DNA from: Acidimicrobiales bacterium
Lineage (GTDB): Bacteria; Actinomycetota; Acidimicrobiia; Acidimicrobiales; SZUA-35
Assembly (NCBI GenBank): GCA_965216655.1
Contig: CBDCGP010000058.1
Span: 9,593-73,592 of the forward strand
Direction: 5' to 3'
Length of the DNA stretch: 64,000 nt
The notes beneath the pieces were generated by a model that saw only the letters and a program-made list of their open reading frames with translations, did not search any database and was not told where the DNA came from. The position numbers and the translations under genes are program-made. Positions 1-64,000 of this stretch are shown piece after piece. How positions within the stretch are numbered: the stretch's first letter is position 1; each line of letters starts with the position of its first letter.

Positions 1-2
1 AC

Positions 3-725
3 ACGCTGGCCCAGCGGCAGGGGCTGTACGCCACGTTCATGCCGAAGCCGTTCTCCGACAAGACCGGCAACGGGCTGCACACCCACCTAAGTCTGTGGAC
101 CGCCGACACCGACGAGCCGTTGTTCGTCGGCGGCTCGGCCGGCGGCGACGACTCGAAGGGCCTCGGGCTCAGCACGCTGGCCTACCAGTTCGTGGCCGGG
201 CTGATCGCCCACGCCCCGGCGCTGGTGGCGGTGACCTGTCCGACCGTCAACTCCTACAAGCGGATGGGCGTGGGCGCCCCGACCTCAGGGGCCACCTGGG
301 CGCCGGCGTACGCCGCCTACGGGGGCAACAACCGCACCCAGATGATCCGGATTCCCGAGCCCGATCGGATCGAGCTGCGGCTGGTCGACGGCTCGGCCAA
401 CCCCTACCTGGCACTTGCCGCCGTGCTCGCCTGCGGGCTCGACGGGATCGACAACGAGATGGATCCCGGGGATCCGAACCGCGACAACCTGTTCACCATG
501 TCGGCCGACGAGGTGGCGGAGCGGGGCATCGTGTCGCTGCCGCCGACGCTGCTGCACGCCGCCGACAACCTGGCTGGCAGCGAGGTCCTGGCCGCCGGCC
601 TCGGCGATACACCCGACGGCAGCCCCTACCGCGACTACTTTGTCGACGTGAAGCGCACCGAGTTCATGGCCCACCACCACGAGGTCACCGCCGGCGAGGT
701 CGACCAGTACCTGTCGCTGTTCTGA
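3..725 (+). CDS. glnT: Type III glutamine synthetase family protein (GlnT/GmaS-like), 5'-truncated by the window edge
   Basis: Frame open from position 3. Glutamine synthetase motifs TFMPKP..GNGLHTHLSL, PTVNSYKR, NNRT..IRIP and IELRL.DGSANPYLA; the SGATWAP segment is typical of the GlnT/GmaS clade. Confidence 0.85.
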   Translation, partial: TLAQRQGLYATFMPKPFSDKTGNGLHTHLSLWTADTDEPLFVGGSAGGDDSKGLGLSTLAYQFVAGLIAHAPALVAVTCPTVNSYKRMGVGAPTSGATWAPAYAAYGGNNRTQMIRIPEPDRIELRLVDGSANPYLALAAVLACGLDGIDNEMDPGDPNRDNLFTMSADEVAERGIVSLPPTLLHAADNLAGSEVLAAGLGDTPDGSPYRDYFVDVKRTEFMAHHHEVTAGEVDQYLSLF

Positions 726-727
726 CG

Positions 728-1417
728 ATGACCGCCGACGACGACCTCGACGGCGGTGACGGCGCTGACAACGCGGCCGGGTCGGGCGGCCTCACCGCCG
801 ACGAGGTTCACGGCGTCGTCGGGCGCCGGGTTCGTGAGTTGCGCACCGGCCTCGGTATGACGATGGAGCGGTTCGCCGAGGTGGCCGGCCTGTCGATCGG
901 GATGCTGTCGAAGATCGAGCACGGGCAGACGTCGCCCAGTCTCGGCACGCTGACCCGTCTGGCCAACGCAGGCGGCGTGCCGTTCACCGCGCTGTTCCGG
1001 GGGCTCGACGAGGAGCACGACGCGGTGATCGTGCCTGCCGGCGGTGGGCTCGAGATCGCCCACGAGGGCGACGGCCGGGGGCGGACCTACCAGGATCTCG
1101 GCGCGCTGCGGGGACCGGGTCGGACCATCGAACCGGTGCTGGTCACGATCACCGAACCCGACGAGGTGTTCCCGTTGTTCCAACACGGCGGGGTGGAGTT
1201 CATCCACGTGTTGTCCGGCGTGGTGGAGTACGGCTACGGGTCGAAGCGCTACACGTTGCGCACGGGCGACACGATGCAGTTCCGGGGCGACGTGGCCCAC
1301 GGCCCGACGGCGCTGATCGAACTCCCGGTGAAGTTCCTGTCGCTAAAGGTACATGTGCTCGCTGCGGAGCAGCTCACCTCGAGTTCGGCTGCGCCGAACA
1401 TCGCGGATGCCGAGTGA
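728..1417 (+). CDS. XRE-family HTH transcriptional regulator with C-terminal cupin domain
   Basis: ATG at 728, just after the glnT stop. VGRRVRELR..LSIGMLSKIEHGQTSPSLGTL (XRE HTH), then cupin motifs FQHGGVEFIHVLSG..GD..F.GDVAHGP. Confidence 0.88.
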   Translation: MTADDDLDGGDGADNAAGSGGLTADEVHGVVGRRVRELRTGLGMTMERFAEVAGLSIGMLSKIEHGQTSPSLGTLTRLANAGGVPFTALFRGLDEEHDAVIVPAGGGLEIAHEGDGRGRTYQDLGALRGPGRTIEPVLVTITEPDEVFPLFQHGGVEFIHVLSGVVEYGYGSKRYTLRTGDTMQFRGDVAHGPTALIELPVKFLSLKVHVLAAEQLTSSSAAPNIADAE

Positions 1418-1434
1418 CGACGGAGGTCCAACAA

Positions 1435-1483
1435 CCGTTCTGTGTCTGTCAGCTCCAGGTTCTTGGAGCTGACAGACACAGAA
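1435..1483. repeat. Palindromic element copy 1 (REP-like or bidirectional terminator)
   Basis: Perfect 20-bp inverted repeat TTCTGTGTCTGTCAGCTCCA-ggttct-TGGAGCTGACAGACACAGAA (1438-1483) between convergent genes. Confidence 0.85.
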
Positions 1484-1501
1484 ACAAAATTGGGGGGATT
1501 G

Positions 1502-2017
1502 TTACTCGAACAATCCGAGCATGGTGCGCAGGAGATGTTCGAGGTCGCGGCGTTCGTCGGCCGGCATGTCGGCCAGGAGGGCGGCGTCGCGGCGGGTGAT
1601 CTCGGCGACGATGTCGTCGATCAGTGTGATGCCCTTGGCGGTCAGCTTGACGTTGACGACGCGGCGGTCGTCGGGGTCGATGGTGCGCTTGATCAGGCCG
1701 AGGCCCTCGAGGCGGCTCAAGCGCTGTGACACACCACCGGAGCTGAGGCGGGACACCTCCCGCAGCTCACCGACCGTCAGCTCGTAGGGCTCCCCCGACC
1801 GCCGCAGCTCGGCCAGCACATCGGCGATGATCGGGTCGGCGTCGAACAGCTCCAGAACGGCGTTGCGTTGCTCCATGAGGTGGCGGCCGATGCGCCAGAT
1901 CCGAGACACGATGCCGATGGAGGACACGTCGAACTCGGGGTGGATCTCGGACCACGCCCGCTGGATCCGATCGACGGCATCCGTCTCGACCACCTCCGAA
2001 CTGTTCACCCGTGTCAC
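1502..2017 (-). CDS. marR: MarR-family transcriptional regulator (HucR/PecS/TamR-like N-terminal helix)
   Basis: DAVDRI..AW N-terminus; winged helix LSSGGVSQRLSRLE..GLIKR..DPDDRR...VKLT.KG. Confidence 0.88.
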   Translation of the reverse strand: MTRVNSSEVVETDAVDRIQRAWSEIHPEFDVSSIGIVSRIWRIGRHLMEQRNAVLELFDADPIIADVLAELRRSGEPYELTVGELREVSRLSSGGVSQRLSRLEGLGLIKRTIDPDDRRVVNVKLTAKGITLIDDIVAEITRRDAALLADMPADERRDLEHLLRTMLGLFE

Positions 2018-2038
2018 GACACTCCTCTTGCTCGTTCG

Positions 2039-2944
2039 CTATCCCAGCACCAGGCACCGAACCTCGATGCTCTCCCGGCCGACGCCGTCTTCAGGTGTTC
2101 GGTTCGTCCGGTTCGCCGGCGGGGAGAAGGCCGTGTGCAGGCTGAAGGTGCACGGCCCCGACTCCGATCGGTCGGCCCGGCGGCCTGCGCTGCGAGCCAT
2201 CGCCCCATGGGAATCCCACTGCTTGATCAGGATAGCCTCGTCCTGAGTCACCTCCGGAAACCACCACCACCGGTGGGCGTCGGAGACCTTGGCGAAGTAG
2301 TTCTCCCCGATGCGGTGGGGATACCGGATCTCGAACACGGCCAGGTCCTCCGGTGCGATCGAGGCTCCGTCGCAGAGGGCGAGCGGGGCGTCGACCACCG
2401 GCCGGGGAGACCGGTTCCGCCAGACGTTCACGATCCGCCACCGCTGGCGCCCGGCGACGGCGTCGGCAAGATCGTGCTCCTCCGCCAGATCCCGCAGGCG
2501 CTGCGGCGCGCCGTCGAGGGTGTAGTCGCCGTGCACGATCCGGGCCGGACCCTGCACGGTCTGTCCGTCCTGGATGCGACGCCCCTGACGATCCCGGGCC
2601 GACGATCGCACGTTGTAGTCGAAGGTGATGACCCGCTCGGCGCCGGTGACGGCGGCCACCAGGTCGCGGCAGGCGGGCAGATGGCGGCTCCTGATGTCGT
2701 GGTCGTCGAGGTAGTCGACATCCGGCACCGAACTCTCGACCAGTTCGACGGCGGCCGAGTCGAGGTCGGAGCCGTTCGGATGATCCCGACCGTCGTTGAT
2801 GTCGACCGTCGTCGGGTCGACGTGCACGCCGAAGAATCCGTGGTCGGTGCCGTCCGCATCGCGTTGGGTGTAGAGCTGCCCGGTTCGATGCAGCGACGAC
2901 GGCGTGTCGGCGCTCAGGTAGGGCAGTTCGGCTCGAACGGTCAT
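2039..2944 (-). CDS. CmcJ/NvfI-family oxidoreductase-like protein
   Basis: ATG at 2944 overlaps the gshB stop. Motifs FDYNVR, VHGDYT, RWRIVNVWR, PLALCD, HRWWWFP, LIKQWDS, HTAF and RESIEVR characterise this family. Confidence 0.72.
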   Translation of the reverse strand: MTVRAELPYLSADTPSSLHRTGQLYTQRDADGTDHGFFGVHVDPTTVDINDGRDHPNGSDLDSAAVELVESSVPDVDYLDDHDIRSRHLPACRDLVAAVTGAERVITFDYNVRSSARDRQGRRIQDGQTVQGPARIVHGDYTLDGAPQRLRDLAEEHDLADAVAGRQRWRIVNVWRNRSPRPVVDAPLALCDGASIAPEDLAVFEIRYPHRIGENYFAKVSDAHRWWWFPEVTQDEAILIKQWDSHGAMARSAGRRADRSESGPCTFSLHTAFSPPANRTNRTPEDGVGRESIEVRCLVLG

Positions 2945-3930
2945 CACGCTGTCGTCTCCCGTTTCCACAGCTCCTCGACGAACGACACGTAGCGGTCGGC
3001 GACATCGATCCCGCAGAGTGCGTGGATCTCCCGCATCCCCGTCGGACTGGTCACGTTGATCTCGGTCACGTAGCCTCCGATCACGTCGAGCCCCACGAAC
3101 CACAGCCCGTCACGGACGAGGGTCGGGCCGAGCTCGGCGAGGATCCGCTCGACGTCGTCGTCGATCAGGTCGGGTCTGGTCTCACCGCCGGTCGCCATGT
3201 TGCAGCGGAAGTCGCCGCTTCGGGCCAGGCGCACCACAGAGCCGACGGGTTGACCGTCGATCACGATGACCCGGCGATCACCACCGTCGTCGACCTCGGG
3301 GATGAAGGCCTGCACCATCACATGGATCCGCCCGCGCTCGGTCAGGCCGTCGAGGATGGATCCGAGGTTCGGGTCGTCGCCTCGCAGCAGCAGGATCCCC
3401 CGACCGGCCATCCCGTTTGTCGGTTTGCCCACGCCCACGCCGACCCGGGTCACGAACTCCCGGATCCGGGCCCGATCGGCCGACACGATGGTCTCCGGCA
3501 TCAGGTTGCGGTGGTGGAGGCCGTACAACTTCTCGTTGGCGTTGCGCAGGCCGGACGGTCGGTTGACCACCACCGTTCGAGCGGGGTCGACGTGATCGAG
3601 CAGGTAGGTGGCCCGGAGGTAGGCGTCGTCGACCGGCGGGTCGGTGCGCATCGAGACGATCCCGAAGTCCGACAGCGGCCGCCGGGTGGGATCATCCAGT
3701 TCGAGCCAGTGATCGACCGCGCTCCAGTGGCCGGCGTCGTCGAGCTTGGCCGGCTCCACCCGTAGCTGCCGCACCGTGGCGTCGGCACCGTTGCGCCCGA
3801 TGCCGAGTTCATCGGCTGTGCAGCCCCAGACCTCGTGGCCATGACGTTGCGCGGCCTCGATCATGGCCACGGTCGAGTCGTGCCCGGGATCGAGGCGTTC
3901 GAAGGGATCGGCGACGAACAGCAGCTTCAT
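2944..3930 (-). CDS. gshB: Glutathione synthetase
   Basis: MKLLFVADP..DSTVAM, MRTDPP, NRPSGLRNANEK, KP..GMAGRG, GDRRV, DFRCNMA.GG, FVGLDVIG, EINVTSPTG. Confidence 0.93.
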   Translation of the reverse strand: MKLLFVADPFERLDPGHDSTVAMIEAAQRHGHEVWGCTADELGIGRNGADATVRQLRVEPAKLDDAGHWSAVDHWLELDDPTRRPLSDFGIVSMRTDPPVDDAYLRATYLLDHVDPARTVVVNRPSGLRNANEKLYGLHHRNLMPETIVSADRARIREFVTRVGVGVGKPTNGMAGRGILLLRGDDPNLGSILDGLTERGRIHVMVQAFIPEVDDGGDRRVIVIDGQPVGSVVRLARSGDFRCNMATGGETRPDLIDDDVERILAELGPTLVRDGLWFVGLDVIGGYVTEINVTSPTGMREIHALCGIDVADRYVSFVEELWKRETTA

Positions 3931-5201
3931 CAGGTGAGACTCCGATCGAACCATCCGGCGCCGATGTCGCCGGCCGCCACCCTCGTCATCAAATCCGATT
4001 CGACGATTCCGTAGCGTGGACCGATGGTAGGCGCCGGATCATTGTCGTTGATTGACCAGGTCAGCACCGGACCGGCGGGGTGAGGGGCGGGCGGCGACGG
4101 TACCGATCGCTCGATGACCACGGGCGGGCGGAACCAGCCCATGCGATGGATCCGGTCGTCGGGCACGTCGAGTGTCCCCGCGACTATCCGGGCGTCCGGT
4201 TCGGCGATCCATGCGGCGGTGGTGTCGCCGGTCGCCCGGCGGGTGGCGTCGTTGACGAGCGGCGCGGGTGTCAACGACGGCAACGCGACACGCAGTCGCT
4301 CCTCGAACTCGGCCGCGACCGAGCGGTGACAGTGGACGTGTTGGAGTCCCAGCGGACCGCCGGCGGTGTTGGCCCGTAGGCCGAACATCACCGTTTCGAG
4401 CAGCACGTCCAGTTGCTCGACGGTTGCCGCGGGCGCCACGATCAGGTGCTGTTCGGGCCCCGCCGTTCCTCGCGCCGTGCGGCCCCGGCGTCGGCACGAC
4501 GCGGTCACCGAGGTCACCGTCGAGGCTGAACCCCGGATCACGATCGTATCGATTCCCGGGTGGGCGACCATGGCCGAGCCGACGTCGGTCCCCTGTCCCT
4601 GCACCAGGTTCACCGCTCCGGCGGGTAGGTCCGATTCGACCAGCACCGCCACCATCGACGCCACGGTGAGGGGTGCCCGAATCGACGGCTTGATCACGAC
4701 CGGATGCCCCGAGAACAGACTCGGCAGCACCGAGGCGGCCATCTCGATCACGGGGCTGCCCCACCCGAGAATATGGCCGACAACGGTGCCAGGGCTCGGG
4801 TGGTAAGGGACCTCGTCGGTCGTCAACCGTTCGGCCAGTGAGAGCGCGCCGGCGACCAGGGTCGACGAGTCGGCCGCAACCAGTCCGAGCTCGGCCGACT
4901 GCTGTTCGGCCAGCTCGAAGCTGGCCGCCGCCAGCCGGTCGACGACGCGGGCAAGCGCGGACCGGCGGGTGGTGGCGTCTTGCCACGACGATCGAGCCGC
5001 CGTGGCGGCCGCAACCGCGTCGTCGACGTCGAAGCGGGAGGAGAACGGCACGACGGCCAGCACCTCACTGGTGACCGGGCTGAAGATCTCAAGCTCGAAG
5101 GGGGCACGGGGGAAGATCCAGGAGCCACCGATGTGGTTACGCTCGAACTGGTCGCCGTCGAAGAGGGCTTCGATGTCGGGGGTCGTCTCGACGTGGTCCA
5201 T
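3930..5201 (-). CDS. Aldehyde dehydrogenase-family protein with degenerate catalytic motifs (aldH2-like position)
   Basis: ALDH scaffold (NHIGG.W, DVDDAVAAA, VVIKPS..APLT, LPAGAVNLVQG.G) but PWN, ELGG and the catalytic Cys motifs are not recognisable. Confidence 0.75.
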   Translation of the reverse strand: MDHVETTPDIEALFDGDQFERNHIGGSWIFPRAPFELEIFSPVTSEVLAVVPFSSRFDVDDAVAAATAARSSWQDATTRRSALARVVDRLAAASFELAEQQSAELGLVAADSSTLVAGALSLAERLTTDEVPYHPSPGTVVGHILGWGSPVIEMAASVLPSLFSGHPVVIKPSIRAPLTVASMVAVLVESDLPAGAVNLVQGQGTDVGSAMVAHPGIDTIVIRGSASTVTSVTASCRRRGRTARGTAGPEQHLIVAPAATVEQLDVLLETVMFGLRANTAGGPLGLQHVHCHRSVAAEFEERLRVALPSLTPAPLVNDATRRATGDTTAAWIAEPDARIVAGTLDVPDDRIHRMGWFRPPVVIERSVPSPPAPHPAGPVLTWSINDNDPAPTIGPRYGIVESDLMTRVAAGDIGAGWFDRSLT

Positions 5202-5218
5202 GGTCGATCCGCCCACCC

Positions 5219-6244
5219 TCACTGAAACCGATCGAAGAAGACTCGTTCGGCAGCCGCCTTGCCCGTTCGCACCAACTGAGCGAGCACGGCGTCGACCATC
5301 CCGGCCGGCCCGCACAGGTACACATCGACGTCGGTGAGATCGTCCCAGTCGGCGTCGACGAGGTCGCCGACGAGCCCCGTTCGACAGTCGGAATCCGGGT
5401 CGGTCTCGACAGCATGGTGCACGGTGACACCGGTGGCGGTGAACCCCGCCAGCTCATCGAGGCAGAACCGGTCGGCGGGAACCCGGCTGCCGACGTAGAA
5501 ATGGACGGCGCGCTCCGGCGAATCGACGAGGGCCTGTTCCACGATGGCCAGCATCGGGCCCAGCCCCGATCCCCCGGCGATGGCCACGATCGGGCGATCG
5601 GCCGGGCTCTGGAGGTGGGCGAACCCGTAGGGCCCCTCGACGACCACGCCGTCTCCCTCGGAGAGCCGGTCGAAGATCCAGGCGGTGGCCGCACCACCCG
5701 GTTTGGCCCGAACGATGACCTCCAGTTCGGGGTCGTCGCCCGGGCCCGAAGAACGATACGCAGCCGACATCGAGTAGGCGCGACGTACCCCGTCGGTGAA
5801 CTCGACGATCACGTACTGCCCGGCCCGATACGGCATCTCGTCGGTGATCCGCAGCACGAGCCGCCGGGTGTTGTGATTGAGGTCGACGATCGAGCTGACG
5901 ACGGCCTTGGTCCGTACCAGACGGGTCGGTTCGGATCGAGGGATAATCGGAGCCTTGATGACGCAGTCGGCGGTGACCACCGATTGACAGGCCAGGATCT
6001 TGTTACCCGCCCGATGGTCGCGCTCCTTCAGCCCGGTGGCTTCCGGCCACATCGACTCGACGCTGCCCTCCACCAGACGTACCTTGCACATGCCGCAGCC
6101 CCCGCTGGCGCACTCATATGGCAGCTCGACCCCCGCGGCCAACCCGGCCGCCAGCATCGTGGGGTAGCCGGCGGTCGAAAACGACAGGTCGGCTCCCGCC
6201 ACGGTCACGGTGGGCGCGTCGGCGGAGTGCAGACTGCTAGGCAT
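5219..6244 (-). CDS. isoF: Soluble diiron monooxygenase reductase (2Fe-2S / FAD / NAD)
   Basis: LPYECASGGCGMCK..C 2Fe-2S motif, RAYS FAD motif, EGPYG, IAGGSGLGP, YLCGP; last gene of the monooxygenase block. Confidence 0.88.
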   Translation of the reverse strand: MPSSLHSADAPTVTVAGADLSFSTAGYPTMLAAGLAAGVELPYECASGGCGMCKVRLVEGSVESMWPEATGLKERDHRAGNKILACQSVVTADCVIKAPIIPRSEPTRLVRTKAVVSSIVDLNHNTRRLVLRITDEMPYRAGQYVIVEFTDGVRRAYSMSAAYRSSGPGDDPELEVIVRAKPGGAATAWIFDRLSEGDGVVVEGPYGFAHLQSPADRPIVAIAGGSGLGPMLAIVEQALVDSPERAVHFYVGSRVPADRFCLDELAGFTATGVTVHHAVETDPDSDCRTGLVGDLVDADWDDLTDVDVYLCGPAGMVDAVLAQLVRTGKAAAERVFFDRFQ

Positions 6245-7310
6245 CGACAAGCGATGCGTCCAGTTCTCCGAGGAAGTCGCGGTGGGCGCTCCGGGTCGCG
6301 TCCGCCAGTTCCTCGGCCGTCCGGCCCACACCGGTTGCCACCAGACGGGCGCCGGCTGCGATGATGTCGTCGGTCCGATCGGACCATTCGTCGACCACCC
6401 CGTCGATCACCTCCCCGTTGGCGTCGTCAGACGCCACGATATGGCGGATCAGCTCGGCCGTCCACCGCCGGGAGCGACCGCCGTCGATCGCCAGGTTGGC
6501 GAACAGCAGGCTGTCGAGATCGCCGCCCAGGTTCCCGACCTCGTCGGCGTAGGCGTCGAGGAACAACAAGTCGAGCACCGGTTTCAGCATCACCTGGGTC
6601 ACGACGAGGGCCTGATCCCACCGGTATACGAGGAGAGCCTCCTCGATCGCCCGTCGGACAGGTTGCCAGTCGTCGGCCGTCTCCCAGGAGGTTCGCTCAT
6701 CGGATCCGAAACCGGCGTCCGGGTGGGCGAGTCCGAGCATTTTGGTCCGCAGCGCGATCCGCTGGATCCGGCGGACGAGATCGGCGGCCTGGAACGAGGC
6801 GCAGTTGGCCACGTACGCGCTGGGGGCCAGCTGTTGGACGTAGGCCGACAGCATCTGCAAGCCGTGCGCCGGATAACGGCTCGGGGTCATCACCCGGGCT
6901 TGGTACTCGACGAGTTCCGGGGACGCGTCGGCGTCGGAGTCGGCGTTGCCGTCGAACCGGTCGAGGAGCGCGTCGACGTGGGTCTCGGCCTCGTCCTGCA
7001 TGGCGCAGTAGGTCTCGTAGGTCAGCTGATCGGGATCGCGGAATCCCTCCCAGTCGACGTTCGCGAGCGCCATGCCGTCGCGATAGGTGCGCAGCCAGTC
7101 GTTGCCGTTGACGTCGGGCCCGAGCTCGAGCGGGGTGTCGCCCATGGTGTGGTTCATGCCGTGGGTGACGATCTCGTAGGTCGTCGGTTTGCGGCCGAGG
7201 TCGCCGAGTTCGCTCCAGGTCTTGGCCCGCCGGCGGCGGCCTCGCCGGGCCGGACGGCTGGTCTGACTATCGTCGTTTGCGGTGTCTGTGTTCAACGCGT
7301 CTTCACTCAT
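6237..7310 (-). CDS. isoE: Isoprene/alkene monooxygenase hydroxylase beta subunit
   Basis: KTWS.LG..RKPTTYEIVT, WEGFRDPD.LTY..Y, RY..HGLQM..AYV.QLAP, WQPVRR; ATG at 7310. Confidence 0.88.
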   Translation of the reverse strand: MSEDALNTDTANDDSQTSRPARRGRRRRAKTWSELGDLGRKPTTYEIVTHGMNHTMGDTPLELGPDVNGNDWLRTYRDGMALANVDWEGFRDPDQLTYETYCAMQDEAETHVDALLDRFDGNADSDADASPELVEYQARVMTPSRYPAHGLQMLSAYVQQLAPSAYVANCASFQAADLVRRIQRIALRTKMLGLAHPDAGFGSDERTSWETADDWQPVRRAIEEALLVYRWDQALVVTQVMLKPVLDLLFLDAYADEVGNLGGDLDSLLFANLAIDGGRSRRWTAELIRHIVASDDANGEVIDGVVDEWSDRTDDIIAAGARLVATGVGRTAEELADATRSAHRDFLGELDASLVDA

Positions 7311-7318
7311 CGCTGCCC

Positions 7319-7642
7319 TCAGCTTTCGTAGTACCAGCGGATGTGGCTGGTGCGGGTCTCGAGCCGGCCTTTGAACGACGGCATCTGAATCTCGATCTCG
7401 GCCAGGCGGATGTCTCGTCCGTAGTGTTTGCGCAGCGACTCCTGGGTCAGCCGGCACTCCTGGACGGTGTGGATGCGGACGTAGTCGTCGCGGTCGAGCA
7501 CGAACACGTCGGAGGACGGGTTGTCCTCCTCGATGGCGTCGATCACGGCCTCGGCCAGAGGGCCGGAGCGGATGATCGGGCCGACCAGGGTTCGCTCATC
7601 GACGGACTCATCGGTCCAATCGTCGATCTCCAATACGGGCAT
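7319..7642 (-). CDS. isoD: Monooxygenase coupling/effector protein (MmoB/DmpM family)
   Basis: VGPII....A.AVIDAIEEDNP..DRDDYVRI..EI.MPSF.GR, typical of TmoD/IsoD effectors. Confidence 0.88.
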   Translation of the reverse strand: MPVLEIDDWTDESVDERTLVGPIIRSGPLAEAVIDAIEEDNPSSDVFVLDRDDYVRIHTVQECRLTQESLRKHYGRDIRLAEIEIQMPSFKGRLETRTSHIRWYYES

Positions 7643-7645
7643 GGG

Positions 7646-8080
7646 CTACCCCTTCTCGTTCGGTTGCTCGTTCAGTTGTTCGTCTAATTGACTGCCTTCT
7701 GCGGCCGACCCGATGAGGTCGGCGCTGCGGCCGATGGGCTCGGCACTCACGTAGATCACGCCGTCGCGAACCTCGCAGGCGTGGCGGACAAGACATTCGT
7801 TGGCCGGGTTGATCCCGAGGCCGGTCTCGGCGTCGAACTGCCATTCGTGGGCCCGGCAGGTCAGCACCGTGCCGTCGAGATCGCCGTCGACCAGTGAGAA
7901 GCTCTGGTGGGGGCAGATGCCGTCGTAGGCGTGGAACTCACCGTCGATCCTGACGATCAGTACCTCCCGGTCGCCGAGGTCGAAGGCGTCCATCTCGCCG
8001 TCCCAGAACTCGTCGGCGTCGGCCACGTCGACCAGGTCGACGCCCGGCGTCTGCTCGGCGATCGAGGAGCTGTCAGTCAT
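7646..8080 (-). CDS. isoC: Rieske [2Fe-2S] ferredoxin
   Basis: Rieske ligands CPHQ and CRAHEWQFD. Confidence 0.88.
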   Translation of the reverse strand: MTDSSSIAEQTPGVDLVDVADADEFWDGEMDAFDLGDREVLIVRIDGEFHAYDGICPHQSFSLVDGDLDGTVLTCRAHEWQFDAETGLGINPANECLVRHACEVRDGVIYVSAEPIGRSADLIGSAAEGSQLDEQLNEQPNEKG

Positions 8081-8324
8081 CTCGAAATTTCACGTCGACC
8101 CAGGCCAGCGGGGCGAGTCCCAGCTCGCCCAGTTTGGTGCTTGGATCGATCACCTTGCCGTCGACCAGGACGTCCATGGGTCGATCATCCTCGGGGAGGC
8201 GCCGACCGAGGGTGTGCACGGCCACCTGCTGGGCGATCGAGTTCATGTCGTCGTCGGTGTCGACCGGGCAGAGGTGAGGAACGAAGTCGCCGACGAACCG
8301 GCCGTAGATGGGAAAGAGAGCCAT
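8073..8324 (-). CDS. isoB: Monooxygenase gamma subunit (TmoB family)
   Basis: MALFPIYGRFVGDFVPHL..VDT.D.M..IAQQVA.H..GRR, TmoB/IsoB-like, 83 aa. Confidence 0.88.
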   Translation of the reverse strand: MALFPIYGRFVGDFVPHLCPVDTDDDMNSIAQQVAVHTLGRRLPEDDRPMDVLVDGKVIDPSTKLGELGLAPLAWVDVKFRDD

Positions 8325-8351
8325 GAGAGTCCTTTCTGTCGTGCCGACCGG

Positions 8352-9839
8352 TTAGACCGCTACCGGATCATCCGCGTAGTCGGCCGCCCACGCGTAGTCG
8401 TAGGCGTCGTCGCCCATCACCTCGGGCGTGATGTCCATCCAGGCCAGGCCGCCCTCGAGGCTCATGGGCTGAATCATGCCGGCGATGAAGCGGTCGACCA
8501 CGCTCATGTGGCCGGCGTAGCGGTCGGGTTCGAGGTCGAAGCACCATTTCGAGATGGCGGAGTCGAACTGGTAGATCCGGCCGTTGTACTCCGTCTTGTG
8601 TTCGGCCAGGGTGTGGCGGTTGCCCGATGAGCCGAGCGGGAGCTGGGTCAGGTTGCACAGCGCGGGCAGCGTGAGCGGTCCGGTCCGTTCCGGATGACCG
8701 GTGTTGACGCTGTGGATGATCTCGTCCCACAGCACCCCCCAGTCGTCCTCCCACGTCGGGTACTTCTCCACCAGCCACTCCCGCTCGGCTTTCGACACCC
8801 CGGCGTTCGGCTTCCAGAACAGCGTCGGCCGCCAATACCAGGTGCCGATGTGCATGGCGTGATGGCCCTGCTCCAGCGAGGCCAGGAACTCCTCCCAGTA
8901 CCACGGCTTCGCCAAGCCGTAGTCCTCGAGGATCCGTTCGTGGTGATTGACGATCCACTCGAGCATGAACTCCTTGAACGACATCTTCCGGCGGTCGAGC
9001 GGTGTGTAGTAGTCCATCGCCGTGCCGGTCAGCGTCTGGAACAGACGGGTGGCCCGCCAGAACGCGACGTCGAGTGCCTGTTGGGCCCGCTCCGGATCGT
9101 GCTCCATCATCACCTGGAGCGTCGGGAAACCCTGCTGGGCGTGGCGGGCCTCGTCGGTCTGGATCGACGAGAGAAGGTTGGAGAAGTTGATGTCGCCGGC
9201 CTCCATGGCGTCAGCCGCCAGGGCGACGAACTGGATGTTGGTGAAGCCATGCTCGACGGTGAGGCTGGTGGCCAGCGAGGCCTCAATGCAATCGGCGCTG
9301 AGCATCACGTCGTCGAAGAAGTTCTTAACGGCGAGCACCCCCCACTCGTTGGTCTTGAACGCATGCTGGGCCCAGTCGAACCGCTGGTCGTGTTCGAGCA
9401 GGCTGTGGGAGAACAGCAGGTCGAGCTGGCTGTGGCGAATCTCGTCGAGCATGCCGAACACCGAGATGTTGCGCCACTTCGGCGTCGGGGCGAACCGGCA
9501 GAACCGGCTCTGCATCGTGACCGCCATCTGCTCGACCATGTTCGTCGTGCCCATGTGGAGCTGGGAGGTGGCGACGTGGGCCGGGTCGAGGTTCTCGAAG
9601 ATGTTCGACCGGCCGAGCGCCTCGCTCACCGCCCGCACCCCGGTGTCCTTTTCCCGCTGCACGGCGACGTAGTCGCGGTAGGAGACCCGGAACGGCTCCT
9701 CCCAGGCCTGCCACGCCTCGGCGGGAGTGTCGCCGGTCCCGGTCCATCTGTCGGGGAAGGCGTCGTCGTGGTCGACATAGCTGAGATCCCAGTCGAGATC
9801 CCGGGAGATGTCGTACCAATCGTCTCGGTCCAAGATCAT
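8352..9839 (-). CDS. isoA: Isoprene/alkene monooxygenase hydroxylase alpha subunit
   Basis: Two DExRH diiron motifs (DEIRH, DEARH), DDWYDI.RDLDW, EHGFTNIQF, SFKEFMLEW; flanked by isoGHIJ-like genes. Confidence 0.92.
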   Translation of the reverse strand: MILDRDDWYDISRDLDWDLSYVDHDDAFPDRWTGTGDTPAEAWQAWEEPFRVSYRDYVAVQREKDTGVRAVSEALGRSNIFENLDPAHVATSQLHMGTTNMVEQMAVTMQSRFCRFAPTPKWRNISVFGMLDEIRHSQLDLLFSHSLLEHDQRFDWAQHAFKTNEWGVLAVKNFFDDVMLSADCIEASLATSLTVEHGFTNIQFVALAADAMEAGDINFSNLLSSIQTDEARHAQQGFPTLQVMMEHDPERAQQALDVAFWRATRLFQTLTGTAMDYYTPLDRRKMSFKEFMLEWIVNHHERILEDYGLAKPWYWEEFLASLEQGHHAMHIGTWYWRPTLFWKPNAGVSKAEREWLVEKYPTWEDDWGVLWDEIIHSVNTGHPERTGPLTLPALCNLTQLPLGSSGNRHTLAEHKTEYNGRIYQFDSAISKWCFDLEPDRYAGHMSVVDRFIAGMIQPMSLEGGLAWMDITPEVMGDDAYDYAWAADYADDPVAV

Positions 9840-9933
9840 GGTGAGTCCTCCTGGATTCGGTGCCCGCTATCGAGTTGTTGTCGGTGTGTTGTCGGTCGTC
9901 TTTCCGGGTTGGATCAAAAATCGTGTGGTTGAA

Positions 9934-10635
9934 TCACGCATCCGGCGGATCGGTGCCGAAGAGTTGGCGCCACTGCTCGTCGGTGTAGGCGAACGCTCGG
10001 GCCGTCTCGTCACGTTGGTCCTCGACCTGCACCTTGGCCGCCGGTCGGGCCTTGATCCGCTCCGACCAGGCCTTCACGTTCGGGTAGTCGTCGAGGTCGA
10101 CGCCGTGGCCCCTCGCCACCCGGGTCCACGGGAAGCACATGATGTCGGCGATCGAGTACTCGTCGACCAGGTACTCCCGACCCTCCAAGTGGGCGTCGAG
10201 CACCTCGTAGGTGATTGCGGCCTGACGGGTATAGCGGTCGCGCGCGTAGCTGTCGTCGACCCCCCGGTCCCGGGCATATTGGAGGAAGTGCGCTGCCTGA
10301 CCGGCCATCGGGCCCTGGTTCGCCACCTGCCAGTGGACCCACGCCCGGGCCTGCCATGCCTTCGCCGGATCGGTGGGCAGCAGGCGTCCGGTCTTGTCGG
10401 CCAGGTACTCGAGGATGGCGCCCGACTCGAACAACGGCAGCGGCTCGCCGCCCGGTCCGTCGTGATCGACGATCGCCGGGATCTTCCCGTTGGGGTTGAT
10501 GGCCCGGAACTCCGGTGTGTGCTGGTCGCCTCGGGAGATGTCGGTCCAGCGGATCGTGTAGTCGAGCTCCATCTCCTCGAGCGCGATCAACACCTTCCGT
10601 CCGTTCGGTGAAACGTAGTAGAAGAAGTCGATCAT
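9934..10635 (-). CDS. isoJ: Glutathione S-transferase (YfcG/YghU-like)
   Basis: ATG at 10635. SPNGRKV.IALEE, INPNGKIPAI.D, LFESGAIL.YLA, YSIADI..FPW; immediately upstream of isoA. Confidence 0.85.
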   Translation of the reverse strand: MIDFFYYVSPNGRKVLIALEEMELDYTIRWTDISRGDQHTPEFRAINPNGKIPAIVDHDGPGGEPLPLFESGAILEYLADKTGRLLPTDPAKAWQARAWVHWQVANQGPMAGQAAHFLQYARDRGVDDSYARDRYTRQAAITYEVLDAHLEGREYLVDEYSIADIMCFPWTRVARGHGVDLDDYPNVKAWSERIKARPAAKVQVEDQRDETARAFAYTDEQWRQLFGTDPPDA

Positions 10636-10654
10636 GACGGCCGGTCCCAGGTCC

Positions 10655-11401
10655 TCAGATTTTGTATTTCTCCCGCATCCGGTCGGCGTATTCCACCAGG
10701 TTGGTTTTGGAGGCGACGTAGCCCGTGCCCGCCCACTCCTGCGGCTGGTCCATGCAGTGGCGAACCTCGGAGTAGAACCCGGCGTCGTACGACGTCGGCT
10801 GGTCACCCAGGAGGAAGTCCTTGTCGGCCAGGAAGTCCGACATGGCGTCGACGTCGTCTTTGAAGAACTCGAACACCTCCTCGTCGGTGCGACGGCCCAT
10901 GCCCTGACCGTTGAATCCATCGACGATCCGCTGCCGGAATGCGGTGGCGAAGTCCTGGACGGCCGGGTCGAGGGAGTTCCACACCTCGTCGTAGGACTTG
11001 TCGCCCTGGCCGAAGATGTAGGGGATATAGGTCTCGAAGCCCGAGTCCTCCCGCCAACGGGGTTGGATCACCCCCGACCAGTAGAGGTTCTCGTCGGTGA
11101 GGCGGGTGAACGCGAGGCCGATGGCATGCTCCTGGGCGCTCAGGTGATCGTCGATCGTGTGGCCCCGGGTCTCCTTCAGATACTCGATGATGCGCTGCGA
11201 ATCGTGGACCTTGGTGCCGTCCTCGTCGACGATGTAGGGCAGCTTGCCGGCCGGGGCGTCATTGTCGAGGGCCGCCAGATCCTGATTGACGAACTCGTAG
11301 TCGGTGTCGGTCATCGTCATGTAATTGGCGACCTTGGTGACGTATGGGCTGATGCACGGGAGACCCCACGCCCCGATGTATCCGTACAGCTTGAGTGCCA
11401 T
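10655..11401 (-). CDS. isoI: Isoprene-epoxide glutathione S-transferase
   Basis: YGY..AWG.P.ISPYVTKV, GKLPYIVD.DGTKV.DS, LYWSG.IQ.RW, DGFNGQGMGRR, DQPQ.W.G.GYV; matches the IsoI-type GST as I recall it. Confidence 0.88.
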   Translation of the reverse strand: MALKLYGYIGAWGLPCISPYVTKVANYMTMTDTDYEFVNQDLAALDNDAPAGKLPYIVDEDGTKVHDSQRIIEYLKETRGHTIDDHLSAQEHAIGLAFTRLTDENLYWSGVIQPRWREDSGFETYIPYIFGQGDKSYDEVWNSLDPAVQDFATAFRQRIVDGFNGQGMGRRTDEEVFEFFKDDVDAMSDFLADKDFLLGDQPTSYDAGFYSEVRHCMDQPQEWAGTGYVASKTNLVEYADRMREKYKI

Positions 11402-11467
11402 GTTCTTGAATCCCCTTCTTTTGGTTGTTCGGTACTGCCTTTGACTTCTGGTTGGTCCGCCGCTCCC

Positions 11468-12166
11468 CTACCAGGGGAGGTACTCCCCGTTCGAGTGCTG
11501 AAATCGGCCGGACGTCTCCAGCGTCAGTGCATCCATGTTCGCTATGATCCCCTCGGCCGCCTGCTCCGGTTGGATGTAGGCGTAATCGCCCGGAATGTCC
11601 TTGGTCAGATCGGTGGCCACCATGCCCGGATGGTTCATGAGCACGGCGATGCCCCGCTTCGACAGATCGTGGTGCAGGTTGACGCCGACCATGTTGGCCG
11701 CCGCCTTCGACAGGCGGTAGGCGTACATGCCGCCGCTGCCGTTGTCTCCGAGCGATCCGACCCGGCTGGTGGTGATGCTGACCTTGGCCCCGTCGGCCAG
11801 GAACGGGAGCAACGCCTCGGTCACCCGGAGCGGCCCGATGGTGTTGATCTCGAACTGGCGGCGCACGTCGTCGTAGTCGATCGAGCCGAGTTCGTCGAGA
11901 CCGAGGACTCCGGCGTTGTTGATCAGCCAGTCGATCTTGATCTCACGTTCGTCGATGGCCTTGGCCAGTCGCTCGACGGCGGCCCCGTCGGTGACGTCGA
12001 TCTCGCCGACCACGTCGATGCCGTCGGGCAGGTCGGATCCGTCGAACTGGCAGGCGGCGATGGCGTGGTCACCTCGCTCGTGGAGCTGCTCGATGAGGCA
12101 CCGGCCGATGCCCCGGTCGGCCCCGGTCACCACAGCCACTCGGGGCTCCGGCCCGGCGGCGGTCAT
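11468..12166 (-). CDS. isoH: Short-chain dehydrogenase (HGMB dehydrogenase-like)
   Basis: VVTGADRGIG, LINNAG, catalytic YRLSK; sits between isoG and isoI. Confidence 0.8.
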   Translation of the reverse strand: MTAAGPEPRVAVVTGADRGIGRCLIEQLHERGDHAIAACQFDGSDLPDGIDVVGEIDVTDGAAVERLAKAIDEREIKIDWLINNAGVLGLDELGSIDYDDVRRQFEINTIGPLRVTEALLPFLADGAKVSITTSRVGSLGDNGSGGMYAYRLSKAAANMVGVNLHHDLSKRGIAVLMNHPGMVATDLTKDIPGDYAYIQPEQAAEGIIANMDALTLETSGRFQHSNGEYLPW

Positions 12167-13395
12167 GAGGCCGCCTCCAGCTCGCTGTCCACATCGTCAT
12201 CCAAGTCCTCGACACCGACGATGCCGGCCTCACGGAGCGCGGCCTGGCGGTCGCCGTCGTAGCCGAGTTCGGACAGGATCTCGCTGTTGTGCTGGCCGAG
12301 CAAGGGCGCTCCCCGGGGGCTCGACGGCGGGGTCGCACCGAACCGGGCCGGTACACGGGTCTGGCGGAGCGGCCCGGCGATGGGGTGGTCGTTGACGACG
12401 ACGGTCTCGTTGTGTACCACCTGAGGATCGTCGAGCACCTGGGCCCTGGTGAGGGCGGGAGCGCACGGCACGTCCCACTTCTCGAGGATCTCCAGCCACT
12501 CGGCGACGGTGCGGGTGGCGATGGTGTCCTGGATGATCTGAAGGCGTTCGTTGACGTTCTGGTCGCGGGCGGTCGGGGTCGCGAACCGGGGATCGGTGAT
12601 CAGTTCCTCCTGATCGGTGGCCTTGCAGAAGGCCTCCCACTCGTTGTTGCTCATCGTCGACACCGTCATGTAGCCGTCGGATGCCTCGTAGATGAGGTCG
12701 ATGAAGCTGGCGGCCCGGGCCGGTTCGATCTCCTTGTCGGCAAAGGTGTAGGCCCCCATGTCGGACGCCCACAGGAACGACAGGATCGAGTCGATCATCG
12801 ACAGTTCGATGTGCTGGCCGACGCCCTGGCGATCGCGGGCAATGATGGCGGCCAGGATCGTCTGCGAGGCGGTGATGGCGCTGAGTTTGTCGGGGAGGAT
12901 GGTGCGCAGCAGTTTGGGGCGGGCGTCGTCGCTCCCGGCCTGGAGGGTGGTGAGGCCGGAGAGCGCCTGGATGATCGGGTCGTAGACCCGCCGTTTGGCG
13001 TAGGGCCCGGACTGGCCGAAGCCGCTGATCGACAGATAGATGATGTCGTCCTTGACCGCCTTGGCCGCCTCGTAGCCGACACCCAACCGGTCGACCACGC
13101 CGGGGCGGAAGTTCTGGACCACCACGTCGGCGGAGCGGTACAGGTCGAACAAAACCTCTTTGCCTTGTTGCTCTTTCAGGTTGAGGGTGATCGACCGCTT
13201 CGACCGGTTGATGTTGAGGAACATCGAGCTCATGCCACCCGAGCGGTTCTGCAGGGCTCGGGTGTGGTCGCCGACTCCGGGCACCTCGACCTTGATCACG
13301 TCGGCCCCGAGGTCGCCGAGCACATCGGTGGCGTAGGGGCCGGACAGCATGCTCGAGAGGTCGATGATGCGGATTCCGTCGAGCGGACCTGGCAT
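12163..13395 (-). CDS. isoG: CaiB/BaiF family III CoA-transferase
   Basis: GPLDGIRIIDL..GP.A..LGDLGADVIKVE, NRSKRSITLNLK, NFRPG, ISGFGQ.GPY, APLLGQH; ATG at 13395. Confidence 0.85.
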   Translation of the reverse strand: MPGPLDGIRIIDLSSMLSGPYATDVLGDLGADVIKVEVPGVGDHTRALQNRSGGMSSMFLNINRSKRSITLNLKEQQGKEVLFDLYRSADVVVQNFRPGVVDRLGVGYEAAKAVKDDIIYLSISGFGQSGPYAKRRVYDPIIQALSGLTTLQAGSDDARPKLLRTILPDKLSAITASQTILAAIIARDRQGVGQHIELSMIDSILSFLWASDMGAYTFADKEIEPARAASFIDLIYEASDGYMTVSTMSNNEWEAFCKATDQEELITDPRFATPTARDQNVNERLQIIQDTIATRTVAEWLEILEKWDVPCAPALTRAQVLDDPQVVHNETVVVNDHPIAGPLRQTRVPARFGATPPSSPRGAPLLGQHNSEILSELGYDGDRQAALREAGIVGVEDLDDDVDSELEAAS

Positions 13396-13454
13396 GTCGT
13401 GTGTCCTTCCCTCCCGAGGTTGTGCAGCCCGGGAAGCCTTTGAGATTAACGTAG

Positions 13455-13481
13455 TGACAAAGTATCTTAGTGTCAAAGACA
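13455..13481. promoter_or_regulatory. Candidate MarR operator in the divergent isoG/gshA promoter region
   Basis: AT-rich intergenic with overlapping dyads TGACA-N11-TGTCA (13455-13475) and TCTT-N7-AAGA within TATCTTAGTGTCAAAGAC. Confidence 0.45.
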
Positions 13482-13508
13482 ATTTCCCAGGAAGGGTCGG
13501 CGAGATTC

Positions 13509-14779
13509 ATGGGTCATCCCACGACGTTGACGGTCGACGATTGCCGCATGGCTGTCGCCGACTGCTTCCGACCCGGAACCGGTTTCCGGGTCGGCTTGGA
13601 GCTGGAGCTGTTCACCGCTCTTCCCGACGGGGGGCGACCGCCGATAGAGCTGCTCGAGTCGGTTGTGTCGTCGCTGGACCCACCGTGCGGTGGCCGCCTT
13701 TCTCTCGAGCCGGGTGGCGCGGTGGAGTTGTCGACAAGGCCGGGGACCAGCGTCGGCGAAGTGTGTCGTGCGGCCCGGGACGGCCTTGCGGTCGTCGTCA
13801 CCGAGCTGGGCGAGCGCGGGATCCTGACCGCGATCGGCGCCATCGACACCGATCGTCCACCGAGGCGACTCGTCACCCACCCCCGGTACAGATATATGGA
13901 GGCCCAATTCGACGCCTACTCACCGGCCGGGCGGTGGATGATGAACAACACGGCGTCGTTGCAGGTCAACATCAGCAACTGCTCGCTCGATCCGCTGGCG
14001 CAGTGGTCGGCTCTGTGGCGGGCGGCGCCGGTGCTCACGGCCATGTTCGCCGACTCCCCCGGCGTCGACACCGACGGTCAACGGTGGGCCTCGCTACGCC
14101 AGGGGTGCTGGCTGGCCCTCGACCCCGCTCGCACCGGACCCGTGGCCCCGTCCGAGGGTGTCGACGGTTACGCCGACTTCGCGCTCGGCGCCCCGGTCCT
14201 CGTGGTTGCCGACGACGGGCGGGGCGACGTCGGTGAGAGCTGGCGTCCGGCGCCTACCCGACTGTCGTTCGTCGATTGGATTCGGGATCCGTCCACCATC
14301 GGGTGGCCGCCGACTGCCGACGACTTCGCCTACCACCTCAGCACACTGTTTCCCGACATCCGCCCTCGGGGCTGGATGGAGGTGCGCTGCATCGACATGG
14401 GCGACCTCGACCACCTCGAGGCGGTGGTCGCGATGGTGGAGGCCGTCGGCTCGCCGCCGCTGGCCGCGTACATCGATGAGCACATCCCGGTGCTGTCACC
14501 GATTCGGGCCGCTCGTGCGGGACTTGATGATCCGGATATCTGGGCGGCGACGAAGAACCTGGTTCGGCTCGCTCTGGCGGTGGCGCCAGTGCTCCCGGGT
14601 GGGTCGGGCGATCACCTACGGCGGTTCGTGGAGCGGTACACCGCCCAGCAGCGGTCGCCCGGTTGGGGTCGCGGGTTGGCGCCTCAATCGTTCACCCCTG
14701 ACTTCAAACGCCGTTCTGAGTCTGTCAGCTCCAGGTCTTTGAAGCTGACAGACCCAGAAGCGTTGCCGACGGCCGTCGA

Positions 14780-14804
<25 letters not shown>
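13509..14804 (+). CDS. gshA: Glutamate-cysteine ligase (GCS2 family)
   Basis: VGLELE, LSLEPGGAVELS, PRY..ME, GRWMM..TASLQVN, LTAMFADSP, HLSTLFPDIRPRGWMEVR.ID; divergent from the iso operon and complements gshB. Confidence 0.82.
14711..14759. repeat. Palindromic element copy 2
   Basis: CCGTTCTGAGTCTGTCAGCTCCAGGTCTTTGAAGCTGACAGACCCAGAA, 44/49 identical to 1435-1483 by manual alignment; near the convergent gshA/amylosucrase junction. Confidence 0.8.
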
Positions 14805-16807
<2,003 letters not shown>

Positions 16808-16896
16808 ACCACGCGTCCCTACGTCCCCTGTCGAGGTTTGGTGAATTTCGCGTCACAGTGACGCGTTATCCCCCAAACCTTCGCCGGGCGCCATGG

Positions 16897-17745
16897 TCAA
16901 CCAGCGGGGTTGTTAACCGAGAGGATCTTCACCTCGGCGACCTCCATCGGGAACAGCGTCTCACGGATGATCGGCGCAAGGGTGCCGGAGAACCCGGGGT
17001 CGGTGGTTGACCAGTAGTTGATGTCCCAGCTGATGGCGATGGATGCGGGGAAGGATCGGGCGTTGCTCGCGGTCGACGAGGCGTTGATATACGTGTAGCT
17101 GCATTCACCTGGGACGTCCGGGTTGTATCCAGCCAGTGGGCCATCTCCGCCGCATGCCGCCCCGGCGATCGTTCCGTTTCTATCCCCTGACGCGAACACG
17201 AGCTGCGCCGGCTCGGCCCGGATCGTGACCGACACGGTCTCCACCGGCGTCGTCGCCGTCGCCGTCGCCTCGAACCGTTGCCATTCGCTGGGATCGGCTC
17301 GGTAGTCGATCGGCACTTGGGCATAGGCCCAGTCATAGTCGGGATCGGGCCAGATCATCAACGGCGTCGGCTCCGGCAACTGACGCTCCACCCGATCGGA
17401 CGCTTCGAGAAGCACCTCGGCGGGGTCATAGTCCCGGATCCAGACCGCTCGAGTGAACTCGCCGTTGCAAAGCTCTGAATAATACCGATACTGCACCCCG
17501 CCAATCAGCGTTCGCTCTCCGGAGGGATGCTCAGCCAACGTCGACGCAGCCGGGATGTAGTCACAGCCGGAGACTCCCCCACCACCGCCGGAATATCCTC
17601 CGTTGATGACGGCGTCGCCGCTGATGGTTTCTCGCGTCGTCCGTGCATTTGGGACGGCACCACTCGCAGCTGTCGCAGCAGCAACGCCACAACAATAAGA
17701 GAGCTGACCTATCGCCAACCCCACCGCCCTCAACCTATACCGCAC
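16897..17745 (-). CDS. Hypothetical secreted protein with C-terminal beta-rich (PKD-like) region
   Basis: Hydrophobic N-terminus, then LPEP.., A.P..L.F..GD, C....G..CSYTY...S, F......W pattern seen in actinobacterial secreted proteins. The N-terminus may be frameshifted. Confidence 0.6.
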   Translation of the reverse strand: MRYRLRAVGLAIGQLSYCCGVAAATAASGAVPNARTTRETISGDAVINGGYSGGGGGVSGCDYIPAASTLAEHPSGERTLIGGVQYRYYSELCNGEFTRAVWIRDYDPAEVLLEASDRVERQLPEPTPLMIWPDPDYDWAYAQVPIDYRADPSEWQRFEATATATTPVETVSVTIRAEPAQLVFASGDRNGTIAGAACGGDGPLAGYNPDVPGECSYTYINASSTASNARSFPASIAISWDINYWSTTDPGFSGTLAPIIRETLFPMEVAEVKILSVNNPAG

Positions 17746-17758
17746 AAGGACCCTTCCT

Positions 17759-18425
17759 CTATTCGCTCCTCACCAATCTCCTCGCGTGGAAACTCGACGA
17801 CGTCACCGGTTCCATCAACAAAGTCGGACACCCGCCATACCCCCTCTTCCCCGCGCACCATGTTCGCGTCGCCCCACTCGACAAGCATCTATGTCGTTGT
17901 CGTCCGTCAGCGTGCGGGCTCCTGTCGAATCGGACCCGAATATTCCAGGTCAGCGGCGAACAGTGCAGTAACGTTACAGCCGCGGTACCTCGAGCCTTCA
18001 TCGACGACGACGTCAAAAACTTCGGTACTCGAGCGTGGTCCGGGTTTTCGGCGGGACCATAGACAACGCCCTCTTCCTTGTACCTGCAGTGCGCCGATTA
18101 CCTGAGCGGCCAAGTGTCGGTTCTGCATAGACCTCCGAGAAGGCCTCGTTCGGATCGCAGTCAGGCAACGTGCGGTAGCACTCGACGAACACCTCGTACG
18201 CCCGCAGAGTATGCGGCCTCGACTTCGGCCTCCACGTCCGAGAGCGGCTGCCTCGGTCGTTGAGGTTGTCGTTGTTGTGGTGGTGGTCGACGACGTCGGT
18301 CGTGGTCGGTTCGGTTGCGTCGTTGAGGTTGTTGTCGACGACGACGTGGTCGGGGCTGCCTCTTCGCCTGAGCACGCCGTCAGCGCAACGACAACCGTCA
18401 TCAGCAACGCCAAGAACCGACCCAT
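17759..18425 (-). pseudogene. Putative lipoprotein, broken by several frameshifts
   Basis: Signal peptide and lipobox (VVALTAC) with a Thr/Ser-rich linker from ATG 18425; the coding-like continuation (AYEVFVECYRTLPDCDP) is in another frame. Confidence 0.55.
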
Positions 18426-18818
18426 CACACTCCCCTTGTCGCCCACATCGGCGCGTCGGAACACGCCGAGCGGCGAACCCGACTCGACACTTGAAACCAC
18501 TCGATCAACGAACAGACCCATCAGCGGATAGCCGCCATGAACCCAAAACCGCCTCTCAGCTCAGCCTGCATGTTCGTGATCAGCCCCGACCAATCAACGA
18601 CTGCCGACGACTATAGCCGACCGCCTCCCATCCGCATAGCGCGCAATTCAGGAACTTTCGTCACGGACGCCGACGCCGAGCGTTGATGAACGTGAGCGGC
18701 CGGGTTGTCGGCCAGGGAGCCACTGCGGCTCCACCCCGCTTGCCGGTCCCGGCCGCTCACCGTTTGCTCGCGCCCGCAGCACAACGCCTGCGCCGCCACT
18801 TCAGGGAGACCGACCGCC

Positions 18819-21245
18819 ATGCCTCCGTCCACCCAGATCGTCATCCGACCGGACGACCTCCACCGCGCGGCCGCCGACATGGGCGACGGCGCCGACCAGG
18901 TCCGGACGCGACTACGGGTTGTCGGCAGGGCCAGCGCGTCGGTGACGCTCAACAGACACGATCCCGGATTTTCGCCGGCGGGATGCGCGTCGAACCGGGC
19001 GATCATCGACCGGGCACTACAAACGGCCGCCACCGAGATGGACGCCGACTCCGATCTCATGGCCCGCACGGCGGATGAAGCGCTGGCTGGTGATGTCGTC
19101 GGGTCGGCCACCCGGATCGATGAGCTGTCGGCCGAGATTCGCGCCTGGGACGGGAGCGAGAATGATCCCCGGCTCGATGAGCTCGTCCGTCAACGCAATC
19201 AGTTGGTCGCAGGCATCTCCAGCGACGATGGTCCGGTATCCGAGGGGGCGCTGCGTCGCCACGTCGAAGCCGGTGGGTCGATGGCCAAACTCTTCCTCGC
19301 AGCCTCCGGTGGCGACGGGGCCGTGCACGCCGCCACCGAACAGCTGCTGACCGCTGGCCAGTGGAACCGAGCCGATCGCTTCGACACGGCCGCTGCCGTG
19401 GCGCAGCTGATCCTAGCCGACATCGAGGGTGATCAACTTGACCAGTTCGAGGCCCGGGCCGCCGCCGGGCTCGATGTCGGCGTGGCGGCGACCACCACCC
19501 GGCTGGGGCTGGGGCCGCTGTCGGCGGCAGACCTGCTCGGGTTGGCCGATCGAACGACTGCGGCCTTCGAGCCGGGAACTCGAGGGTGGGGCGGTCTGAC
19601 GGCCGAGGATCTGGCGTGGCTGCCGTTGCCGATGCGAGCCGCGCTGGAGCAGCGACGGGACGATCAGAGGGGCGGCAACAGGATCCGGTCGAGCGTGTGG
19701 ATCCCGGCGTTCCGAGGTGGGGCCGATCGCGCGACGACTCAGGTCGAGGTGTTGGCCGAGTTCGGGCGCGCCGGGGTCGACGAGATCACCGGCGGCAAGA
19801 TGTTTGCCGAACAGCTCATCGACTTGGCACTCGGCGATCGAACATCAGCCGATCTTCGGGTACACAGCCGAATCGCGGCAGCGGTCGCCGACCCCGACAC
19901 CGGCCTGAGCCTACCCTTCTACGCCACCCTCACAGCAACCGGAACCGCGGCGCTGCCCGACCTCGTGATGTCGTCGACGTACCCGAGCAGCCGCGTCGCC
20001 GCGTCGACAGACCAAGCCAAGCTCGACACCGTCGGCCAGTACGGACGAGGGCTGGCGGCAGCCGAACGCAGCAGCATGCTCGGCTTCGACGCCGACGACC
20101 TGTTCGCGCACGCCGGCGCTCACAGTCCCGCCTACTACTTCGCCGGCGACGCTCACTTCGACCAGGACTTTGTGATCGACGCGGCCACCGCCGTGCTGTC
20201 CGAATTGTCGCCCGATATGAACGGCCTGGCCGACCCTCGGGCGCTGCTCCTCGATGAGGTCAACGGCCACGGTCTCGACGCCCGCTTGGAGCTTCTCGAT
20301 TCGCTCGAACACAAACTCGGCGACGACTACCTCGCCAACGTGCTGTGGCCACCGGTCCGGATCGAGCCGCTGTCGACCGAGCGCAGACATCCCGTCGGCG
20401 AGCTCATCGCTCCGATCATCAACACCGCCGACGCCCGACCCGATCTGGCCGCGGCCATCATCGAGACAGCCGCCGCTCATACCGACGTGCCCTACCTCGA
20501 GACGGCGAATGTCGTCCAGCATGCGATCATGAGTGACGTCCTCCTCATCGCCCCCGAGCACGGGCCGGTGTTCGGCCGACCCGTCGACATCATGGGACAC
20601 TGCGTCAGCGAGCAGGACATCGTGGATGTGATGGAGCGGGTATTCCTCGCCGGGTCGGGCGGCGACCTTCTCCTCTACATGGGCAGCGCGGTGCCGATGG
20701 TGACCACCGCCGCGTACGAGTCGGGCGGATTGCACGCCATCACCGACGAGTTCCTCGAACTGCAGGGCGAACTGGTCGGCAAGATGAGGGCGGCGTTCGC
20801 CAATGCCCGCCTGACCATCGCCATCGACGCCGACTTCTTGATCGACAACGTGAAGCTGTACGGATCCTCGGTGGCGACGGCGTTTGCGGGGGTCTGGATG
20901 TCGGGGGCGGCGGTGTCTTTGGTCGCCGGGACGGCGTTCAACATCGGTATCGGCCACCTGGCCAACATCCTCGATGCCAACAACGTCGAGAACATGCTCA
21001 ACATTATCCGGCTGGAGGAGGACGGCCAGTCGAGCGAGTACCGGTCACAGGTTGTGCACACACTCGATGATCTGGAGACGCTTCCGGCGGTGACCGGGGC
21101 AATGCTCGACGGCTTCACCAGCAACGTGCGGGTGATGATCGACGGCAAGGACGCCGGCAGCCTGAGCGAATGGCAGGACTCGATCGCCTCGATCGAGAGT
21201 CGCTCTTTTGACCACACGAGTCGTTTTGTTCGCGAGCAGCCCTGA
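18819..21245 (+). CDS. Large hypothetical protein with WXG100-like N-terminal helices
   Basis: GGGAG RBS before ATG 18819; about 808 aa with GC-rich codon usage; N-terminus IVIRPDDLHRAAADM..; hydrophobic stretch near the C-terminus. Confidence 0.7.
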   Translation: MPPSTQIVIRPDDLHRAAADMGDGADQVRTRLRVVGRASASVTLNRHDPGFSPAGCASNRAIIDRALQTAATEMDADSDLMARTADEALAGDVVGSATRIDELSAEIRAWDGSENDPRLDELVRQRNQLVAGISSDDGPVSEGALRRHVEAGGSMAKLFLAASGGDGAVHAATEQLLTAGQWNRADRFDTAAAVAQLILADIEGDQLDQFEARAAAGLDVGVAATTTRLGLGPLSAADLLGLADRTTAAFEPGTRGWGGLTAEDLAWLPLPMRAALEQRRDDQRGGNRIRSSVWIPAFRGGADRATTQVEVLAEFGRAGVDEITGGKMFAEQLIDLALGDRTSADLRVHSRIAAAVADPDTGLSLPFYATLTATGTAALPDLVMSSTYPSSRVAASTDQAKLDTVGQYGRGLAAAERSSMLGFDADDLFAHAGAHSPAYYFAGDAHFDQDFVIDAATAVLSELSPDMNGLADPRALLLDEVNGHGLDARLELLDSLEHKLGDDYLANVLWPPVRIEPLSTERRHPVGELIAPIINTADARPDLAAAIIETAAAHTDVPYLETANVVQHAIMSDVLLIAPEHGPVFGRPVDIMGHCVSEQDIVDVMERVFLAGSGGDLLLYMGSAVPMVTTAAYESGGLHAITDEFLELQGELVGKMRAAFANARLTIAIDADFLIDNVKLYGSSVATAFAGVWMSGAAVSLVAGTAFNIGIGHLANILDANNVENMLNIIRLEEDGQSSEYRSQVVHTLDDLETLPAVTGAMLDGFTSNVRVMIDGKDAGSLSEWQDSIASIESRSFDHTSRFVREQP

Positions 21246-21418
21246 TCGTGGCTCGATATCGGCAAAGGATCTGGCGGTTCAGCCCCAAAATGTGGTTTTC
21301 CACGATGACAGCGGGGCAGGCGGCAAGTACGGTCACCGGTGGTGAGCGGCCGAGAGCCCGGCCGGGAACCAGGCGGTTTAACCACGGCCCGGCACCGGCC
21401 GCTCACCATCCACAAACC

Positions 21419-21444
21419 TACACATATGCCGGGCAGTATGTGTA
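21419..21444. promoter_or_regulatory. Candidate autoregulatory operator of the vapBC pair
   Basis: Inverted repeat TACACATA-N10-TATGTGTA just upstream of the RHH antitoxin start. Confidence 0.55.
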
Positions 21445-21454
21445 TACTCAAGCC

Positions 21455-21664
21455 ATGAGGCGGATACAGATATATATGGACGAGGAACTCGACGACCTCC
21501 TCGAGTCCGATGCCGCCCGCCTCGGTGTGTCCAAGGCGTCGCTCATTCGTGATGCCGTCGCTCAGCGCTACGCCGATCGATCCGTCAATGATCCGGTCGC
21601 AGCGCTCATCGGCGCGTACGACGGCGAGGCCGGAGACTCGGTCGACGACGTCGTCTATCGATAG
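21455..21664 (+). CDS. vapB: CopG/ribbon-helix-helix antitoxin
   Basis: MRRIQIYMDEEL..L...A...GVSKASLIRDAV; directly upstream of a PIN toxin. Confidence 0.82.
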   Translation: MRRIQIYMDEELDDLLESDAARLGVSKASLIRDAVAQRYADRSVNDPVAALIGAYDGEAGDSVDDVVYR

Positions 21665-21674
21665 CACTGCCAGG

Positions 21675-22079
21675 ATGCGGTTCGTCGACACCAGCTTCCT
21701 CGTCGCCCTCTTCCGGGTTCGGGAACGGCACCATGACACGGCGAGACGTCTGTGGGAGGAGGACTCGGGGCCGCTGTTGACCACGGTCGGCGTGCTGGGC
21801 GAGACGTGGACGTTCATGCGACGGCGGGAGCATCATGAGGCGGCGGTTGAGGTGGTTCGAGCGCTGCGAGGTTCGCCTCGGATCTCGATCATCGAAACCG
21901 GCGACGACATCCACGACAAGGCGTGGGCCTGGTTGGAGCGTCACGACGAGCATGAGTATTCGTTCGTCGATGCGGTCAGCTTCGAGGTGATGAGGCGCCG
22001 TCGAATCAAGGAGGCGCTTGCGTTCGACGGCGACTTCGCCCGAGCCGGTTACGTCGAGGTCCGACCGGTCAACAGTTGA
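21675..22079 (+). CDS. vapC: PIN-domain toxin
   Basis: FVDTS.LVAL, VLGET, YSFVDAVSF.VM, ALAFD.DF..AG. Confidence 0.88.
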   Translation: MRFVDTSFLVALFRVRERHHDTARRLWEEDSGPLLTTVGVLGETWTFMRRREHHEAAVEVVRALRGSPRISIIETGDDIHDKAWAWLERHDEHEYSFVDAVSFEVMRRRRIKEALAFDGDFARAGYVEVRPVNS

Positions 22080-22380
22080 CGGCGAACGCCAACGCCTCGC
22101 ACACCTCCCCCACGATTCGTTCATCGAGGGTGGTAATGCGCTCGGTCAAGTGGGCGGTTCGGAGGGCTCGAAGGTTGTCGAGCGTGAGAACGCATTCCGC
22201 GGGCATGCCGTCGGCTTGGCCGAGTCGAACCTCGGTGGGGATGGATCGGATGTTGCGTGTCGCGGGGACGGCCAGTACCTGGTTGAGGACGGCGATGCCT
22301 TCATCCCGGGTCAAGATGAGGTAGGGACGGCGCTTCTCTCCCGGCGCTTCGTGCCACCACATCTCGCCTCGAGCTACCAC
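22069..22380 (-). CDS. mazF: PemK/MazF-family toxin
   Basis: RGEMWW....KRRP.LILTRD, VPAT..IR.IPTEV, LDNL. Confidence 0.88.
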   Translation of the reverse strand: MVARGEMWWHEAPGEKRRPYLILTRDEGIAVLNQVLAVPATRNIRSIPTEVRLGQADGMPAECVLTLDNLRALRTAHLTERITTLDERIVGEVCEALAFAVNC

Positions 22381-22673
22381 TCGACGCCGGCCTCGTCAGC
22401 CTCGAGATCCAACCGTTGGGCAGTCTCGCGGCCGGCACGGTCGTTGGCGGCTTCCAGATCGCCCCATTCATCCGGCGTCTGTGGCGGAAGGCGACGGTAG
22501 CCGTGGACATAGGCTTCGACGGCCCGGGATCGGCGCTGTCCGTCTAGGAACTCGGCAATCGCCTCCCGTATCAGCGCGGATCGGGACACGCTGCGTCGGT
22601 CGGCTTCCTCGTCTAGCGCTGCCACCAGATCATCAGTGAGTTGCACCATGGTCTGCGTGCGAGCCATAGCCAT
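22374..22673 (-). CDS. Ribbon-helix-helix antitoxin
   Basis: TQTMVQLTDDLVAALD..A....SRSALIREA; overlaps the toxin start. Confidence 0.82.
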   Translation of the reverse strand: MAMARTQTMVQLTDDLVAALDEEADRRSVSRSALIREAIAEFLDGQRRSRAVEAYVHGYRRLPPQTPDEWGDLEAANDRAGRETAQRLDLEADEAGVEW

Positions 22674-22708
22674 ATGATAGCCCTATTGCTCACACCGTGG
22701 GGTCGGGC

Positions 22709-23413
22709 TCACTTGGTGTACAGGCTCATCTGCTCGTACGTCGTCTGAGCCAAGGTGTCGATCTGTTCGAACCAGTGACCGAGCGTGTGGGGCGGTTGGC
22801 CATCGACCGGGAGCACCTCGATCTCGTCGGCGTGGTTGTAGATGTCGACGAAGTACTGGAGGCCGGCCTCGTACGACTCAACCGGGTCCGGCGCCGGGCC
22901 GACAACCGGTTCGACTTGGTCGTCGCCGAGCTGGCCGGTCTCGACGAAGATCTGGAGAGCCTCGAACCGAGTGTGGATGTACAGGCTGCGCCGCCACGCT
23001 TCCTTGCGTTCGTCGCTCCAGTCGGCCCGGAACGGATTGTCGTCGAGCTTCCACCGGAAGTCGTCGATGCTGGCCACGAGGTTGGCGGGCTTGGCGGCGA
23101 CCTCGGCCGTCGTATCGACGATCGTGGCGTGGGTTGGAGGCGTGGGAGCCGTGCGCTCCACGTTGGCCACGAGGGTCGACGACTCCGTGACCTCGACGGC
23201 TTCGGAGGTGATTCGCCGATCGGAGCGGTCGTCGGCTGGACCGACAGCCTCGGTGGTCGAACCGGAACCGCAGCCGGCCAACAGCAACACGGCCACCGCA
23301 GCCGTGGCGAGCATGGCGACGAGTCCGAGCCGGTAGCGGACCACGAGACGAGCGGCGAGACTCGGCCGACGGATCGGATGGTTGGACGAGGACACGGGTG
23401 GTGCGGTGGGCAT
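22709..23413 (-). CDS. Hypothetical lipoprotein
   Basis: AGGAG RBS before ATG 23413; hydrophobic stretch ending in lipobox LLAGC. Confidence 0.6.
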   Translation of the reverse strand: MPTAPPVSSSNHPIRRPSLAARLVVRYRLGLVAMLATAAVAVLLLAGCGSGSTTEAVGPADDRSDRRITSEAVEVTESSTLVANVERTAPTPPTHATIVDTTAEVAAKPANLVASIDDFRWKLDDNPFRADWSDERKEAWRRSLYIHTRFEALQIFVETGQLGDDQVEPVVGPAPDPVESYEAGLQYFVDIYNHADEIEVLPVDGQPPHTLGHWFEQIDTLAQTTYEQMSLYTK

Positions 23414-23553
23414 GGAGGTTCTCCTGGTAAATCGACGGTTCACCAGGACCAACGCCTGAGATGCGGTCGCGTGACGGTTCGCCATAGTGTTGTCACCGGA
23501 CCGGGGCGCGGCTGCATGGCCGATGGCCGAACAACGGAAGGACCTCACTCTCG

Positions 23554-24414
23554 ATGAAACACCAGCCCGCCACGCCGATGGCGGCGACGGACACGCGGGA
23601 TCGGATCGTGTCCACCGCCGCAGACGCCGCCAACCCCGTCGTCTTCCTCGACTTCGACGGTGTGCTGTCGGAGATGGTCGACGATCCAGAGGCGGCGGTC
23701 CCAATCCCGGGGACGCTCGACGCCTTGGCCGCCCTGATCGAGGTGGGCGTTCAGGTGGTGATCGTGTCGAGTCGTGACCTCGAGTTCCTGCGGAGGCGGT
23801 TCGGGTCGATGAACGGTGTGACGCTCAGCGGATCGGCGGGCTTGGAGACGATGGCGGATGGCGACTACGTTCCCGACCCCGATGCCGTTGACCTCGCCGG
23901 CCGGATCGACGCCGCCGAGGAGGAGGCACGCGAACTCGCTCCCGATGGCCTGCGGGTCGAACGTAAGACGTTCTCGCTGAGCCTGCACTTCCGCCGAGCG
24001 CCACATCTCGAGGACGAGGCGATCCGCCTCGGGACGCTGCTCGCCGAACGGCACCATCTGATGGACGGGCTCGGGCGCCAGGTGGTCGAGCTACGGCTCC
24101 CGCTCGACCGCTCCAAGGGCACCGCCATTCGTGACCGCCTTGACCACCTCGGCGCCGAGCGGATCGTCGACTGGGCGATGTTCGCCGGCGACGACGAACC
24201 GGACCTGGCCGGCTTCGCCGAGCTTCACGGGCAAAGCGAGGCCGACCCGTCATTCAACGGATTCGCCATCGGGGTCGTAGGAACGGGCTCGGAGCAACCG
24301 GAGGGGTTCACGGACGCAGTCGACCTCTTGGTCGATGGTCCAATAGATCTCCAGAATCTGCTCGGCGACATCAAGACAGCGCGACCACCCTCGTCGACCG
24401 ACCGTGGGACGTGA
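23554..24414 (+). CDS. otsB: Trehalose-6-phosphate phosphatase (HAD IIB)
   Basis: FLDFDGVLS, IVSSR, VE.K..SLSLHFR, VVELR..SKGTA, AGDD..D. Confidence 0.85.
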   Translation: MKHQPATPMAATDTRDRIVSTAADAANPVVFLDFDGVLSEMVDDPEAAVPIPGTLDALAALIEVGVQVVIVSSRDLEFLRRRFGSMNGVTLSGSAGLETMADGDYVPDPDAVDLAGRIDAAEEEARELAPDGLRVERKTFSLSLHFRRAPHLEDEAIRLGTLLAERHHLMDGLGRQVVELRLPLDRSKGTAIRDRLDHLGAERIVDWAMFAGDDEPDLAGFAELHGQSEADPSFNGFAIGVVGTGSEQPEGFTDAVDLLVDGPIDLQNLLGDIKTARPPSSTDRGT

Positions 24415-24488
24415 CGGATAACGTGGTGACAGCAACTCGATCGAGAGGTGGACTGCAGCTCGGCGGGTAGCAGAGGGGAGGGCAACCC

Positions 24489-26486
24489 TTGGCACAGAAA
24501 TCGCCGGAAACGGCTGGGTGGTTCTTCACCCCGCAGCGTCCGCAGTACAAGAGCCGCGAGGCGTTCCAGGGACAGTTCTTCGCGACGCCGTCGATCGAGA
24601 CGGTGGCCGACTCGGTGGTGCGGGAAGCCGTGCAGAACACGTTGGACGCCCACGATCGCATGTCGGAACGGCCCCGCATCGTGTTCCGTCTGCACTCGTC
24701 GCCCGGACTCCCGGCCGCCGAGGTCGCCCCGTTCCTCGACGGTCTGTGGCCGCACCTCGACGCGTGTCGGGAAGGGGCCGCCGATCTGGCGGAGGAGTCG
24801 TGCTGCCGAACGCTGGTCATCGAGGACTTCAACACCAGGGGCCTGGTCGGCGACCCGGCCCGCTGGCGGGAGCCCGAGGATCGGAAGACCAACGACTTCT
24901 ACTACTTCTTCCGGGCCGAGGGGAAGTCGTCGAAATCGGGGGCGACCCGGGGCAGCTGGGGCATCGGCAAGTTCACCTTCGTACAGGCGAGCGAGGTCAA
25001 CACGTTCTTCGGGTTCACCCACCGGATCGGTCCGGCCAACCAACCCGGCGGCGTCGGACCACTGGTGATGGGCGAGGCGATCATGACGTCGCATCTGCTC
25101 GACGGCGAGGCCTACACGCCGGACGGGTGGTGGGCGGTCAACGCCTTGATCGACGACTTCGAGACGCCGATGCCGGCGACATCGTCCGGGCAGTCCGAGC
25201 AGTCCGAGCAGTCCGATCAGCCTGAGCAATCTCAGCAGGTGGCCCGGTTCGAGGAGGTGTTCAAGCTCGACCGTGAGGGCCGGCCCGGCCTATCGGTGGT
25301 CGTGCCGTATGTGCGGCGGGAGATGGACGGCGAGGCGCTGCGTCGAGCCATCGTCAAGAACTATGCGGTGGCGGTGTCGCAGGGTTTGATCGAGATCGAG
25401 CTGGTGGTCGAGGGCACGAGGCTGTACTTCAACACCGCCACGATCGACGCCGCCGTCCAGGCGCTCGACGACGGTGAGCTGATGAGCGAGGTGCGGGCTC
25501 ACCTGGATCTGGTGCGGCTGGCCGGTGGCGGTCCGGCCGCCTTGACCGCGTCGTTGTCGCCGACTGTCGTCGAGGTGACGGAGCTGTCGGCCGAGAACCG
25601 GTGGAAGGCCGAGGACCTTCCGATCGAGATCCGACAGGAGTTGATGACGGCGCAGGCGTCGGGTCGTCCGTTCGTGGTGCGGGTCCCGGTGGCGGTCGAG
25701 CCCAAGGACGGCGAGCGTTCGGTCGGGGTGGCGGTGGTGGCGTTCACCCCGTCGAGTTCGCCGGCGGCCGCCTACTATCGGGGCGGGCTGCGGATCTCGG
25801 AGGTCAGCGGGCGGGCCATCCACGGCTACCAGGCGATCGTGTTGACCGGCACCGATGCGCTGGCTGCGTTCCTCGGTGACGCCGAGGGGCCGTCGCACGT
25901 GAACTGGAGCGCCCGAACCGAGCGGTTCTCCGGCAAGTACGCGCACGGTCTGAACCTCCTGGCAGCCATCAAGAATCTCCCCTCCGAGCTGCTGCGGGCC
26001 GGCCGCACCACCGAGAACAACATCGACCGTGACCTGGCCATCAATTTCTTCCGGCGGCCTCGGGAGGAGCCGCCGGTGCGTCCGGTCAAGGGTGATGACG
26101 AGGAGGGCGGTGAGGGTTCGGCTGACGTTGAGGTTGACGCCGAATCGAGCAAGGTCCGGTTCGTGATCGCCCGGATCCAGGGTGGGTTTCGGGCCACGGT
26201 GCCGCCCGAGGTCGGGATTGGCACGGAGTTCACGGTGCGCTGCGCATACGGGGTGCGGGCGGGGAATCCTTTGAAGCGCTGGTCAGTGGCCGACTTCGAT
26301 CTGGCCGAGTTGCCGGTCGTGGCCAAGGGATGCGACGTGGCCCGGTGCGAGGGCAACACGCTGAGCGGCATGATCACCGACGTCGACGAGTTCCGGGTCG
26401 AGGTGGTCGGGTTCGACGGCATCAGGGATCTGTTCATCGACGCCGTGCTGGTGGACGAGCCGGCCGATGCGGAGGCGCTGGGGTGA
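24489..26486 (+). CDS. Hypothetical protein with N-terminal GHKL (HATPase)-like domain
   Basis: GHKL-type boxes VREAVQNTLDA (N-box), IEDFNTRGL (G1) and GSWGIGK (G2); long uncharacterised C-terminus. Confidence 0.72.
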   Translation: MAQKSPETAGWFFTPQRPQYKSREAFQGQFFATPSIETVADSVVREAVQNTLDAHDRMSERPRIVFRLHSSPGLPAAEVAPFLDGLWPHLDACREGAADLAEESCCRTLVIEDFNTRGLVGDPARWREPEDRKTNDFYYFFRAEGKSSKSGATRGSWGIGKFTFVQASEVNTFFGFTHRIGPANQPGGVGPLVMGEAIMTSHLLDGEAYTPDGWWAVNALIDDFETPMPATSSGQSEQSEQSDQPEQSQQVARFEEVFKLDREGRPGLSVVVPYVRREMDGEALRRAIVKNYAVAVSQGLIEIELVVEGTRLYFNTATIDAAVQALDDGELMSEVRAHLDLVRLAGGGPAALTASLSPTVVEVTELSAENRWKAEDLPIEIRQELMTAQASGRPFVVRVPVAVEPKDGERSVGVAVVAFTPSSSPAAAYYRGGLRISEVSGRAIHGYQAIVLTGTDALAAFLGDAEGPSHVNWSARTERFSGKYAHGLNLLAAIKNLPSELLRAGRTTENNIDRDLAINFFRRPREEPPVRPVKGDDEEGGEGSADVEVDAESSKVRFVIARIQGGFRATVPPEVGIGTEFTVRCAYGVRAGNPLKRWSVADFDLAELPVVAKGCDVARCEGNTLSGMITDVDEFRVEVVGFDGIRDLFIDAVLVDEPADAEALG

Positions 26487-27246
26487 GGCGGCTCAACTAC
26501 ACGGGCCGGGTGCGGATCGCCCATCATCACGTGGAGGCTCGGGGCACGGTGGTCGACGAGCGGCCGGTGGCCCGGGTTGACCTCGACCTCGCCACCCTCA
26601 ACTTCGAGCCGACCGCTGCGGTGTTCGTGGAGTTCTACCGGCGGACGACGTTCGTGCGTCGTCCCGCCGGGTCGGTCGCCGACCATCAGCCGGTCGTCTA
26701 CCAGTTCGACGAGTTCGGCGATCCAGCCGGGGTGCTGGTGAGGGTGAAGGTGGTGGCCACCGGTGGCGGTGGTGGCGCGGGACGGCTGCTGGGTGTCGCC
26801 GACCGGGTTCGGATCGAATGGGACGAATCGGCCGGCGGTGGGACGGTCGGTTCGCTGTTGCCGTTCCGGTCGGAGAACCTTGGGTCCCTGGTCTGGGATC
26901 TGGATCTCTACGACCAACCGGTGGTTCTCATCAACGAGGATCTGGCCGACTGGAACGACTTCGCCCGCTCGGAGCAGTTCGTCGCCATCGCCTACCCGGA
27001 GATCCTGCGCCGGGTGGCGGTGTGGGCGGCCCGTTCGATCGACGACGAGGGCCCGGCCGGCGAGTGGCGCGAGTTTCTGACCGACCTGACGGGGGCGCCG
27101 ATCCCCTTCGACCCGGACGCCGACGAGGAGATCGTGGCGGCATGGGCGCGTGAGTGCGTCGACCGGTTCGCCGACCAACATCGCATGCTCGAATGGTACG
27201 GGCGGTTGGGGGTTCGGCGTCAACCGGCTCGGGGCGGGGTGGCTGA
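26483..27246 (+). CDS. Hypothetical protein, second gene of the GHKL operon (3' end frameshifted)
   Basis: GTG overlaps the upstream TGA (GTGA). The natural stop appears to be TGA 27244-27246, just before the next ATG, which needs one frameshift near 27210. Confidence 0.6.
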
Positions 27247-27247
27247 C

Positions 27248-27998
27248 ATGCCGCAGCTTCTCCGCCGTTTCAGCGGTGACGCAATGCGTGAGCTGCGTCG
27301 AGAATTCGATCGCTTCTCGACGATCGGCTACGGCGATCTTGGATGCACTGCTGTCAGACGAAACGGCCGCTGCCGTCGTCAACCCTCAGATCGAGATCGA
27401 GATCCACCACCACCGGTCCCGCTTCGAGCTGGCCGACTATCTCTGGCACGCCTTGTACCCGCTGCACAACGGGATCGGGTCGCTGATTCTGGGAGACGCG
27501 GGTTTGTGGACGTGGCTGGCGGTCGCCCACATGGAAGTGATCGCTCCACTTAGTGGTGGCAGCCGCCGAATCGGCGAGGTGGCGAGGTGGATTGTGGGCG
27601 GTGGCGACGATCGGACCGGATTCAGTCGTCATCTCATGGTCGGCCCGTTCTCGGCCTACGCCGCCCACGCCGACGGGCCGGAGCGGGCGATGTGCGTGCT
27701 CGGCGGCCGAATGGCGCAGTTCTCGGGCCTGGCCCGCGAGCTGTCGGGTCGACGCGATCTCCTGGTGTCACCGGCGGTGATGGCAGTGGCCACCGAGCTC
27801 TACGTGAACCCGCTGACCGGCCTACCTCGCCGAGGCTCGGCCCAACGCTCGGCGACGGGCAACTTCTACCGCTTCGTCCAAGTCATGGCCCAACTCGACC
27901 TCGTCTACGATCTCCACTCGATCTCAGCCGATGGCTTGCGGTCGCTGCTACCACCGGAGTTCGACCACTGGAAGGCACAGGGCGGCCGGGCGGCATAG
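27248..27998 (+). CDS. Hypothetical protein (DUF6339-like), one frameshift near 27341
   Basis: ATG 27248 MPQLLRRFS.. joins the LDALLSDE.. frame; contains DAGLWTWLA, RHL..GP and RF..V..QLDL.YDL.S motifs. Confidence 0.55.
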
Positions 27999-28013
27999 TG
28001 GTTCGTGGCCGCG

Positions 28014-28355
28014 TTACCAGATGTTGAGCAGCGTCTTGACGATGTCGTGCACGTCGAGCGCCACCTGCTGGTCGACGACGCCGAGTCGATGGATGAGTCG
28101 ACGCCGGTTGACCGACCGGATGAGTTCGCATTGGGCGTAGCTGGTGTCGGTGAGCCCGTTGGTCTCGCTTGGCTCGACCTCGACGTGGATCGATAGCTCT
28201 CGATTCGTGGAGGTGAGTGGCACGACGATGGTGAACGGAAAGCCCGGCCCGAAGTCGGACGGCGGTCCGAGGATCAGTGCCGGGCGATGGTAGGCCGGAT
28301 CGCCGGGATAGGGATCGCCGAAGTCAACGAGCCACAGTTCGTCAGGTGAGCCCAT
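28014..28355 (-). CDS. mazF: PemK/MazF-family toxin
   Basis: ELWLVDFGDP..G..A..RPALI, VVPLTS, SYAQCE.IRSV..RL..RLG. Confidence 0.88.
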   Translation of the reverse strand: MGSPDELWLVDFGDPYPGDPAYHRPALILGPPSDFGPGFPFTIVVPLTSTNRELSIHVEVEPSETNGLTDTSYAQCELIRSVNRRRLIHRLGVVDQQVALDVHDIVKTLLNIW

Positions 28356-28578
28356 CGGCAACGGCGCTGTCGGCTTCGGCGACGTAGGCGGCCCACGCCT
28401 CCGGATCGTCGCGCAGCCGATCGATCTCGCCGGCCACTGTTCGAGCCAGCCGCTGCCGTCTCAGCGCCTCTGCCGCCGCCCCAACCGTGTCGGTCAAGGA
28501 ATCGCCGGTCGAGCGACTGAGCTCCAGCAACCGAGCGTGGGTCTCGACGTCGACTCGAATGGTCGTGGTCTTGCTCAT
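28342..28578 (-). CDS. Putative antitoxin
   Basis: TTTIRV...TH.RL..L, small acidic C-terminus; overlaps the toxin start. Confidence 0.75.
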   Translation of the reverse strand: MSKTTTIRVDVETHARLLELSRSTGDSLTDTVGAAAEALRRQRLARTVAGEIDRLRDDPEAWAAYVAEADSAVADGLT

Positions 28579-28596
28579 GGTTTGATGGTAGACGTC

Positions 28597-28615
28597 TGTA
28601 GACATTCTGTCTACA
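28597..28615. promoter_or_regulatory. Candidate TA operator
   Basis: Perfect inverted repeat TGTAGACA-TTC-TGTCTACA plus an extra GTAGAC half-site at 28588, just upstream of the antitoxin ATG. Confidence 0.55.
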
Positions 28616-28743
28616 ACCTCCTGAAGATGTCAACGCTGTTCCGCATGGCTCGGATTGGGCAGATTCCTCTACAACGCTCCCGGACGTATTTCGTGACGAT
28701 CGTGAGCACACGGGTTGCTACGGTGGTTGGCGAGAGGCCAGTC

Positions 28744-28989
28744 ATGGGACATCGCAAATTCACCGATATCGCCGGCGACATCGGCCCGAATCGACGGGCT
28801 CGCATCGATGCCATCAAGGCCGAGACCCCAGTCGATGACAACGCCCGCCTACTTGCGCTCGAGCAGTTTGTTGCTGCCTACGAAGCGACACATGGTGAGA
28901 TCACCGACGATGAGATGGCGACGGCGGCTCAGAATACGCGTGCCCGAGCAGTTGTTAGTCGCGTTCATCGAGGTTCGCATTCAACCTGA
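28744..28989 (+). CDS. Small hypothetical protein, antitoxin-like remnant
   Basis: ATG 28744; P.RRARIDAIK N-terminal half and AYEATHGEITDDEM C-terminal half both resemble antitoxin segments; no toxin follows. Confidence 0.45.
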   Translation: MGHRKFTDIAGDIGPNRRARIDAIKAETPVDDNARLLALEQFVAAYEATHGEITDDEMATAAQNTRARAVVSRVHRGSHST

Positions 28990-29034
28990 CCGACCTGCGC
29001 CCCGGCACGGTCTCCGCTGTCTAGATCGAACTGG

Positions 29035-29544
29035 CTAAGCCGGGAAGTTCGGATCGAAGGCGGCGCGCACGGCGGTGTCCGGGCTGATGTGTGTCTTGTG
29101 GAGGGGGCTGCACGGCGTCTCGCTCATCCGCACCGACAGGTCGATCAGATCAGGGGCGGCGCCGCCGTGATACCAGCGGTGGTGGTCGGCGAGGAAGACG
29201 AACTCGTTCATGACGCCTACGACGCTGCGGTTGGCGGTCTTGGCCCATGTGGCTACATCCATCGCCGCTGCTTCTTGTGCGACGGTGTCCGCCGGTAGGC
29301 CGAGCTCGGTGAGCACGGCCGCGACCTGGCCCGGGATCCGTTCGGCCAGGGTCGCCGAGGGCGCAAGGTCGATGTAGACGGGAAGGAGCGTTGTCTCGTT
29401 GACCAGGATCGCAACCTCGGGGCGCCACGGCAGCTTGTTGGCATACCAGTTGCCGAGTCTGGTGGTCGGCCCGGTGTGCTCGTCGGCGGGGGTCTGCTTG
29501 ACCCGTGACAGTAACTTGCGGGTGGCGTGGATGGTGTAGGACAT
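29035..29544 (-). CDS. Hypothetical protein (DUF6933-like)
   Basis: I.ATRKLL, LGNWYAN, VNE.TLLP, KT.NRSVVG.MN, L...PC.P. Confidence 0.7.
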   Translation of the reverse strand: MSYTIHATRKLLSRVKQTPADEHTGPTTRLGNWYANKLPWRPEVAILVNETTLLPVYIDLAPSATLAERIPGQVAAVLTELGLPADTVAQEAAAMDVATWAKTANRSVVGVMNEFVFLADHHRWYHGGAAPDLIDLSVRMSETPCSPLHKTHISPDTAVRAAFDPNFPA

Positions 29545-29559
29545 CGGGTCGGGTGCGGG

Positions 29560-30246
29560 TTACGGGTAGACGTTGCCGACTTCGACGAGATGCCACCGGC
29601 CGTCGAGCTTGACCGCCTCGACGTTGACCGTCCATCCCGGTTGCGCGGCCTTGCTCGTCTTGGTCGACACGGTGAGCGGCGCGTCGAGCCCCTCGAACCA
29701 CAGGGCGCCGGGTTCGACCTTGGTGATGGTGAGGTAGTCGTCGACCCAGTGGTCGTCGGGGATGTCGGCGGCGTCGAAGGTGGGGAGGCGCTCGGCGTCG
29801 TCGTAGAGGAGGTCGGCGAGCTTGTCCAGGGCCGGAAGCTGCTTGGCCGCGGTACCGCCCTGGTCGGCCATCACGGCGGCCTGGGTTGGGTTGATGTGGC
29901 CGTTCTTGGCGAGCCAGGTGGCGAGCTTCCCGGTGACGGTGCCGGCCGACTTCAGCAGCTCCTTGCTCGCCATGACCTTGCGGATCATGAAGTAGTCGAG
30001 GAACTCGCCGACGTTCTCGGCGATCTTGTCGGGCCCGAACAGGCTCGTGAACGCGCCCTGCTCGTCGACCTCGAACCGCCCCTCCCACCGGGCGAACTCC
30101 TCGTCGGTCAGGGAGTTGGGTGCGTACCCGTTCATCGACATCGCCAGCAGCTCGATCACCTGCTCATACTGCTGATAGGTCCGCTCCGACAACCGAGCCC
30201 GCTGCTCATCCAGGAACCCGGCGAACACCTCATCGATCGTGGCCAT
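29560..30246 (-). CDS. Hypothetical protein
   Basis: 228-aa ORF with strong GC-rich codon bias; FL.YF..RKVM motif; C-terminal beta-rich part ending GNVYP. Confidence 0.75.
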   Translation of the reverse strand: MATIDEVFAGFLDEQRARLSERTYQQYEQVIELLAMSMNGYAPNSLTDEEFARWEGRFEVDEQGAFTSLFGPDKIAENVGEFLDYFMIRKVMASKELLKSAGTVTGKLATWLAKNGHINPTQAAVMADQGGTAAKQLPALDKLADLLYDDAERLPTFDAADIPDDHWVDDYLTITKVEPGALWFEGLDAPLTVSTKTSKAAQPGWTVNVEAVKLDGRWHLVEVGNVYP

Positions 30247-30288
30247 GGAGGTGAGCGTAGTTGCAGACCTATCGCAGCTTGCGCAGCG

Positions 30289-32010
30289 TCATGCCGGCAT
30301 CGATAGATAGCCTGCGTCACCAAACAAGACCCCGCGGCTGAGGAACCTGTTGAAGTACCGACAGCTCGGTTCCCCAAGGTGGAGGCAAGCGACGCAGGCT
30401 CCGCCTGCCGCCCTGCAACCGGGATCCATCGGGCATCGTTGCTCGCCTCGGGTGATGGTGCCGAGGAGGCGGTCGAGCTCGGTCTCGAAGAGGGCCTGGA
30501 GTCCCCCTAGCACGAAGTCACCACGCGATGATGCATAGACAAAGAAGCCGAGATGGAGTGGGACGAGAAGCTCTGAGAGCGAGTTTCGGTCCAAACCGGC
30601 GAATACCGAGGCCTGCCTGATGAATCGGTGCGCGTAGGCGTGTACGAGCGTCAGCAGATCGGTGCCGAGGGTCGTCGAGTCCGGCTCCTCACCGGGCATG
30701 GGCACGTCGGCTGCAGCCAAGATGGCCTGCCTCGCCTCTTTCGGATTCTGGGCCGGGTCGATCCGGCGTCCTCTGCGTCGGAGCCACTCGACCACTCGCA
30801 TCGGGTCCAGGCGGACGAACAGAGCCTCGGTCTCCAGCAGGTCAGCGTGCACCAGGTACTGGTTCGACCGTCGGTCTCGCCATAATCGCAACGTGGACTG
30901 GCCTGGGGTGCTGGCACCTCTCGTGTAGCCGAAGTTGCCGACGAGCACGGGGAACCGGTCGAGTAGGTCGACCTCCTGGAGGCCAGCTCGATGAAGGGCC
31001 AAGGTGTAGTCGATCCGATACCGGAGACCGAGCGCAGACCGCTCGTCCGTCGATGCGATCAACGACTCCACGTTCATTCGACCGTCGAGCATCGCTCCGG
31101 CGACAGCAGTCGCCTGGTCCAGCGCATCCGCCCGATTGGTCCCGAGATCGGCTGCCGGGTCCGCTGTTTCCACCTGCCCATCCTGTTCCGCGACCTCGGC
31201 CATCTTCTCGGCGGTCTCCCTCGGCAAACCCTTGGCGACCAGATCCTCGACCAAGGACGCCCGATCGATGATCAGATCCTTCATGTCGATCGAGGGCAAC
31301 CCATCTAGTACCCATGCGAGAGCACGATTCGGGCCCCCGCTGGCATGAAGCCGGGCGAGCTGATCATCCGAGAGCGGATTGACCATGGCGAAACTACGCG
31401 GCGTAAACACTGAAGCGGCACGGTGCACGGTCCAGCTGAGCCGCCCATCGTTGCACCCCCCGCAGGTCGTGAAGCCGAACCCCTTTCGCAGCTCGATGTT
31501 GCACACTGGGCACACGAACCTGATCTGGGATGCGTCGGCCGAGCCCGGGAAGATCACTCGGACATCGTCGTGAGCTCGGCAACGGGGTATCCAGGGCTCC
31601 TCAAGATGGCCGCAGTCGTGGTAGCCAACGAAGTGAAGCTGCCCGAATGCTCCCGGACCGCTGGCGCCGCATCGGCATGGTCCAGTGGCGCCACGCTTTC
31701 TGATACGGCTACAGGAACGGCACTGCCAGACGTCTGGAAAGCGCTCGACGGTCACGCCGTGGTCCTTGGCGACGGACACGACGCGGATCGGCTGCTCCTG
31801 TCGCAGTGCCCTCGCGAAGTGTGAATCCTTTCCCGTCGCCTCCCAGGGGCGGACGAGACGCAGCAGTTCTCGCCGTAGTGCGGCCTGGTTCACCTGAACG
31901 AACTCGGGCCCCATCCACTCGGCGACCTTCCATACGCCGCCGTTCAGGTCCGCGGTCTGCTGAGGGAGATAGCCGTGGAGTATCTGCGTTGTGCTCCGAC
32001 TCGCCTTCAT
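30289..32010 (-). CDS. DrmB-like protein with C-terminal DUF1998 Zn-binding domain
   Basis: Several CxxC motifs, HAYAH.FIR, and C..DP.C..ACVACL...E.SC..FN..L.R; ATGA overlap with the upstream helicase. Confidence 0.8.
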   Translation of the reverse strand: MKASRSTTQILHGYLPQQTADLNGGVWKVAEWMGPEFVQVNQAALRRELLRLVRPWEATGKDSHFARALRQEQPIRVVSVAKDHGVTVERFPDVWQCRSCSRIRKRGATGPCRCGASGPGAFGQLHFVGYHDCGHLEEPWIPRCRAHDDVRVIFPGSADASQIRFVCPVCNIELRKGFGFTTCGGCNDGRLSWTVHRAASVFTPRSFAMVNPLSDDQLARLHASGGPNRALAWVLDGLPSIDMKDLIIDRASLVEDLVAKGLPRETAEKMAEVAEQDGQVETADPAADLGTNRADALDQATAVAGAMLDGRMNVESLIASTDERSALGLRYRIDYTLALHRAGLQEVDLLDRFPVLVGNFGYTRGASTPGQSTLRLWRDRRSNQYLVHADLLETEALFVRLDPMRVVEWLRRRGRRIDPAQNPKEARQAILAAADVPMPGEEPDSTTLGTDLLTLVHAYAHRFIRQASVFAGLDRNSLSELLVPLHLGFFVYASSRGDFVLGGLQALFETELDRLLGTITRGEQRCPMDPGCRAAGGACVACLHLGEPSCRYFNRFLSRGVLFGDAGYLSMPA

Positions 32011-35000
32011 CGCCGTCCTTCCAACTTCTCTCGGATCGGTGCTGTCTCTTCCACATCGCGAAGAGAAAGCATTGGCCGGCGACCGCCTGGGCTCAGCTCA
32101 CTCGGGAAGATCGCTCCCTCCGGAGGCACCTCCAAGTTGAAGAGGAACTGCTCGATCCAATCCCTGATCTTGGCCCGGATGTTCGAGTCGAGTTCGTCTG
32201 TCACGCCGAGAAGCTCAGCAACCGCAGAAGCTTCCTCGTCGACATCGAAGGGGAACGCCTGGTCGTACTCCTTCAGCGCCTTGATCATCGTGAGGCCTCG
32301 GCGCCATCGATGCTCGTGGAGGTGAAGCAGGCGAGCCATCATGATCCCAGGCATGGTGTTGTCCAGCACCCTCACCGATCGTTTGGTCACCGGTACGGGT
32401 TCGACGAAGCGATCACCCTGCGAGACGAATTGCGGCCAGGAACGGTAGGTGCTGGCATCCCGCTCGCGCGCCATCTTGTGGAGAACGAACACGAATCCAG
32501 GCCAGGTCCTCCCGATCCGGGCGGTCGTCTGGATGTACTCGGCGGTCGTGAGGGGAAGGCCGAGCACCACCATGGTGTTGAGCCGATCGACGTCCACACC
32601 ATGGGACATCATCGACGAAGCGGTGATCACGTGGATCCGTTCGTCGTAGTCGGCCTGGGGATGCTGAAGCTGATCGAGTGTCTCCCTGACCTCTTCGAAG
32701 GGCGTCTGGCCGGTGAGCGATCGCCTGATGAGCGGACCGTCGACCGGCACCTGGGTTTCCAGCGACCTGCTGGCCGCCTCCAGATCTCGGATGGTGTTGC
32801 CATAGACGACGGCGGTGCCGAACAGGTCGAGGAGCCGATCAGCATGATCGAGATCGACTCCTGCCTCGGCGCAGACCACAGCAGGATCGTCCCGGAGACG
32901 CCGGAGCTGTTGCTGAAGGATCGTCACGATCCGGTCGTTGGCGAACTCCAGAGTTGCGCCGCGCGGCGCAAGTGCGATGTGGCGACGCGACAGCTCCTCC
33001 GACGGAGCGGTCCAGAAGCCCACGTCAGTCGACGGTCCTTGGACCGGGAAGACGCGAGCCTGACGCCGGTACAGTACATCGACCTGATGCTCGTAGCCCG
33101 ACAGCGTGGCGGAGGAGCCCAGGATCTTGGCAGAAGTCCCAGTCCGCTCAAGCTGGAGATGATCCAGGAGCGCCTCATAGTGGGCGTCGACAGCCCCGAG
33201 AGCGTCGCGCAGCAGATGGAGTTCGTCCTGAAGGCGAAAGGTCGGCGCATAGCGATGTTCGGGCATGGGAAGCGGATCGACACTGCGATCACAGCCCGGC
33301 ACGAGGCAACCCTGCGGCTTCTTCTTCCGGCGGGCGTAGGTGTGACCGTGACCCGGCTCACTGCAGATGCCAGCCGGCGGTCCGAACAGACCGGCCATTG
33401 CGGCCTGAATCGACAGCGACGCGATCTTGTCCAGCGTCCCGATGACGGCCGTCGGGAGAAACCGGTAGATCTCATCGTCGACGACATAGAACGGCAGCGG
33501 GCGATCGCCCCACGGGCAGTCGGTATTGGAGCAGCGATGATCGAGCCGCCAGAGCTCAGGATCGAAGTCCATCTCGATCTCGTCACCGAAGCAGAAGGGG
33601 CACTGAAGCAGGACCCGGTATCGACCTGGCATGTTCGGATCCTCGGTATCCGGCATCCAGTCTTCGGCCGGATCAGGGTCGAGACGGTTGGGAGTGGCTC
33701 CGGCCCCGATGAGAAACCCCAGCGAGATGGGCTCACCGGGGATCTCGGCCGACTGCCTCACCAACTCGGCACCAGCCATGGCGTCGGCAAATCGCTGAGT
33801 TTGCTGCAGCGACAACAACCGCAGGGGAAAGCGACTCCAGGCCGTGACACCGGTCGTCTTGCCCGTGGCCCTGTCGTAGAGAGCGGCCATGACGACCAAC
33901 CCGAGATAGGTCTCCGTCTTGCCACCTCCTGTTGCGAACCACACGACATCTGCGGTCATGGCTTCAGCTGTCGGGTCTGCAACTGCAGGACAGCAAGCGA
34001 TCACGAAGGCGAGCTGGAACGGTCGCCAACCTGGATAGCGGCCCCGCGAGGAGTGGACCATCGCCTGATTCATCAGGCAAAACGCCCGGAGCAGATTCTC
34101 ATTCGCCTGCAGAGCGGCAACACCAGCCGCGAGCCTCTCGGCCTCCTGTTCGTAGTCGCGACGGCCGCTGAGTGCAGCCTCCCGGACTTCGTCGGTCCAG
34201 CCTTGGATACGCGCCCGCTCGCCCAATGCCTCGTCCGACCAATGGACATCACCCCACGCCCTGTGAGCTCGTGCGAGCTCGTGGAGTGCGGGTAATGGGT
34301 CGTCGGCCAGGCTCGCAAACGACAGCTCGGGACATGCCGATTCGGCGTTCCAGAAGGTCGGCCGGTACTGGCGGGTCTCGATCGCGTCGACCGTTCGAAG
34401 CCTGCCATCATCGAGCGCCTCGATCCCGGCGTTGATCCCGTAGCACATGACCCTGCGGTCGTAGCGGTAGGAGTCGGGAAGCGATTCGAGAAGGTATGGA
34501 GTGATCGCCGGCGGCGTGACCGACAGTTCGACCTCGAACAAGTTCGACGAGACCCCTCGGATGCGCGCAGGCGAGGTATTCACGACCGTGAGCTCGACCG
34601 AGGGACCATCCAAGGTCTCGACGACCTCGGCTCGGACGACGGCTGAGAGGTCAGGGCATCCCGACGTTCGCTCCAGCTCCGTGGCGAGTCGTCCACCGAA
34701 ATGGTCGGTGACGCCATCCCGGATCTCGAGCAGACCGCCGACCTCACAGTACGGCGACTTCCTCCACATCGAGCCGTCGGAGGTCCACGTGGCGCACCTG
34801 ACCACGACGTCGAAGGTCCAGGGCGCAGGACCTACCGGTTGCACCCGAATGCCGACGGCCGAAGGATCGAGTCGCTCACCGCGCTCACCGATCCCCCGAG
34901 TCAACTGCCCCTCTTCCGGCGCGAGCGTGCCCAGCCAGAAGCGGCTGCTGGGGTCCAGCTCAGCCTCGACGACGTCCCTCCCACGTGCCTCCTGGATGAC

Positions 35001-35051
35001 CTTGTCAGACAACCACGCGCCGAATGTCTCCGCCGCCTGGCGTTCACTCAT
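32007..35051 (-). CDS. DrmA-like superfamily 2 helicase
   Basis: WRPFQLAF, Walker A FATGGGKTE.Y, LRLL.LQQ.QR, QDELHL, SAT, S.MSHGVDV.RL, EYIQ..ARIGR; ATG 35051 overlaps the sigma gene stop. Confidence 0.85.
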   Translation of the reverse strand: MSERQAAETFGAWLSDKVIQEARGRDVVEAELDPSSRFWLGTLAPEEGQLTRGIGERGERLDPSAVGIRVQPVGPAPWTFDVVVRCATWTSDGSMWRKSPYCEVGGLLEIRDGVTDHFGGRLATELERTSGCPDLSAVVRAEVVETLDGPSVELTVVNTSPARIRGVSSNLFEVELSVTPPAITPYLLESLPDSYRYDRRVMCYGINAGIEALDDGRLRTVDAIETRQYRPTFWNAESACPELSFASLADDPLPALHELARAHRAWGDVHWSDEALGERARIQGWTDEVREAALSGRRDYEQEAERLAAGVAALQANENLLRAFCLMNQAMVHSSRGRYPGWRPFQLAFVIACCPAVADPTAEAMTADVVWFATGGGKTETYLGLVVMAALYDRATGKTTGVTAWSRFPLRLLSLQQTQRFADAMAGAELVRQSAEIPGEPISLGFLIGAGATPNRLDPDPAEDWMPDTEDPNMPGRYRVLLQCPFCFGDEIEMDFDPELWRLDHRCSNTDCPWGDRPLPFYVVDDEIYRFLPTAVIGTLDKIASLSIQAAMAGLFGPPAGICSEPGHGHTYARRKKKPQGCLVPGCDRSVDPLPMPEHRYAPTFRLQDELHLLRDALGAVDAHYEALLDHLQLERTGTSAKILGSSATLSGYEHQVDVLYRRQARVFPVQGPSTDVGFWTAPSEELSRRHIALAPRGATLEFANDRIVTILQQQLRRLRDDPAVVCAEAGVDLDHADRLLDLFGTAVVYGNTIRDLEAASRSLETQVPVDGPLIRRSLTGQTPFEEVRETLDQLQHPQADYDERIHVITASSMMSHGVDVDRLNTMVVLGLPLTTAEYIQTTARIGRTWPGFVFVLHKMARERDASTYRSWPQFVSQGDRFVEPVPVTKRSVRVLDNTMPGIMMARLLHLHEHRWRRGLTMIKALKEYDQAFPFDVDEEASAVAELLGVTDELDSNIRAKIRDWIEQFLFNLEVPPEGAIFPSELSPGGRRPMLSLRDVEETAPIREKLEGRR

Positions 35052-36591
35052 CACGATTCTGTTCCTCCTGGAGTAGGCGAGCGATCGAGACCTCGGCATC
35101 AGCGAACGCTGGGCCATCGGGCTGCGCTGGAAGCAAGTCCCCGGCGTTCATAGCGATGATCAGTTCGAGGACGTGGTCGGCGAGCTCCGCTCGATGGTCT
35201 CCGATCAGGCCTGTCCGATGTTCCTCGAAACCGGCAAGGAGACGGTCCGCAGTCATGACACCGATGGCGCGATTCGAATAGATCTGCTCGAGTGGACGCA
35301 GCGAGTCACTACCAATCGGCCGATGTTCGCGCGTCTCCGCCGCGTCGACGACAGCTCCCTGTTGCACGAATTCCCCATCTGGTTCGCTTTCTGGTTGACG
35401 TGCGAGTTTGGCCGGGACCGACGGTAGGCTATCGGGGGACCCGAGAATCCGTCGCAGCTCTGCGAGCGTCTTGGACTCGATCTGACGGATGCGTTCGCGG
35501 GTGACGCCGAACTCTTGGCCGATCTCCTCGAGCGTATGCTTCCGACGGTCTCCAAGGCCGAAGCGTAGGCGGATGACCTCTGCCGACCGGTCATCGAGCT
35601 CGGCGATCGCCCGCTGGAGCCATGCGGCCTCGCTCTTCCCTGCGGCAATCTCCTCAGGAGACGGGAACTGACTGACCAGCGTCTGCTCCAGCGAGAAGCC
35701 CCTTTCAGCGCTGAGTGGGGCGTCGAGACTCGACCCAACACGTGCCCAATCCTCCATCGCCTGGATTTTTCCCGCATCGATTCCGGTCGCTTCAGCCAGT
35801 TCGGCGAGGCTCGGATCTCGACCGATCGTCGCTCTCGAGCGACGCTTCGCTGCCTCGACTCGACGACGCTCGTCACGAGCGTGCACCGGCCAGCGGATCG
35901 TCTGATCCAGATTGTCGACCGCCCGCTGGAGCGATTGCTTGACCCACCAGGTCGCGTACGTGGAGAACTTGTAGCCCTTCGTGGGGTCGAACTTCTCCAC
36001 AGCTCGGTAGAGGCCGAACATGCCTTCCTGGATGAGATCGAGGAGATCGAGTTTCTGGCTGAGACGGTGAGCGAAGCGGGCCTGCCAGATCACGAGACGG
36101 ATGTTGCCCAGTAGGAACTGCTCGAAGGCCTTCTGGCCTTCCTCGATGATGGCCTGCTGCCCTGGGCTGGGCTCACTCTCGCCGAGCTGCATCCGAAGCT
36201 CTGCCATCGCCGCGATCCGTCGCGACAGCTTCCGTTCTGCCTCTGCGGTCAGGAGCCGGTACCGCTCAAGGTCGTTCAGGAACAGGCCCATGAGATCGAG
36301 CACCTGTTTGTCACCGAGGTCGTCCGGTGCCCATCCATCGAGTGTTGGCGCGTCGTCGACGAGGAGGCCCTCTCCGATGAGATGGGATCGGACCTCGGCG
36401 GTCTGCGCCGCATCGAGGTCCCTTCGTTGGCAGATGGAGAGCACTTTGTCGTAGTCGAGCGACTGCGTCCTACTGTGTTCGGCGCGCAGCCGCTTGACGG
36501 CCTCGACTACCGGATCTTTGGCCACGGCCCCCACCTCCGGCCCGGATGACGTTTCGCCGGATCGTACCCACGAATCAGTATTAGTTTGCAT
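35044..36591 (-). CDS. RpoD/SigA-like sigma-70 factor with C-terminal extension
   Basis: Region 1.2 LLTAEAE..L, region 2 DLIQEG.FGL.RAVEKFD.TKGYKFSTYATWW, region 3 SLDAP, region 4 TLEEIG..FGVTRERIRQIE. Confidence 0.88.
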   Translation of the reverse strand: MQTNTDSWVRSGETSSGPEVGAVAKDPVVEAVKRLRAEHSRTQSLDYDKVLSICQRRDLDAAQTAEVRSHLIGEGLLVDDAPTLDGWAPDDLGDKQVLDLMGLFLNDLERYRLLTAEAERKLSRRIAAMAELRMQLGESEPSPGQQAIIEEGQKAFEQFLLGNIRLVIWQARFAHRLSQKLDLLDLIQEGMFGLYRAVEKFDPTKGYKFSTYATWWVKQSLQRAVDNLDQTIRWPVHARDERRRVEAAKRRSRATIGRDPSLAELAEATGIDAGKIQAMEDWARVGSSLDAPLSAERGFSLEQTLVSQFPSPEEIAAGKSEAAWLQRAIAELDDRSAEVIRLRFGLGDRRKHTLEEIGQEFGVTRERIRQIESKTLAELRRILGSPDSLPSVPAKLARQPESEPDGEFVQQGAVVDAAETREHRPIGSDSLRPLEQIYSNRAIGVMTADRLLAGFEEHRTGLIGDHRAELADHVLELIIAMNAGDLLPAQPDGPAFADAEVSIARLLQEEQNRDE

Positions 36592-36718
36592 TTCGAGCCG
36601 GCAGGCGGGAGGCGGAAATCGACGTTCTCTAGCATCAGGAGATCAATCGGCCCATTCCGAGTTCGCCGGCGTCCATTCAGGAATAACCGCTGTCGACTCT
36701 CTCGATCCTACAACTGAA

Positions 36719-37837
36719 CTATTGTGATGAATGGATACGCTCACGGGGTTCCAGACGCCGGCGGAGACGGCCGAGTGTCTTTGACTCGATCTGACTGATC
36801 CGACTCTCGGTCAATTCGATTTCGTCAGCGATTTCGTTCTGAGTCCAAGGTCGGCCGTCCTCGATGCCATACCTCAAGCGGATAATCCTGGCCGTGCGAG
36901 TATCGAGTGTCGAGATGGCCTGATGTAGCCGCGCCGCCTCATCTGCGTCGATCACTAGCTCCTCCGGCGTCTTTGCGGAGCAGGTGACGGTGTGACCCAA
37001 CGATACCTCTACGGTTGAGGAGGTCGGGCCGTCCAAGCTCGAAGTGACATGCGCCCAATCGCTCATCGCAACAATTCGCGCCGGCGAAACGCCTGTGGCA
37101 TCGGACAGCTCGGAGAGATGCGGATCAGTGCCGGTGTCAGCAATGAGCTTATCCCTAGCCTTCTGCACCAGTACGTGGCTTCTCACTGCGCTTCGCGGCC
37201 ACCGGATTGTTCGATTGCGTTCCACGAAGGCCTCTTCGATCGAACTCATGATCAACCACGACCCATACGTCGCAAACCTGAATCCCGCAGTTGCATCGAA
37301 TCTTTCGACGGCTCGAAGCAGTCCGAAAACGCCTTCCTGGAAGAGGTCCGATTCTTCCAGAGTGCGACCACGCCGGCGAGCACGGCGGGCTTGCCGTGCG
37401 ACCAGGCGGACATTCGCCAATACGAGCTCCTCGTATGCTTCGCCCCCCTCGTCGAGAAGCGACTGCTCGGCGGGCGTAGCTTCGGCGTCCCGAAGCCGGT
37501 CTCGCAGCTCGGTCATTGCCCGTACGCGACGGGACAGCGATCGCTCCTCGTCGCTGGTCAACATCGAGCAGCGCGTGAGGTCCTTCGGGAACAGCGGTGC
37601 CCGACGGTCGAGCGGCCGCCGACGAGGTCGAATGGACTTTCCCAGTAGCCTCGCGTTCAAGTCAGCTTCGCGCAGCAGACCCTCCGCTCTGAGCCGGGTC
37701 CGGACCTCGGCAATCTGGGTGCCGCTGAGTTCTCGCCTCTGACAGATAGACAACACTCTGTCGTTGTCGAGAGTCTGTGTTCGAGCCAGCTCAGCCCGCA
37801 GGCGCTCGACGGCTTCTGCTACAGCATCCCGATTCAT
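36719..37837 (-). CDS. Second, divergent sigma-70 family factor
   Basis: ATG 37837. ANVRLV, DLFQEG.FGL.RAVERFD..GFRFATY, SSLD, IIRLRYG, EIA..LTESRISQIESK. Confidence 0.82.
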   Translation of the reverse strand: MNRDAVAEAVERLRAELARTQTLDNDRVLSICQRRELSGTQIAEVRTRLRAEGLLREADLNARLLGKSIRPRRRPLDRRAPLFPKDLTRCSMLTSDEERSLSRRVRAMTELRDRLRDAEATPAEQSLLDEGGEAYEELVLANVRLVARQARRARRRGRTLEESDLFQEGVFGLLRAVERFDATAGFRFATYGSWLIMSSIEEAFVERNRTIRWPRSAVRSHVLVQKARDKLIADTGTDPHLSELSDATGVSPARIVAMSDWAHVTSSLDGPTSSTVEVSLGHTVTCSAKTPEELVIDADEAARLHQAISTLDTRTARIIRLRYGIEDGRPWTQNEIADEIELTESRISQIESKTLGRLRRRLEPRERIHSSQ

Positions 37838-38500
37838 CAGCTGATTCTCCGATGTCGACTCGTTGCCTTGGTCGACCCGCCGGCGATCGGGGTCGACGGC
37901 CAAGGCAGTGCAACCTCTCGGATGATCGGCATGCCAACACTGAAACTGATGCACTTTCGATAGAGGGGCCAGCTGGACTGCCCAATCTGACTCGCCACCC
38001 AACCGGTCCGCGGCAAGGCCTCTAGCTATGGCGTGTTGGACCAAATCACCAACTACGTGGCTAAGATTCGCTACGAGTCGCGGCACGGTTCAGTAGCCGG
38101 TGCTGTATACCTGGTCGTCGGCTCGGTAGGGCCGAGACCATGGCCACGGACAAGGTGCCGCGCCTACGCCGGCATAACTCCGGCATCGGCGCTGACTCAC
38201 CAACGGTTCGCAATTCCGTCGCCTGGTGCTACCGACTTGCCGTTGTCCAGCCCGTCGACCACATCAGATCCGGTCATGAGGCACTCAATTTCGATGATTA
38301 CGGCGTCAGGTCGATGGACACCACTGCGTCGGGCGCCTGCTCGACGGCACAATCCATCAGCACATGCCCGATCGCTTCGACAGAAGATCGCCGCTGAGCG
38401 TCATGACGCCGGTGACCGTGTCCGCCGAAGTAATCACCGAACCCTACCGGCACTGTCGATCGACCTTTGTTGCCTCGAACCGACGCTGGTCACGAGTGTC

Positions 38501-39688
38501 TTACGCGAGTTCCCAATGGCCCAGGTGCGCATCGAGTGCATCTCTGAAGCCTTCATATCGGCCGAGGTTCGTTTCCCGGAGCCTCGACAGAAAGCCTCCT
38601 GTCGCACGAGCAGAAAGCGGGTCAGTGTCAGGCACGGATAGGAGGTCCCGCAAATGAAGATACGGCTCCACCCGCGGATACTCCGAAGCAAACACCTCGG
38701 ACGCCGTATCGGTCGAGCCCATTGCCGCCTTTGGCCATGACCCCGACCGATGCCACGGACGGTAATCGACCACCGGATCCGCCGGATCAGAGATACGCTC
38801 GCCAAGCCACTCCGCCACACCGACCGTTACAGCGTTGCCCACGAGCTTCCACCTAGATCCAGGCTGGCTGGCGAGCACCTCGGTAGCGGTGTGTCCCCGC
38901 TTGAATCCCTGGAGTGCCTCGGCGTCTTCGATCGTCGGCTTGACGAATTGGCGACCAGCGGACTCGTGACGTAACCAGACGGCGGGCGGCGACGGGATAC
39001 CGAGACCTGATCCACCTTTCAATGTCGGAATCGCATCCTGCGCCCAACCCAGTCCTCGTCGTCCCTCGGTCCAGTAGAAACCAAAGGCGTCATCTCGGTA
39101 TCGGTCGGCCGGCGGCTCCCCTTGGTCGTCGGCGAACAACACCATAGATGGGTCCAACTCAGTCGATGCATAGAGGAACACCCGGCGGCGCCTCTGTGGC
39201 ACGCCGGTGAATCGACTGTCGACCGTGCGATACGCCCACCGATAGCCGAGAGCTTCGCATCGAGCGATCAATACCTGCATCGCCCGACCTTTCCCCAGCA
39301 CGAGCATGTTCGCCACGTTCTCGAGAAGCAGATCTGGCAGCGGGCGTCTGTCCTGGCGGATCTCTTCCAGAAGATCGAAGACGTGGAGGATCAGTCGAGA
39401 GTTGGCTCCGTGGATGCCGTCGGTGCGCCCGACTTGGGACAGATCTGTGCATGGAAATCCTGCCGTGATCAGATCGACCTCATCAGGAATGTCCGCCGGT
39501 GTGAGCGTCGCCACGTCGGGATGAACAGGAACACGACGGAAGCGGTCGCTCGATCGGAGCACCTCGACGGCAGGCTTCCAGCTCTCGCAGAGCATCGAGG
39601 TCGTGTGGCCTGATCGGCTCAAGCCGAGTTCGAAGCCTCCGATACCAGCAAAAATGCCTGCTATTCGTCGTCCCCCGGCGGCCTGCAT
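38501..39688 (-). CDS. dcm: C5 DNA cytosine methyltransferase
   Basis: Motif I FAGIGG, motif IV GFPC, motif VI ENV, motif VIII PQRRRR, motifs IX/X LQGF and GNAV. Confidence 0.92.
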   Translation of the reverse strand: MQAAGGRRIAGIFAGIGGFELGLSRSGHTTSMLCESWKPAVEVLRSSDRFRRVPVHPDVATLTPADIPDEVDLITAGFPCTDLSQVGRTDGIHGANSRLILHVFDLLEEIRQDRRPLPDLLLENVANMLVLGKGRAMQVLIARCEALGYRWAYRTVDSRFTGVPQRRRRVFLYASTELDPSMVLFADDQGEPPADRYRDDAFGFYWTEGRRGLGWAQDAIPTLKGGSGLGIPSPPAVWLRHESAGRQFVKPTIEDAEALQGFKRGHTATEVLASQPGSRWKLVGNAVTVGVAEWLGERISDPADPVVDYRPWHRSGSWPKAAMGSTDTASEVFASEYPRVEPYLHLRDLLSVPDTDPLSARATGGFLSRLRETNLGRYEGFRDALDAHLGHWELA

Positions 39689-39739
39689 GCCCGCTACTGT
39701 AGAACGGGTTGCTATGCGCCGAGGGGGACGGGGCGAAGA

Positions 39740-40213
39740 ATGCGGCGATACAGCGACGAATCCTCGATGACAACGGAGCTCACGACCACCCTAGGAACAT
39801 CGCGGCGACTGAGCAAGCAGCAGCGTCGGGATACGACGCCGGAGCTGGCCATCCGGCGCTCCCTTCATGCCCGTGGTTTTCGATATTTCGTCGACCGACG
39901 GCCCGTGCCCGAACTCCGCACAAGGGCTGATCTCGTGTTCGTGTCAGATCGAGTCGCGGTCTTCGTCGACGGTTGCTTCTGGCACGGATGCCCTGATCAC
40001 GCAACCAGTCCCCGCAACAACGCCGACTGGTGGCGGGCCAAGCTCGACGCGAACAAGCAACGAGATCGTCGCAGCACCGAGGCGCTCGAGGCTGCCGGAT
40101 GGGCGATCGTTCGTATCTGGGAGCACGAAGATCCGGCGGAGGCCGCGGACCGCATAGCTGACACGATCTACAGTCGCCGCAGGGATCGGCGCGAGGAGGG
40201 ACCAGCGACATGA
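39740..40213 (+). CDS. vsr: Very short patch repair endonuclease
   Basis: RDT.PELA.R..LHARG.RY, AD.VF, AVFVDGCFWHGCP.H, N..RD, GW..VRIWEHE. Confidence 0.92.
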   Translation: MRRYSDESSMTTELTTTLGTSRRLSKQQRRDTTPELAIRRSLHARGFRYFVDRRPVPELRTRADLVFVSDRVAVFVDGCFWHGCPDHATSPRNNADWWRAKLDANKQRDRRSTEALEAAGWAIVRIWEHEDPAEAADRIADTIYSRRRDRREEGPAT

Positions 40214-43200
40214 ACCGAACGACGCCCGAACAGGGCCAACTCGTTCACGTCCGCAACCGTGATTGGTCCGTTCTCGACGTTCGACCGTCGACACTCCCGG
40301 CCCCTGAGGGTGCGCCGGCGGACTGGAAGCCACAGAACGTAGTCCATCTGACGTCGATCGAGGACGATGGTTTCGGCGAGGAACTGGAGGTGGTCTGGGA
40401 GATCGAACCCGGCGCCCGCATCGAGGATTCGTCGGCCAGCCTGCCCGATCCCAGGAACGGCTTCGACGATCCGACGACCTTCGAGGCCTATCTCCACGCG
40501 GTGCAATGGGGCGCAATCAGCCAGTTCGACCTCGACGCCCAGACCGGTGATGCCGGCCGACTTCAAGCCCCATTCCGCAGCGGCATCCACGTCCAGGACT
40601 ACCAGCTCGATCCTCTGGTTCGGGCACTACAGATGCCCCGAGTCAATCTGCTGATCGCCGACGACGTCGGACTCGGCAAGACGATCGAATCCGGACTCGT
40701 GGCGCAAGAACTCGTACTCCGTCACCGAGCCCGTCGAATCCTGATCTTGTGCCCGGCCGGTCTCCAGGTCCAGTGGCGTGAACAGATGCGAGACAAGTTC
40801 GGACTCGACTTCAGGATCCTCGACTCGGCGCTCATGCGAGACCTTCGACGGCAACGAGGGATTCACGTCAACCCATGGGGGCACCACCCCCGCCTCATCG
40901 TTTCGATGGACTACGTCAAGCGAACGCGGCCGATGCACCTGTTCCGCCAGGCGACTCGACGCTCCGACGGCCGCATTCTGCCCCGTTGGGGTGACCTGCT
41001 GATTCTCGACGAAGCGCACAACGTCGCTCCGTCCGGAACCGCAAACTACGTGAAGGCCAGTGATCGTACGAAAGCGATCCGGGAGATCGTGCAGCACTTC
41101 GAACACAAGCTGTTCCTCACCGCTACTCCCCACAACGGCTACCAGGACAGCTTCACGGCCTTGCTCGAGATGCTCGACGACCAACGTTTCGCTCGTGGCG
41201 TGATGCCGGAGCCCGACCAGCTCCACCAGATCATGATCCGCCGCTTGAAGTCGGAGTTGAAGAAGAACTGGGATGGGTCGAGCCGCTTCCCGGAGCGGAA
41301 CATCCAACCAATCGAGGTCGAGTACTCCGACGCCGAGATCGAGCTGCACGCTCTTCTGCAGCGCTACAGCGACGCCCATTCGAAGAGCGACGAGACCACT
41401 GAGGGCGTCGCCAGTGGATTCGTTCTGAAGACGCTGAAGAAGCGTCTGTTCTCGAGCCCCCAGGCCTTCGCCAGCACACTCCAGAAACATCACGACCGCG
41501 TCATGGGTTTGCTGGATGATGACGACGGCGACCGCGCAGCCGAGCGGCCAGCGCCACTGAAACGGTTCCTCCAGCAGGCCGAAGACGAGGTGGCAGCCGA
41601 CGACGAAGAAGCCGAGCAGACACTCGCTGACACCGTCGAAGTCGCCACCAAGCAGATGACCCTCGACGACGAGAAGGTCGATCTTCTGCAGACGCTCCGC
41701 AAGAAAGCCGATGCAGCCGCTAACCGACCCGGCGCAAAGGTCACGGCACTCATCGATTGGCTCGATGCCAATATCCGGCCCGACGGCGAGTGGTCCGACG
41801 ACCGGGTCATCATCTTCACCGAGTACCGAGCCACGCAGAACTATCTCCATCAGCATCTTGCCAACCACGGCTTCACCGAGGACGGCCGGCTCCGACTGAT
41901 GTTTGGCGGGATGGACCTCGACGACCGGGAGAGGATCAAGAAGGCGTTTCAGGCTCATCCGTCCGAGGAGGGCGCCGAGGTACGGATCCTGTTGGGCGAC
42001 CGACACCGCCAGCGAAGGCATCGACCTGCAGAACCACTGTTCGAATCTCATCCACATCGAGATTCCCTGGAACCCGAACGTGATGGAACAGCGAAACGGT
42101 CGCATCGACCGCTACGGGCAACAGCGGAGCCACGTCGACATCTTCCACTTCGTCCCTGCCGGCTACGATCACGATGCACCAGATCCGGATGCCGATCCTG
42201 GTGATCTGGCCGGCGACCTCGAGTTCTTGTATCGGGCCGTGAGGAAGGTCGATCAGATCCGCGAGGATCTCGGGAAGGTCGGACCGATCATCGCCGATCA
42301 GGTCGAAGAGGCACTGGTGGGAGGCAATCGGGCCCGTCTCGACACTCGTCACGCCGAAGAGGGAGAGCGTCTCGACCGGGAGTTCCTCAAACGAGAACGC
42401 GAGTGGGACACCTATATCGCCGACTTGCGGTCTCGGCTGCAGGCGACCCAGCGGGAACTCGATCTGAGCCCCGAAGCAGTTGCGGATGTCGTGCACGTCG
42501 GGTTGGCGCTGGCCAAACAACCGGCTCTGGAAATAGTCGAGGTCGAGGGTCTCGAATCTGGTACGGCCTGGCGGGTACCTCACCTACGAGGTTTCTGGCA
42601 GCGGCTGTTAGAAGGTCTGGAGGAGCCGCACTCCGGGCGTATCAGGCCGATCGTGTTCGACCAACGTGTGGTCGACAAACGATCAGATGTCGTGCTCGCG
42701 CATCTCAACCATCCGCTCGTACAGCGCTGCCTTCGTCTCCTCCGAGCCAACGCATGGTCTTCTGCATCCACCGATCTGCGACGGGTGGCCGTGCAGGTGG
42801 TCGATGATGCGACCTTGGAGGCGCCGGCGGTCATCGGATTCGGCGGCTCGTGGTGCTCGGTGGTGATGCCCAGCGCATTCACGAGGAGATCGTCTCGGCC
42901 GCGGAACGATCACCGAGGGTCGCTTCCGTCGTTTCGACACGCGGGGCGAACTCGACCGTGTCGTGCAGTCCATGATCGACGGCCGCGTCGACGATTCGGT
43001 CACCGACACCCTGGCCGGCCTCTGGGACAAGCTCGCACCTGGAGTGGATGCAGCACTGGAAGCTCGTGAGCGCGAGCGTACAGAAACACTCGAGAACCGT
43101 CTGGCCACAAGGAGAGAGCGAGAGATCGCCGACGTGAATTCGGTGATGAACGAGCTGCAGCGCCGAATCGAAGAAGAGCTGGCGGAGCCCGAGGGTCAGC

Positions 43201-43400
43201 TCGAACTCTTCACGGTCGACGAACGCCTGCGCCACGACCACGATGTCGAGGCGCTCCAGGCTCGTCTCATCGCGATCCCTGACGAGATCGAGCGCGAGAC
43301 CGAACGAATCCGCCGAAGGTACGCCGAAGCTGATCCTCGCCTGTTCCCATTCGCTCTGGTGTTTGTCGTTCCGCGCTCGATTGCCGGAGGGTGGGGCTGA
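40210..43400 (+). CDS. drmD: DISARM SNF2-like helicase, frameshifted near 41996 and 42845-42900
   Basis: PEQGQLV.VR, YQLDP, LLIADDVGLGKTIE, DEAHN, LFLTATPHNG, IFTEYR.TQ, then TD.ASEGIDLQ and PWNP..MEQR.GRIDRYGQ in the next frame. Confidence 0.85.
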
Positions 43401-43402
43401 CG

Positions 43403-46400
43403 GTGTCGGTCGCAGCACACCATGTCGAGTGGTTGTCGGTGATGGACGTGTCTGGCCCGTTTCTGTCGGTTCCCGTATTGAAGGAAGTGTTACCGAACGG
43501 CTGGACGAGCACGATCCCCACATCGCAGCCGAGTTGCGGGCAGCCCTCGAGCAATGGGACGATGGCCTCCCCGAGTTCGGATGGGCCGACACCTCGGAGT
43601 CCATCTGGCATTCGTCCGGTTCGTGTTGGTCGAAGTACTGGGATTTCAGCCAGATGTGTTGCAGTGGGACGATACGACCCTGGCCGCTCACACCTATGAG
43701 GTTCCAGGCGTGGGAACAGTTTCCCCTGACGCAGTCGTGATCGATGGTGATGAGCCACTGATGCTTGTCGCGATTCATGCTCGAGATCAACTGGTGGATG
43801 CACCCTGAAGGTTGGGAACAGTCTCGCCGCACGAACGGATGGCGTCACTGCTGAGAGCGTCGGGAGTGCGGGTTGGGGTGGTAACCAACGGCGACGGCTG
43901 GACTCTTGTGTCTCAGCAATACGGAAACGGTCCGGGTTTTGCCACTTGGTGGGCATCGTTGTGGGCTGAGGAGAATCACTCTCCAATCGTTCCGCACCTT
44001 GCTAGGTCAAGACCGATTTCTGACAATGGGCGAGGACGAAACTGTTACTGCGCTACTCGATCGATCGGCGGAGGATCAGCGTGAGGTCACTACCAAGCTC
44101 GGTAGCCAAACACTGGAAGCAGTAGAGATCCTCATCCGCACGATCGACGGAATTGACCAGGAAGGCGGTGGCGAGCTGCTTCGGGAGGTCGAGAACCAGC
44201 ACGGTATTGCTGAGCTCTACGACGCTGCCGTCACGGTGATGATGCGGCTGATCTTCTTGTTCTACGCCGAGGAGAACGAGCTACTGCCGATGTCCGAGCC
44301 ATTGTATGTCGAACGATACGCGGCATCATCACTTCGCGAACGTCTGCAGGCGGTCGCCGATCTACACGGGGAAGAGCTGTTGGAGTGCACCTACGACGGC
44401 TGGGCAAGGTTATTGTCGACGTGGCGTGCTGTGTACGGCGGGGTCGAACACTGCGACATGCGGCTGACCGCCTACGGCGGCAGCCTGTTCGACCCAGACC
44501 GCTACCCGTTCCTCGAAGGCCGCCAACCCGGCTCGTCGTGGGCTGACAGCAACGCAGATCCGTTGAAGATCGACAATCGAACGGTCCTCCACCTACTGAA
44601 CGCCTTGCAGACCCTCGACGAAAGCGGCCAGCGTCGGAAACTTTCGTTCCGAGGCACTCGATGTGGAACAGATCGGCCACGTCTACGAAGGCATGCTCGA
44701 CCACACTGCGAGTCGAGCGAACGGTTGGGTTCTCGGACTATCCGGAACTGGCGGCCGAGAGCCTGAGATCGAACTCGACGATCTCGAACGGCTCGACGAC
44801 GACGCCTTGCTATCGCTCTTGAAAGACAAGACAGGGCGAGGAACGGCGACGACCGAAAAGTGGATGACTGGGGACCAGCCGGACAAGGCCGTCGCCAGGT
44901 TCGGAGCAACGTGGCCTTCGGCATTTGACGGCACGACAACGGAGTTGCGTGTAAAGCGGTTCGCAAAGCTCATTCGACCCGACTCCACCGGTGGGCCAAC
45001 TGTGTTCCAACCAGGCAGCGTCTATGTCGCAGACTCCTCTCATCGCGGAGCAACTGGAACCCATTACACCCCACGTTCTCTCACCGAAGAGATCATCAAA
45101 CACACACTCGACCCACTCGTTTACGACGGACCGTCCGAAGGCAAACCCGAATCCGACTGGACACTGCGAACGCCTGAAGAAATCCTCGACCTGAAGATCT
45201 GCGACCCTGCCTGTGGATCCGGCGCCTTCTTGGTCCAAGCCTGCCGGTACCTCGCCGATCATCTCACCGAAGCTCAACGAACCCACGGACAACGCACCGG
45301 ACCGATCACCGACTACGAGATAACCCAAGCCAGACGACTCATCGCCGAAAACTGTCTACACGGCGTCGACATCAACCCCATGGCCACCGAAATGGCCAAA
45401 CTCAGCCTCTGGCTCATCACACTCGCCCACGATCAGCCCTTCTCATTCTTGGATGATCGGATAGTGTGCGGAGACAGCCTCACGGGGCTGACGAGCCTCG
45501 ATCAACTAGCCGGTCTCTCGCTGTCCGGAACAAACCCTGCAGTCGCGTCGCTCTGGGTCTCGAGGGCGGAGTCCCGAGGTCGAGGAAGCCGTGCGCCTGT
45601 TTGCTGAACTCCGGGCAATCCGAAGTGACTCTCCTGCCGATGCTCAGATGAAGAGCAGCCGGCACGATGCGTTGGCCGAGAGAGTGGTGCCTCTGATGCG
45701 GGCAGCCGACACGCTGTGTCGATTGACGGCCGCTGGGCTGTCTAGCGGCCGCCTCGATCAGGACGCTCTGGCCGCATCTGTGGTGGGAGCGTTCGACGAC
45801 GCAACATCTCCAGCAGAAGGGTCTCGGGTTCATTGGCCACTGGCATTTGCGGACATCTTCGCCCGAGAGAACCCGGGCTTCGACGCCGTGATCGGGAATC
45901 CGCCATTTTCTCTCCCAGGCGTCGGCGGCGACAGCGACCAGCCCCACTGAGATCGAATTCCGCAAGCTGAATCTCGGCGGAGGAATCACCGCAACCAGCG
46001 ATACGGCATCTCATTTCCAAGCACTGGCCCTCACCCTGCTACGCACAGGTGGCCTGTCCGGACTGGTTCAGCCTGATTCCCTGCTTTCGGCCAAAGGCAG
46101 TGAAGCACTCCGACGAGTGGTGACCGACGAGCACGTTCTCGCTCATCTCTGGGTTGCAGGCGAGAAGGTTTTCGAGGCTTCGGTGATGGTTTGCGCTCCT
46201 ATCGTGCAGAAGCTGTCGGTCCATGGTCAGCCACTACGCCGTTGGATGGGTCGGAATTGGAGGCCAGTCCCACCTTTGAACCATTCGCAGGTTCGGCGGT
46301 CAACTGGGAACTGGGCTCCATTGATAGCCGAAGCCTTTGGGATTCCTTTAATCAAATCGACGTCCGCCAAGGCGATTGGCGACTACTGCAGCACGACAGC

Positions 46401-47059
46401 CGATCATATTGATCAGTACTACGGTTTGGCCGGGCATGTTGTAGAGGCCGAACTCGGCAAAGTCCACGAGGCACGGCTGATAACGGTTGGTCTGATCGAC
46501 CTTGCCAACAACAGGTGGGGTCGGGCTTCGACCAAGTACAACAAGTCCAGTTTCGATGTCCCCATAGTCGATCTGCACTCACTCGGAGCCGATGACCCAG
46601 CGCTGGCGCAGTGGGCGGAACGGCGTCTCATTCCGAAGGTGCTCGTTGCTACGCAAACGAGAGTGATCGAGGCAATCGTCGACGAAAGAAGGAACTCTCT
46701 TGCCGTCAGTGCCGGTTCTCACGGTTGTACCACGGGATGTTCCGCTCGCTCACGCGGCCGCAGCAGTGGCAAGTCCGATTTCAGCGGCTCTTGCGGCACG
46801 GGAGTCACTTGGATCGGCACTCTCGAGCGATGCGATCAAGATCTCAGCGAAGCAGCTTGCTGCCCTACCCGCACCCGATGAAGGGGAGGCTTGGGATCGA
46901 GGTGCTCAGCACTTTGCTCTGGCGACCAATGCATCGTCCCCGGCTGAGTGGCGGGCGGAGCTCGTAGCGATGGGCTCGGCGATGTGTGATGCGTACCGGA
47001 TCGCTGAGCGCACCGAGCTGTTGAACTGGTGGACGCACAGAATTCCGGGTTGGCGATGA
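43403..47059 (+). pseudogene. drmMI: DrmMI-like adenine methyltransferase (type IIG/Eco57I-like), copy 1, many frameshifts
   Basis: H.EWLS..DVSGPFL, MRLIFLFYAEE, YGGSLFDPDRYPFLEG, EQIG.VYEG, TG.HYTP, DPACGSGAFL, GNPPF, spread over several frames. Confidence 0.75.
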
Positions 47060-47078
47060 TTCAGGGGAAGGCTGGTTG

Positions 47079-50000
47079 ATGGCATCAATCGCTGCACATC
47101 ATGCGGAGTGGTTGTCGTTGATGGACGTGTCGGGCCCGTTTCTGTCGGTTCCGGTGTTGAAGGAAGCGTTGCCGAACGGACTGGACGAGCACGATCCACA
47201 CATCGCAGCCGAGGTTCGAGCGGCGCTCCAGCAATGGGACGATGGTCTGCCTGAGTTCGGATGGGCCGACACGACAGACATCCATCTGGCATTCGTCCGA
47301 TTCGTAATGAGCGAGGTACTGGGATTCCGAGCCGGATTTGCTGCGGTGGGACGATGCGACCCTGGCCGCTCACACCCATGAGATCCCCGGGCTCGGGGCA
47401 ACGGCACCAGATGCGATCGTGGTCGACGGCGACGAGCCGCTGATGCTGATTGGTATTCATGACCGATACCAGCCGGTGGATGCTCCATTGGAAGGCTTGG
47501 GAGCGACATCGCCGCAGGACCGAATGGTGGCGTTGCTGAAGGCGTCGGATGTTCGGGTCGGGCTGGTGACCGACGGTGAGCGTTGGACGTTGGTGTCGCA
47601 ACGCGACGACGACAATCCTGGCTATGCGACCTGGTGGTCCTCGTTGTGGTCGGAAGAGAAGATCACTCTCCAAGCATTCCGCACCTTGCTCGGTCAGGAT
47701 CGGTTCTTCACCCTCGGGCAAGACGAGACAATTGTTGCCTTGTTGGACCGGTCGGCTGAGGATCAGCGTGAGATCACCACCAAACTCGGCAATCAGACCC
47801 TCGACGCCGTGGAGATCCTGATCCGTACGATCGATCGGATCGACCAAGAGCGCGGTCGCGAGCTGCTACAGCAGGTGGAAGCCGAGCACGGGATCGCCGA
47901 GTTGTACGACGCAGCGGTCACCGTGATGATGCGGCTGATCTTCTTGTTCTACGCCGAGGAGAACGAGCTGCTGCCGATCGCCGAGCCGCTTTACGTCGAA
48001 CGATACGCGGCATCATCGCTTCGCGAACGTCTGCAGGCGGCTGCTGATCTCCACGGCGAGGAGGTATTGGAGACCACTTACGATGGCTGGGCCAGGTTGT
48101 TGTCGACGTGGCGTGCGGTGTACGGGGGGGGTCGAGCACGGCGACATGCGATTGGCCGCCTACGGAGGCACCCTGTTCGACCCAGACCGCTACCCGTTCC
48201 TCGAGGGCCGCCAACCGGGCTCGTCGTGGGTCGAGGACGAGGCCGATCCGTTGGAGATCGACAACCGTACGGTCCTCCACCTTCTTAACGCCTTGCAGAC
48301 CCTCGATGAAGGTGGCCAGCGTCGGAAGCTGTCGTTTCGAGCACTCGATGTCGAACAGATCGGCCACGTCTACGAAGGCATGCTCGACCACACGGCAACC
48401 CGAGCCGAAGGGTGGGTGATTGGTCTTTCCGGCACGGGGGGCAGAGAGCCCGAGATCGAGCTCGATCATCTCGAAGCACTGGATCATGACGCTCTGCTAG
48501 ACCTTCTGAAGGACAAGACCGGGCGAGGCATCAAAACAACCGAGAGATGGATGGCCGGCGACCAACCCGCCAATGCTATTGCGAAATTCGGGACCGCCTG
48601 GTCACCTGCCTTCGACGGTCCCCACACGGAGGAACGGGTCAGACGGTTCGCCAAACTCATTCGACCCGACTCCACCGGAGCACCCACGGTTTTCCAACCA
48701 GGCAGCGTCTATGTCGCAGACTCCTCTCATCGCGGAGCAACCGGAACCCACTACACCCCACGCACCCTCACCGAAGAGATCGTCAAACACACACTCGACC
48801 CACTCATCTACGACGGACCGTCCGAAGGCAAACCCGAATCGGCCTGGACACTGCGAACACCGGAGGAGATCCTCGACCTGAAGATCTGCGACCCAGCCTG
48901 CGGATCCGGCGCCTTCTTGGTCCAAGCCTGCCGCTACCTCGCCGACCACCTCACCGAAGCTCAACGAACCCACGGACAACGCAGCGGACCGATCACCGAC
49001 GACGAAATCACCCAAGCACGGCGACTCACCGCCGAGAACTGCCTCCACGGCGTCGACATCAACCCCATGGCTTGCGAAATGGCCAAACTCAGCCTCTGGC
49101 TCATCACACTCGCCCGCGATCAGCCATTCTCGTTTCTCGACCACGCCATCCGAACGGGCGACAGCCTGCTCGGTGTTGGGTCGGCTCAGGATCTCGTCAC
49201 CTCGCTCAACTCAGGCGCTGGAACGTTGTTCGATCTCAGACCGTTCATCGACGATGAACTCGAGGCGATGGCCGAAGTAACGGAGCGTATTCGGGCCGAG
49301 TCCACATCGAGCATGGAGACCCGCCGAACAAAAGAGCGCTTGTTCGCCTCTCAGGAGGAACGCTCGGCGGTTCTCGCTGCGCTCGCCGACGTCGCCACGC
49401 TCAAGTCACTTGTCCGCGCCGTGGAGGGATCTGTCGCTCCTGGGTTAGTCGATGATCCGATTCACCGAGCCTTCACCGCTAACATCGATGTCGCAGACGA
49501 CATCAAACGCTTGGCTGCCAGCTTGGAGGAGAGACTGAGAGCGCGGGGCGAGAAGGACGTCATCGTGCGTCCTCGACTCCATTGGTTCATAGCTTTCCCG
49601 CATGTCGCTGGCGGTCGTTTCGATGCCATCGCCGGAAATCCTCCTTTCGTTGCAGGGACAGATCTGTTGCCAACGCTGGGGCGAGCCTTCAGAGAACACC
49701 TAGTCAGGGACCATGGCTATGGTGTGCGTGGACGTCGAGGACAGATAGACCTGTGCGTCTACTTCGTTCTCAGGGCTGTCGCCCAGACCCGCGCCGGCGG
49801 CCGTATCGGCCTGGTAGCGGTGAATACAATAAGCGAAGGCGATTCGCGACAAGTCGGGCTCGAACAGATCGTGAAGGATCACTCGATATATCGAGCGATC
49901 AGGAGCGAGCGATGGCCAGGGGTCGCCAGCCTCGAGATCGCGAAACTTTGGATAGGACCCAAGGACGTACCTGAAACTGTCCTCGATGGCCTGCACGTCT

Positions 50001-51058
50001 CTCGAATCGGGCCTGACCTTCGGGCCGTCGGCCAAGTCACTGGCAGAGCGCAGCGGTTGGCGTTTCGACAAGGCCGACAGTCAAAGGGGTCGCAACCGTT
50101 GGGAACTGGATTCATCCTCGATCCCATCGAAGCCGACCAGATCCTCCAGAGCGCTCCAAACGAGAGCGAGGTGATCAGACCGTTCCTCAACGCACAGGAT
50201 CTCAACTCCCGACCCGGCAGCACGCCGAGTCGTTACATCATTAACTTCGGCGAACTATCCGAGGAGGAGTCTCGCCGTTACGAGAATGCGTTTCGTATCG
50301 TGGAGGAGCGAGTCAAGCCTGAACGGCTTGCCGCTGGCAACGACGGTTGGCGTGCTCGAGTATTCGACCGATGGTGGCAGTTCGAGGCACCAAGGACCGA
50401 GATCTACCACTGGGCCAAGGAACTTGGCGGACTCACTGCTATTGCCGGTGTTAGTAATACTGTCATGCCCCAGCGCGTGGCGCAGAACGTAGTTCTGTCG
50501 CAGGCGCTCTTCGTATTCCGAACCACAAAACTGCGTGACCTCGCGCTACTCTCAAGCGCTCCGCACTATTGGTGGACCGAGAAGCAGTGTTCGTCCATGC
50601 GAACAGACATTCGATACACGCCGACTGAGATCTTCGAGACACTTCCTTCAATAGATCTCTCGGATTCGGCAGGCGAGCAGATGCAGGTCATCCTCGACAC
50701 TCGAGCTGAGATCGGAGAGCGTGTCGGGCTCGGTCTGACGGCGATCTACAAACGCGTCGCAGACCCTTCGGATGGCGATCCTTTGATTCAGATCCTTAGG
50801 GACGCACATGCTGCGATCGACGAAACTTGCATTCGATCACTAGGCATCACCACGGACCTACGCCACGATCACTACGAACATGAGTACGGGAGGCGGTTCA
50901 CCCCCCATCCTGAGGTGCGGTTGCAGGTGCTGGACCGCCTGCTCGAGCTGAACTTCGAGACATTCGAGGCCGAACTAGAGCAGGGTCTTCATGACGGAGC
51001 AAGGGCGCGCTGGGTTGAAAGCGACGGAGTCAGAGAGCTCGTGGTGGAAGGCTCGTGA
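47079..51058 (+). CDS. drmMI: DrmMI-like adenine methyltransferase, copy 2, frameshifted near 47330 and 48124
   Basis: Same motifs as copy 1; DPACGSGAFL and GNPPF are followed by a long specificity-type region (TNTI.EGD-like, WWQF, RYTP..FET, L.RLL.LN). Confidence 0.82.
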
Positions 51059-53151
51059 CCGAATGGGTGCTCTCGTGGAAGCCGGGCTTCTACTCGAATC
51101 TGATGGATCTCCAGAGCCGCCAACGCGACCAGGTACTGGAGAAGATTCGGATTCTGGAGTCGGATCCTCACCCGGATGGACACATGAAGAAGAAGCTGCG
51201 CCATCTCGGCGGCAAGCTTCATCGACTGCGATCCGGCGACTTCAGGGTCTTCTATACCTACGACGACACCCACGTGAGTATTCTCCGGTTGAGCAGGCGT
51301 GACGATGATACATACGACAGTGTGACCGACGGCGAGTACTTGGGTGCCGGGACGATGGAGGAACCCAATGAGATCGGCGGCCCGAATTCGACTTGGGTCA
51401 AATATCTCCATCCATCTGAAGCACCGATCACGCCTCTACCCGAGCCCATCACCGACCAGCTCTTGGTAGCTATCGGCGTTCCCGCATCACTTAGACCCCG
51501 GCTGTCGAGAATCGAGACCCAGGATGAGCTGCTCAGCTGCCCTGGCATTCCTGACGAACTTCTATTGGCAATCGATCGCCACATGTTCGAGATACCGATC
51601 GAGTTCGTCGACGACCAGCCCACGGTGACAGCCTCTGGCGGCATCGATGATCTCCTGCGGTACGCCGAGGGCGAGCTCGTCGGATTCCTGCTCAGGCTCA
51701 ATCCCGAGCAGGAGAAGTTTGTGACCTGGGCGGCCGACGCCAACGGCCCGACTCTGGTCAAGGGAGGACCGGGGACCGGCAAGTCGACCGTGGCGATCTA
51801 CCGCACCCGCGAGATGATCCGAATCCTGCGTGAATCCGGGATAGTCGAACCCCGTATTCTCTTCACCACTTACACCAGGGCGCTCATCACGTCGTCTCGA
51901 CAGCAACTGGAATCGCTGCTCGGCCACGACGCCGAAAATGTCGATGTCCGAACCGCCGACAGCCTCGTGGGTTCGGTTCTCGGAACCTGTGGGGTGAACA
52001 AGCCGAGGCCCAGCGCTTCACAGCGCGAGACGATTCGCAGCGAAGCACTCGAGTCGGTCGTCTACCCCGGCAATGCTCTCCAACAGGGAGCACAGCGTCG
52101 GACGATCGGACGCCTCGGACGTCGCTACCTGTTCGAGGAGATCGAGACGGTCATCCAGGCTCGAGGCCTCACGCGCGTCGATGACTACCTGGAAGCACCG
52201 CGACCCGGTCGACGGGTACCGCTCAACGCCGAGCAGCGCCGAGCTGTGTGGGCGGTCGCCGACGCGTACGCCTGTGCGCTCGAACGGAATGGCATGCAAA
52301 CCTGGCAACAGTCTCGAGCCGTGGCGGCCGCCCTCGCTGCCTCCGAGGAGCAAGGATTACCCACCTACGATGCCGTCATCGTCGACGAAGCCCAGGACCT
52401 CGATGCCAGTGCGCTCCGCCTGCTCGTCGAGGTGTGCGCAGAATCGAACCGGTTGTTCATCACCGCTGACGCCAACCAGTCGATCCACGCCGCCGGCTTC
52501 AGTTGGTCGGCCGTCCACAAGGACCTGAAGTTCGTCGGCCGAACCGGGATCCTTCGGGCCAACCACCGCTCCACCAAGGAGATCACCGAAGCCGCACGCG
52601 ACTACCTCGCCTGCGGCGTACCCGAGGAACTCGCACCCGACGAACAGACCTACGTCCATCGCGGCGCACAACCTGCGGTGCGATCGACAGCCGACGAGGA
52701 ATCCGAGGCCGACCTCCTCGCCCGCTACCTCAAGGGAGCGACCAAGGATCAGCGTCTGACGATCGGTTCCGGCGCCGTCCTCGTACCCGATCAGTATGTT
52801 GGCAATCGACTCGTCGAAGCGCTCGAGACTCGGGAGATCCCGGCCGAGTACAAGAACTCGCAGAACTTCGAACTCAGCGACAACTATGTGACCGTCTTAC
52901 CGCTCACCAGTGCGAAAGGGCTCGAGTTTCCGGTCGTCGCCGTCGCCGGATTCGGTCGAGCGAACTGGCCACATACCGAAGGGCTCGACGACGAAGCCGA
53001 GACCGAGGCCATCATCAAGGCCCGACGGACGCTGTTCGTGGCCATGACCCGCGCCATGCGAGCTCTGCTCGTCGTCACACCAACCGACAATGATTCGATG
53101 TTGTTCGACGGATTCGACCCTGACCTCTGGAACACAGGAGACCAAACGTGA
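51055..53151 (+). CDS. RelE/ParE-like domain fused to a UvrD-like superfamily 1 helicase
   Basis: N-terminal KKL......RLR.GDFRV.Y (RelE fold); GGPGTGKST, IVDEAQD, D.NQSI, L.ANHRST.EI, SAKGLEF, LFVAMTRA. Confidence 0.85.
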   Translation: MTEWVLSWKPGFYSNLMDLQSRQRDQVLEKIRILESDPHPDGHMKKKLRHLGGKLHRLRSGDFRVFYTYDDTHVSILRLSRRDDDTYDSVTDGEYLGAGTMEEPNEIGGPNSTWVKYLHPSEAPITPLPEPITDQLLVAIGVPASLRPRLSRIETQDELLSCPGIPDELLLAIDRHMFEIPIEFVDDQPTVTASGGIDDLLRYAEGELVGFLLRLNPEQEKFVTWAADANGPTLVKGGPGTGKSTVAIYRTREMIRILRESGIVEPRILFTTYTRALITSSRQQLESLLGHDAENVDVRTADSLVGSVLGTCGVNKPRPSASQRETIRSEALESVVYPGNALQQGAQRRTIGRLGRRYLFEEIETVIQARGLTRVDDYLEAPRPGRRVPLNAEQRRAVWAVADAYACALERNGMQTWQQSRAVAAALAASEEQGLPTYDAVIVDEAQDLDASALRLLVEVCAESNRLFITADANQSIHAAGFSWSAVHKDLKFVGRTGILRANHRSTKEITEAARDYLACGVPEELAPDEQTYVHRGAQPAVRSTADEESEADLLARYLKGATKDQRLTIGSGAVLVPDQYVGNRLVEALETREIPAEYKNSQNFELSDNYVTVLPLTSAKGLEFPVVAVAGFGRANWPHTEGLDDEAETEAIIKARRTLFVAMTRAMRALLVVTPTDNDSMLFDGFDPDLWNTGDQT

Positions 53152-55003
53152 CTGCCGGCTTTTCCAGCAACCCGGAAAACTCTTGAAGAAACTGCTCGAC
53201 GGCATCGAGGACGGCGCAATCGCGCTCCCAGAGTTCCAGCGTGATTGGCGGTGGGACGAGGATCGAATCGTCAGCCTCCTCGCCTCCATCGCTCAGGGAT
53301 TCCCGATCGGCACCGTGATGACCCTCGAAACCGGAGGCGAAATCCGATTCAAGATGCGCCCGATAGCCGGCGCTCCAGCTTTCGGGGCAGGCCACGAGCC
53401 CTCCCTTCTCGTGCTCGACGGGCAACAGCGTCTCACCTCCCTCTACCAGGTGCTCCGGTCGGGTCACATCGTCTCGACGGCCGACAAACGTAAGAAGCCC
53501 ATTCGACGGTGGTTCTATATCGACCTGGAACGTGCTGTCGAACCGGATGTCGACTTCGAGGAGATCATCGTCACGGTCGACGACACCAAGAAGCGAACCG
53601 CTTTCGATCGAACGATCGAGATCGACGTCTCGACTCCGGAGGCGGAATGGACCTCGCGCCTGTTCCCTCTCGCTCTGTTCTACGACGTCGCCGCTCTCAA
53701 TGCCTGGCAGGCCGGATTCATGGAACACGGCGACGCTTCCGAGATGTCTGAAAGGGTGATGCTCTGGAACCAGTTCCAGACCAACATCCTGCAGGTCTTC
53801 CAGCTCTACCAACTGCCGGTGATCGAGCTGGGCAAAGGGACCAGTCGAGAAGCGGTCTGTCTCGTCTTCGAGAAAGTGAACACGGGAGGTGTTCCGCTCG
53901 ACGTGTTCGAACTGGTCACCGCGTCGTTCGCCGCGGACGAGTTCGACCTGCGAGCCGACTGGAAGAAGCGCAAGGAGTCGTTCGCTGAGAACCCCTATCT
54001 CGCCGGTATTCTCGGCGCCGTCGAGAACACCGACTTCCTCCAAGCCATCAGCCTGGTCACGACGTACAACGCTCGACTCGAGCGCCACCGAGCCGGTGTC
54101 GAGGGAGAGCGACTGCCTGCCGTGAGCTGCAAACGGAAGGACATCCTCCGGCTCGACAACGACCACTATGCAGCACACGCTGATGCCGTCGCCGCCGGCT
54201 TCGTCGAAGCAGCACAGCTCCTCCATCAGCAGCACCTGTTCACCGCCCGTGATCTTCCCTATCGAACTCAATTGGTTCCCATGGCCGCCGTGTTCGCCCT
54301 CCTGGGCAAGGAGGCCAAGACCGATGCCGCTCGACAGAAGATCGCTCGGTGGTATTGGTGCGGTGTGTTCGGCGAACTCTACGGAGGCGCCATCGAAACA
54401 CGATTCGCGCGCGACGTGCAGGAGCTCGTCGAGTGGGTCCGAGGATCCGGTATCGAGCCGAAGACCATCGGGGACTCGAATTTCGCCGCCAGCCGCTTGC
54501 TGACCCTCCGAACTCGGAACAGCGCCGCCTACAAGGGTCTGCACGCTCTGTTGATGCATGACGGCTGCCTGGATCTCCTCGAAGGCAAGACGATCGACAT
54601 CCAGACCTACACCGACTCGTCGATCGACATCCATCACCTCTTCCCCAAGAAGTGGTGTCGAGCGGAAGGCATCGGGTCTGACCGCTTCGACTCGATCATC
54701 AACAAGACCGCACTCTCGGCCAGAACCAACCGAATCATCGGCGGTAACGCTCCCAGCCAATACCTGGCGGCCCTGGAGGATCGTGCCGATATCGCCGAGG
54801 GTCGGATGAACGATCTGATCGCTACGCATGCCATCGATCCGAAGCTGATCCGAGCAGACGACTTCGAGACGTTCTTCACGGCCAGGGCACGAGAGCTGGT
54901 CGATCGAATCGAACGAGCGACAGGCAGGACCGTGACCCGGGACATCGATGAGCTGGAGGAAGCGGTGGATCTGGTCGACTACGAGGCCGAGGCTGCGGCG
55001 TGA
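53148..55003 (+). CDS. GmrSD-like DUF262 (ParB-like) protein with C-terminal HNH-like domain
   Basis: LPEFQR..W, LVLDGQQRLTSL, VFEKVN.GG..L..F, DIHHLFPK..N. The probable GTG start at 53148 (GTGA overlap) needs a frameshift near 53176. Confidence 0.85.
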
Positions 55004-58000
55004 CCGAGGTACTGCGACTTCCTCCGACGGTCGATGCGTCGACGATCGACGTCGAGGATCTCGTGCGACGGGTCGAATCGCTGGATGTCGTCTTGGACTG
55101 GGTCGACGTCACCGACGTCGATCAAGAGGCGCTGGCGCGATTGTTGGGTCCGTTCCTCGACCGGATCGATCGGTTCGAGGATGCGCTCGGTATCATGACC
55201 ATGCGACCGGAGATCGAACCTGACGTGAATGCCGTGGTCGGAGTCACTCCCCCGGACACCGAAGTGCCGGTGACCAGTGTTGCGGCTCGCCCGTCCGGCC
55301 GACCTGGCCTGCCTGACATGGATCTCAGGTCGGAAGCCGGCGTTCGGGATGCGTTCGCCGAACTCATCGGACTCGACTTGCTGGGACCAGCGGGAGGAGC
55401 CGAAGAAGAACTGCTCCACGATCCGCCTCGCATCCGCTATGTGGTGGGAACCCTGGCTCCACGGCGTCCATTCAGCATGCCGGTTCAGATGACGTTGGAC
55501 GACAGTCTCGAGGGCGCTGGTGCCAACTCCGCCGACGAAGGAGCGACCGATTCGTCAGTCGCTGCGTCGACCACGCTCTTCTCCTCGTCGATCGGCATGA
55601 CATTCGTGGTCGCGGCCGGTGTGAACCGTTTACGGGTCGCTGCCCGTTGGGGACGCTACCTCCGGGTCCAGAGTCGGCTCCACGTCACCGAAGCCGGTGC
55701 TCCGAGGATGGTCTGGCGCCGTGTTCCGTCGGGGGGTGAGTTCGACCTCGACCTCGATCAGCCACCGACAGAGCCGATCACACCAGACGGCGACCAATCA
55801 GACGTCTGGGTGAGGGCCGTCGTGCGACGGCCAGATGGCGACGGCACTCGAATCGTCACCTTGTTCCTCGTCAACGATCAGCAAGAGGAACGGCCGGGAC
55901 CGGATCGGTTCTGGGTGTTCCAACCGGAGATCGACGTCCGCTCGCCCGATCAGGAGGCAGCCGTCTTCGTTCGGCGGGATCACCTGTACGATCTCGACCC
56001 ATCAGCCGCCGACAACGAAGCGGAGGAGCGGGCCATCCTCGAGATGGTTCACCGCAAGCAGGCCGAGTTCGCAATCGGCCATGGTGTCGCGGTACATGCG
56101 ACTCCCGCAGGAAACCCGTGGGTGGACGACGGGTGGGAACGAGCAACCGCAATCCGCACGGCGGTACTTCCCAGCGCCGACGTGCCGGTCACCGAGACCC
56201 CTTCGAACGACGAGCTGCAAAAACGTTTCCCGGGTTTCGAGGGCTTCGAACTCGACATGGCCACCCTGGCGACGATGCCGGCCGATCAACTCGTCGACGT
56301 GCTGCGCCGAGTGCCGGATACGTATTCCCGATGGATCGACGAACAGGCCGAGCGCGCAACGTCGGATCCGAGTCTGGACGGTCACCGGGAGGCTGCGCGG
56401 CGGGCCCTCGAGAACACAGAGCTCGCCTGTCAACGACTGGCTGCAGGTGTCGATCTGCTGGCTGAGAACGACCTGGCCCTCGAGGCGTTTCGATTCGCCA
56501 ACGAGGCGATGCGGGTACAGCGACTACGCAGCGTTTACGCCCAGCGTCGGCGGCGAGGCGAGCGGGATCTCTCGTTCGACGACGTCGCCGGTTCGACCAG
56601 CGCTGAGTGGCGAGCGTTCCAGTTGGCGTTCCTGCTACTGAACGTCGAGACGATCGCCGATCTCGAGAGCGACAGTCGAAACGAACCGGTCGGGGCTTGG
56701 GCCGATCTCTTATGGTTCCCCACCGGCGGCGGAAAGACCGAGGCATACCTCGGCGTGGCAGCGTTCACTGTTGCCCTCCGTCGGCTCCAAGGTGAGCTCA
56801 GTGGCTACGGTGGCTTCGCCGGGGTCAGTGTGATCATGCGCTACACCCTTCGCCTTCTGACGCTCCAGCAGTTCCAACGGGCCGCAACGCTCGTCTGCGC
56901 CATGGAACAGATCCGTCTGCGTGACCAGGCCAAATGGGGCGACGAACCGTTCCGGATCGGGCTGTGGGTCGGAGGAGCCTCCACTCCCAACTCGATCTCC
57001 GAGGCGAGCAGGTGGGTCAACGCCAACAAAGGCAAGCACGACTTCCACGCCGGCGAGGGCGCATCGAGTCCGCTCCAGCTCACCAACTGCCCCTGGTGCG
57101 GACAACCTCTCGGTGCTGACAACGTTCGGGTCGAAACCTACAGCAGTGGAACAGGCCGAACCTACGTGCACTGTCGAAACCGAACCTGTGACTTCACCCG
57201 GCGGCAGAACCCCGAGGGCATCCCCGTTCTGACCGTCGACGAAGAGATCTACCGCCTCCTTCCCACCTTTCTCCTGGCAACAGTCGACAAGTTCGCTCAG
57301 ATGCCATGGCGGGGAGAGACCCAGGCGCTGTTCGGTCGGGTGACAACCCGTTGTGAACGGCATGGCTGGCTCGGAACCGAATCGGAGTGCCAGGGGAACC
57401 ACAACCGACGAGGGTCACTTCCGGCTTCGTCGCCCGTGGACGGACCGTCGAATGGTTTACGACCACCTGATCTGATCATCCAAGACGAGCTCCACCTCAT
57501 ATCAGGACCCTTGGGCACGATGGTCGGACTCTACGAGACCGCCGTCGATCAGCTCAGCAACTGGGAACACAACGGCTCGGCGATCAGGCCGAAGGTGATT
57601 GCGTCGACAGCCACGACCCGCAGGGCGCTCGAACAGATCCACAACCTCTACTCACGTCGCGTTGCGGTGTTTCCTCCACCCGGCCTGAACGCCAGCGACA
57701 ACTTCTTCGCCGTGCAACGTCCTCCGTCTGTCGAGCCTGGTCGACGCTATCTGGGCGTCTGCGCGCCGGGGCGCTCACGTCCCGCTGTGCTCATCCGTGT
57801 CTACGTTGCCGTCCTGACTGCATCCAAGTGGCTCTTCGACAATCTCGACGACGAACACGCTCACCTCGCCGATCCGTACATGACACTCATCGGCTACTTC
57901 AACAGCCTTCGAGAACTCGGCGGCATGCGTCGATTGGTGGACGACGATGTCATGACCCGGGCCTTTCGAATCGAACGCGACGACCGTCCAGGTTTGGCCC

Positions 58001-58866
58001 AGCGAAACATGAACGAATCTGGCATCGAGGAGTTGACGTCACGCCTTCGATCTTCGAAGATCCCGGTCGTGCTCGACCGGCTCGAAGTCCCCTTCCGTCG
58101 AACGCCCGACGAACCGGCGAGCGGAGACAAGCGGCCCACCCGGCCACTCGATGCCGTGCTCGCCACCAACATGGTGTCGGTCGGCGTGGACGTCGACCGG
58201 TTGGGTGTCATGGTCGTGTCCGGACAGCCGAAGGCGACCGCCGAGTACATCCAGGCCACCAGCCGTGTCGGCCGTCGGCATCCCGGCCTGGTGGTCACCG
58301 TGCTCAACTGGGCGCGGCCCCGAGATCTGAGCCATTACGAACAGTTCGAGCAGTACCACGCTGTCTTCTACCGCTACGTGGAAGCGCTCTCCGTGACTCC
58401 GTTCGCCCCTCGAGCGCTGAATCGTGGCCTCACCGGCGTGCTGGCATCGATGGTTCGTCTCGACTCCGCTGAGTTCAATCCGAACGCCGCAGCGGAGAAG
58501 GTCAAGGGAGCTCACCAGTTCGAACGCATTATGGATGAGATCTCCGCTCGGGCACAGAACGTGACCTACCCGGACGAGGAGCATCACGACGTCGGCGTTC
58601 GAGTTCGCAAGGCATTGACCGAACGTCTCGACCGTTGGGCGGGTGAAGCCGCTGAGCCCGACCGAAAGCTCGGCTACCGCCGACCGAGACAGCGAGACGA
58701 TGCGACGGTCGAGCTGCTGAAGAATCCCGGCAACGAGCCATGGGAGATGTTCACGACCCCGACGTCGATGCGTGAGGTGGAGCCCGGTGTCGGACTGATC
58801 ATGCGACGGCCGGATCGTGAGAGCCTGCCCGGTTGGGAGTTCGGCGCACCAGAGGACGACGAATGA
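55000..58866 (+). CDS. drmA: DISARM helicase
   Basis: DLLGP.GG, Y..G.LAP, WR.FQLAF.L, LWFPTGGGKTEAY, RYTLRLLT.QQFQRA, PPDLIIQDELHL, STAT, ATNM.SVGVD, EYIQATSRVGR, SMREVE. Confidence 0.92.
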   Translation: MTEVLRLPPTVDASTIDVEDLVRRVESLDVVLDWVDVTDVDQEALARLLGPFLDRIDRFEDALGIMTMRPEIEPDVNAVVGVTPPDTEVPVTSVAARPSGRPGLPDMDLRSEAGVRDAFAELIGLDLLGPAGGAEEELLHDPPRIRYVVGTLAPRRPFSMPVQMTLDDSLEGAGANSADEGATDSSVAASTTLFSSSIGMTFVVAAGVNRLRVAARWGRYLRVQSRLHVTEAGAPRMVWRRVPSGGEFDLDLDQPPTEPITPDGDQSDVWVRAVVRRPDGDGTRIVTLFLVNDQQEERPGPDRFWVFQPEIDVRSPDQEAAVFVRRDHLYDLDPSAADNEAEERAILEMVHRKQAEFAIGHGVAVHATPAGNPWVDDGWERATAIRTAVLPSADVPVTETPSNDELQKRFPGFEGFELDMATLATMPADQLVDVLRRVPDTYSRWIDEQAERATSDPSLDGHREAARRALENTELACQRLAAGVDLLAENDLALEAFRFANEAMRVQRLRSVYAQRRRRGERDLSFDDVAGSTSAEWRAFQLAFLLLNVETIADLESDSRNEPVGAWADLLWFPTGGGKTEAYLGVAAFTVALRRLQGELSGYGGFAGVSVIMRYTLRLLTLQQFQRAATLVCAMEQIRLRDQAKWGDEPFRIGLWVGGASTPNSISEASRWVNANKGKHDFHAGEGASSPLQLTNCPWCGQPLGADNVRVETYSSGTGRTYVHCRNRTCDFTRRQNPEGIPVLTVDEEIYRLLPTFLLATVDKFAQMPWRGETQALFGRVTTRCERHGWLGTESECQGNHNRRGSLPASSPVDGPSNGLRPPDLIIQDELHLISGPLGTMVGLYETAVDQLSNWEHNGSAIRPKVIASTATTRRALEQIHNLYSRRVAVFPPPGLNASDNFFAVQRPPSVEPGRRYLGVCAPGRSRPAVLIRVYVAVLTASKWLFDNLDDEHAHLADPYMTLIGYFNSLRELGGMRRLVDDDVMTRAFRIERDDRPGLAQRNMNESGIEELTSRLRSSKIPVVLDRLEVPFRRTPDEPASGDKRPTRPLDAVLATNMVSVGVDVDRLGVMVVSGQPKATAEYIQATSRVGRRHPGLVVTVLNWARPRDLSHYEQFEQYHAVFYRYVEALSVTPFAPRALNRGLTGVLASMVRLDSAEFNPNAAAEKVKGAHQFERIMDEISARAQNVTYPDEEHHDVGVRVRKALTERLDRWAGEAAEPDRKLGYRRPRQRDDATVELLKNPGNEPWEMFTTPTSMREVEPGVGLIMRRPDRESLPGWEFGAPEDDE

Positions 58867-60785
58867 GTACGACGCACACAACACGGGTCGGATCGATGCG
58901 GCCCAGCCAGCTGATGTGGTCCTACGGCATCGGCGCCATGATCGACCTGCCTCGTCTGTCGGTCATGGTCGAAGGTCTGGAGCAATGGAATCTGGACGAA
59001 GCCCGTCTCATCTCCGAGGAGCGCCTGCTGGCAGCTGTCCGACGAGTCCTGGGTCCGCAGGTGGCCGAACTCCGAGAGCCACCGCTTCCCGAGGGTGAGA
59101 CGTTCGACCTCGATGCAACCGATCCTGCTCTTCGAATAGGTGTTCCAGTGGGGGTGTTCCCTCGGTGGCTCCGGTGCCCACGTTGTGGGCTGTTGACGCG
59201 TGCCGAGACCGAAGTATTCAGTTTCAAGCCCGAACCGTGGCGGCCAGACGAATCACGTTTCGTGCACGACAGGTGCTCAAAGCGAAAGAACGGCCCGCCG
59301 CCTTCTTGCGTTCCCGCTCGCTTCCTCGTCGCCTGCGCTGCCGGCCATCTCGACGATTTCCCATGGCACGAGTTCGTCCATCGGGGACCCAGCACCTGCG
59401 ACGGAACACTGAGGTTCTACGAAGTGGGATCGTCGCTCGAGACCGCCAATCTGTTCGTCGCCTGCGACAACGGACAAGGTTTTCCGTCAACGGATGCCGA
59501 CGACGTCCATCACGGGACCGATTCGGGGTGTGGGATGCGACCGCGGTCTCTCGTGGAGGCATTCGGCAAGTCGCGTGAGACCTCGCTGCCGAAATGCAGA
59601 GGGCGGCACCCTCATCTCCGTCACGCCACCGGTCGCTGCGATCAGCAGCTCGAAGCCATCCTGCTCGGATCATCGAGTTCGTGGTTCCCGAAGGCGGTGT
59701 CGGCGATCTCGATACCGACTGCAGCCACAGAACTCGGCCAGATCGTCGAAGACAATTGGGCCATGTTCTCGAAGATCGATTCGATCGACGAAGTCGCAGT
59801 GATGAGAAAGTTCGAGCAGCTACGCGCCGCAGCCAAGTTCGGAGACGAGGAGATCTGGGCCGCGATCAGCTCGCAGCGCGACACCGACCCAGGCGACATC
59901 GAAGACGACGACATCCGTCTGCCGGAGTGGAACGTATTGTCTGATCCGGCGGCGGCTCCTGCCGGCGACGACTTCATGGTGACGATGGGAGACGTGCCGC
60001 TCGACCTCGAAGCCTGGTTCCAGCCGACGATTCTCGTGGAGAAAATTCGCGAGGTCAACGCCCTCGTCGGGTTCACACGGCTCGAAGCACCGGAGGAGAT
60101 CGCCCGTGGCGGACGAGATCTCTCGTTCGCCCCCCTTTCTATCGATCCGCCACGGTGGGTGCCGGCGAACGAGGTTCGAGGCGAGGGGATCCTGGTCCGG
60201 TTGCAGCCTGAGGCCGTTGCGAGGTGGGAGAGCCGCCTCGATGTTGGTGAACACCTGAGATCACTCATCGACGCAAACACTGCCTGGAGACGGGCCCGAC
60301 GATTCCCGGACGTGGACGTCGGCTATCCCGGACACCGGTACGTGCTTCTCCACTCGTTCGCACATCTCCTCATGCGAGAGCTGGCGTTGGAATGCGGATA
60401 CTCGTCGGCATCGATTCGGGAGCGAATCTACGCCAGCCCATCGGACGAGGGCGACATGTGCGGGGTGCTCATCTACACCGCTGCGCCTGACTCGGAGGGA
60501 ACACTCGGTGGTCTGGTCCGCCTGGGCGAAGCTCGGATGCTCGGGCATCTGATTCGTCAGGCGGTTCGACACGCTCAGCTCTGTGCCGCAGATCCGCTCT
60601 GCAGCGAACACGATCCCGTCCCCGATCGGGTCTTGCATGCTGCCGCCTGCCATGCATGTACGTTCGCTCCCGAGACGGCCTGTGAGTGCGGCAACCGTTT
60701 CCTGGACAGGGCCGTGGCCGTGCCGACCGTCAGCTCTCCGGCAGTTTCGTTTTTCGAGGGCCTCGGAAATGCCGAACAGCGGTGA
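58863..60785 (+). CDS. drmB: DISARM DUF1998 protein
   Basis: G.MRPSQL...YG.GA..DLP, FP.WLRC, PARF..AC..GHLDDFPW, EVRGEGI, HSFAH.L.R.L..ECGY, ACHAC....ET.CE.GN..LDR. Confidence 0.92.
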   Translation: MSTTHTTRVGSMRPSQLMWSYGIGAMIDLPRLSVMVEGLEQWNLDEARLISEERLLAAVRRVLGPQVAELREPPLPEGETFDLDATDPALRIGVPVGVFPRWLRCPRCGLLTRAETEVFSFKPEPWRPDESRFVHDRCSKRKNGPPPSCVPARFLVACAAGHLDDFPWHEFVHRGPSTCDGTLRFYEVGSSLETANLFVACDNGQGFPSTDADDVHHGTDSGCGMRPRSLVEAFGKSRETSLPKCRGRHPHLRHATGRCDQQLEAILLGSSSSWFPKAVSAISIPTAATELGQIVEDNWAMFSKIDSIDEVAVMRKFEQLRAAAKFGDEEIWAAISSQRDTDPGDIEDDDIRLPEWNVLSDPAAAPAGDDFMVTMGDVPLDLEAWFQPTILVEKIREVNALVGFTRLEAPEEIARGGRDLSFAPLSIDPPRWVPANEVRGEGILVRLQPEAVARWESRLDVGEHLRSLIDANTAWRRARRFPDVDVGYPGHRYVLLHSFAHLLMRELALECGYSSASIRERIYASPSDEGDMCGVLIYTAAPDSEGTLGGLVRLGEARMLGHLIRQAVRHAQLCAADPLCSEHDPVPDRVLHAAACHACTFAPETACECGNRFLDRAVAVPTVSSPAVSFFEGLGNAEQR

Positions 60786-61529
60786 GCGCCAGCTGATCGA
60801 GTTGGCGGCGGCAGTGGCGTGTGAACTGTCGGAGGGACAAGCCCGGGCGTTGGCGGTCGAAGTGGAGCGGCTCTCGACTCCACGGGTTCTCCGCCGGGTC
60901 GCGGGCATGACGGCTCCGACGAGCGTTGTAGACCTGACTGAACAGTGGGTGTCGGGTGAGGCGCTGAGCCCTCAGACACTTGCGACAGCCATCAGGTGTG
61001 CATCGCGAGCGGTCAAGGCGACCAGTTCCTACGAAAAGGTCGAACTCCTCTACACCGGGCCCGAGTCGGACATCCGTCGGAACGTTCACGGTCTTCTGGA
61101 TGTCATCCGGTCGGCCAAGGAGCGGTTGTGGATCGTGAGCTACGTGGTCGTCGGGGTCGACGAGGTTCTTCGCTCACTCGAGGAGCGGGCATCGAGCGGA
61201 GTCGAGGTGAACATACTTCTGGATCACGTCCCGGACGGGTTCACTCGAACGAGGGCTGATCTCGTCCGTCATGCAAATTCCTGCCGATTGTTCGTCTGGC
61301 CAGACGAACACCGTCTAGTCCCGACAAGATGCGGAAAGCGAGCCTTCATGCGAAATGTGCCGTCGCCGACGGGCGAATTGCATTCATCAGTAGTGCCAAC
61401 TTGACCGGCTACGCGATGGAACACAACATCGAGATCGGTTGCGTCGTGAGTGGAGGAACGACACCCCGAAACTTGATGACAAAGTTCGACTCGCTGCTGG
61501 AGAACGGCATGCTCGTCGCCGAAGACTGA
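60769..61529 (+). CDS. drmC: DISARM phospholipase D-family nuclease, frameshift near 61330
   Basis: ELLYTGP, I.SA...L.IVSY, then HKD motif LHAKCAVAD and SSANLT..AM..N.E.G in the next frame. Confidence 0.85.
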
Positions 61530-61541
61530 ATCGAGAACGTA

Positions 61542-62444
61542 GTGCTTTCATGGTCCGACGACGAGATCCTGCGGCAGAACGCCTTCGCCTACCTCCGACT
61601 CAAGCGAGATTTGGGTGGCGGGGTCATTCGGTACGAAGACGTCTTCGACTTCGAGTTTCGCGGCACTCGGATTGCGCTCATGGACCCGCAGCGCGGCATA
61701 CGGAAGCCTCGACAGCTCGAAGCAGCACTTTCCTTCCGTACGGTGTTCAGCGCCAAACCGGACGAGCGCCCCTACGACGACGAGCCCGGCGCCGACGGGT
61801 TCCTGCGATACAAGTGGCGAGGGACAGATCCGAACCACCCGGAGAATCGGGCGCTGAGGGTTGCTCAGCGACAGCAGCTCGAACTGATTTGGTTCAACGG
61901 GGTGGCTCAAGGGCTCTATCTACCGGTATTCCCGGTCTGGCTCGTCGCCGAAGAGCCAGAGGAGCATCAGTTCGTCGTCGCGCTCGACAGAGTGGAACTC
62001 GAAGAGTGGACGCCAACCGCTGACAACCCGCTCCTCCGTCGCTACGCCGAGACCGTCACCCAGCAGCGCATCCATCAACCGATGTTCCGGGCCAGGGTGC
62101 TGTCCGCCTACGCGAACAAGTGCACGGTGTGCCGATTCAAACATCGGGCGCTGCTCGACGCCGCCCACATCAAGCCCGACTCAGAGGGCGGCGAACCGGT
62201 CGTCACGAACGGCCTGTCACTTTGCCGAATTCACCACGGCGCCTACGACGAGAACCTCATCGGCATCAGCCCTGACTATCGCATCGAAGTGCGACCCGAT
62301 GTTCTCGAGGAAACCGACGGCCCGACCCTCCAGTATTCGATCAAGGAAATGCATCAACAGCGCATCGAACTACCCCGCCAGCGGGCCGCACGACCCAGCC
62401 GGGAGCTCCTGGCCGAGCGCTTCGAACGATTCCAGACGCCTTGA
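61542..62444 (+). CDS. HNH restriction-type endonuclease
   Basis: R.HQP.FR..VL.AY...C.VC, LLDAAHI, NGL.LC.IHH.AYD; N-terminal GI.KP..L..ALS, Y.D, Y...G motifs suggest a modification-sensing domain. Confidence 0.88.
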   Translation: MLSWSDDEILRQNAFAYLRLKRDLGGGVIRYEDVFDFEFRGTRIALMDPQRGIRKPRQLEAALSFRTVFSAKPDERPYDDEPGADGFLRYKWRGTDPNHPENRALRVAQRQQLELIWFNGVAQGLYLPVFPVWLVAEEPEEHQFVVALDRVELEEWTPTADNPLLRRYAETVTQQRIHQPMFRARVLSAYANKCTVCRFKHRALLDAAHIKPDSEGGEPVVTNGLSLCRIHHGAYDENLIGISPDYRIEVRPDVLEETDGPTLQYSIKEMHQQRIELPRQRAARPSRELLAERFERFQTP

Positions 62445-62692
62445 AATCAAGCTCAATCGTGTGCTTCGCCATGGCAATCCGACTTCGCTGGATCACCCGC
62501 GCCCGGAACCGCACGGTGATGCTGTTCATCCGCCAGACCAAGACGACCGCCGGACGCACCTCGCCCTACCTGTGCGCCGGCACCGCCCAGTACGTTGAGC
62601 ACCAATCCGAGCGGCCGATGCAGATCACGTGGCGGCTCGACCACGCCCTACCCGGCGACGTCTTCACCACCTATCGGGCCGCCGTGGCCTGA
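62441..62692 (+). pseudogene. C-terminal fragment of a DUF3427-type protein
   Basis: LFIR..K.....PY...G.A.YVEH..ERPM.ITWRL...LP, the usual C-terminus of DUF3427 proteins; the rest of the gene is absent. Confidence 0.6.
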
Positions 62693-62718
62693 CAGCTGGG
62701 AACCGATTCCGGTTCAGT

Positions 62719-64000
62719 GGCTCATCGGATTGTTGCGGGGGTGAGGGTGTCGAGGAGGGTCCAGTTGGGTTTGCCGGCGTAGAGGAGGGCACGGATCCGG
62801 TAGTTGCGGAATTGGCGGAACCCGAATCCGATTCGTTTGATGCGTTTCACGAGGTTGTTGATGGCCTCGGTCGGCCCGTTCGACAGTGCGGATCGATGCC
62901 AGTTCGTGATCTGGGTTGACCACCGGGTGATGGTCCGGCCGAGCTGGTTGATCTCCGGTGGCACCGACTGATCCTGGAGATCGGTGGCCAACCGGTCGAC
63001 GAAGGCGACGGCGAGTTCGTGATCGTCGATGTCGTAGATCGATCGGATGACTTCTTTCGAGTGCCAGGCCATGCGGACCTCACCGTGCGGGTCGCCAGCA
63101 CCGAGCAGCCCCAGTAGCTTCGTTCGGCCCTTGTCGTCGAGTCGCTCGTCGGCCTTGGTCAACAGCCGCCGGCATCGATACAGCGGATCGTCTTTGCGGC
63201 CTCGGTGGCCCAATGTTTCGTTCTGGACTCGGCGGCGGACCTCATCAACACGCTGGTTGGCCAGCTTCACCAGGTGGAACGGGTCGGCGACTTGATGGGC
63301 GTCGGGCAGCATCGTGTCGAACGTCGCCCGGTACGGGCCCGAGAGGTCCAACACCCCGAACTCGATCCCGTTGAGCCACTCGCTGCTTCGTTGGGCGAGC
63401 CAGGCCGCTGGTCCGGCTGCACTGCGACCGGCTACGACATCGAGAAGTTGGCCACGGCCGACGTCAACGATCGATGTGCACCAGGCCTGGATCCGCCAGC
63501 GGCCGGTCCGGTTGAACAGCGTCTCGTCCAACCCCAAGCCACGAACCTTGCTGATCCGGTCGGTGTCAGCCGCGAGGAGAGCCTCGCCCCACTCGACGAC
63601 GGTGTCGTTGACGGTGTGCCAGTCACAGCCAAGATCGGTGGCGACCTCTTCGACCGTGCGGCCATGACCGCCGACCTGGCGGCACATCCACCGGGCGGCC
63701 CGGGTTGTCACGAACCGGCCGGCCAACGCCAGCTCATCGTTGGTCTCGGTCCATGAGCCGACCCCACAGTCGCCATCGGGGCATCGCCACCGTCGCTTGC
63801 GCCACCCGAGCCGGGACTGGCGGCCGAATACGGGCAGATCGACATGGGTGACCTCGTCACGATCTTTCAGTTCCGCTGGCCGATCACACCCCTCACATCG
63901 TGGCATCAGTCCGCGTGTCTCGACCTTCACCACCAACGGCTCGCCGGGGCGGTCGATCACCCCCAGCACATCAACATCGGGCAAGCCGACCAGCAGCTCG
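62719..64000 (-). mobile_element. ISL3-family insertion sequence (partial; runs past the window end)
   Basis: Transposase ORF; the element end reads GGCTC at 62719, as is common for ISL3 terminal inverted repeats. Confidence 0.82.
62722..63999 (-). CDS. ISL3-family transposase
   Basis: Zn-finger C..C...DLP...KRRW.C, LGLDE, D.S..Y, DPFHLV, SNGPTEA.NN..K.IKR..FGFR.F.NYR.R. Confidence 0.92.
   Translation of the reverse strand, partial: ELLVGLPDVDVLGVIDRPGEPLVVKVETRGLMPRCEGCDRPAELKDRDEVTHVDLPVFGRQSRLGWRKRRWRCPDGDCGVGSWTETNDELALAGRFVTTRAARWMCRQVGGHGRTVEEVATDLGCDWHTVNDTVVEWGEALLAADTDRISKVRGLGLDETLFNRTGRWRIQAWCTSIVDVGRGQLLDVVAGRSAAGPAAWLAQRSSEWLNGIEFGVLDLSGPYRATFDTMLPDAHQVADPFHLVKLANQRVDEVRRRVQNETLGHRGRKDDPLYRCRRLLTKADERLDDKGRTKLLGLLGAGDPHGEVRMAWHSKEVIRSIYDIDDHELAVAFVDRLATDLQDQSVPPEINQLGRTITRWSTQITNWHRSALSNGPTEAINNLVKRIKRIGFGFRQFRNYRIRALLYAGKPNWTLLDTLTPATIR

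Follow-up and report, generated by a model that had tools for sequence, protein, structure and literature searches.

A horizontally acquired iso-type gene island with glutathione biosynthesis genes in an uncultured Acidimicrobiales bacterium

The window (the whole 64,000-nucleotide stretch of DNA that was analysed) contains a 13.4-kb horizontally acquired island of iso-type genes, and its host is an uncultured soil-type Acidimicrobiales bacterium of the class Acidimicrobiia. The observations given below establish which genes are present, their order and intactness, the host, and that the genes form an island. From gene context and homology we infer substrate, activity and growth on isoprene: most likely (probability about 0.75) the island oxidises isoprene by the glutathione-dependent route of Rhodococcus sp. 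AD45.

Gene content and organization of the island

Pfam and NCBIfam searches identified isoG-H-I-J-A-B-C-D-E-F on the minus strand of positions 1502-14804, followed by an ALDH-like gene, gshB, a CmcJ/NvfI-like gene and marR; gshA (Pfam) lies on the plus strand and is divergent from the iso genes. The preliminary description had listed these genes as apparently intact, its coordinates are exact, and the families were confirmed, but it had overlooked the CmcJ/NvfI-like gene between gshB and marR. The features are as follows.

1432..1483, no strand: palindromic repeat, left copy, at the left island edge (20-nt perfect arms, 6-nt loop; repeat search)
1502..2017, minus: marR-type regulator, 171 aa (PF12802, PF01047)
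2039..2944, minus: CmcJ/NvfI-family oxidoreductase-like, about 301 aa (NF041278 197.6 bits, cut-off 80; predicted start)
2944..3954, minus: gshB, glutathione synthase (TIGR01380 326.4 bits, cut-off 299.05; NF003573 337.3 bits, cut-off 272)
3930..5201, minus: ALDH-like, aldh2/ibcG type (PF00171 only 122 bits, profile positions 8-297)
5219..6244, minus: isoF, NADH reductase with 2Fe-2S, FAD and NAD domains (PF00111, PF00970, PF00175; predicted start)
6237..7310, minus: isoE, hydroxylase beta subunit (PF02332 180.9 bits; 46-66% identity to homologues)
7319..7642, minus: isoD, coupling/effector protein, MmoB/DmpM (PF02406)
7646..8080, minus: isoC, Rieske ferredoxin (PF00355)
8073..8324, minus: isoB, hydroxylase gamma subunit, TmoB-like (PF06234)
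8352..9839, minus: isoA, SDIMO hydroxylase alpha subunit, 495 aa (PF02332, YHS)
9934..10635, minus: isoJ, YfcG-like glutathione transferase, 233 aa (GST_N, GST_C; predicted start)
10655..11401, minus: isoI, isoprene-epoxide glutathione S-transferase (NF049950 equivalog 356.6 bits, cut-off 300)
11468..12166, minus: isoH, HGMB dehydrogenase, SDR (NF049951 equivalog 353.2 bits, cut-off 350)
12163..13395, minus: isoG, family III CoA-transferase, about 410 aa (PF02515 368 bits)
13396..13508, no strand: putative divergent isoG/gshA control region (conserved AT-rich block)
13509..14804, plus: gshA, glutamate-cysteine ligase, GCS2/EgtA-like (PF04107 107 bits)
14711..14759, no strand: palindromic repeat, right copy, at the right island edge (90% identical to the left copy)

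All 15 genes have unbroken, full-length frames in tight packing, their lengths agree with those of homologues from other loci, Gordonia sp. OPL2 among them, and they show a strong codon-position GC signal (GC3 0.77-0.91). The genes keep their ribosome-binding sites and the overlaps of stops and starts: isoA is preceded by AGGAGG, the likely gshB start (ATG at 3930) overlaps the stop of the ALDH-like gene, and the ATG of the CmcJ/NvfI-like gene overlaps the gshB stop. Since stops and starts of the 14 minus-strand genes overlap or nearly touch, these genes probably form a single transcription unit. The longest open reading frame of isoG is 12163-13482, with a preferred start at the ATG at 13395 behind GGGAGGGAAGG; the frame matched for gshA spans 13470-14804. 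The conserved part of gshA stops near 14712, and its tail crosses the right repeat and overlaps the end of the neighbouring gene. TIGR03444 gave 231.8 bits for gshA, under its cut-off of 370.8, and isoH clears its equivalog cut-off by just 3 bits. For isoJ the closest NCBIfam model is a GSH-dependent disulfide-bond oxidoreductase. In an alignment of the three same-genus clusters the AT-rich block TTGAC..CTAA..TA.TTT between isoG and gshA is kept; this region also contains two weak promoter-like matches.

The order divergent gshA-isoGHIJ-isoABCDEF-ALDH-like-gshB with a nearby marR recurs in L007 (Gordonia sp. OPL2) and in two MAG loci, L002 and L008. L001 has the order of the window, including marR placed after gshB and the CmcJ-like gene; L005 has it as well and stops at gshB. 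The gshA-to-gshB order was also seen in the four metagenome loci that reach that far: L035, L041, L044 (separate hits) and L039 (isoH to gshB). As the preliminary description had stated, isoGHIJ beside isoABCDEF is a published layout, known from Rhodococcus, Gordonia, Nocardioides and Mycobacterium (PMC12917321; consulted parts of PMC4676930).

Completeness, as claimed, applies to isoGHIJ and isoABCDEF; the catalytic aldH is missing. The gene first noted as ALDH-like is present and is of the non-catalytic kind found after the reductase gene in all three cluster types, Iso, Xamo and Ibc. In an alignment the Glu of ELGG and the Cys of GQxC were substituted in all five such proteins, with KPS and GxGxxxG retained, and the window protein, without its active-site Cys and Glu, is by its sequence non-catalytic. 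The gap between isoJ and isoA is just 94 bp and holds no catalytic aldH; a search of the remainder of the 90%-complete genome gave no orthologue either, the best ALDH being only 35-36% identical to the aldH of the L001 cluster. The corresponding gap is 1.4-1.6 kb in all seven genome loci spanning the junction (an ALDH in it was confirmed by Pfam for L001 and L007 only), and eight of nine metagenome loci covering it have a catalytic aldH there.

Host, island borders and distribution

The best named RpoB hits were MAGs of Acidimicrobiales/Acidimicrobiia (84-93%) and Rhabdothermincola salaria (Iamiaceae, 85%). A chromosome from the same genus carries both flanks (1-1353 and 14780-16716) in synteny, about 83% identical in nucleotides and separated by only 729 bp. 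Together, RpoB and flank synteny place the host in the Acidimicrobiales, in agreement with the initial impression of Acidimicrobiia-like flanking genes. The source genome is a MAG with an estimated contamination of 4.83%, and the Logan contigs of runs with the cluster are short, none among those listed bridging the left border; the contig could thus be mis-binned or chimeric, with iso genes from an ordinary actinomycete degrader. The synteny counts against this, both flanks matching same-genus G018 and G011 with order and orientation alike, and one short-read contig (14444-15824) spans the right border. The GC content of the cluster (66.4%) is also close to that of the genome (65.7%), related clusters occur in two further genomes of the genus, and the nearest IsoA (92%) comes from a MAG titled Acidimicrobiales, where its contig is 478 kb long. 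Such an artefact is extremely unlikely.

At the island position the site is empty in both of the closest relatives searched; for G018, homology begins again at 14780. The cluster is absent from the RpoB-closest relatives G018 and G006 (both 92%) and G011 (98% over 479 aa); in G001 and G015 (RpoB 89%) it is present at a different locus. The palindromic repeat occurs at about 10 places in the host genome and was not found at the corresponding loci of the relatives. Of 25 genomes of the genus, IsoI was detected in 3 and IsoA in 2; a further 400 genomes from the class yielded no IsoI.

This patchy distribution would also fit a decaying cluster whose frames are intact but which is no longer used. 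In the sister genome G015 isoA through most of the ALDH-like gene is lost and gshA-isoGHIJ-aldH-gshB-cmcJ-marR is kept, and the window aldH was itself lost, or never present. We regard decay as very unlikely, considering the 15 open, full-length genes with their GC3 values, the retained ribosome-binding sites and overlapping junctions, and the intact di-iron ligands of IsoA.

Relationships of IsoA and comparison with known clusters

Alignment to ToMO (1t0q_A) showed that all six di-iron ligands of IsoA are kept (E103, E133, H136, E196, E230, H233). IsoA is 76-79% identical to homologues of Gordonia, Parafrankia and Jatrophihabitantaceae, 75% to those of Variovorax sp. WS11 and Rhodococcus sp. 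ACPA4, 74-75% to IbcA, the isobutylene monooxygenase of strain ELW1, and 66-67% to XamoA. In a tree of 72 rows the window IsoA falls into a clade of 8 rows (support 95) whose sister is the IsoA clade of actinomycetes, with 36 rows (joint support 98). Joining the window clade with the Xamo group was rejected by the AU test (p 0.006), so that the proposed phylogenetic check separates the window IsoA from XamoA. The published primers, the second check that had been suggested, match as well: isoA14F (9809-9826, gene position 14) without mismatch and isoA511R (9310-9329, gene position 511) with one. The expected grouping with IsoA was thus found, but the clade also takes in isobutylene monooxygenases, and grouping with IsoA alone therefore cannot fix the substrate. 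Isobutylene and propene monooxygenases are nested in the same alpha-subunit group, and no clear Iso-specific residue was seen in the active-site helices compared. The substrate call consequently depends on gene context.

The closest clusters are those of L001/G001 and L030/G015 from the same Acidimicrobiales genus, with 92% identity for IsoA, 83-85% for IsoG/H/I, 75% for gshB and 78% for marR. They share the CmcJ-like gene at the same position (67-68% identity) but lie at another chromosomal locus and possess a catalytic aldH, and G015 is without monooxygenase genes. At the nucleotide level they are only 68-79% identical to the window, compared to 88-92% between those two.

The cultured degrader Gordonia sp. 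OPL2 shares the genes and order from divergent gshA to gshB and a nearby marR, with identities of 76-77% for IsoA and 56-64% for IsoG-J. It differs by a catalytic ALDH between isoJ and isoA (PF00171 467 bits), a PhyH-type dioxygenase, a pyridine-nucleotide disulfide oxidoreductase and a marR on the gshA side; the marR genes that accompany the iso clusters of Gordonia and further actinomycetes are 46-48% identical to that of the window. Rhodococcus sp. AD45, compared by its published description (consulted parts of PMC4676930 and PMC10057887), likewise has isoJ adjoining isoA, divergent gshA just upstream of isoG, an ALDH-like gene after isoF, gshB and a marR regulator. Its cluster is borne on a megaplasmid and includes a second isoGHIJ copy with a catalytic aldH, a CoA-disulfide reductase and a phytanoyl-CoA dioxygenase-like gene, whereas the window has a single isoGHIJ copy, neither catalytic aldH nor disulfide reductase, a CmcJ/NvfI-like gene instead, and a chromosomal-looking context in a host of another class.

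XamoABCDEF of Xanthobacter autotrophicus Py2 (propene) has the same six-gene order followed by a non-catalytic ALDH-like gene, but belongs to a separate clade and lacks isoGHIJ, and its epoxide is handled by a coenzyme M pathway with a 2-hydroxypropyl-CoM lyase gene nearby. IbcABCDEF of Mycolicibacterium sp. ELW1, whose alpha subunit is annotated as isoA by NCBI, has the same order with the ALDH-like ibcG downstream, followed by alcohol dehydrogenase, aldehyde dehydrogenase and epoxide hydrolase, without glutathione genes. Gordonia rubripertincta CWB2 is known to oxidise styrene by a flavin monooxygenase rather than an SDIMO. StyGHIJ of its glutathione-dependent styrene pathway shows homologous GSTs, dehydrogenase and CoA-transferase logic; the identity of StyI and StyJ to IsoI and IsoJ of WS11 is no higher than 44-48% (consulted parts of PMC10057887).

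Proposed pathway, thiol supply and substrate

The pathway steps follow from homology to published work, with the chemistry as described in the consulted parts of PMC10057887. Isoprene would be epoxidised by IsoABCDEF (alpha2-beta2-gamma2 di-iron hydroxylase, Rieske ferredoxin, effector and NADH reductase). IsoI would conjugate the epoxide with glutathione to HGMB, which IsoH may convert via the aldehyde to the acid GMBA; IsoG is thought to form the CoA thioester and IsoJ to remove glutathione. Expression is probably under the control of MarR together with the conserved block between isoG and gshA.

The gshA and gshB genes of the island would supply the glutathione. By NCBIfam, gshB is the sole glutathione synthase match over cut-off in the host genome, and such matches occur in 4 of 41 relatives searched; these 4 include all three IsoI carriers, which have gshB inside the cluster. 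For glutathione reductase, the best score in the genome was 228 bits against a cut-off of 556 and, unlike in Gordonia and AD45, no disulfide reductase lies within the island. The host may otherwise use mycothiol: MshB-, MshC-, MshD- and Mtr-like genes are present, but each scores slightly below its cut-off, and MshA was not found.

The island may be functional without isoprene being a growth substrate, serving to detoxify or co-oxidise epoxide-forming alkenes or acting on a related alkene or diene; without a catalytic AldH and a glutathione-disulfide reductase, the cell would then be unable to assimilate isoprene carbon. In Variovorax sp. WS11 deletion of aldH abolishes growth on isoprene (consulted parts of PMC10057887), and the near-identical active-site helices of the isobutylene and propene enzymes and the broad substrate range of the AD45 IsoMO (consulted parts of PMC10667655) also fit this explanation. 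However, IsoH alone takes HGMB to GMBA in vitro, AD45 has isoJ directly beside isoA with aldH elsewhere (both in the consulted parts of PMC10057887), and metagenome locus L037 shows the same arrangement without aldH. Besides an Mtr-like disulfide reductase (527 bits, cut-off 636), the genome encodes several further enzymes of the FAD disulfide reductase type. Finally, every characterised TMO-type SDIMO beside isoGHIJ belongs to an isoprene degrader (PMC10057887 and PMC12917321, parts consulted). We consider this alternative unlikely and favour oxidation of isoprene by the glutathione-dependent route.

Our literature search found no paper tying iso genes to Acidimicrobiia. The suggested extension of the host range is supported by the iso cluster in an Acidimicrobiales genome, as genomic potential only. 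If the island is used for isoprene, the known range of isoprene-consuming bacteria would widen to the Acidimicrobiia.

Gene content and layout of the iso cluster

The long ORFs between 1 and 21 kb of the window were scanned with Pfam and NCBIfam. Fourteen genes were found on the minus strand, extending from 1502 to about 13400, together with a divergent gene on the plus strand. They are listed here from isoG onwards, with gshA last.

Genes of the iso cluster region (scores are NCBIfam bit scores)
minus strand: isoG, family III CoA-transferase (CoA_transf_3)
minus strand: isoH, SDR (NF049951, 353.2 bits, cut-off 350)
minus strand: isoI, GST (NF049950, 356.6 bits, cut-off 300)
minus strand: isoJ, YfcG-like GST
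8352–9839, minus strand: isoA, SDIMO alpha subunit with YHS domain
minus strand: isoB, TmoB-like
minus strand: isoC, Rieske ferredoxin
minus strand: isoD, MmoB/DmpM
minus strand: isoE, SDIMO beta subunit
minus strand: isoF, 2Fe-2S/FAD/NAD reductase
3930–5201, minus strand: ALDH-like gene, after isoF
minus strand: gshB (TIGR01380, 326.4 bits, cut-off 299.05)
2039–2944, minus strand: CmcJ/NvfI-family oxidoreductase-like gene (NF041278, 197.6 bits, cut-off 80)
minus strand: marR, last of the 14 genes
plus strand, divergent: gshA, GCS2/EgtA-like

The preliminary description had named isoG to isoF in this order, followed by an ALDH-like gene, gshB and marR, with a divergent gshA. These genes and their coordinates are borne out by the profile scans, by the candidate starts and by codon-position GC, which supports the reading frames (GC3 0.77–0.91), but the CmcJ/NvfI-family gene had been omitted. 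The isoG, isoH, isoI and isoJ genes are directly adjacent, and IsoI and IsoH score above the NCBIfam equivalog cut-offs. From 9839 down to 5219 Pfam recovers the SDIMO operon order alpha, gamma, Rieske ferredoxin, effector, beta, reductase; the six-gene order of TMO-type SDIMOs is defined in PMC11825192. The layout as called by Pfam and NCBIfam also agrees with that described in PMC12917321. Judged by candidate starts with ribosome-binding sites the operon is very compact, with stop-on-start overlaps at the ALDH-like/gshB and gshB/CmcJ-like junctions and 8-nt overlaps at isoE/isoF and isoB/isoC. The divergent spacer between isoG and gshA comprises 113 bp.

Translational coupling of the CmcJ/NvfI-like gene to gshB was seen in all three clusters of the genus (window 2039–2944; 17142–18047 in L001, the iso locus of genome G001; 14852–15757 in L030, the locus of genome G015). 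Gordonia and AD45 carry a PhyH-type dioxygenase gene near the cluster instead.

By homology with the work on AD45 and WS11 (PMC10057887), IsoABCDEF would epoxidise isoprene. IsoI would then join the epoxide to glutathione, giving the conjugate HGMB, which IsoH would convert to GMBA; IsoG is predicted to form GMBA-CoA and IsoJ to remove glutathione. For this organism we infer all of these steps from homology. Expression may be controlled by MarR and by an AT-rich block that is conserved in the isoG/gshA spacer.

The preliminary description had pointed to published isoA primers, and both match the window gene. With the primer sequences of PMC6286570, the site of isoA14F (9809–9826, gene position 14) has no mismatch and that of isoA511R (9310–9329, gene position 511) has one, at the third base from the 3′ end. 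The window isoA should probably be amplified in isoA surveys. Such sequences may therefore be present already in amplicon data, where similarity would have placed them with Rhodococcus-like degraders.

Relationships of IsoA and its likely substrate

IsoA aligns over its full length with the ToMO and T4MO hydroxylases (E about 1e-171). Both E...ExxH di-iron motifs are intact: E103, E133, H136, E196, E230 and H233 align with the ligand positions of ToMO 1t0q_A. The closest IsoA-like protein (92% identity) is encoded at L001, on a 478-kb contig of a MAG titled "uncultured Acidimicrobiales bacterium". Identity amounts to 76–79% for loci of Gordonia sp. OPL2, Parafrankia, Pseudonocardia and Jatrophihabitantaceae, 75% for Variovorax sp. 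WS11, 66–67% for XamoA, the propene enzyme of Xanthobacter Py2, and about 50% for aromatic-type TMOs.

In a maximum-likelihood tree of 72 alpha subunits, the window protein, that of L001 and six metagenome proteins form a clade of their own (SH-aLRT 95), sister (support 98) to a 36-row actinomycete IsoA clade that includes Gordonia OPL2 and Rhodococcus ACPA4. XamoA falls into a separate alphaproteobacterial clade, and IsoA of Variovorax WS11 branches further out. A union of the window clade with the Xamo clade, a group named after the tree had been seen, was rejected by the AU test (p 0.006). By tree and AU test the affinity of the alpha subunit is to the IsoA proteins of proven degraders, in line with its initial assignment to the isoprene type; it stands apart from XamoA and the aromatic TMOs. 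Gram-positive IsoA proteins are described as 82.4–100% identical to each other and 71.2–74.6% identical to Gram-negative ones (PMC12917321). Judged from these identities the window IsoA, whose 75–79% lies below the Gram-positive range, is a third, intermediate lineage. A metagenome scan with IsoA gave 64 loci, none above 81% identity and none adding members to the subclade of the window; 11 of them (at least 74% identity and of sufficient length) were used for gene order only.

Membership in the IsoA group does not by itself identify the substrate. The isobutylene monooxygenase (Ibc) of Mycolicibacterium sp. ELW1 is 74–75% identical to the window IsoA and carries the NCBI name isoA. In the tree it falls within the actinomycete IsoA clade, as do its relatives from M. 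gadium and M. paragordonae. Since, in addition, Iso, Ibc and Xamo enzymes hardly differ in their active-site helices, similarity of the alpha subunit cannot fix the substrate. Iso-specific residues were also considered and rejected as a substrate test: only 2 of 495 columns separate five isoGHIJ-linked enzymes from Ibc and Xamo, and the window has one of the two.

It is the gene context that distinguishes these systems. The ELW1 isobutylene monooxygenase is described as lacking isoGHIJ (PMC13188929), unlike that of the window. On plasmid pELW1-1 the monooxygenase genes are followed by those for an epoxide hydrolase, a GMC alcohol dehydrogenase and a catalytic ALDH, whereas Pfam and NCBIfam found none of the three in the island, as we call the 13.4-kb iso cluster region. 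In the propene pathway of Py2 a 2-hydroxypropyl-CoM lyase gene lies near the monooxygenase; no gene for coenzyme M-dependent epoxide carboxylation was detected by the same scans among the 15 genes of the island. The assignment to isoprene rests mostly on the adjacent isoGHIJ, with IsoI and IsoH above their equivalog cut-offs.

In three loci of Actinomycetota MAGs (L014, L015 and L018) we observed IsoA-like operons with 74–76% identity and an ALDH-like gene, and no isoGHIJ within 10 kb upstream. These are candidates for other alkene substrates, and similarity thresholds would count them as isoA.

Missing aldH and the ALDH-like gene

A catalytic aldH is absent in and beside the window cluster. 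Its usual place is the isoJ/isoA junction, where the window has a spacing of 94 bp versus 1.55 kb in G001. Catalytic ALDHs are encoded there in G001 (PF00171, 486 bits) and in Gordonia OPL2 (467 bits). Among the metagenome loci covering the junction, 8 of 9 have aldH and one (L037) does not; all seven genome loci that cover it show a gap of 1.4–1.6 kb, with the Pfam check made on L001 and the Gordonia locus (L007) only. Elsewhere in the genome, the most similar ALDH shares 35–36% identity with the aldH product of G001, which is below the 49–54% described between Gram-positive and Gram-negative AldH (PMC12917321); as the genome is 90.3% complete, a copy may sit on a missing contig.

AldH is essential in Variovorax WS11 (PMC10057887), and its absence is the main argument against full function of the window cluster, yet not a decisive one. 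The same source describes that in vitro IsoH alone converts HGMB to GMBA, with AldH just accelerating the second step, and that isoJ adjoins isoA in AD45 as in the window, the aldH of AD45 being located beside a second isoGHIJ copy. A different reduction is seen in G015 (L030; G015:C76, 7196–16339), which keeps gshA-isoGHIJ-aldH-gshB-CmcJ-like-marR. Here the sequence between the isoA start and the last part of the ALDH-like gene has been deleted, leaving a glutathione/epoxide module without monooxygenase.

The match of the ALDH-like gene behind isoF to the ALDH profile (122 bits) is confined to the first two thirds of the profile. The Glu of ELGG and the Cys of GQxC are catalytic in ALDHs, in which KPS and GxGxxxG are further motifs. 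In our alignment of ALDH-like proteins (A1) the window protein lacks both catalytic residues and retains KPS and GxGxxxG. The same residue losses were found in all five proteins examined (window, G001, Gordonia, ELW1 [ibcG] and Py2).

ALDH-like genes compared
3930–5201: window
14728–16068: L001 (G001)
14557–15975: L007 (Gordonia sp. OPL2)
13615–14955: locus L025
11590–12753: locus L026

The protein encoded after the Iso, Ibc and Xamo reductase genes looks like a conserved pseudo-enzyme that has kept its NAD-binding motifs. The ELW1 study noted that an ALDH homologue is retained after alkene SDIMOs and suggested a dehydrogenase role (PMC13188929); the available part of its text makes no mention of lost catalytic residues.

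Host, distribution and significance

The preliminary description had taken the flanking genes as Acidimicrobiia-like, and RpoB and the synteny of the flanks with genomes of the same genus bear out this host. RpoB of the genome shares 84–93% identity with proteins attributed by NCBI to Acidimicrobiales or Acidimicrobiia MAGs and 85% with that of Rhabdothermincola salaria (Acidimicrobiia; Iamiaceae). Positions 1–1353 and 14780–16716 match a single stretch of a 5.2-Mb contig of G018, with a nucleotide identity of about 83%, and the same two flanks also align with a contig of G011 (both of the same genus). This synteny argues against mis-binning of the contig. The runs listed as holding the sequence are five DNA-type runs from 2 studies, none of RNA, and may include the source sample. 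Logan contigs of four of these runs are short (2–5x depth). Two pieces (8735–11398 and 9789–12714) span isoA-isoJ-isoI with no differences and one (14444–15824) spans the right island border with 41 differences, while the left border is spanned by none of the pieces listed for the four runs. These contigs add little independent support.

Because the flanks lie only 729 bp (G018) and 778 bp (G011) apart in the relatives, the 13.4 kb represent DNA inserted, or exchanged for other sequence, at a variable site between an XRE-cupin regulator gene and an amylosucrase-like gene. Unrelated fillers of 0.7–0.8 kb occupy this site in G018 (L032, 4376–5077) and G011 (L033, 3693–4470). A simple target duplication was rejected, as the GATase-like ORF that forms the G018 filler has no homologue in the G011 site or in the genome of the window. 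Both island edges carry a palindrome of 49–52 nt with 20-nt perfect arms (1432–1483 and 14711–14759; copies 90% alike). It occurs at about 10 places in the genome, was not found in the loci of relatives examined, and may act as a REP-like element in recombination or termination. Apart from these palindromes nothing marks the edges: Pfam and NCBIfam detected no mobile-element genes in the scanned ORFs beside the island. Two long ORFs there (18705–21245, plus strand, 846 aa; 16897–17745, minus strand, 282 aa) have no Pfam match at E 0.001. Composition gave no sign of transfer (GC 66.4% for the cluster versus 65.7% for the genome).

IsoI exceeded the cut-off in 3 of 25 genomes of the genus (the genome of the window, G001 and G015) and in none of 400 other genomes of the class, drawn evenly; the class survey comprised 178 genera, and 314 of the 401 genomes searched were at least 90% complete. 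Strong IsoA matches were limited to the window's genome and G001 among the 25, with only 28%-identical SDIMOs in three others. By RpoB the genome is nearer to cluster-free genomes (G018 and G006, 92%; G011, 98% over 479 aa) than to the carriers G001 and G015 (89%). These two have a common insertion locus, different from that of the window, and their clusters are 88–92% identical in nucleotides, versus 68–79% between window and G001. The pattern agrees with separate acquisition, or with relocation, within the genus, and not with simple vertical descent. Movement of iso clusters between hosts has been described (PMC11825192).

The cluster was initially described as having its own glutathione supply, and the island does carry gshA and gshB. 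This gshB is the only one over the cut-off in the genome, and just 4 of 41 relatives have one, three of them IsoI carriers; a second GCS2 gene lies elsewhere in the genome. No glutathione reductase exceeded the cut-off in the genome (best 228 bits, cut-off 556). The best scores for mycothiol-related proteins were 527 bits for Mtr-like (cut-off 636), 417 for MshC-like (485), 166 for MshB-like (224) and 148 for MshD-like (163), and MshA was not found (best 104, cut-off 462).

Taken together, we consider it possible, with a probability of roughly one in three, that this uncultured, large-genome soil genus of Acidimicrobiales is a real and unrecognised isoprene consumer. It would hold a third deep-branching iso-cluster lineage, roughly as distant from the actinomycete type as the Gram-negative type is, and a streamlined pathway with IsoH alone for the aldehyde step, without the AldH essential in Variovorax. 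On the same reading, the dead ALDH-like protein, whose gene follows that of the reductase in all Iso, Xamo and Ibc clusters, would serve alkene monooxygenases as an accessory factor rather than act as a dehydrogenase.

The system is of a known kind; new are the class of the host and some instructive variants. The literature, as far as accessible, contains no report linking iso genes with Acidimicrobiia, and supplementary tables of MAG surveys that screened for IsoA could list such MAGs. Isobutylene monooxygenases are caught as well when genes are named by IsoA similarity (70% thresholds, NCBI product name), and gene context needs to be checked too.

Acidimicrobiia are common in soil and water. 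Isoprene emission is similar in amount to that of methane, and the bacteria known to consume it belong to a few genera of Actinomycetes and to some Proteobacteria (PMC12917321). With an intact cluster in Acidimicrobiia, the candidate isoprene sink would come to include two actinobacterial classes. With the full cluster including aldH, the cluster without aldH, and isoGHIJ with aldH but without monooxygenase, this one genus offers a natural series for which genes are needed.

What the first reader, a model, noticed from the sequence alone, without database searches (positions are those of the whole stretch)
30289..39688. DISARM-like module with sigma-70 factors: dcm - sigma - sigma - DrmA-like helicase - DrmB-like protein
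Seen: five co-oriented genes. The first sigma gene's stop overlaps the helicase start (35044-35051) and the helicase overlaps the DUF1998 gene (ATGA), which suggests one translationally coupled unit. Established: class II DISARM pairs a C5 methyltransferase with DrmE, DrmA, DrmB and DrmC, and a sigma-70 domain is known in defence from MzaA of the MzaABCDE system. Inference: here RpoD-like sigma proteins occupy the DrmE position and no PLD gene is present on this arm. This could be an undescribed defence system in which a sigma factor acts as sensor, as a decoy for phage anti-sigma proteins, or as a transcription reprogrammer.
Basis: partly seen in the sequence, partly recalled or inferred. Interest (0 to 1): 0.82.

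Follow-up and report, generated by a model that had tools for sequence, protein, structure and literature searches.

The report
Sigma-factor-bearing DISARM-like defence module
This is one copy of a widespread, apparently unnamed relative of the DISARM anti-phage system in which an RpoD-like sigma factor is a fixed partner of the helicase pair, hinting that some bacterial immune systems plug directly into the transcription machinery.

Summary
On the minus strand lie a C5 DNA methyltransferase, two sigma-70 genes, a DrmA-like helicase and a DrmB-like protein.

The sigma-helicase-DrmB-like trio is strongly conserved. A sigma gene lies beside the helicase pair in 78 of 80 species-representative genomes from five phyla. 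It does so in 75 of 80 metagenome contigs. All seven misses lie at contig ends.

A Dcm methylase (66 of 80) and Vsr (54-56 of 80) travel with the trio. One sigma is the rule; the second, degenerate copy recurs in only one other locus.

The helicase clade groups with class 2 DISARM DrmA. Sigma replaces DrmE without homology, and no PLD gene is present. Curated DISARM and Mza cut-offs are not reached. RefSeq uses generic names. Ten literature searches found no description.

The sigma keeps principal-sigma promoter and core-binding motifs. Sigma domains also occur fused to defence-type helicases and nucleases. I read it as a new sigma-containing DISARM class. The sigma's role is inferred, not shown.

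The parts
38501..39688 (-). C5 cytosine DNA methyltransferase (Dcm type); the self-marking component
   Evidence: PF00145 and TIGR00675; PADLOC MTase_II at 382 bits and DrmMII at 58 bits; catalytic motifs are present. Homologues at 45-47% identity sit beside the trio in 7 of the 80 loci. A Dcm-family cluster is present in 66 of 80 loci.
39740..40213 (+). Vsr-type mismatch endonuclease, divergent from Dcm; its stop overlaps the start of DrmD on the class I arm
   Evidence: TIGR00632 at 112 bits against a cut-off of 97.85. The alignment to E. coli Vsr 1CW0 keeps the catalytic Asp, the CFWH motif and the RDRR motif. Vsr lies within the locus in 54-56 of 80 loci. The ATGA overlap with DrmD is visible.
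36719..38086 (-). Distal sigma-70 paralogue (Sig1); degenerate in its DNA-reading motifs; the likely true start is the ATG at 37837
   Evidence: Pfam r2, r3 and r4. 46% identical to Sig2 and its sister in the tree, with a longer branch. The motifs ATWW, PVH and RERIRQ are replaced. GC3 is low in the first ~60 codons.
35044..36591 (-). Proximal sigma-70 factor (Sig2), principal-sigma-like; its stop overlaps the helicase start; residues 386-515 form a window-specific tail
   Evidence: Pfam r1.2, r2, r3 and r4. Best PDB match is M. tuberculosis SigB 7pp4, E 8e-52. It keeps the family motifs. The tail has no counterpart in other loci, no genomic repeat and no Atlas hit.
32007..35051 (-). DrmA-like SF2 helicase of the sigma-linked clade
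   Evidence: PADLOC DrmA at 338 bits. PDB DrmA 7s9v, E 6.6e-54. The AF2 model matches DrmA: Foldseek E 6.5e-41, TMq 0.69. Walker A (GGGKT), DELH and QxxARxGR are invariant. It forms a clade with 100% support.
30289..32010 (-). DrmB-like OB/Zn-ribbon-CON-DUF1998 partner of the helicase
   Evidence: PADLOC DrmB at 94 bits. The AF2 model has pLDDT 83.5, and its only significant PDB match is DrmB 7s9v_B, E 2.2e-12. Cys clusters are invariant. It is fused to the helicase in P0026.

Best explanation
The region is one copy of a mobile, methylation-based defence module of the DISARM kind, closest to class 2.

Proposed roles:
- The Dcm methylase marks host DNA, and Vsr repairs the T:G mismatches that 5-methylcytosine creates.
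- The DrmA-like helicase and its DrmB-like partner form one ATP-driven DNA-translocating unit that inspects or blocks unmethylated incoming DNA.
- A principal-type (group 1/2-like) sigma-70 protein is an obligatory third core part, sitting where class 2 DISARM has DrmE.

My preferred mechanism is inferred, not shown. The sigma works as a physical module of the machine. It binds RNA-polymerase core and -10/-35 promoter DNA, and so brings the helicase pair to promoter open complexes on DNA that has just entered the cell. The melted strand there gives the helicase a place to load.

The second, distal sigma in this window is a lineage-specific paralogue that has lost its DNA-reading residues.

Likelihoods:
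- Conserved functional module: about 0.9.
- Defence function: about 0.75.
- Sigma acts through RNA polymerase or promoters as a working subunit rather than only as a regulator: about 0.4.
For: Conservation
- A sigma gene lies directly upstream of the helicase on the same strand in 71 of 80 genome loci (70 scored as such, plus L054, which overlaps the helicase start). In 7 loci it lies just downstream on the other strand.
- In a second collection, 72 of 80 loci have it upstream and 3 have it downstream.
- Five phyla are represented.
- Among the 70 loci scored as upstream-adjacent, the sigma stop lies within 30 nt of the helicase start, or overlaps it, in 60.
- Dcm and Vsr change position and strand around a fixed trio.

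Placement
- Fold and sequence of the helicase and its partner match DrmA and DrmB.
- The helicase clade has 100% support and is joined to class 2 DrmA with 100% support.
- A helicase-DrmB-like fusion exists.

The sigma
- Of 19 family members, 19 have r2, 19 have r4, 16 have r3 and 10 have r1.2.
- The consensus keeps FSTYATWWIRQ, DLxQEGxxGLxRAVEKFDP, PVH and TRERIRQIE.
- The system sigmas can be one clade apart from 25 host sigmas of six genomes. The constrained tree had the higher likelihood, p-AU 0.83.
- Sigma pairwise identities track those of the helicase (Spearman 0.55). Helicase against DrmB-like gives 0.68, and helicase against Dcm gives 0.34.

Support for a working-module reading
- Sigma-70 domains occur fused to defence-type parts: a NERD+UvrD-like helicase (P0179), a PbeA-like helicase (P0186), an Mko/Hhe/PDC-S37-like helicase-nuclease (P0138) and an MzaB-like ATPase (P0158).
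- The UvrD-like part of P0179 is homologous to the NERD-UvrD gene that heads an operon with sigma in some loci.

Mobility and defence context
- The island has lower GC3 (0.65-0.76, against 0.8-0.94 in the flanks) and an ISL3 transposase at its edge.
- It sits next to a class I DISARM, a GmrSD gene and an HNH gene.
- Relatives lie on plasmids.
- No close homologue was found in 24 same-genus genomes.
Against: - No experiment shows defence activity or any sigma-helicase contact.
- Sigma is always the first gene of an operon, either with the helicase pair or with NERD-UvrD. That also fits a plain transcription factor.
- Sigma-70-family genes accompany the CapH/CapP regulators in 24 CBASS systems (passage read). 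This is a precedent for a purely regulatory role.
- In 10 of the 153 sigma-bearing loci, sigma is not coupled to the helicase gene.
- Sigma evolves faster than the helicase: median pairwise identity 0.32 against 0.51.
- No nuclease other than Vsr is conserved, and Vsr mostly sits beside Dcm as in ordinary repair pairs. The killing or blocking step is therefore unknown.
- The pairwise-identity correlations and the clade test are confounded by host relatedness.
- The fused proteins are not from this helicase family.
Confidence: 0.4

Rival explanations
1. The sigma is only a dedicated transcription factor. It forms holoenzyme with host core polymerase and drives or maintains expression of the defence operon, for example when phage shuts down the host's own sigma. 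It has no physical role in DNA surveillance.
For: - It has full principal-sigma architecture, and its promoter-reading and core-binding motifs are conserved.
- It is always first in its operon.
- Sigma-70-family genes accompany CapH/CapP regulators in 24 CBASS systems.
- In 10 of 153 loci sigma is uncoupled from the helicase gene.
Against: - Its presence is near-universal, which exceeds what optional regulators usually show.
- It fills the slot of DrmE, a core class 2 gene.
- Its promoter-reading residues match those of housekeeping sigmas, so it would confer no special promoter choice.
- Sigma domains are covalently fused to helicases, nucleases and ATPases of defence type.
Confidence: 0.3
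2. The sigma is a decoy or guard. It mimics the host principal sigma, is captured by phage anti-sigma or sigma-appropriating proteins, and this capture releases or activates the helicase pair.
For: - It closely mimics principal sigma in regions 2 and 4.
- It diverges faster than the helicase, as expected in an arms race.
- The window and L129 each carry an extra DNA-blind sigma copy that keeps region 2.1/2.2.
Against: - The module carries its own methylase (66 of 80 loci). That points to self/non-self discrimination by DNA methylation, not by sensing a phage protein.
- DNA-contact residues that a decoy would not need are conserved.
- No anti-sigma partner was examined here.
Confidence: 0.1
3. 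The module is not immunity but DNA repair. It would be an extended very-short-patch or transcription-coupled repair unit in which Vsr nicks, the helicase unwinds, and sigma ties the process to transcription.
For: - Dcm and Vsr are conserved partners and are usually adjacent.
- The wider YprA/MrfA helicase family includes repair enzymes (abstract of PMC7797055 seen in the listing; Bell et al., section 5).
Against: - Distribution is patchy and mobile: 0 of 24 same-genus genomes hold a close homologue, and relatives lie on plasmids.
- The island has foreign composition and a transposase at its edge.
- Its neighbours are defence genes.
- The helicase sits in the DISARM branch, not the repair branch.
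Confidence: 0.07
4. The sigma genes merely happen to lie next to a DISARM-like pair in a crowded defence island.
For: The island is crowded with other systems.
Against: - The same adjacency holds in 78 of 80 and 75 of 80 loci from two collections and five phyla.
- Control loci with class-2-type DrmA have 0 of 7 sigma neighbours.
Confidence: 0.01

Closest known systems
DISARM class 2 (DrmMII, DrmE, DrmA, DrmB, DrmC)
   Same: - It has a C5 methylase plus a DrmA-type helicase and a separately encoded DrmB-type partner.
- The helicase clade joins class 2 DrmA in the tree.
- The best PADLOC models for the window's helicase and partner (PDLC02576, PDLC02582) are the ones that score class 2 proteins of Haloferax volcanii pHV1 at 1049 and 440 bits.
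   Different: - The scores here are only 331 and 94 bits.
- The helicase is about 250 residues shorter.
- DrmE is absent, and an unrelated sigma-70 protein takes its place.
- No PLD DrmC is present, and Vsr is conserved instead.
- The class 2 gene list itself is recalled, and is also seen in the annotations.
DISARM class 1 (DrmD, DrmMI, DrmA, DrmB, DrmC), present on the other arm of this window
   Same: - It has a DrmA/DrmB pair, and the fold of the solved class 1 DrmAB (7s9v) is the top match for both models.
- In 16 of 80 loci an SNF2 helicase and a PglX-like methylase lie beside the trio.
   Different: - The helicase is 32% identical to the window's own class 1 DrmA over residues 341-964.
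- It falls on the other side of a fully supported branch.
- The methylase is C5 rather than N6, and there is no PLD.
MzaABCDE (sigma-70 domain protein MzaA)
   Same: A sigma-70 region 2-4 module lies in a defence-annotated system. The MzaA models are the only PADLOC hit for both sigmas.
   Different: - Only the sigma part of MzaA is matched (model positions 428-657 of 683).
- Scores of 218 and 141 bits fall far below the cut-off of 800.
- No MzaB-E hits were found among the neighbours scanned.
- The partners here are DrmA-like and DrmB-like.
ARMADA (Bell et al., bioRxiv 10.1101/2025.09.15.676423; sections 5, 7 and 8 read)
   Same: It is a YprA-family helicase system with a Vsr-type nuclease, sometimes with a BrxHII-like helicase and a PglX-like methylase.
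   Different: - In ARMADA the helicase, the OB-CON-DUF1998 array and Vsr are one polypeptide, and the clade is nearer to Druantia.
- Here they are three genes in the DISARM branch, with a sigma.
- That paper's main text does not mention sigma factors. Its supplements could not be opened.
Group 1/2 sigma factors (for example M. tuberculosis SigB and SigA)
   Same: It has regions 1.2, 2, 3 and 4 and the DNA- and core-contact motifs. The best PDB hit is SigB 7pp4, E 8e-52.
   Different: - The family can form its own clade apart from 25 host sigmas.
- It travels with the helicase across phyla.
- It falls below every NCBIfam sigma cut-off except the generic superfamily model.
Sigma-70-family genes beside CapH/CapP regulators of CBASS (bioRxiv 10.1101/2022.04.27.489752, passage read)
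   Same: A sigma-70-family gene is encoded with a defence operon.
   Different: There it is an occasional addition to a repressor/protease pair, in 24 systems. Here it is a near-universal core gene.

Membership tests
DISARM (any class) | A DrmA-type SF2 helicase and a DrmB-type DUF1998 protein encoded by adjacent, separate genes | tested here: met
   PADLOC DrmA at 338 bits and DrmB at 94 bits. PDB DrmA E 6.6e-54 and DrmB E 0.0034. The models match 7s9v chains A and B. ATGA overlap.
DISARM (any class) | Proteins reach the curated family cut-offs (NCBIfam DrmA short or long form; DrmB_fam) | tested here: not met
   DrmAS 368.5 against 950; DrmAL 240.6 against 999; DrmB_fam 55.7 against 240.
DISARM class 2 | A DrmE gene upstream of DrmA | tested here: not met
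   No DrmE model hit any of the five proteins. Sigma against the H. volcanii DrmE gives hhalign probability 0.3%. Class 2 control loci do carry DrmE.
DISARM class 2 | C5 cytosine methyltransferase (DrmMII) | tested here: met
   PF00145. PADLOC DrmMII at 58 bits, though a generic MTase_II model scores 382. A Dcm cluster is present in 66 of 80 related loci.
DISARM class 1 and class 2 | PLD-family nuclease DrmC in the operon | tested here: not met
   There is none on this arm. The only DrmC-like gene, at 60583-61404, belongs to the class I arm. The window's DrmC found a match in 1 of 80 related loci (L011), inside that locus's own class I system.
DISARM | Demonstrated protection against phage, with methylation-dependent self-protection | not testable with these tools
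   Needs cloning and phage challenge.
MzaABCDE | A full-length MzaA (about 700 aa with a C-terminal sigma) together with MzaB-E | tested here: not met
   NF041931 scores 217.8 and 140.7 against a cut-off of 800, over the sigma part only. No MzaB-E hits among the 15 window proteins scanned in PADLOC.
Sigma-70 family, group 1/2 type | Regions 1.2, 2, 3 and 4 with the -10 and -35 reading motifs | tested here: met
   Pfam and the motif consensus for Sig2 and the family. Sig1 fails the motif test.
ARMADA | A single-polypeptide YprA helicase with a C-terminal Vsr nuclease | tested here: not met
   The helicase, the DUF1998 protein and Vsr are three genes. The definition is taken from Bell et al., sections 5 and 8.
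Dcm-Vsr very-short-patch repair pair | A C5 methylase with a linked Vsr endonuclease that keeps its catalytic residues | tested here: met
   The two genes are divergent and 51 nt apart.

The most novel reading that the evidence does not exclude
Transcription initiation itself is the checkpoint. A mobile immune system carries its own principal-type sigma so that host RNA polymerase opens promoters on incoming DNA and hands the melted strand to a DrmA/DrmB-type motor, which then tests the methylation state.

The many sigma-helicase, sigma-nuclease and sigma-ATPase fusions would then be members of a broader, unrecognised class of 'sigma-guided' defence systems. Mza and this DISARM class would be two branches of it.
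Probability: 0.22. Interest if true: 0.9.

Novelty: new variant of a known kind. Interest (0 to 1): 0.72.

Why it matters
How DISARM systems find and engage foreign DNA is still open, and the role of DrmE in class 2 is unknown. Here a whole clade of DISARM-type helicases has swapped DrmE for a protein whose biochemistry is textbook: it binds core polymerase, recognises -35/-10 elements and melts DNA.

Relatives were found in at least 129 species representatives and 217 metagenome contigs. The clade therefore offers a concrete, testable handle on how the helicase pair is targeted or controlled.

It also adds a second, much larger case to MzaA for sigma modules in immunity. Together with the fused forms, this suggests a general link between transcription-initiation factors and helicase-nuclease defence. 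Annotation pipelines currently label these genes only 'sigma-70 family', 'helicase-related' and 'hypothetical'.

Tried and rejected
- Sigma-helicase binding. A complex prediction used helicase residues 1-345, DrmB-like residues 1-212 and sigma residues 1-385. It returned 'no answer' with score 0.00 and no controls folded. I treat this as no evidence either way.
- Expression. No RNA run is listed for the stretch.
- Single-protein locus scans found nothing in genome contigs or in metagenome contigs. The allowed repeats with alignments worked.
- The promoter/terminator scan of 29900-40300 found 1 promoter-like site against 1.5 expected, so nothing usable.
- No tRNA lies in the window.
- The sigma C-tail (residues 386-515) has no Pfam hit, no copy elsewhere in the genome and no Atlas hit. 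It has no counterpart in other loci. I dropped it as a candidate helicase-binding element.
- DrmE as a cryptic sigma relative: rejected.
- The ~1340-aa sigma-bearing proteins as possible sigma-helicase fusions of this family: rejected for P0125 (hhalign probability 0.1%).
- The two sigmas as an ancient orthologous pair shared with L129: not supported. The window's two copies are each other's sisters.
- A Caulobacter Dcm/Vsr paper (PMC12907096, passages read) turned out to be unrelated.
- Literature. Searches found no paper linking a sigma factor to DrmA/DrmB-type genes. One search was a wasted, over-broad query. The supplements of Bell et al. may list this clade and could not be read. Subscription journals are not covered.


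Full report
**What is in the window**

Five ORFs lie head to tail on the minus strand:
- Dcm, 38501-39688.
- A distal sigma (Sig1), 36719-38086.
- A proximal sigma (Sig2), 35044-36591.
- A helicase, 32007-35051.
- A DrmB-like gene, 30289-32010.

Pfam finds C5 methylase in the first gene, sigma-70 regions 2-4 in both sigmas (plus 1.2 in Sig2), and Helicase_C in the helicase. It finds nothing in the last gene. PADLOC gives MTase_II at 382 bits, MzaA for the sigma part of both sigmas, DrmA at 338 bits and DrmB at 94 bits.

The helicase ATG at 35051 follows AGGAGGA and overlaps the Sig2 stop. The helicase and the DrmB-like gene share ATGA.

Dcm is separated from Sig1 by at least 414 nt, and Sig1 from Sig2 by 127 nt. 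Only Sig2, the helicase and the DrmB-like gene are tightly coupled.

Divergent from Dcm lies a Vsr gene at 39740-40213. It scores 112 bits on TIGR00632 against a cut-off of 97.85. Its stop overlaps the start of DrmD.

The plus arm is a class I DISARM with extras:
- DrmD, split into two frames.
- DrmMI, in rearranged pieces.
- A UvrD/GajB-like helicase.
- GmrSD.
- DrmA at 1120 bits, then DrmB and DrmC.
- An HNH gene.

**The island**

GC3 is 0.65-0.76 from 30289 to about 62444, against 0.8-0.94 in the flanks. An ISL3 transposase lies at 62722-63999 and a MazF-like gene at 28014-28361. There is no tRNA.

No close homologue of the helicase was found in 24 same-genus genomes. One of them has a distant DrmA-type match at 34% identity.

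**Is the adjacency conserved?**

The helicase belongs to a large, uniform family. The best 120 database proteins are 50-64% identical. Nearly all are about 1000-1055 aa long, with one 1600-aa fusion (P0026). They are named at most 'helicase-related'.

An alignment-based scan of one genome per species found 129 relatives and returned 80 loci. By phylum these are Actinomycetota 35, Pseudomonadota 30, Planctomycetota 7, Acidobacteriota 6 and Myxococcota 2.

tblastn with the window's proteins gave:
- Sigma directly upstream on the same strand in 70 loci, plus L054 where it overlaps the helicase start.
- Sigma downstream on the opposite strand in 7 loci.
- No sigma seen in 2 loci: L047, a 4.4-kb contig, and L065, where the locus ends about 1 kb past the DrmB-like gene.

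The DrmB-like gene follows the helicase in 79 of 80 loci; the exception is cut by a contig end.

Among the 70 loci scored as upstream-adjacent, the sigma stop overlaps the inferred helicase start in 14. It lies 0-30 nt away in 46, 31-100 nt in 9, and further in 1.

A second, independent collection of 80 metagenome contigs drawn from 217 relatives gave:
- 72 with sigma upstream.
- 3 with sigma downstream on the other strand.
- 5 with none seen, all with under 1 kb of DNA upstream of the helicase.

As a control I read the annotation of seven class-2-type DISARM loci on plasmids. None lists a sigma-70 gene within 6-7 kb. Each has a large gene before the helicase. Three are annotated as DrmE, one is identified as DrmE by PADLOC at 282 bits, one hits DrmE weakly, and two are unnamed.

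**What else is conserved**

I clustered all ORFs of the 80 loci and scanned representatives against Pfam. The counts, out of 80 loci:
- C5 methylase family: 66.
- Vsr: 54 (56 by tblastn).
- NERD-UvrD helicase: 27.
- SNF2 helicase: 16.
- PglX/Eco57I-like methylase: 16, mainly Micromonosporaceae and relatives.

Dcm and Vsr change side and strand around an invariant trio. In the 7 loci with a downstream sigma, sigma heads a convergent operon, usually with NERD-UvrD.

The window's Dcm has 45-47% identical counterparts beside the trio in 7 loci. The Dcm family as a whole is diverse, with median pairwise identity 0.26. That is the usual pattern for methylases of differing specificity.

**What the helicase pair is**

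At sequence level the only PDB hit of the helicase is DrmA 7s9v (E 6.6e-54). The only hit of the partner is DrmB (E 0.0034).

AF2 models have pLDDT 73.7 and 83.5. Each gives DrmA or DrmB as its sole strong fold match: E 6.5e-41 with TMq 0.69, and E 2.2e-12.

ATPase motifs and several Cys clusters are invariant. One database protein of 1600 aa is a helicase-partner fusion.

In a tree, 23 sigma-linked helicases form one clade with 100% support on a long stem. That clade joins three class 2 DrmA sequences with 100% support, apart from class 1 DrmA. The tree is unrooted, was made with the quick method, and has long class 2 branches.

Curated cut-offs for DrmA and DrmB are missed by wide margins. 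This is therefore a separate clade of the DISARM branch, not a member of the defined classes.

**What the sigma is**

- Of 19 family members scanned, 19 have region 2, 19 have region 4, 16 have region 3 and 10 have region 1.2.
- The family consensus keeps the principal-sigma signatures of regions 2.1-2.4, 3.0 and 4.2. It also keeps an N-terminal segment with the spacing pattern of region 1.1. The assignment of these motifs to DNA and core contacts is from my own knowledge.
- The best PDB match is M. tuberculosis SigB, then SigA.
- In a tree with 25 host sigmas from six genomes, the 80 system sigmas cluster together. Constraining them to one clade gave a higher likelihood than the free search, p-AU 0.83.
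- Sigma identities co-vary with helicase identities (Spearman 0.55). Host relatedness contributes to this.
- Sigma is not homologous to DrmE.

**Window-specific features**

Sig1 is 46% identical to Sig2 and is its sister on a longer branch. It has lost the conserved residues of regions 2.3/2.4, 3.0 and 4.2 but keeps regions 2.1/2.2. Its ORF probably starts at the ATG at 37837.

Only one other locus, L129, has two sigmas. Its helicase is 63% identical, and its distal sigma is also the degenerate one. The copies do not pair up as orthologues. This points to independent duplication or to gene conversion.

Sig2's 130-residue tail is unique to this window.

**How it may work**

The following is shown:
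- It is a conserved, mobile gene set.
- It has a DrmA/DrmB-type motor.
- It has an intact C5 methylase and an intact Vsr.
- Its sigma has all the hallmarks of a working principal-type sigma.

The following is inferred:
- Dcm marks self DNA, Vsr offsets the mutagenic cost, and the motor acts on unmethylated DNA as in DISARM.

For the sigma I favour a working-subunit role at about 0.4. It would tie the motor to RNA polymerase and promoter open complexes, where single-stranded DNA is exposed. That DrmAB loads on single-stranded DNA and is autoinhibited by a trigger loop is partly from the passage and partly recalled from Bravo et al., of which I saw only the listing.

Support for this reading:
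- The near-universal presence of sigma, its tight coupling to the helicase gene, and its occupation of the DrmE slot.
- A search for long proteins with this sigma domain. It returned many fusions to defence-type parts: NERD+UvrD-like, PbeA-like, Mko/Hhe/PDC-S37-like helicase-nuclease, MzaB-like GHKL ATPase, and NERD with TPR.
- One fusion partner is homologous to the NERD-UvrD gene of these loci.

The main rival, at about 0.3, is a plain operon-specific transcription factor. CBASS offers a precedent for that. A decoy for phage anti-sigma proteins (0.1) and a repair role (0.07) are less likely. Chance adjacency is excluded.

One speculative parallel rests on recall. Class 1 DISARM carries a RapA-like SNF2 protein; the name appears in Bell et al.. 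RapA is an RNA-polymerase-binding ATPase, so both classes may touch the polymerase.

**Novelty**

- PADLOC 2.0 holds no model for this sigma other than MzaA.
- NCBIfam release 20 names none of the three core proteins.
- RefSeq labels a complete plasmid copy 'sigma-70 family RNA polymerase sigma factor', 'helicase-related protein' and 'hypothetical protein'.
- The YprA-family census of Bell et al. says the DISARM-like clade holds 'many uncharacterized DISARM-like ... classes'. Its main text does not mention sigma factors. I read sections 5, 7 and 8 and ran term searches. Its supplements are closed.
- All ten literature searches found no description.

I therefore rate this as a new variant of a known kind. 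It is a sigma-containing class of DISARM-like systems, with a component that specialists would find surprising and that makes the targeting question testable.

Noticed in passing
window 40210-43069: The class I DrmD gene is split into two overlapping frames. 40210-42204 matches DrmD model positions 10-583, and 41903-43069 matches positions 584-852 of 1040. This indicates a frameshift and a missing C-terminal part, or an assembly error.
   Followed up: partly
window 43906-51058: DrmMI is present as rearranged partial copies. Two fragments cover model positions 199-421 and 426-733 (43906-44766 and 44663-45607). A long ORF at 48083-51058 covers positions 350-1325. About 2.5 kb of unannotated DNA lies between them.
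   Followed up: partly
window 51055-55003: A UvrD/GajB-like helicase with a weak ParE/RelE-like N-terminal hit, and a GmrSD-family gene, sit between DrmMI and DrmA of the class I system. The RelE-GajB-like fusion recalls the accessory gene that Bell et al. describe for ARMADA type II.
   Followed up: no
window 39740-40213 / 40210: The Vsr stop overlaps the DrmD start (ATGA). Vsr is therefore transcriptionally tied to the class I arm while being the conserved partner of the sigma-linked module.
   Followed up: partly
window 30289-62444: The whole 32-kb stretch has lower GC3 (0.65-0.76) than its flanks (0.8-0.94). It ends at an ISL3 transposase at 62722-63999, which suggests a horizontally acquired defence island.
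   Followed up: partly
window 28014-28605: A MazF/PemK-like toxin gene and a small upstream ORF lie just outside the island.
   Followed up: no
L129 1318-3818: The closest metagenome relative also has two tandem, overlapping sigma genes, and the distal one has likewise lost its region 3.0 and 4.2 motifs. The window's two copies are each other's sisters. This suggests repeated duplication or gene conversion.
   Followed up: yes
L209 (Halorhabdus tiamatea pHTIA) 13303-14229: In one haloarchaeal class 2 DISARM locus, a 'transcription initiation factor IIB family' gene follows Dcm on the same strand. This is the archaeal counterpart of a sigma factor. It was seen in 1 of 5 haloarchaeal loci read and could be coincidence.
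   Followed up: no
proteins P0125, P0126, P0131, P0136, P0142, P0167 and others: A populous set of ~1335-1380-aa proteins, in Chloroflexota and others, carries a C-terminal principal-type sigma domain after about 1000 residues with no Pfam match. P0125 is not related to the helicase family.
   Followed up: partly
proteins P0146, P0152, P0181, P0186, P0188: Sigma-70 domains are fused to XPB/ERCC3-type SF2 helicases. P0186 scores as PbeA-like in PADLOC.
   Followed up: partly
L125 (Burkholderia aenigmatica plasmid) 7968-16743: This copy of the module is broken by an IS3 insertion. The helicase is annotated in pieces, the DUF1998 gene is truncated, and the NERD-helicase and sigma genes are intact downstream.
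   Followed up: no
window 32007-35051 and 30289-32010: Invariant Cys/His clusters suggest several zinc-binding modules beyond the DUF1998 cluster. They are C485/C488/C508/C513 and C564/C583/C588 in the helicase, and C97/C100/C112/C114 and C144/H147/C167/C170 in the partner.
   Followed up: no
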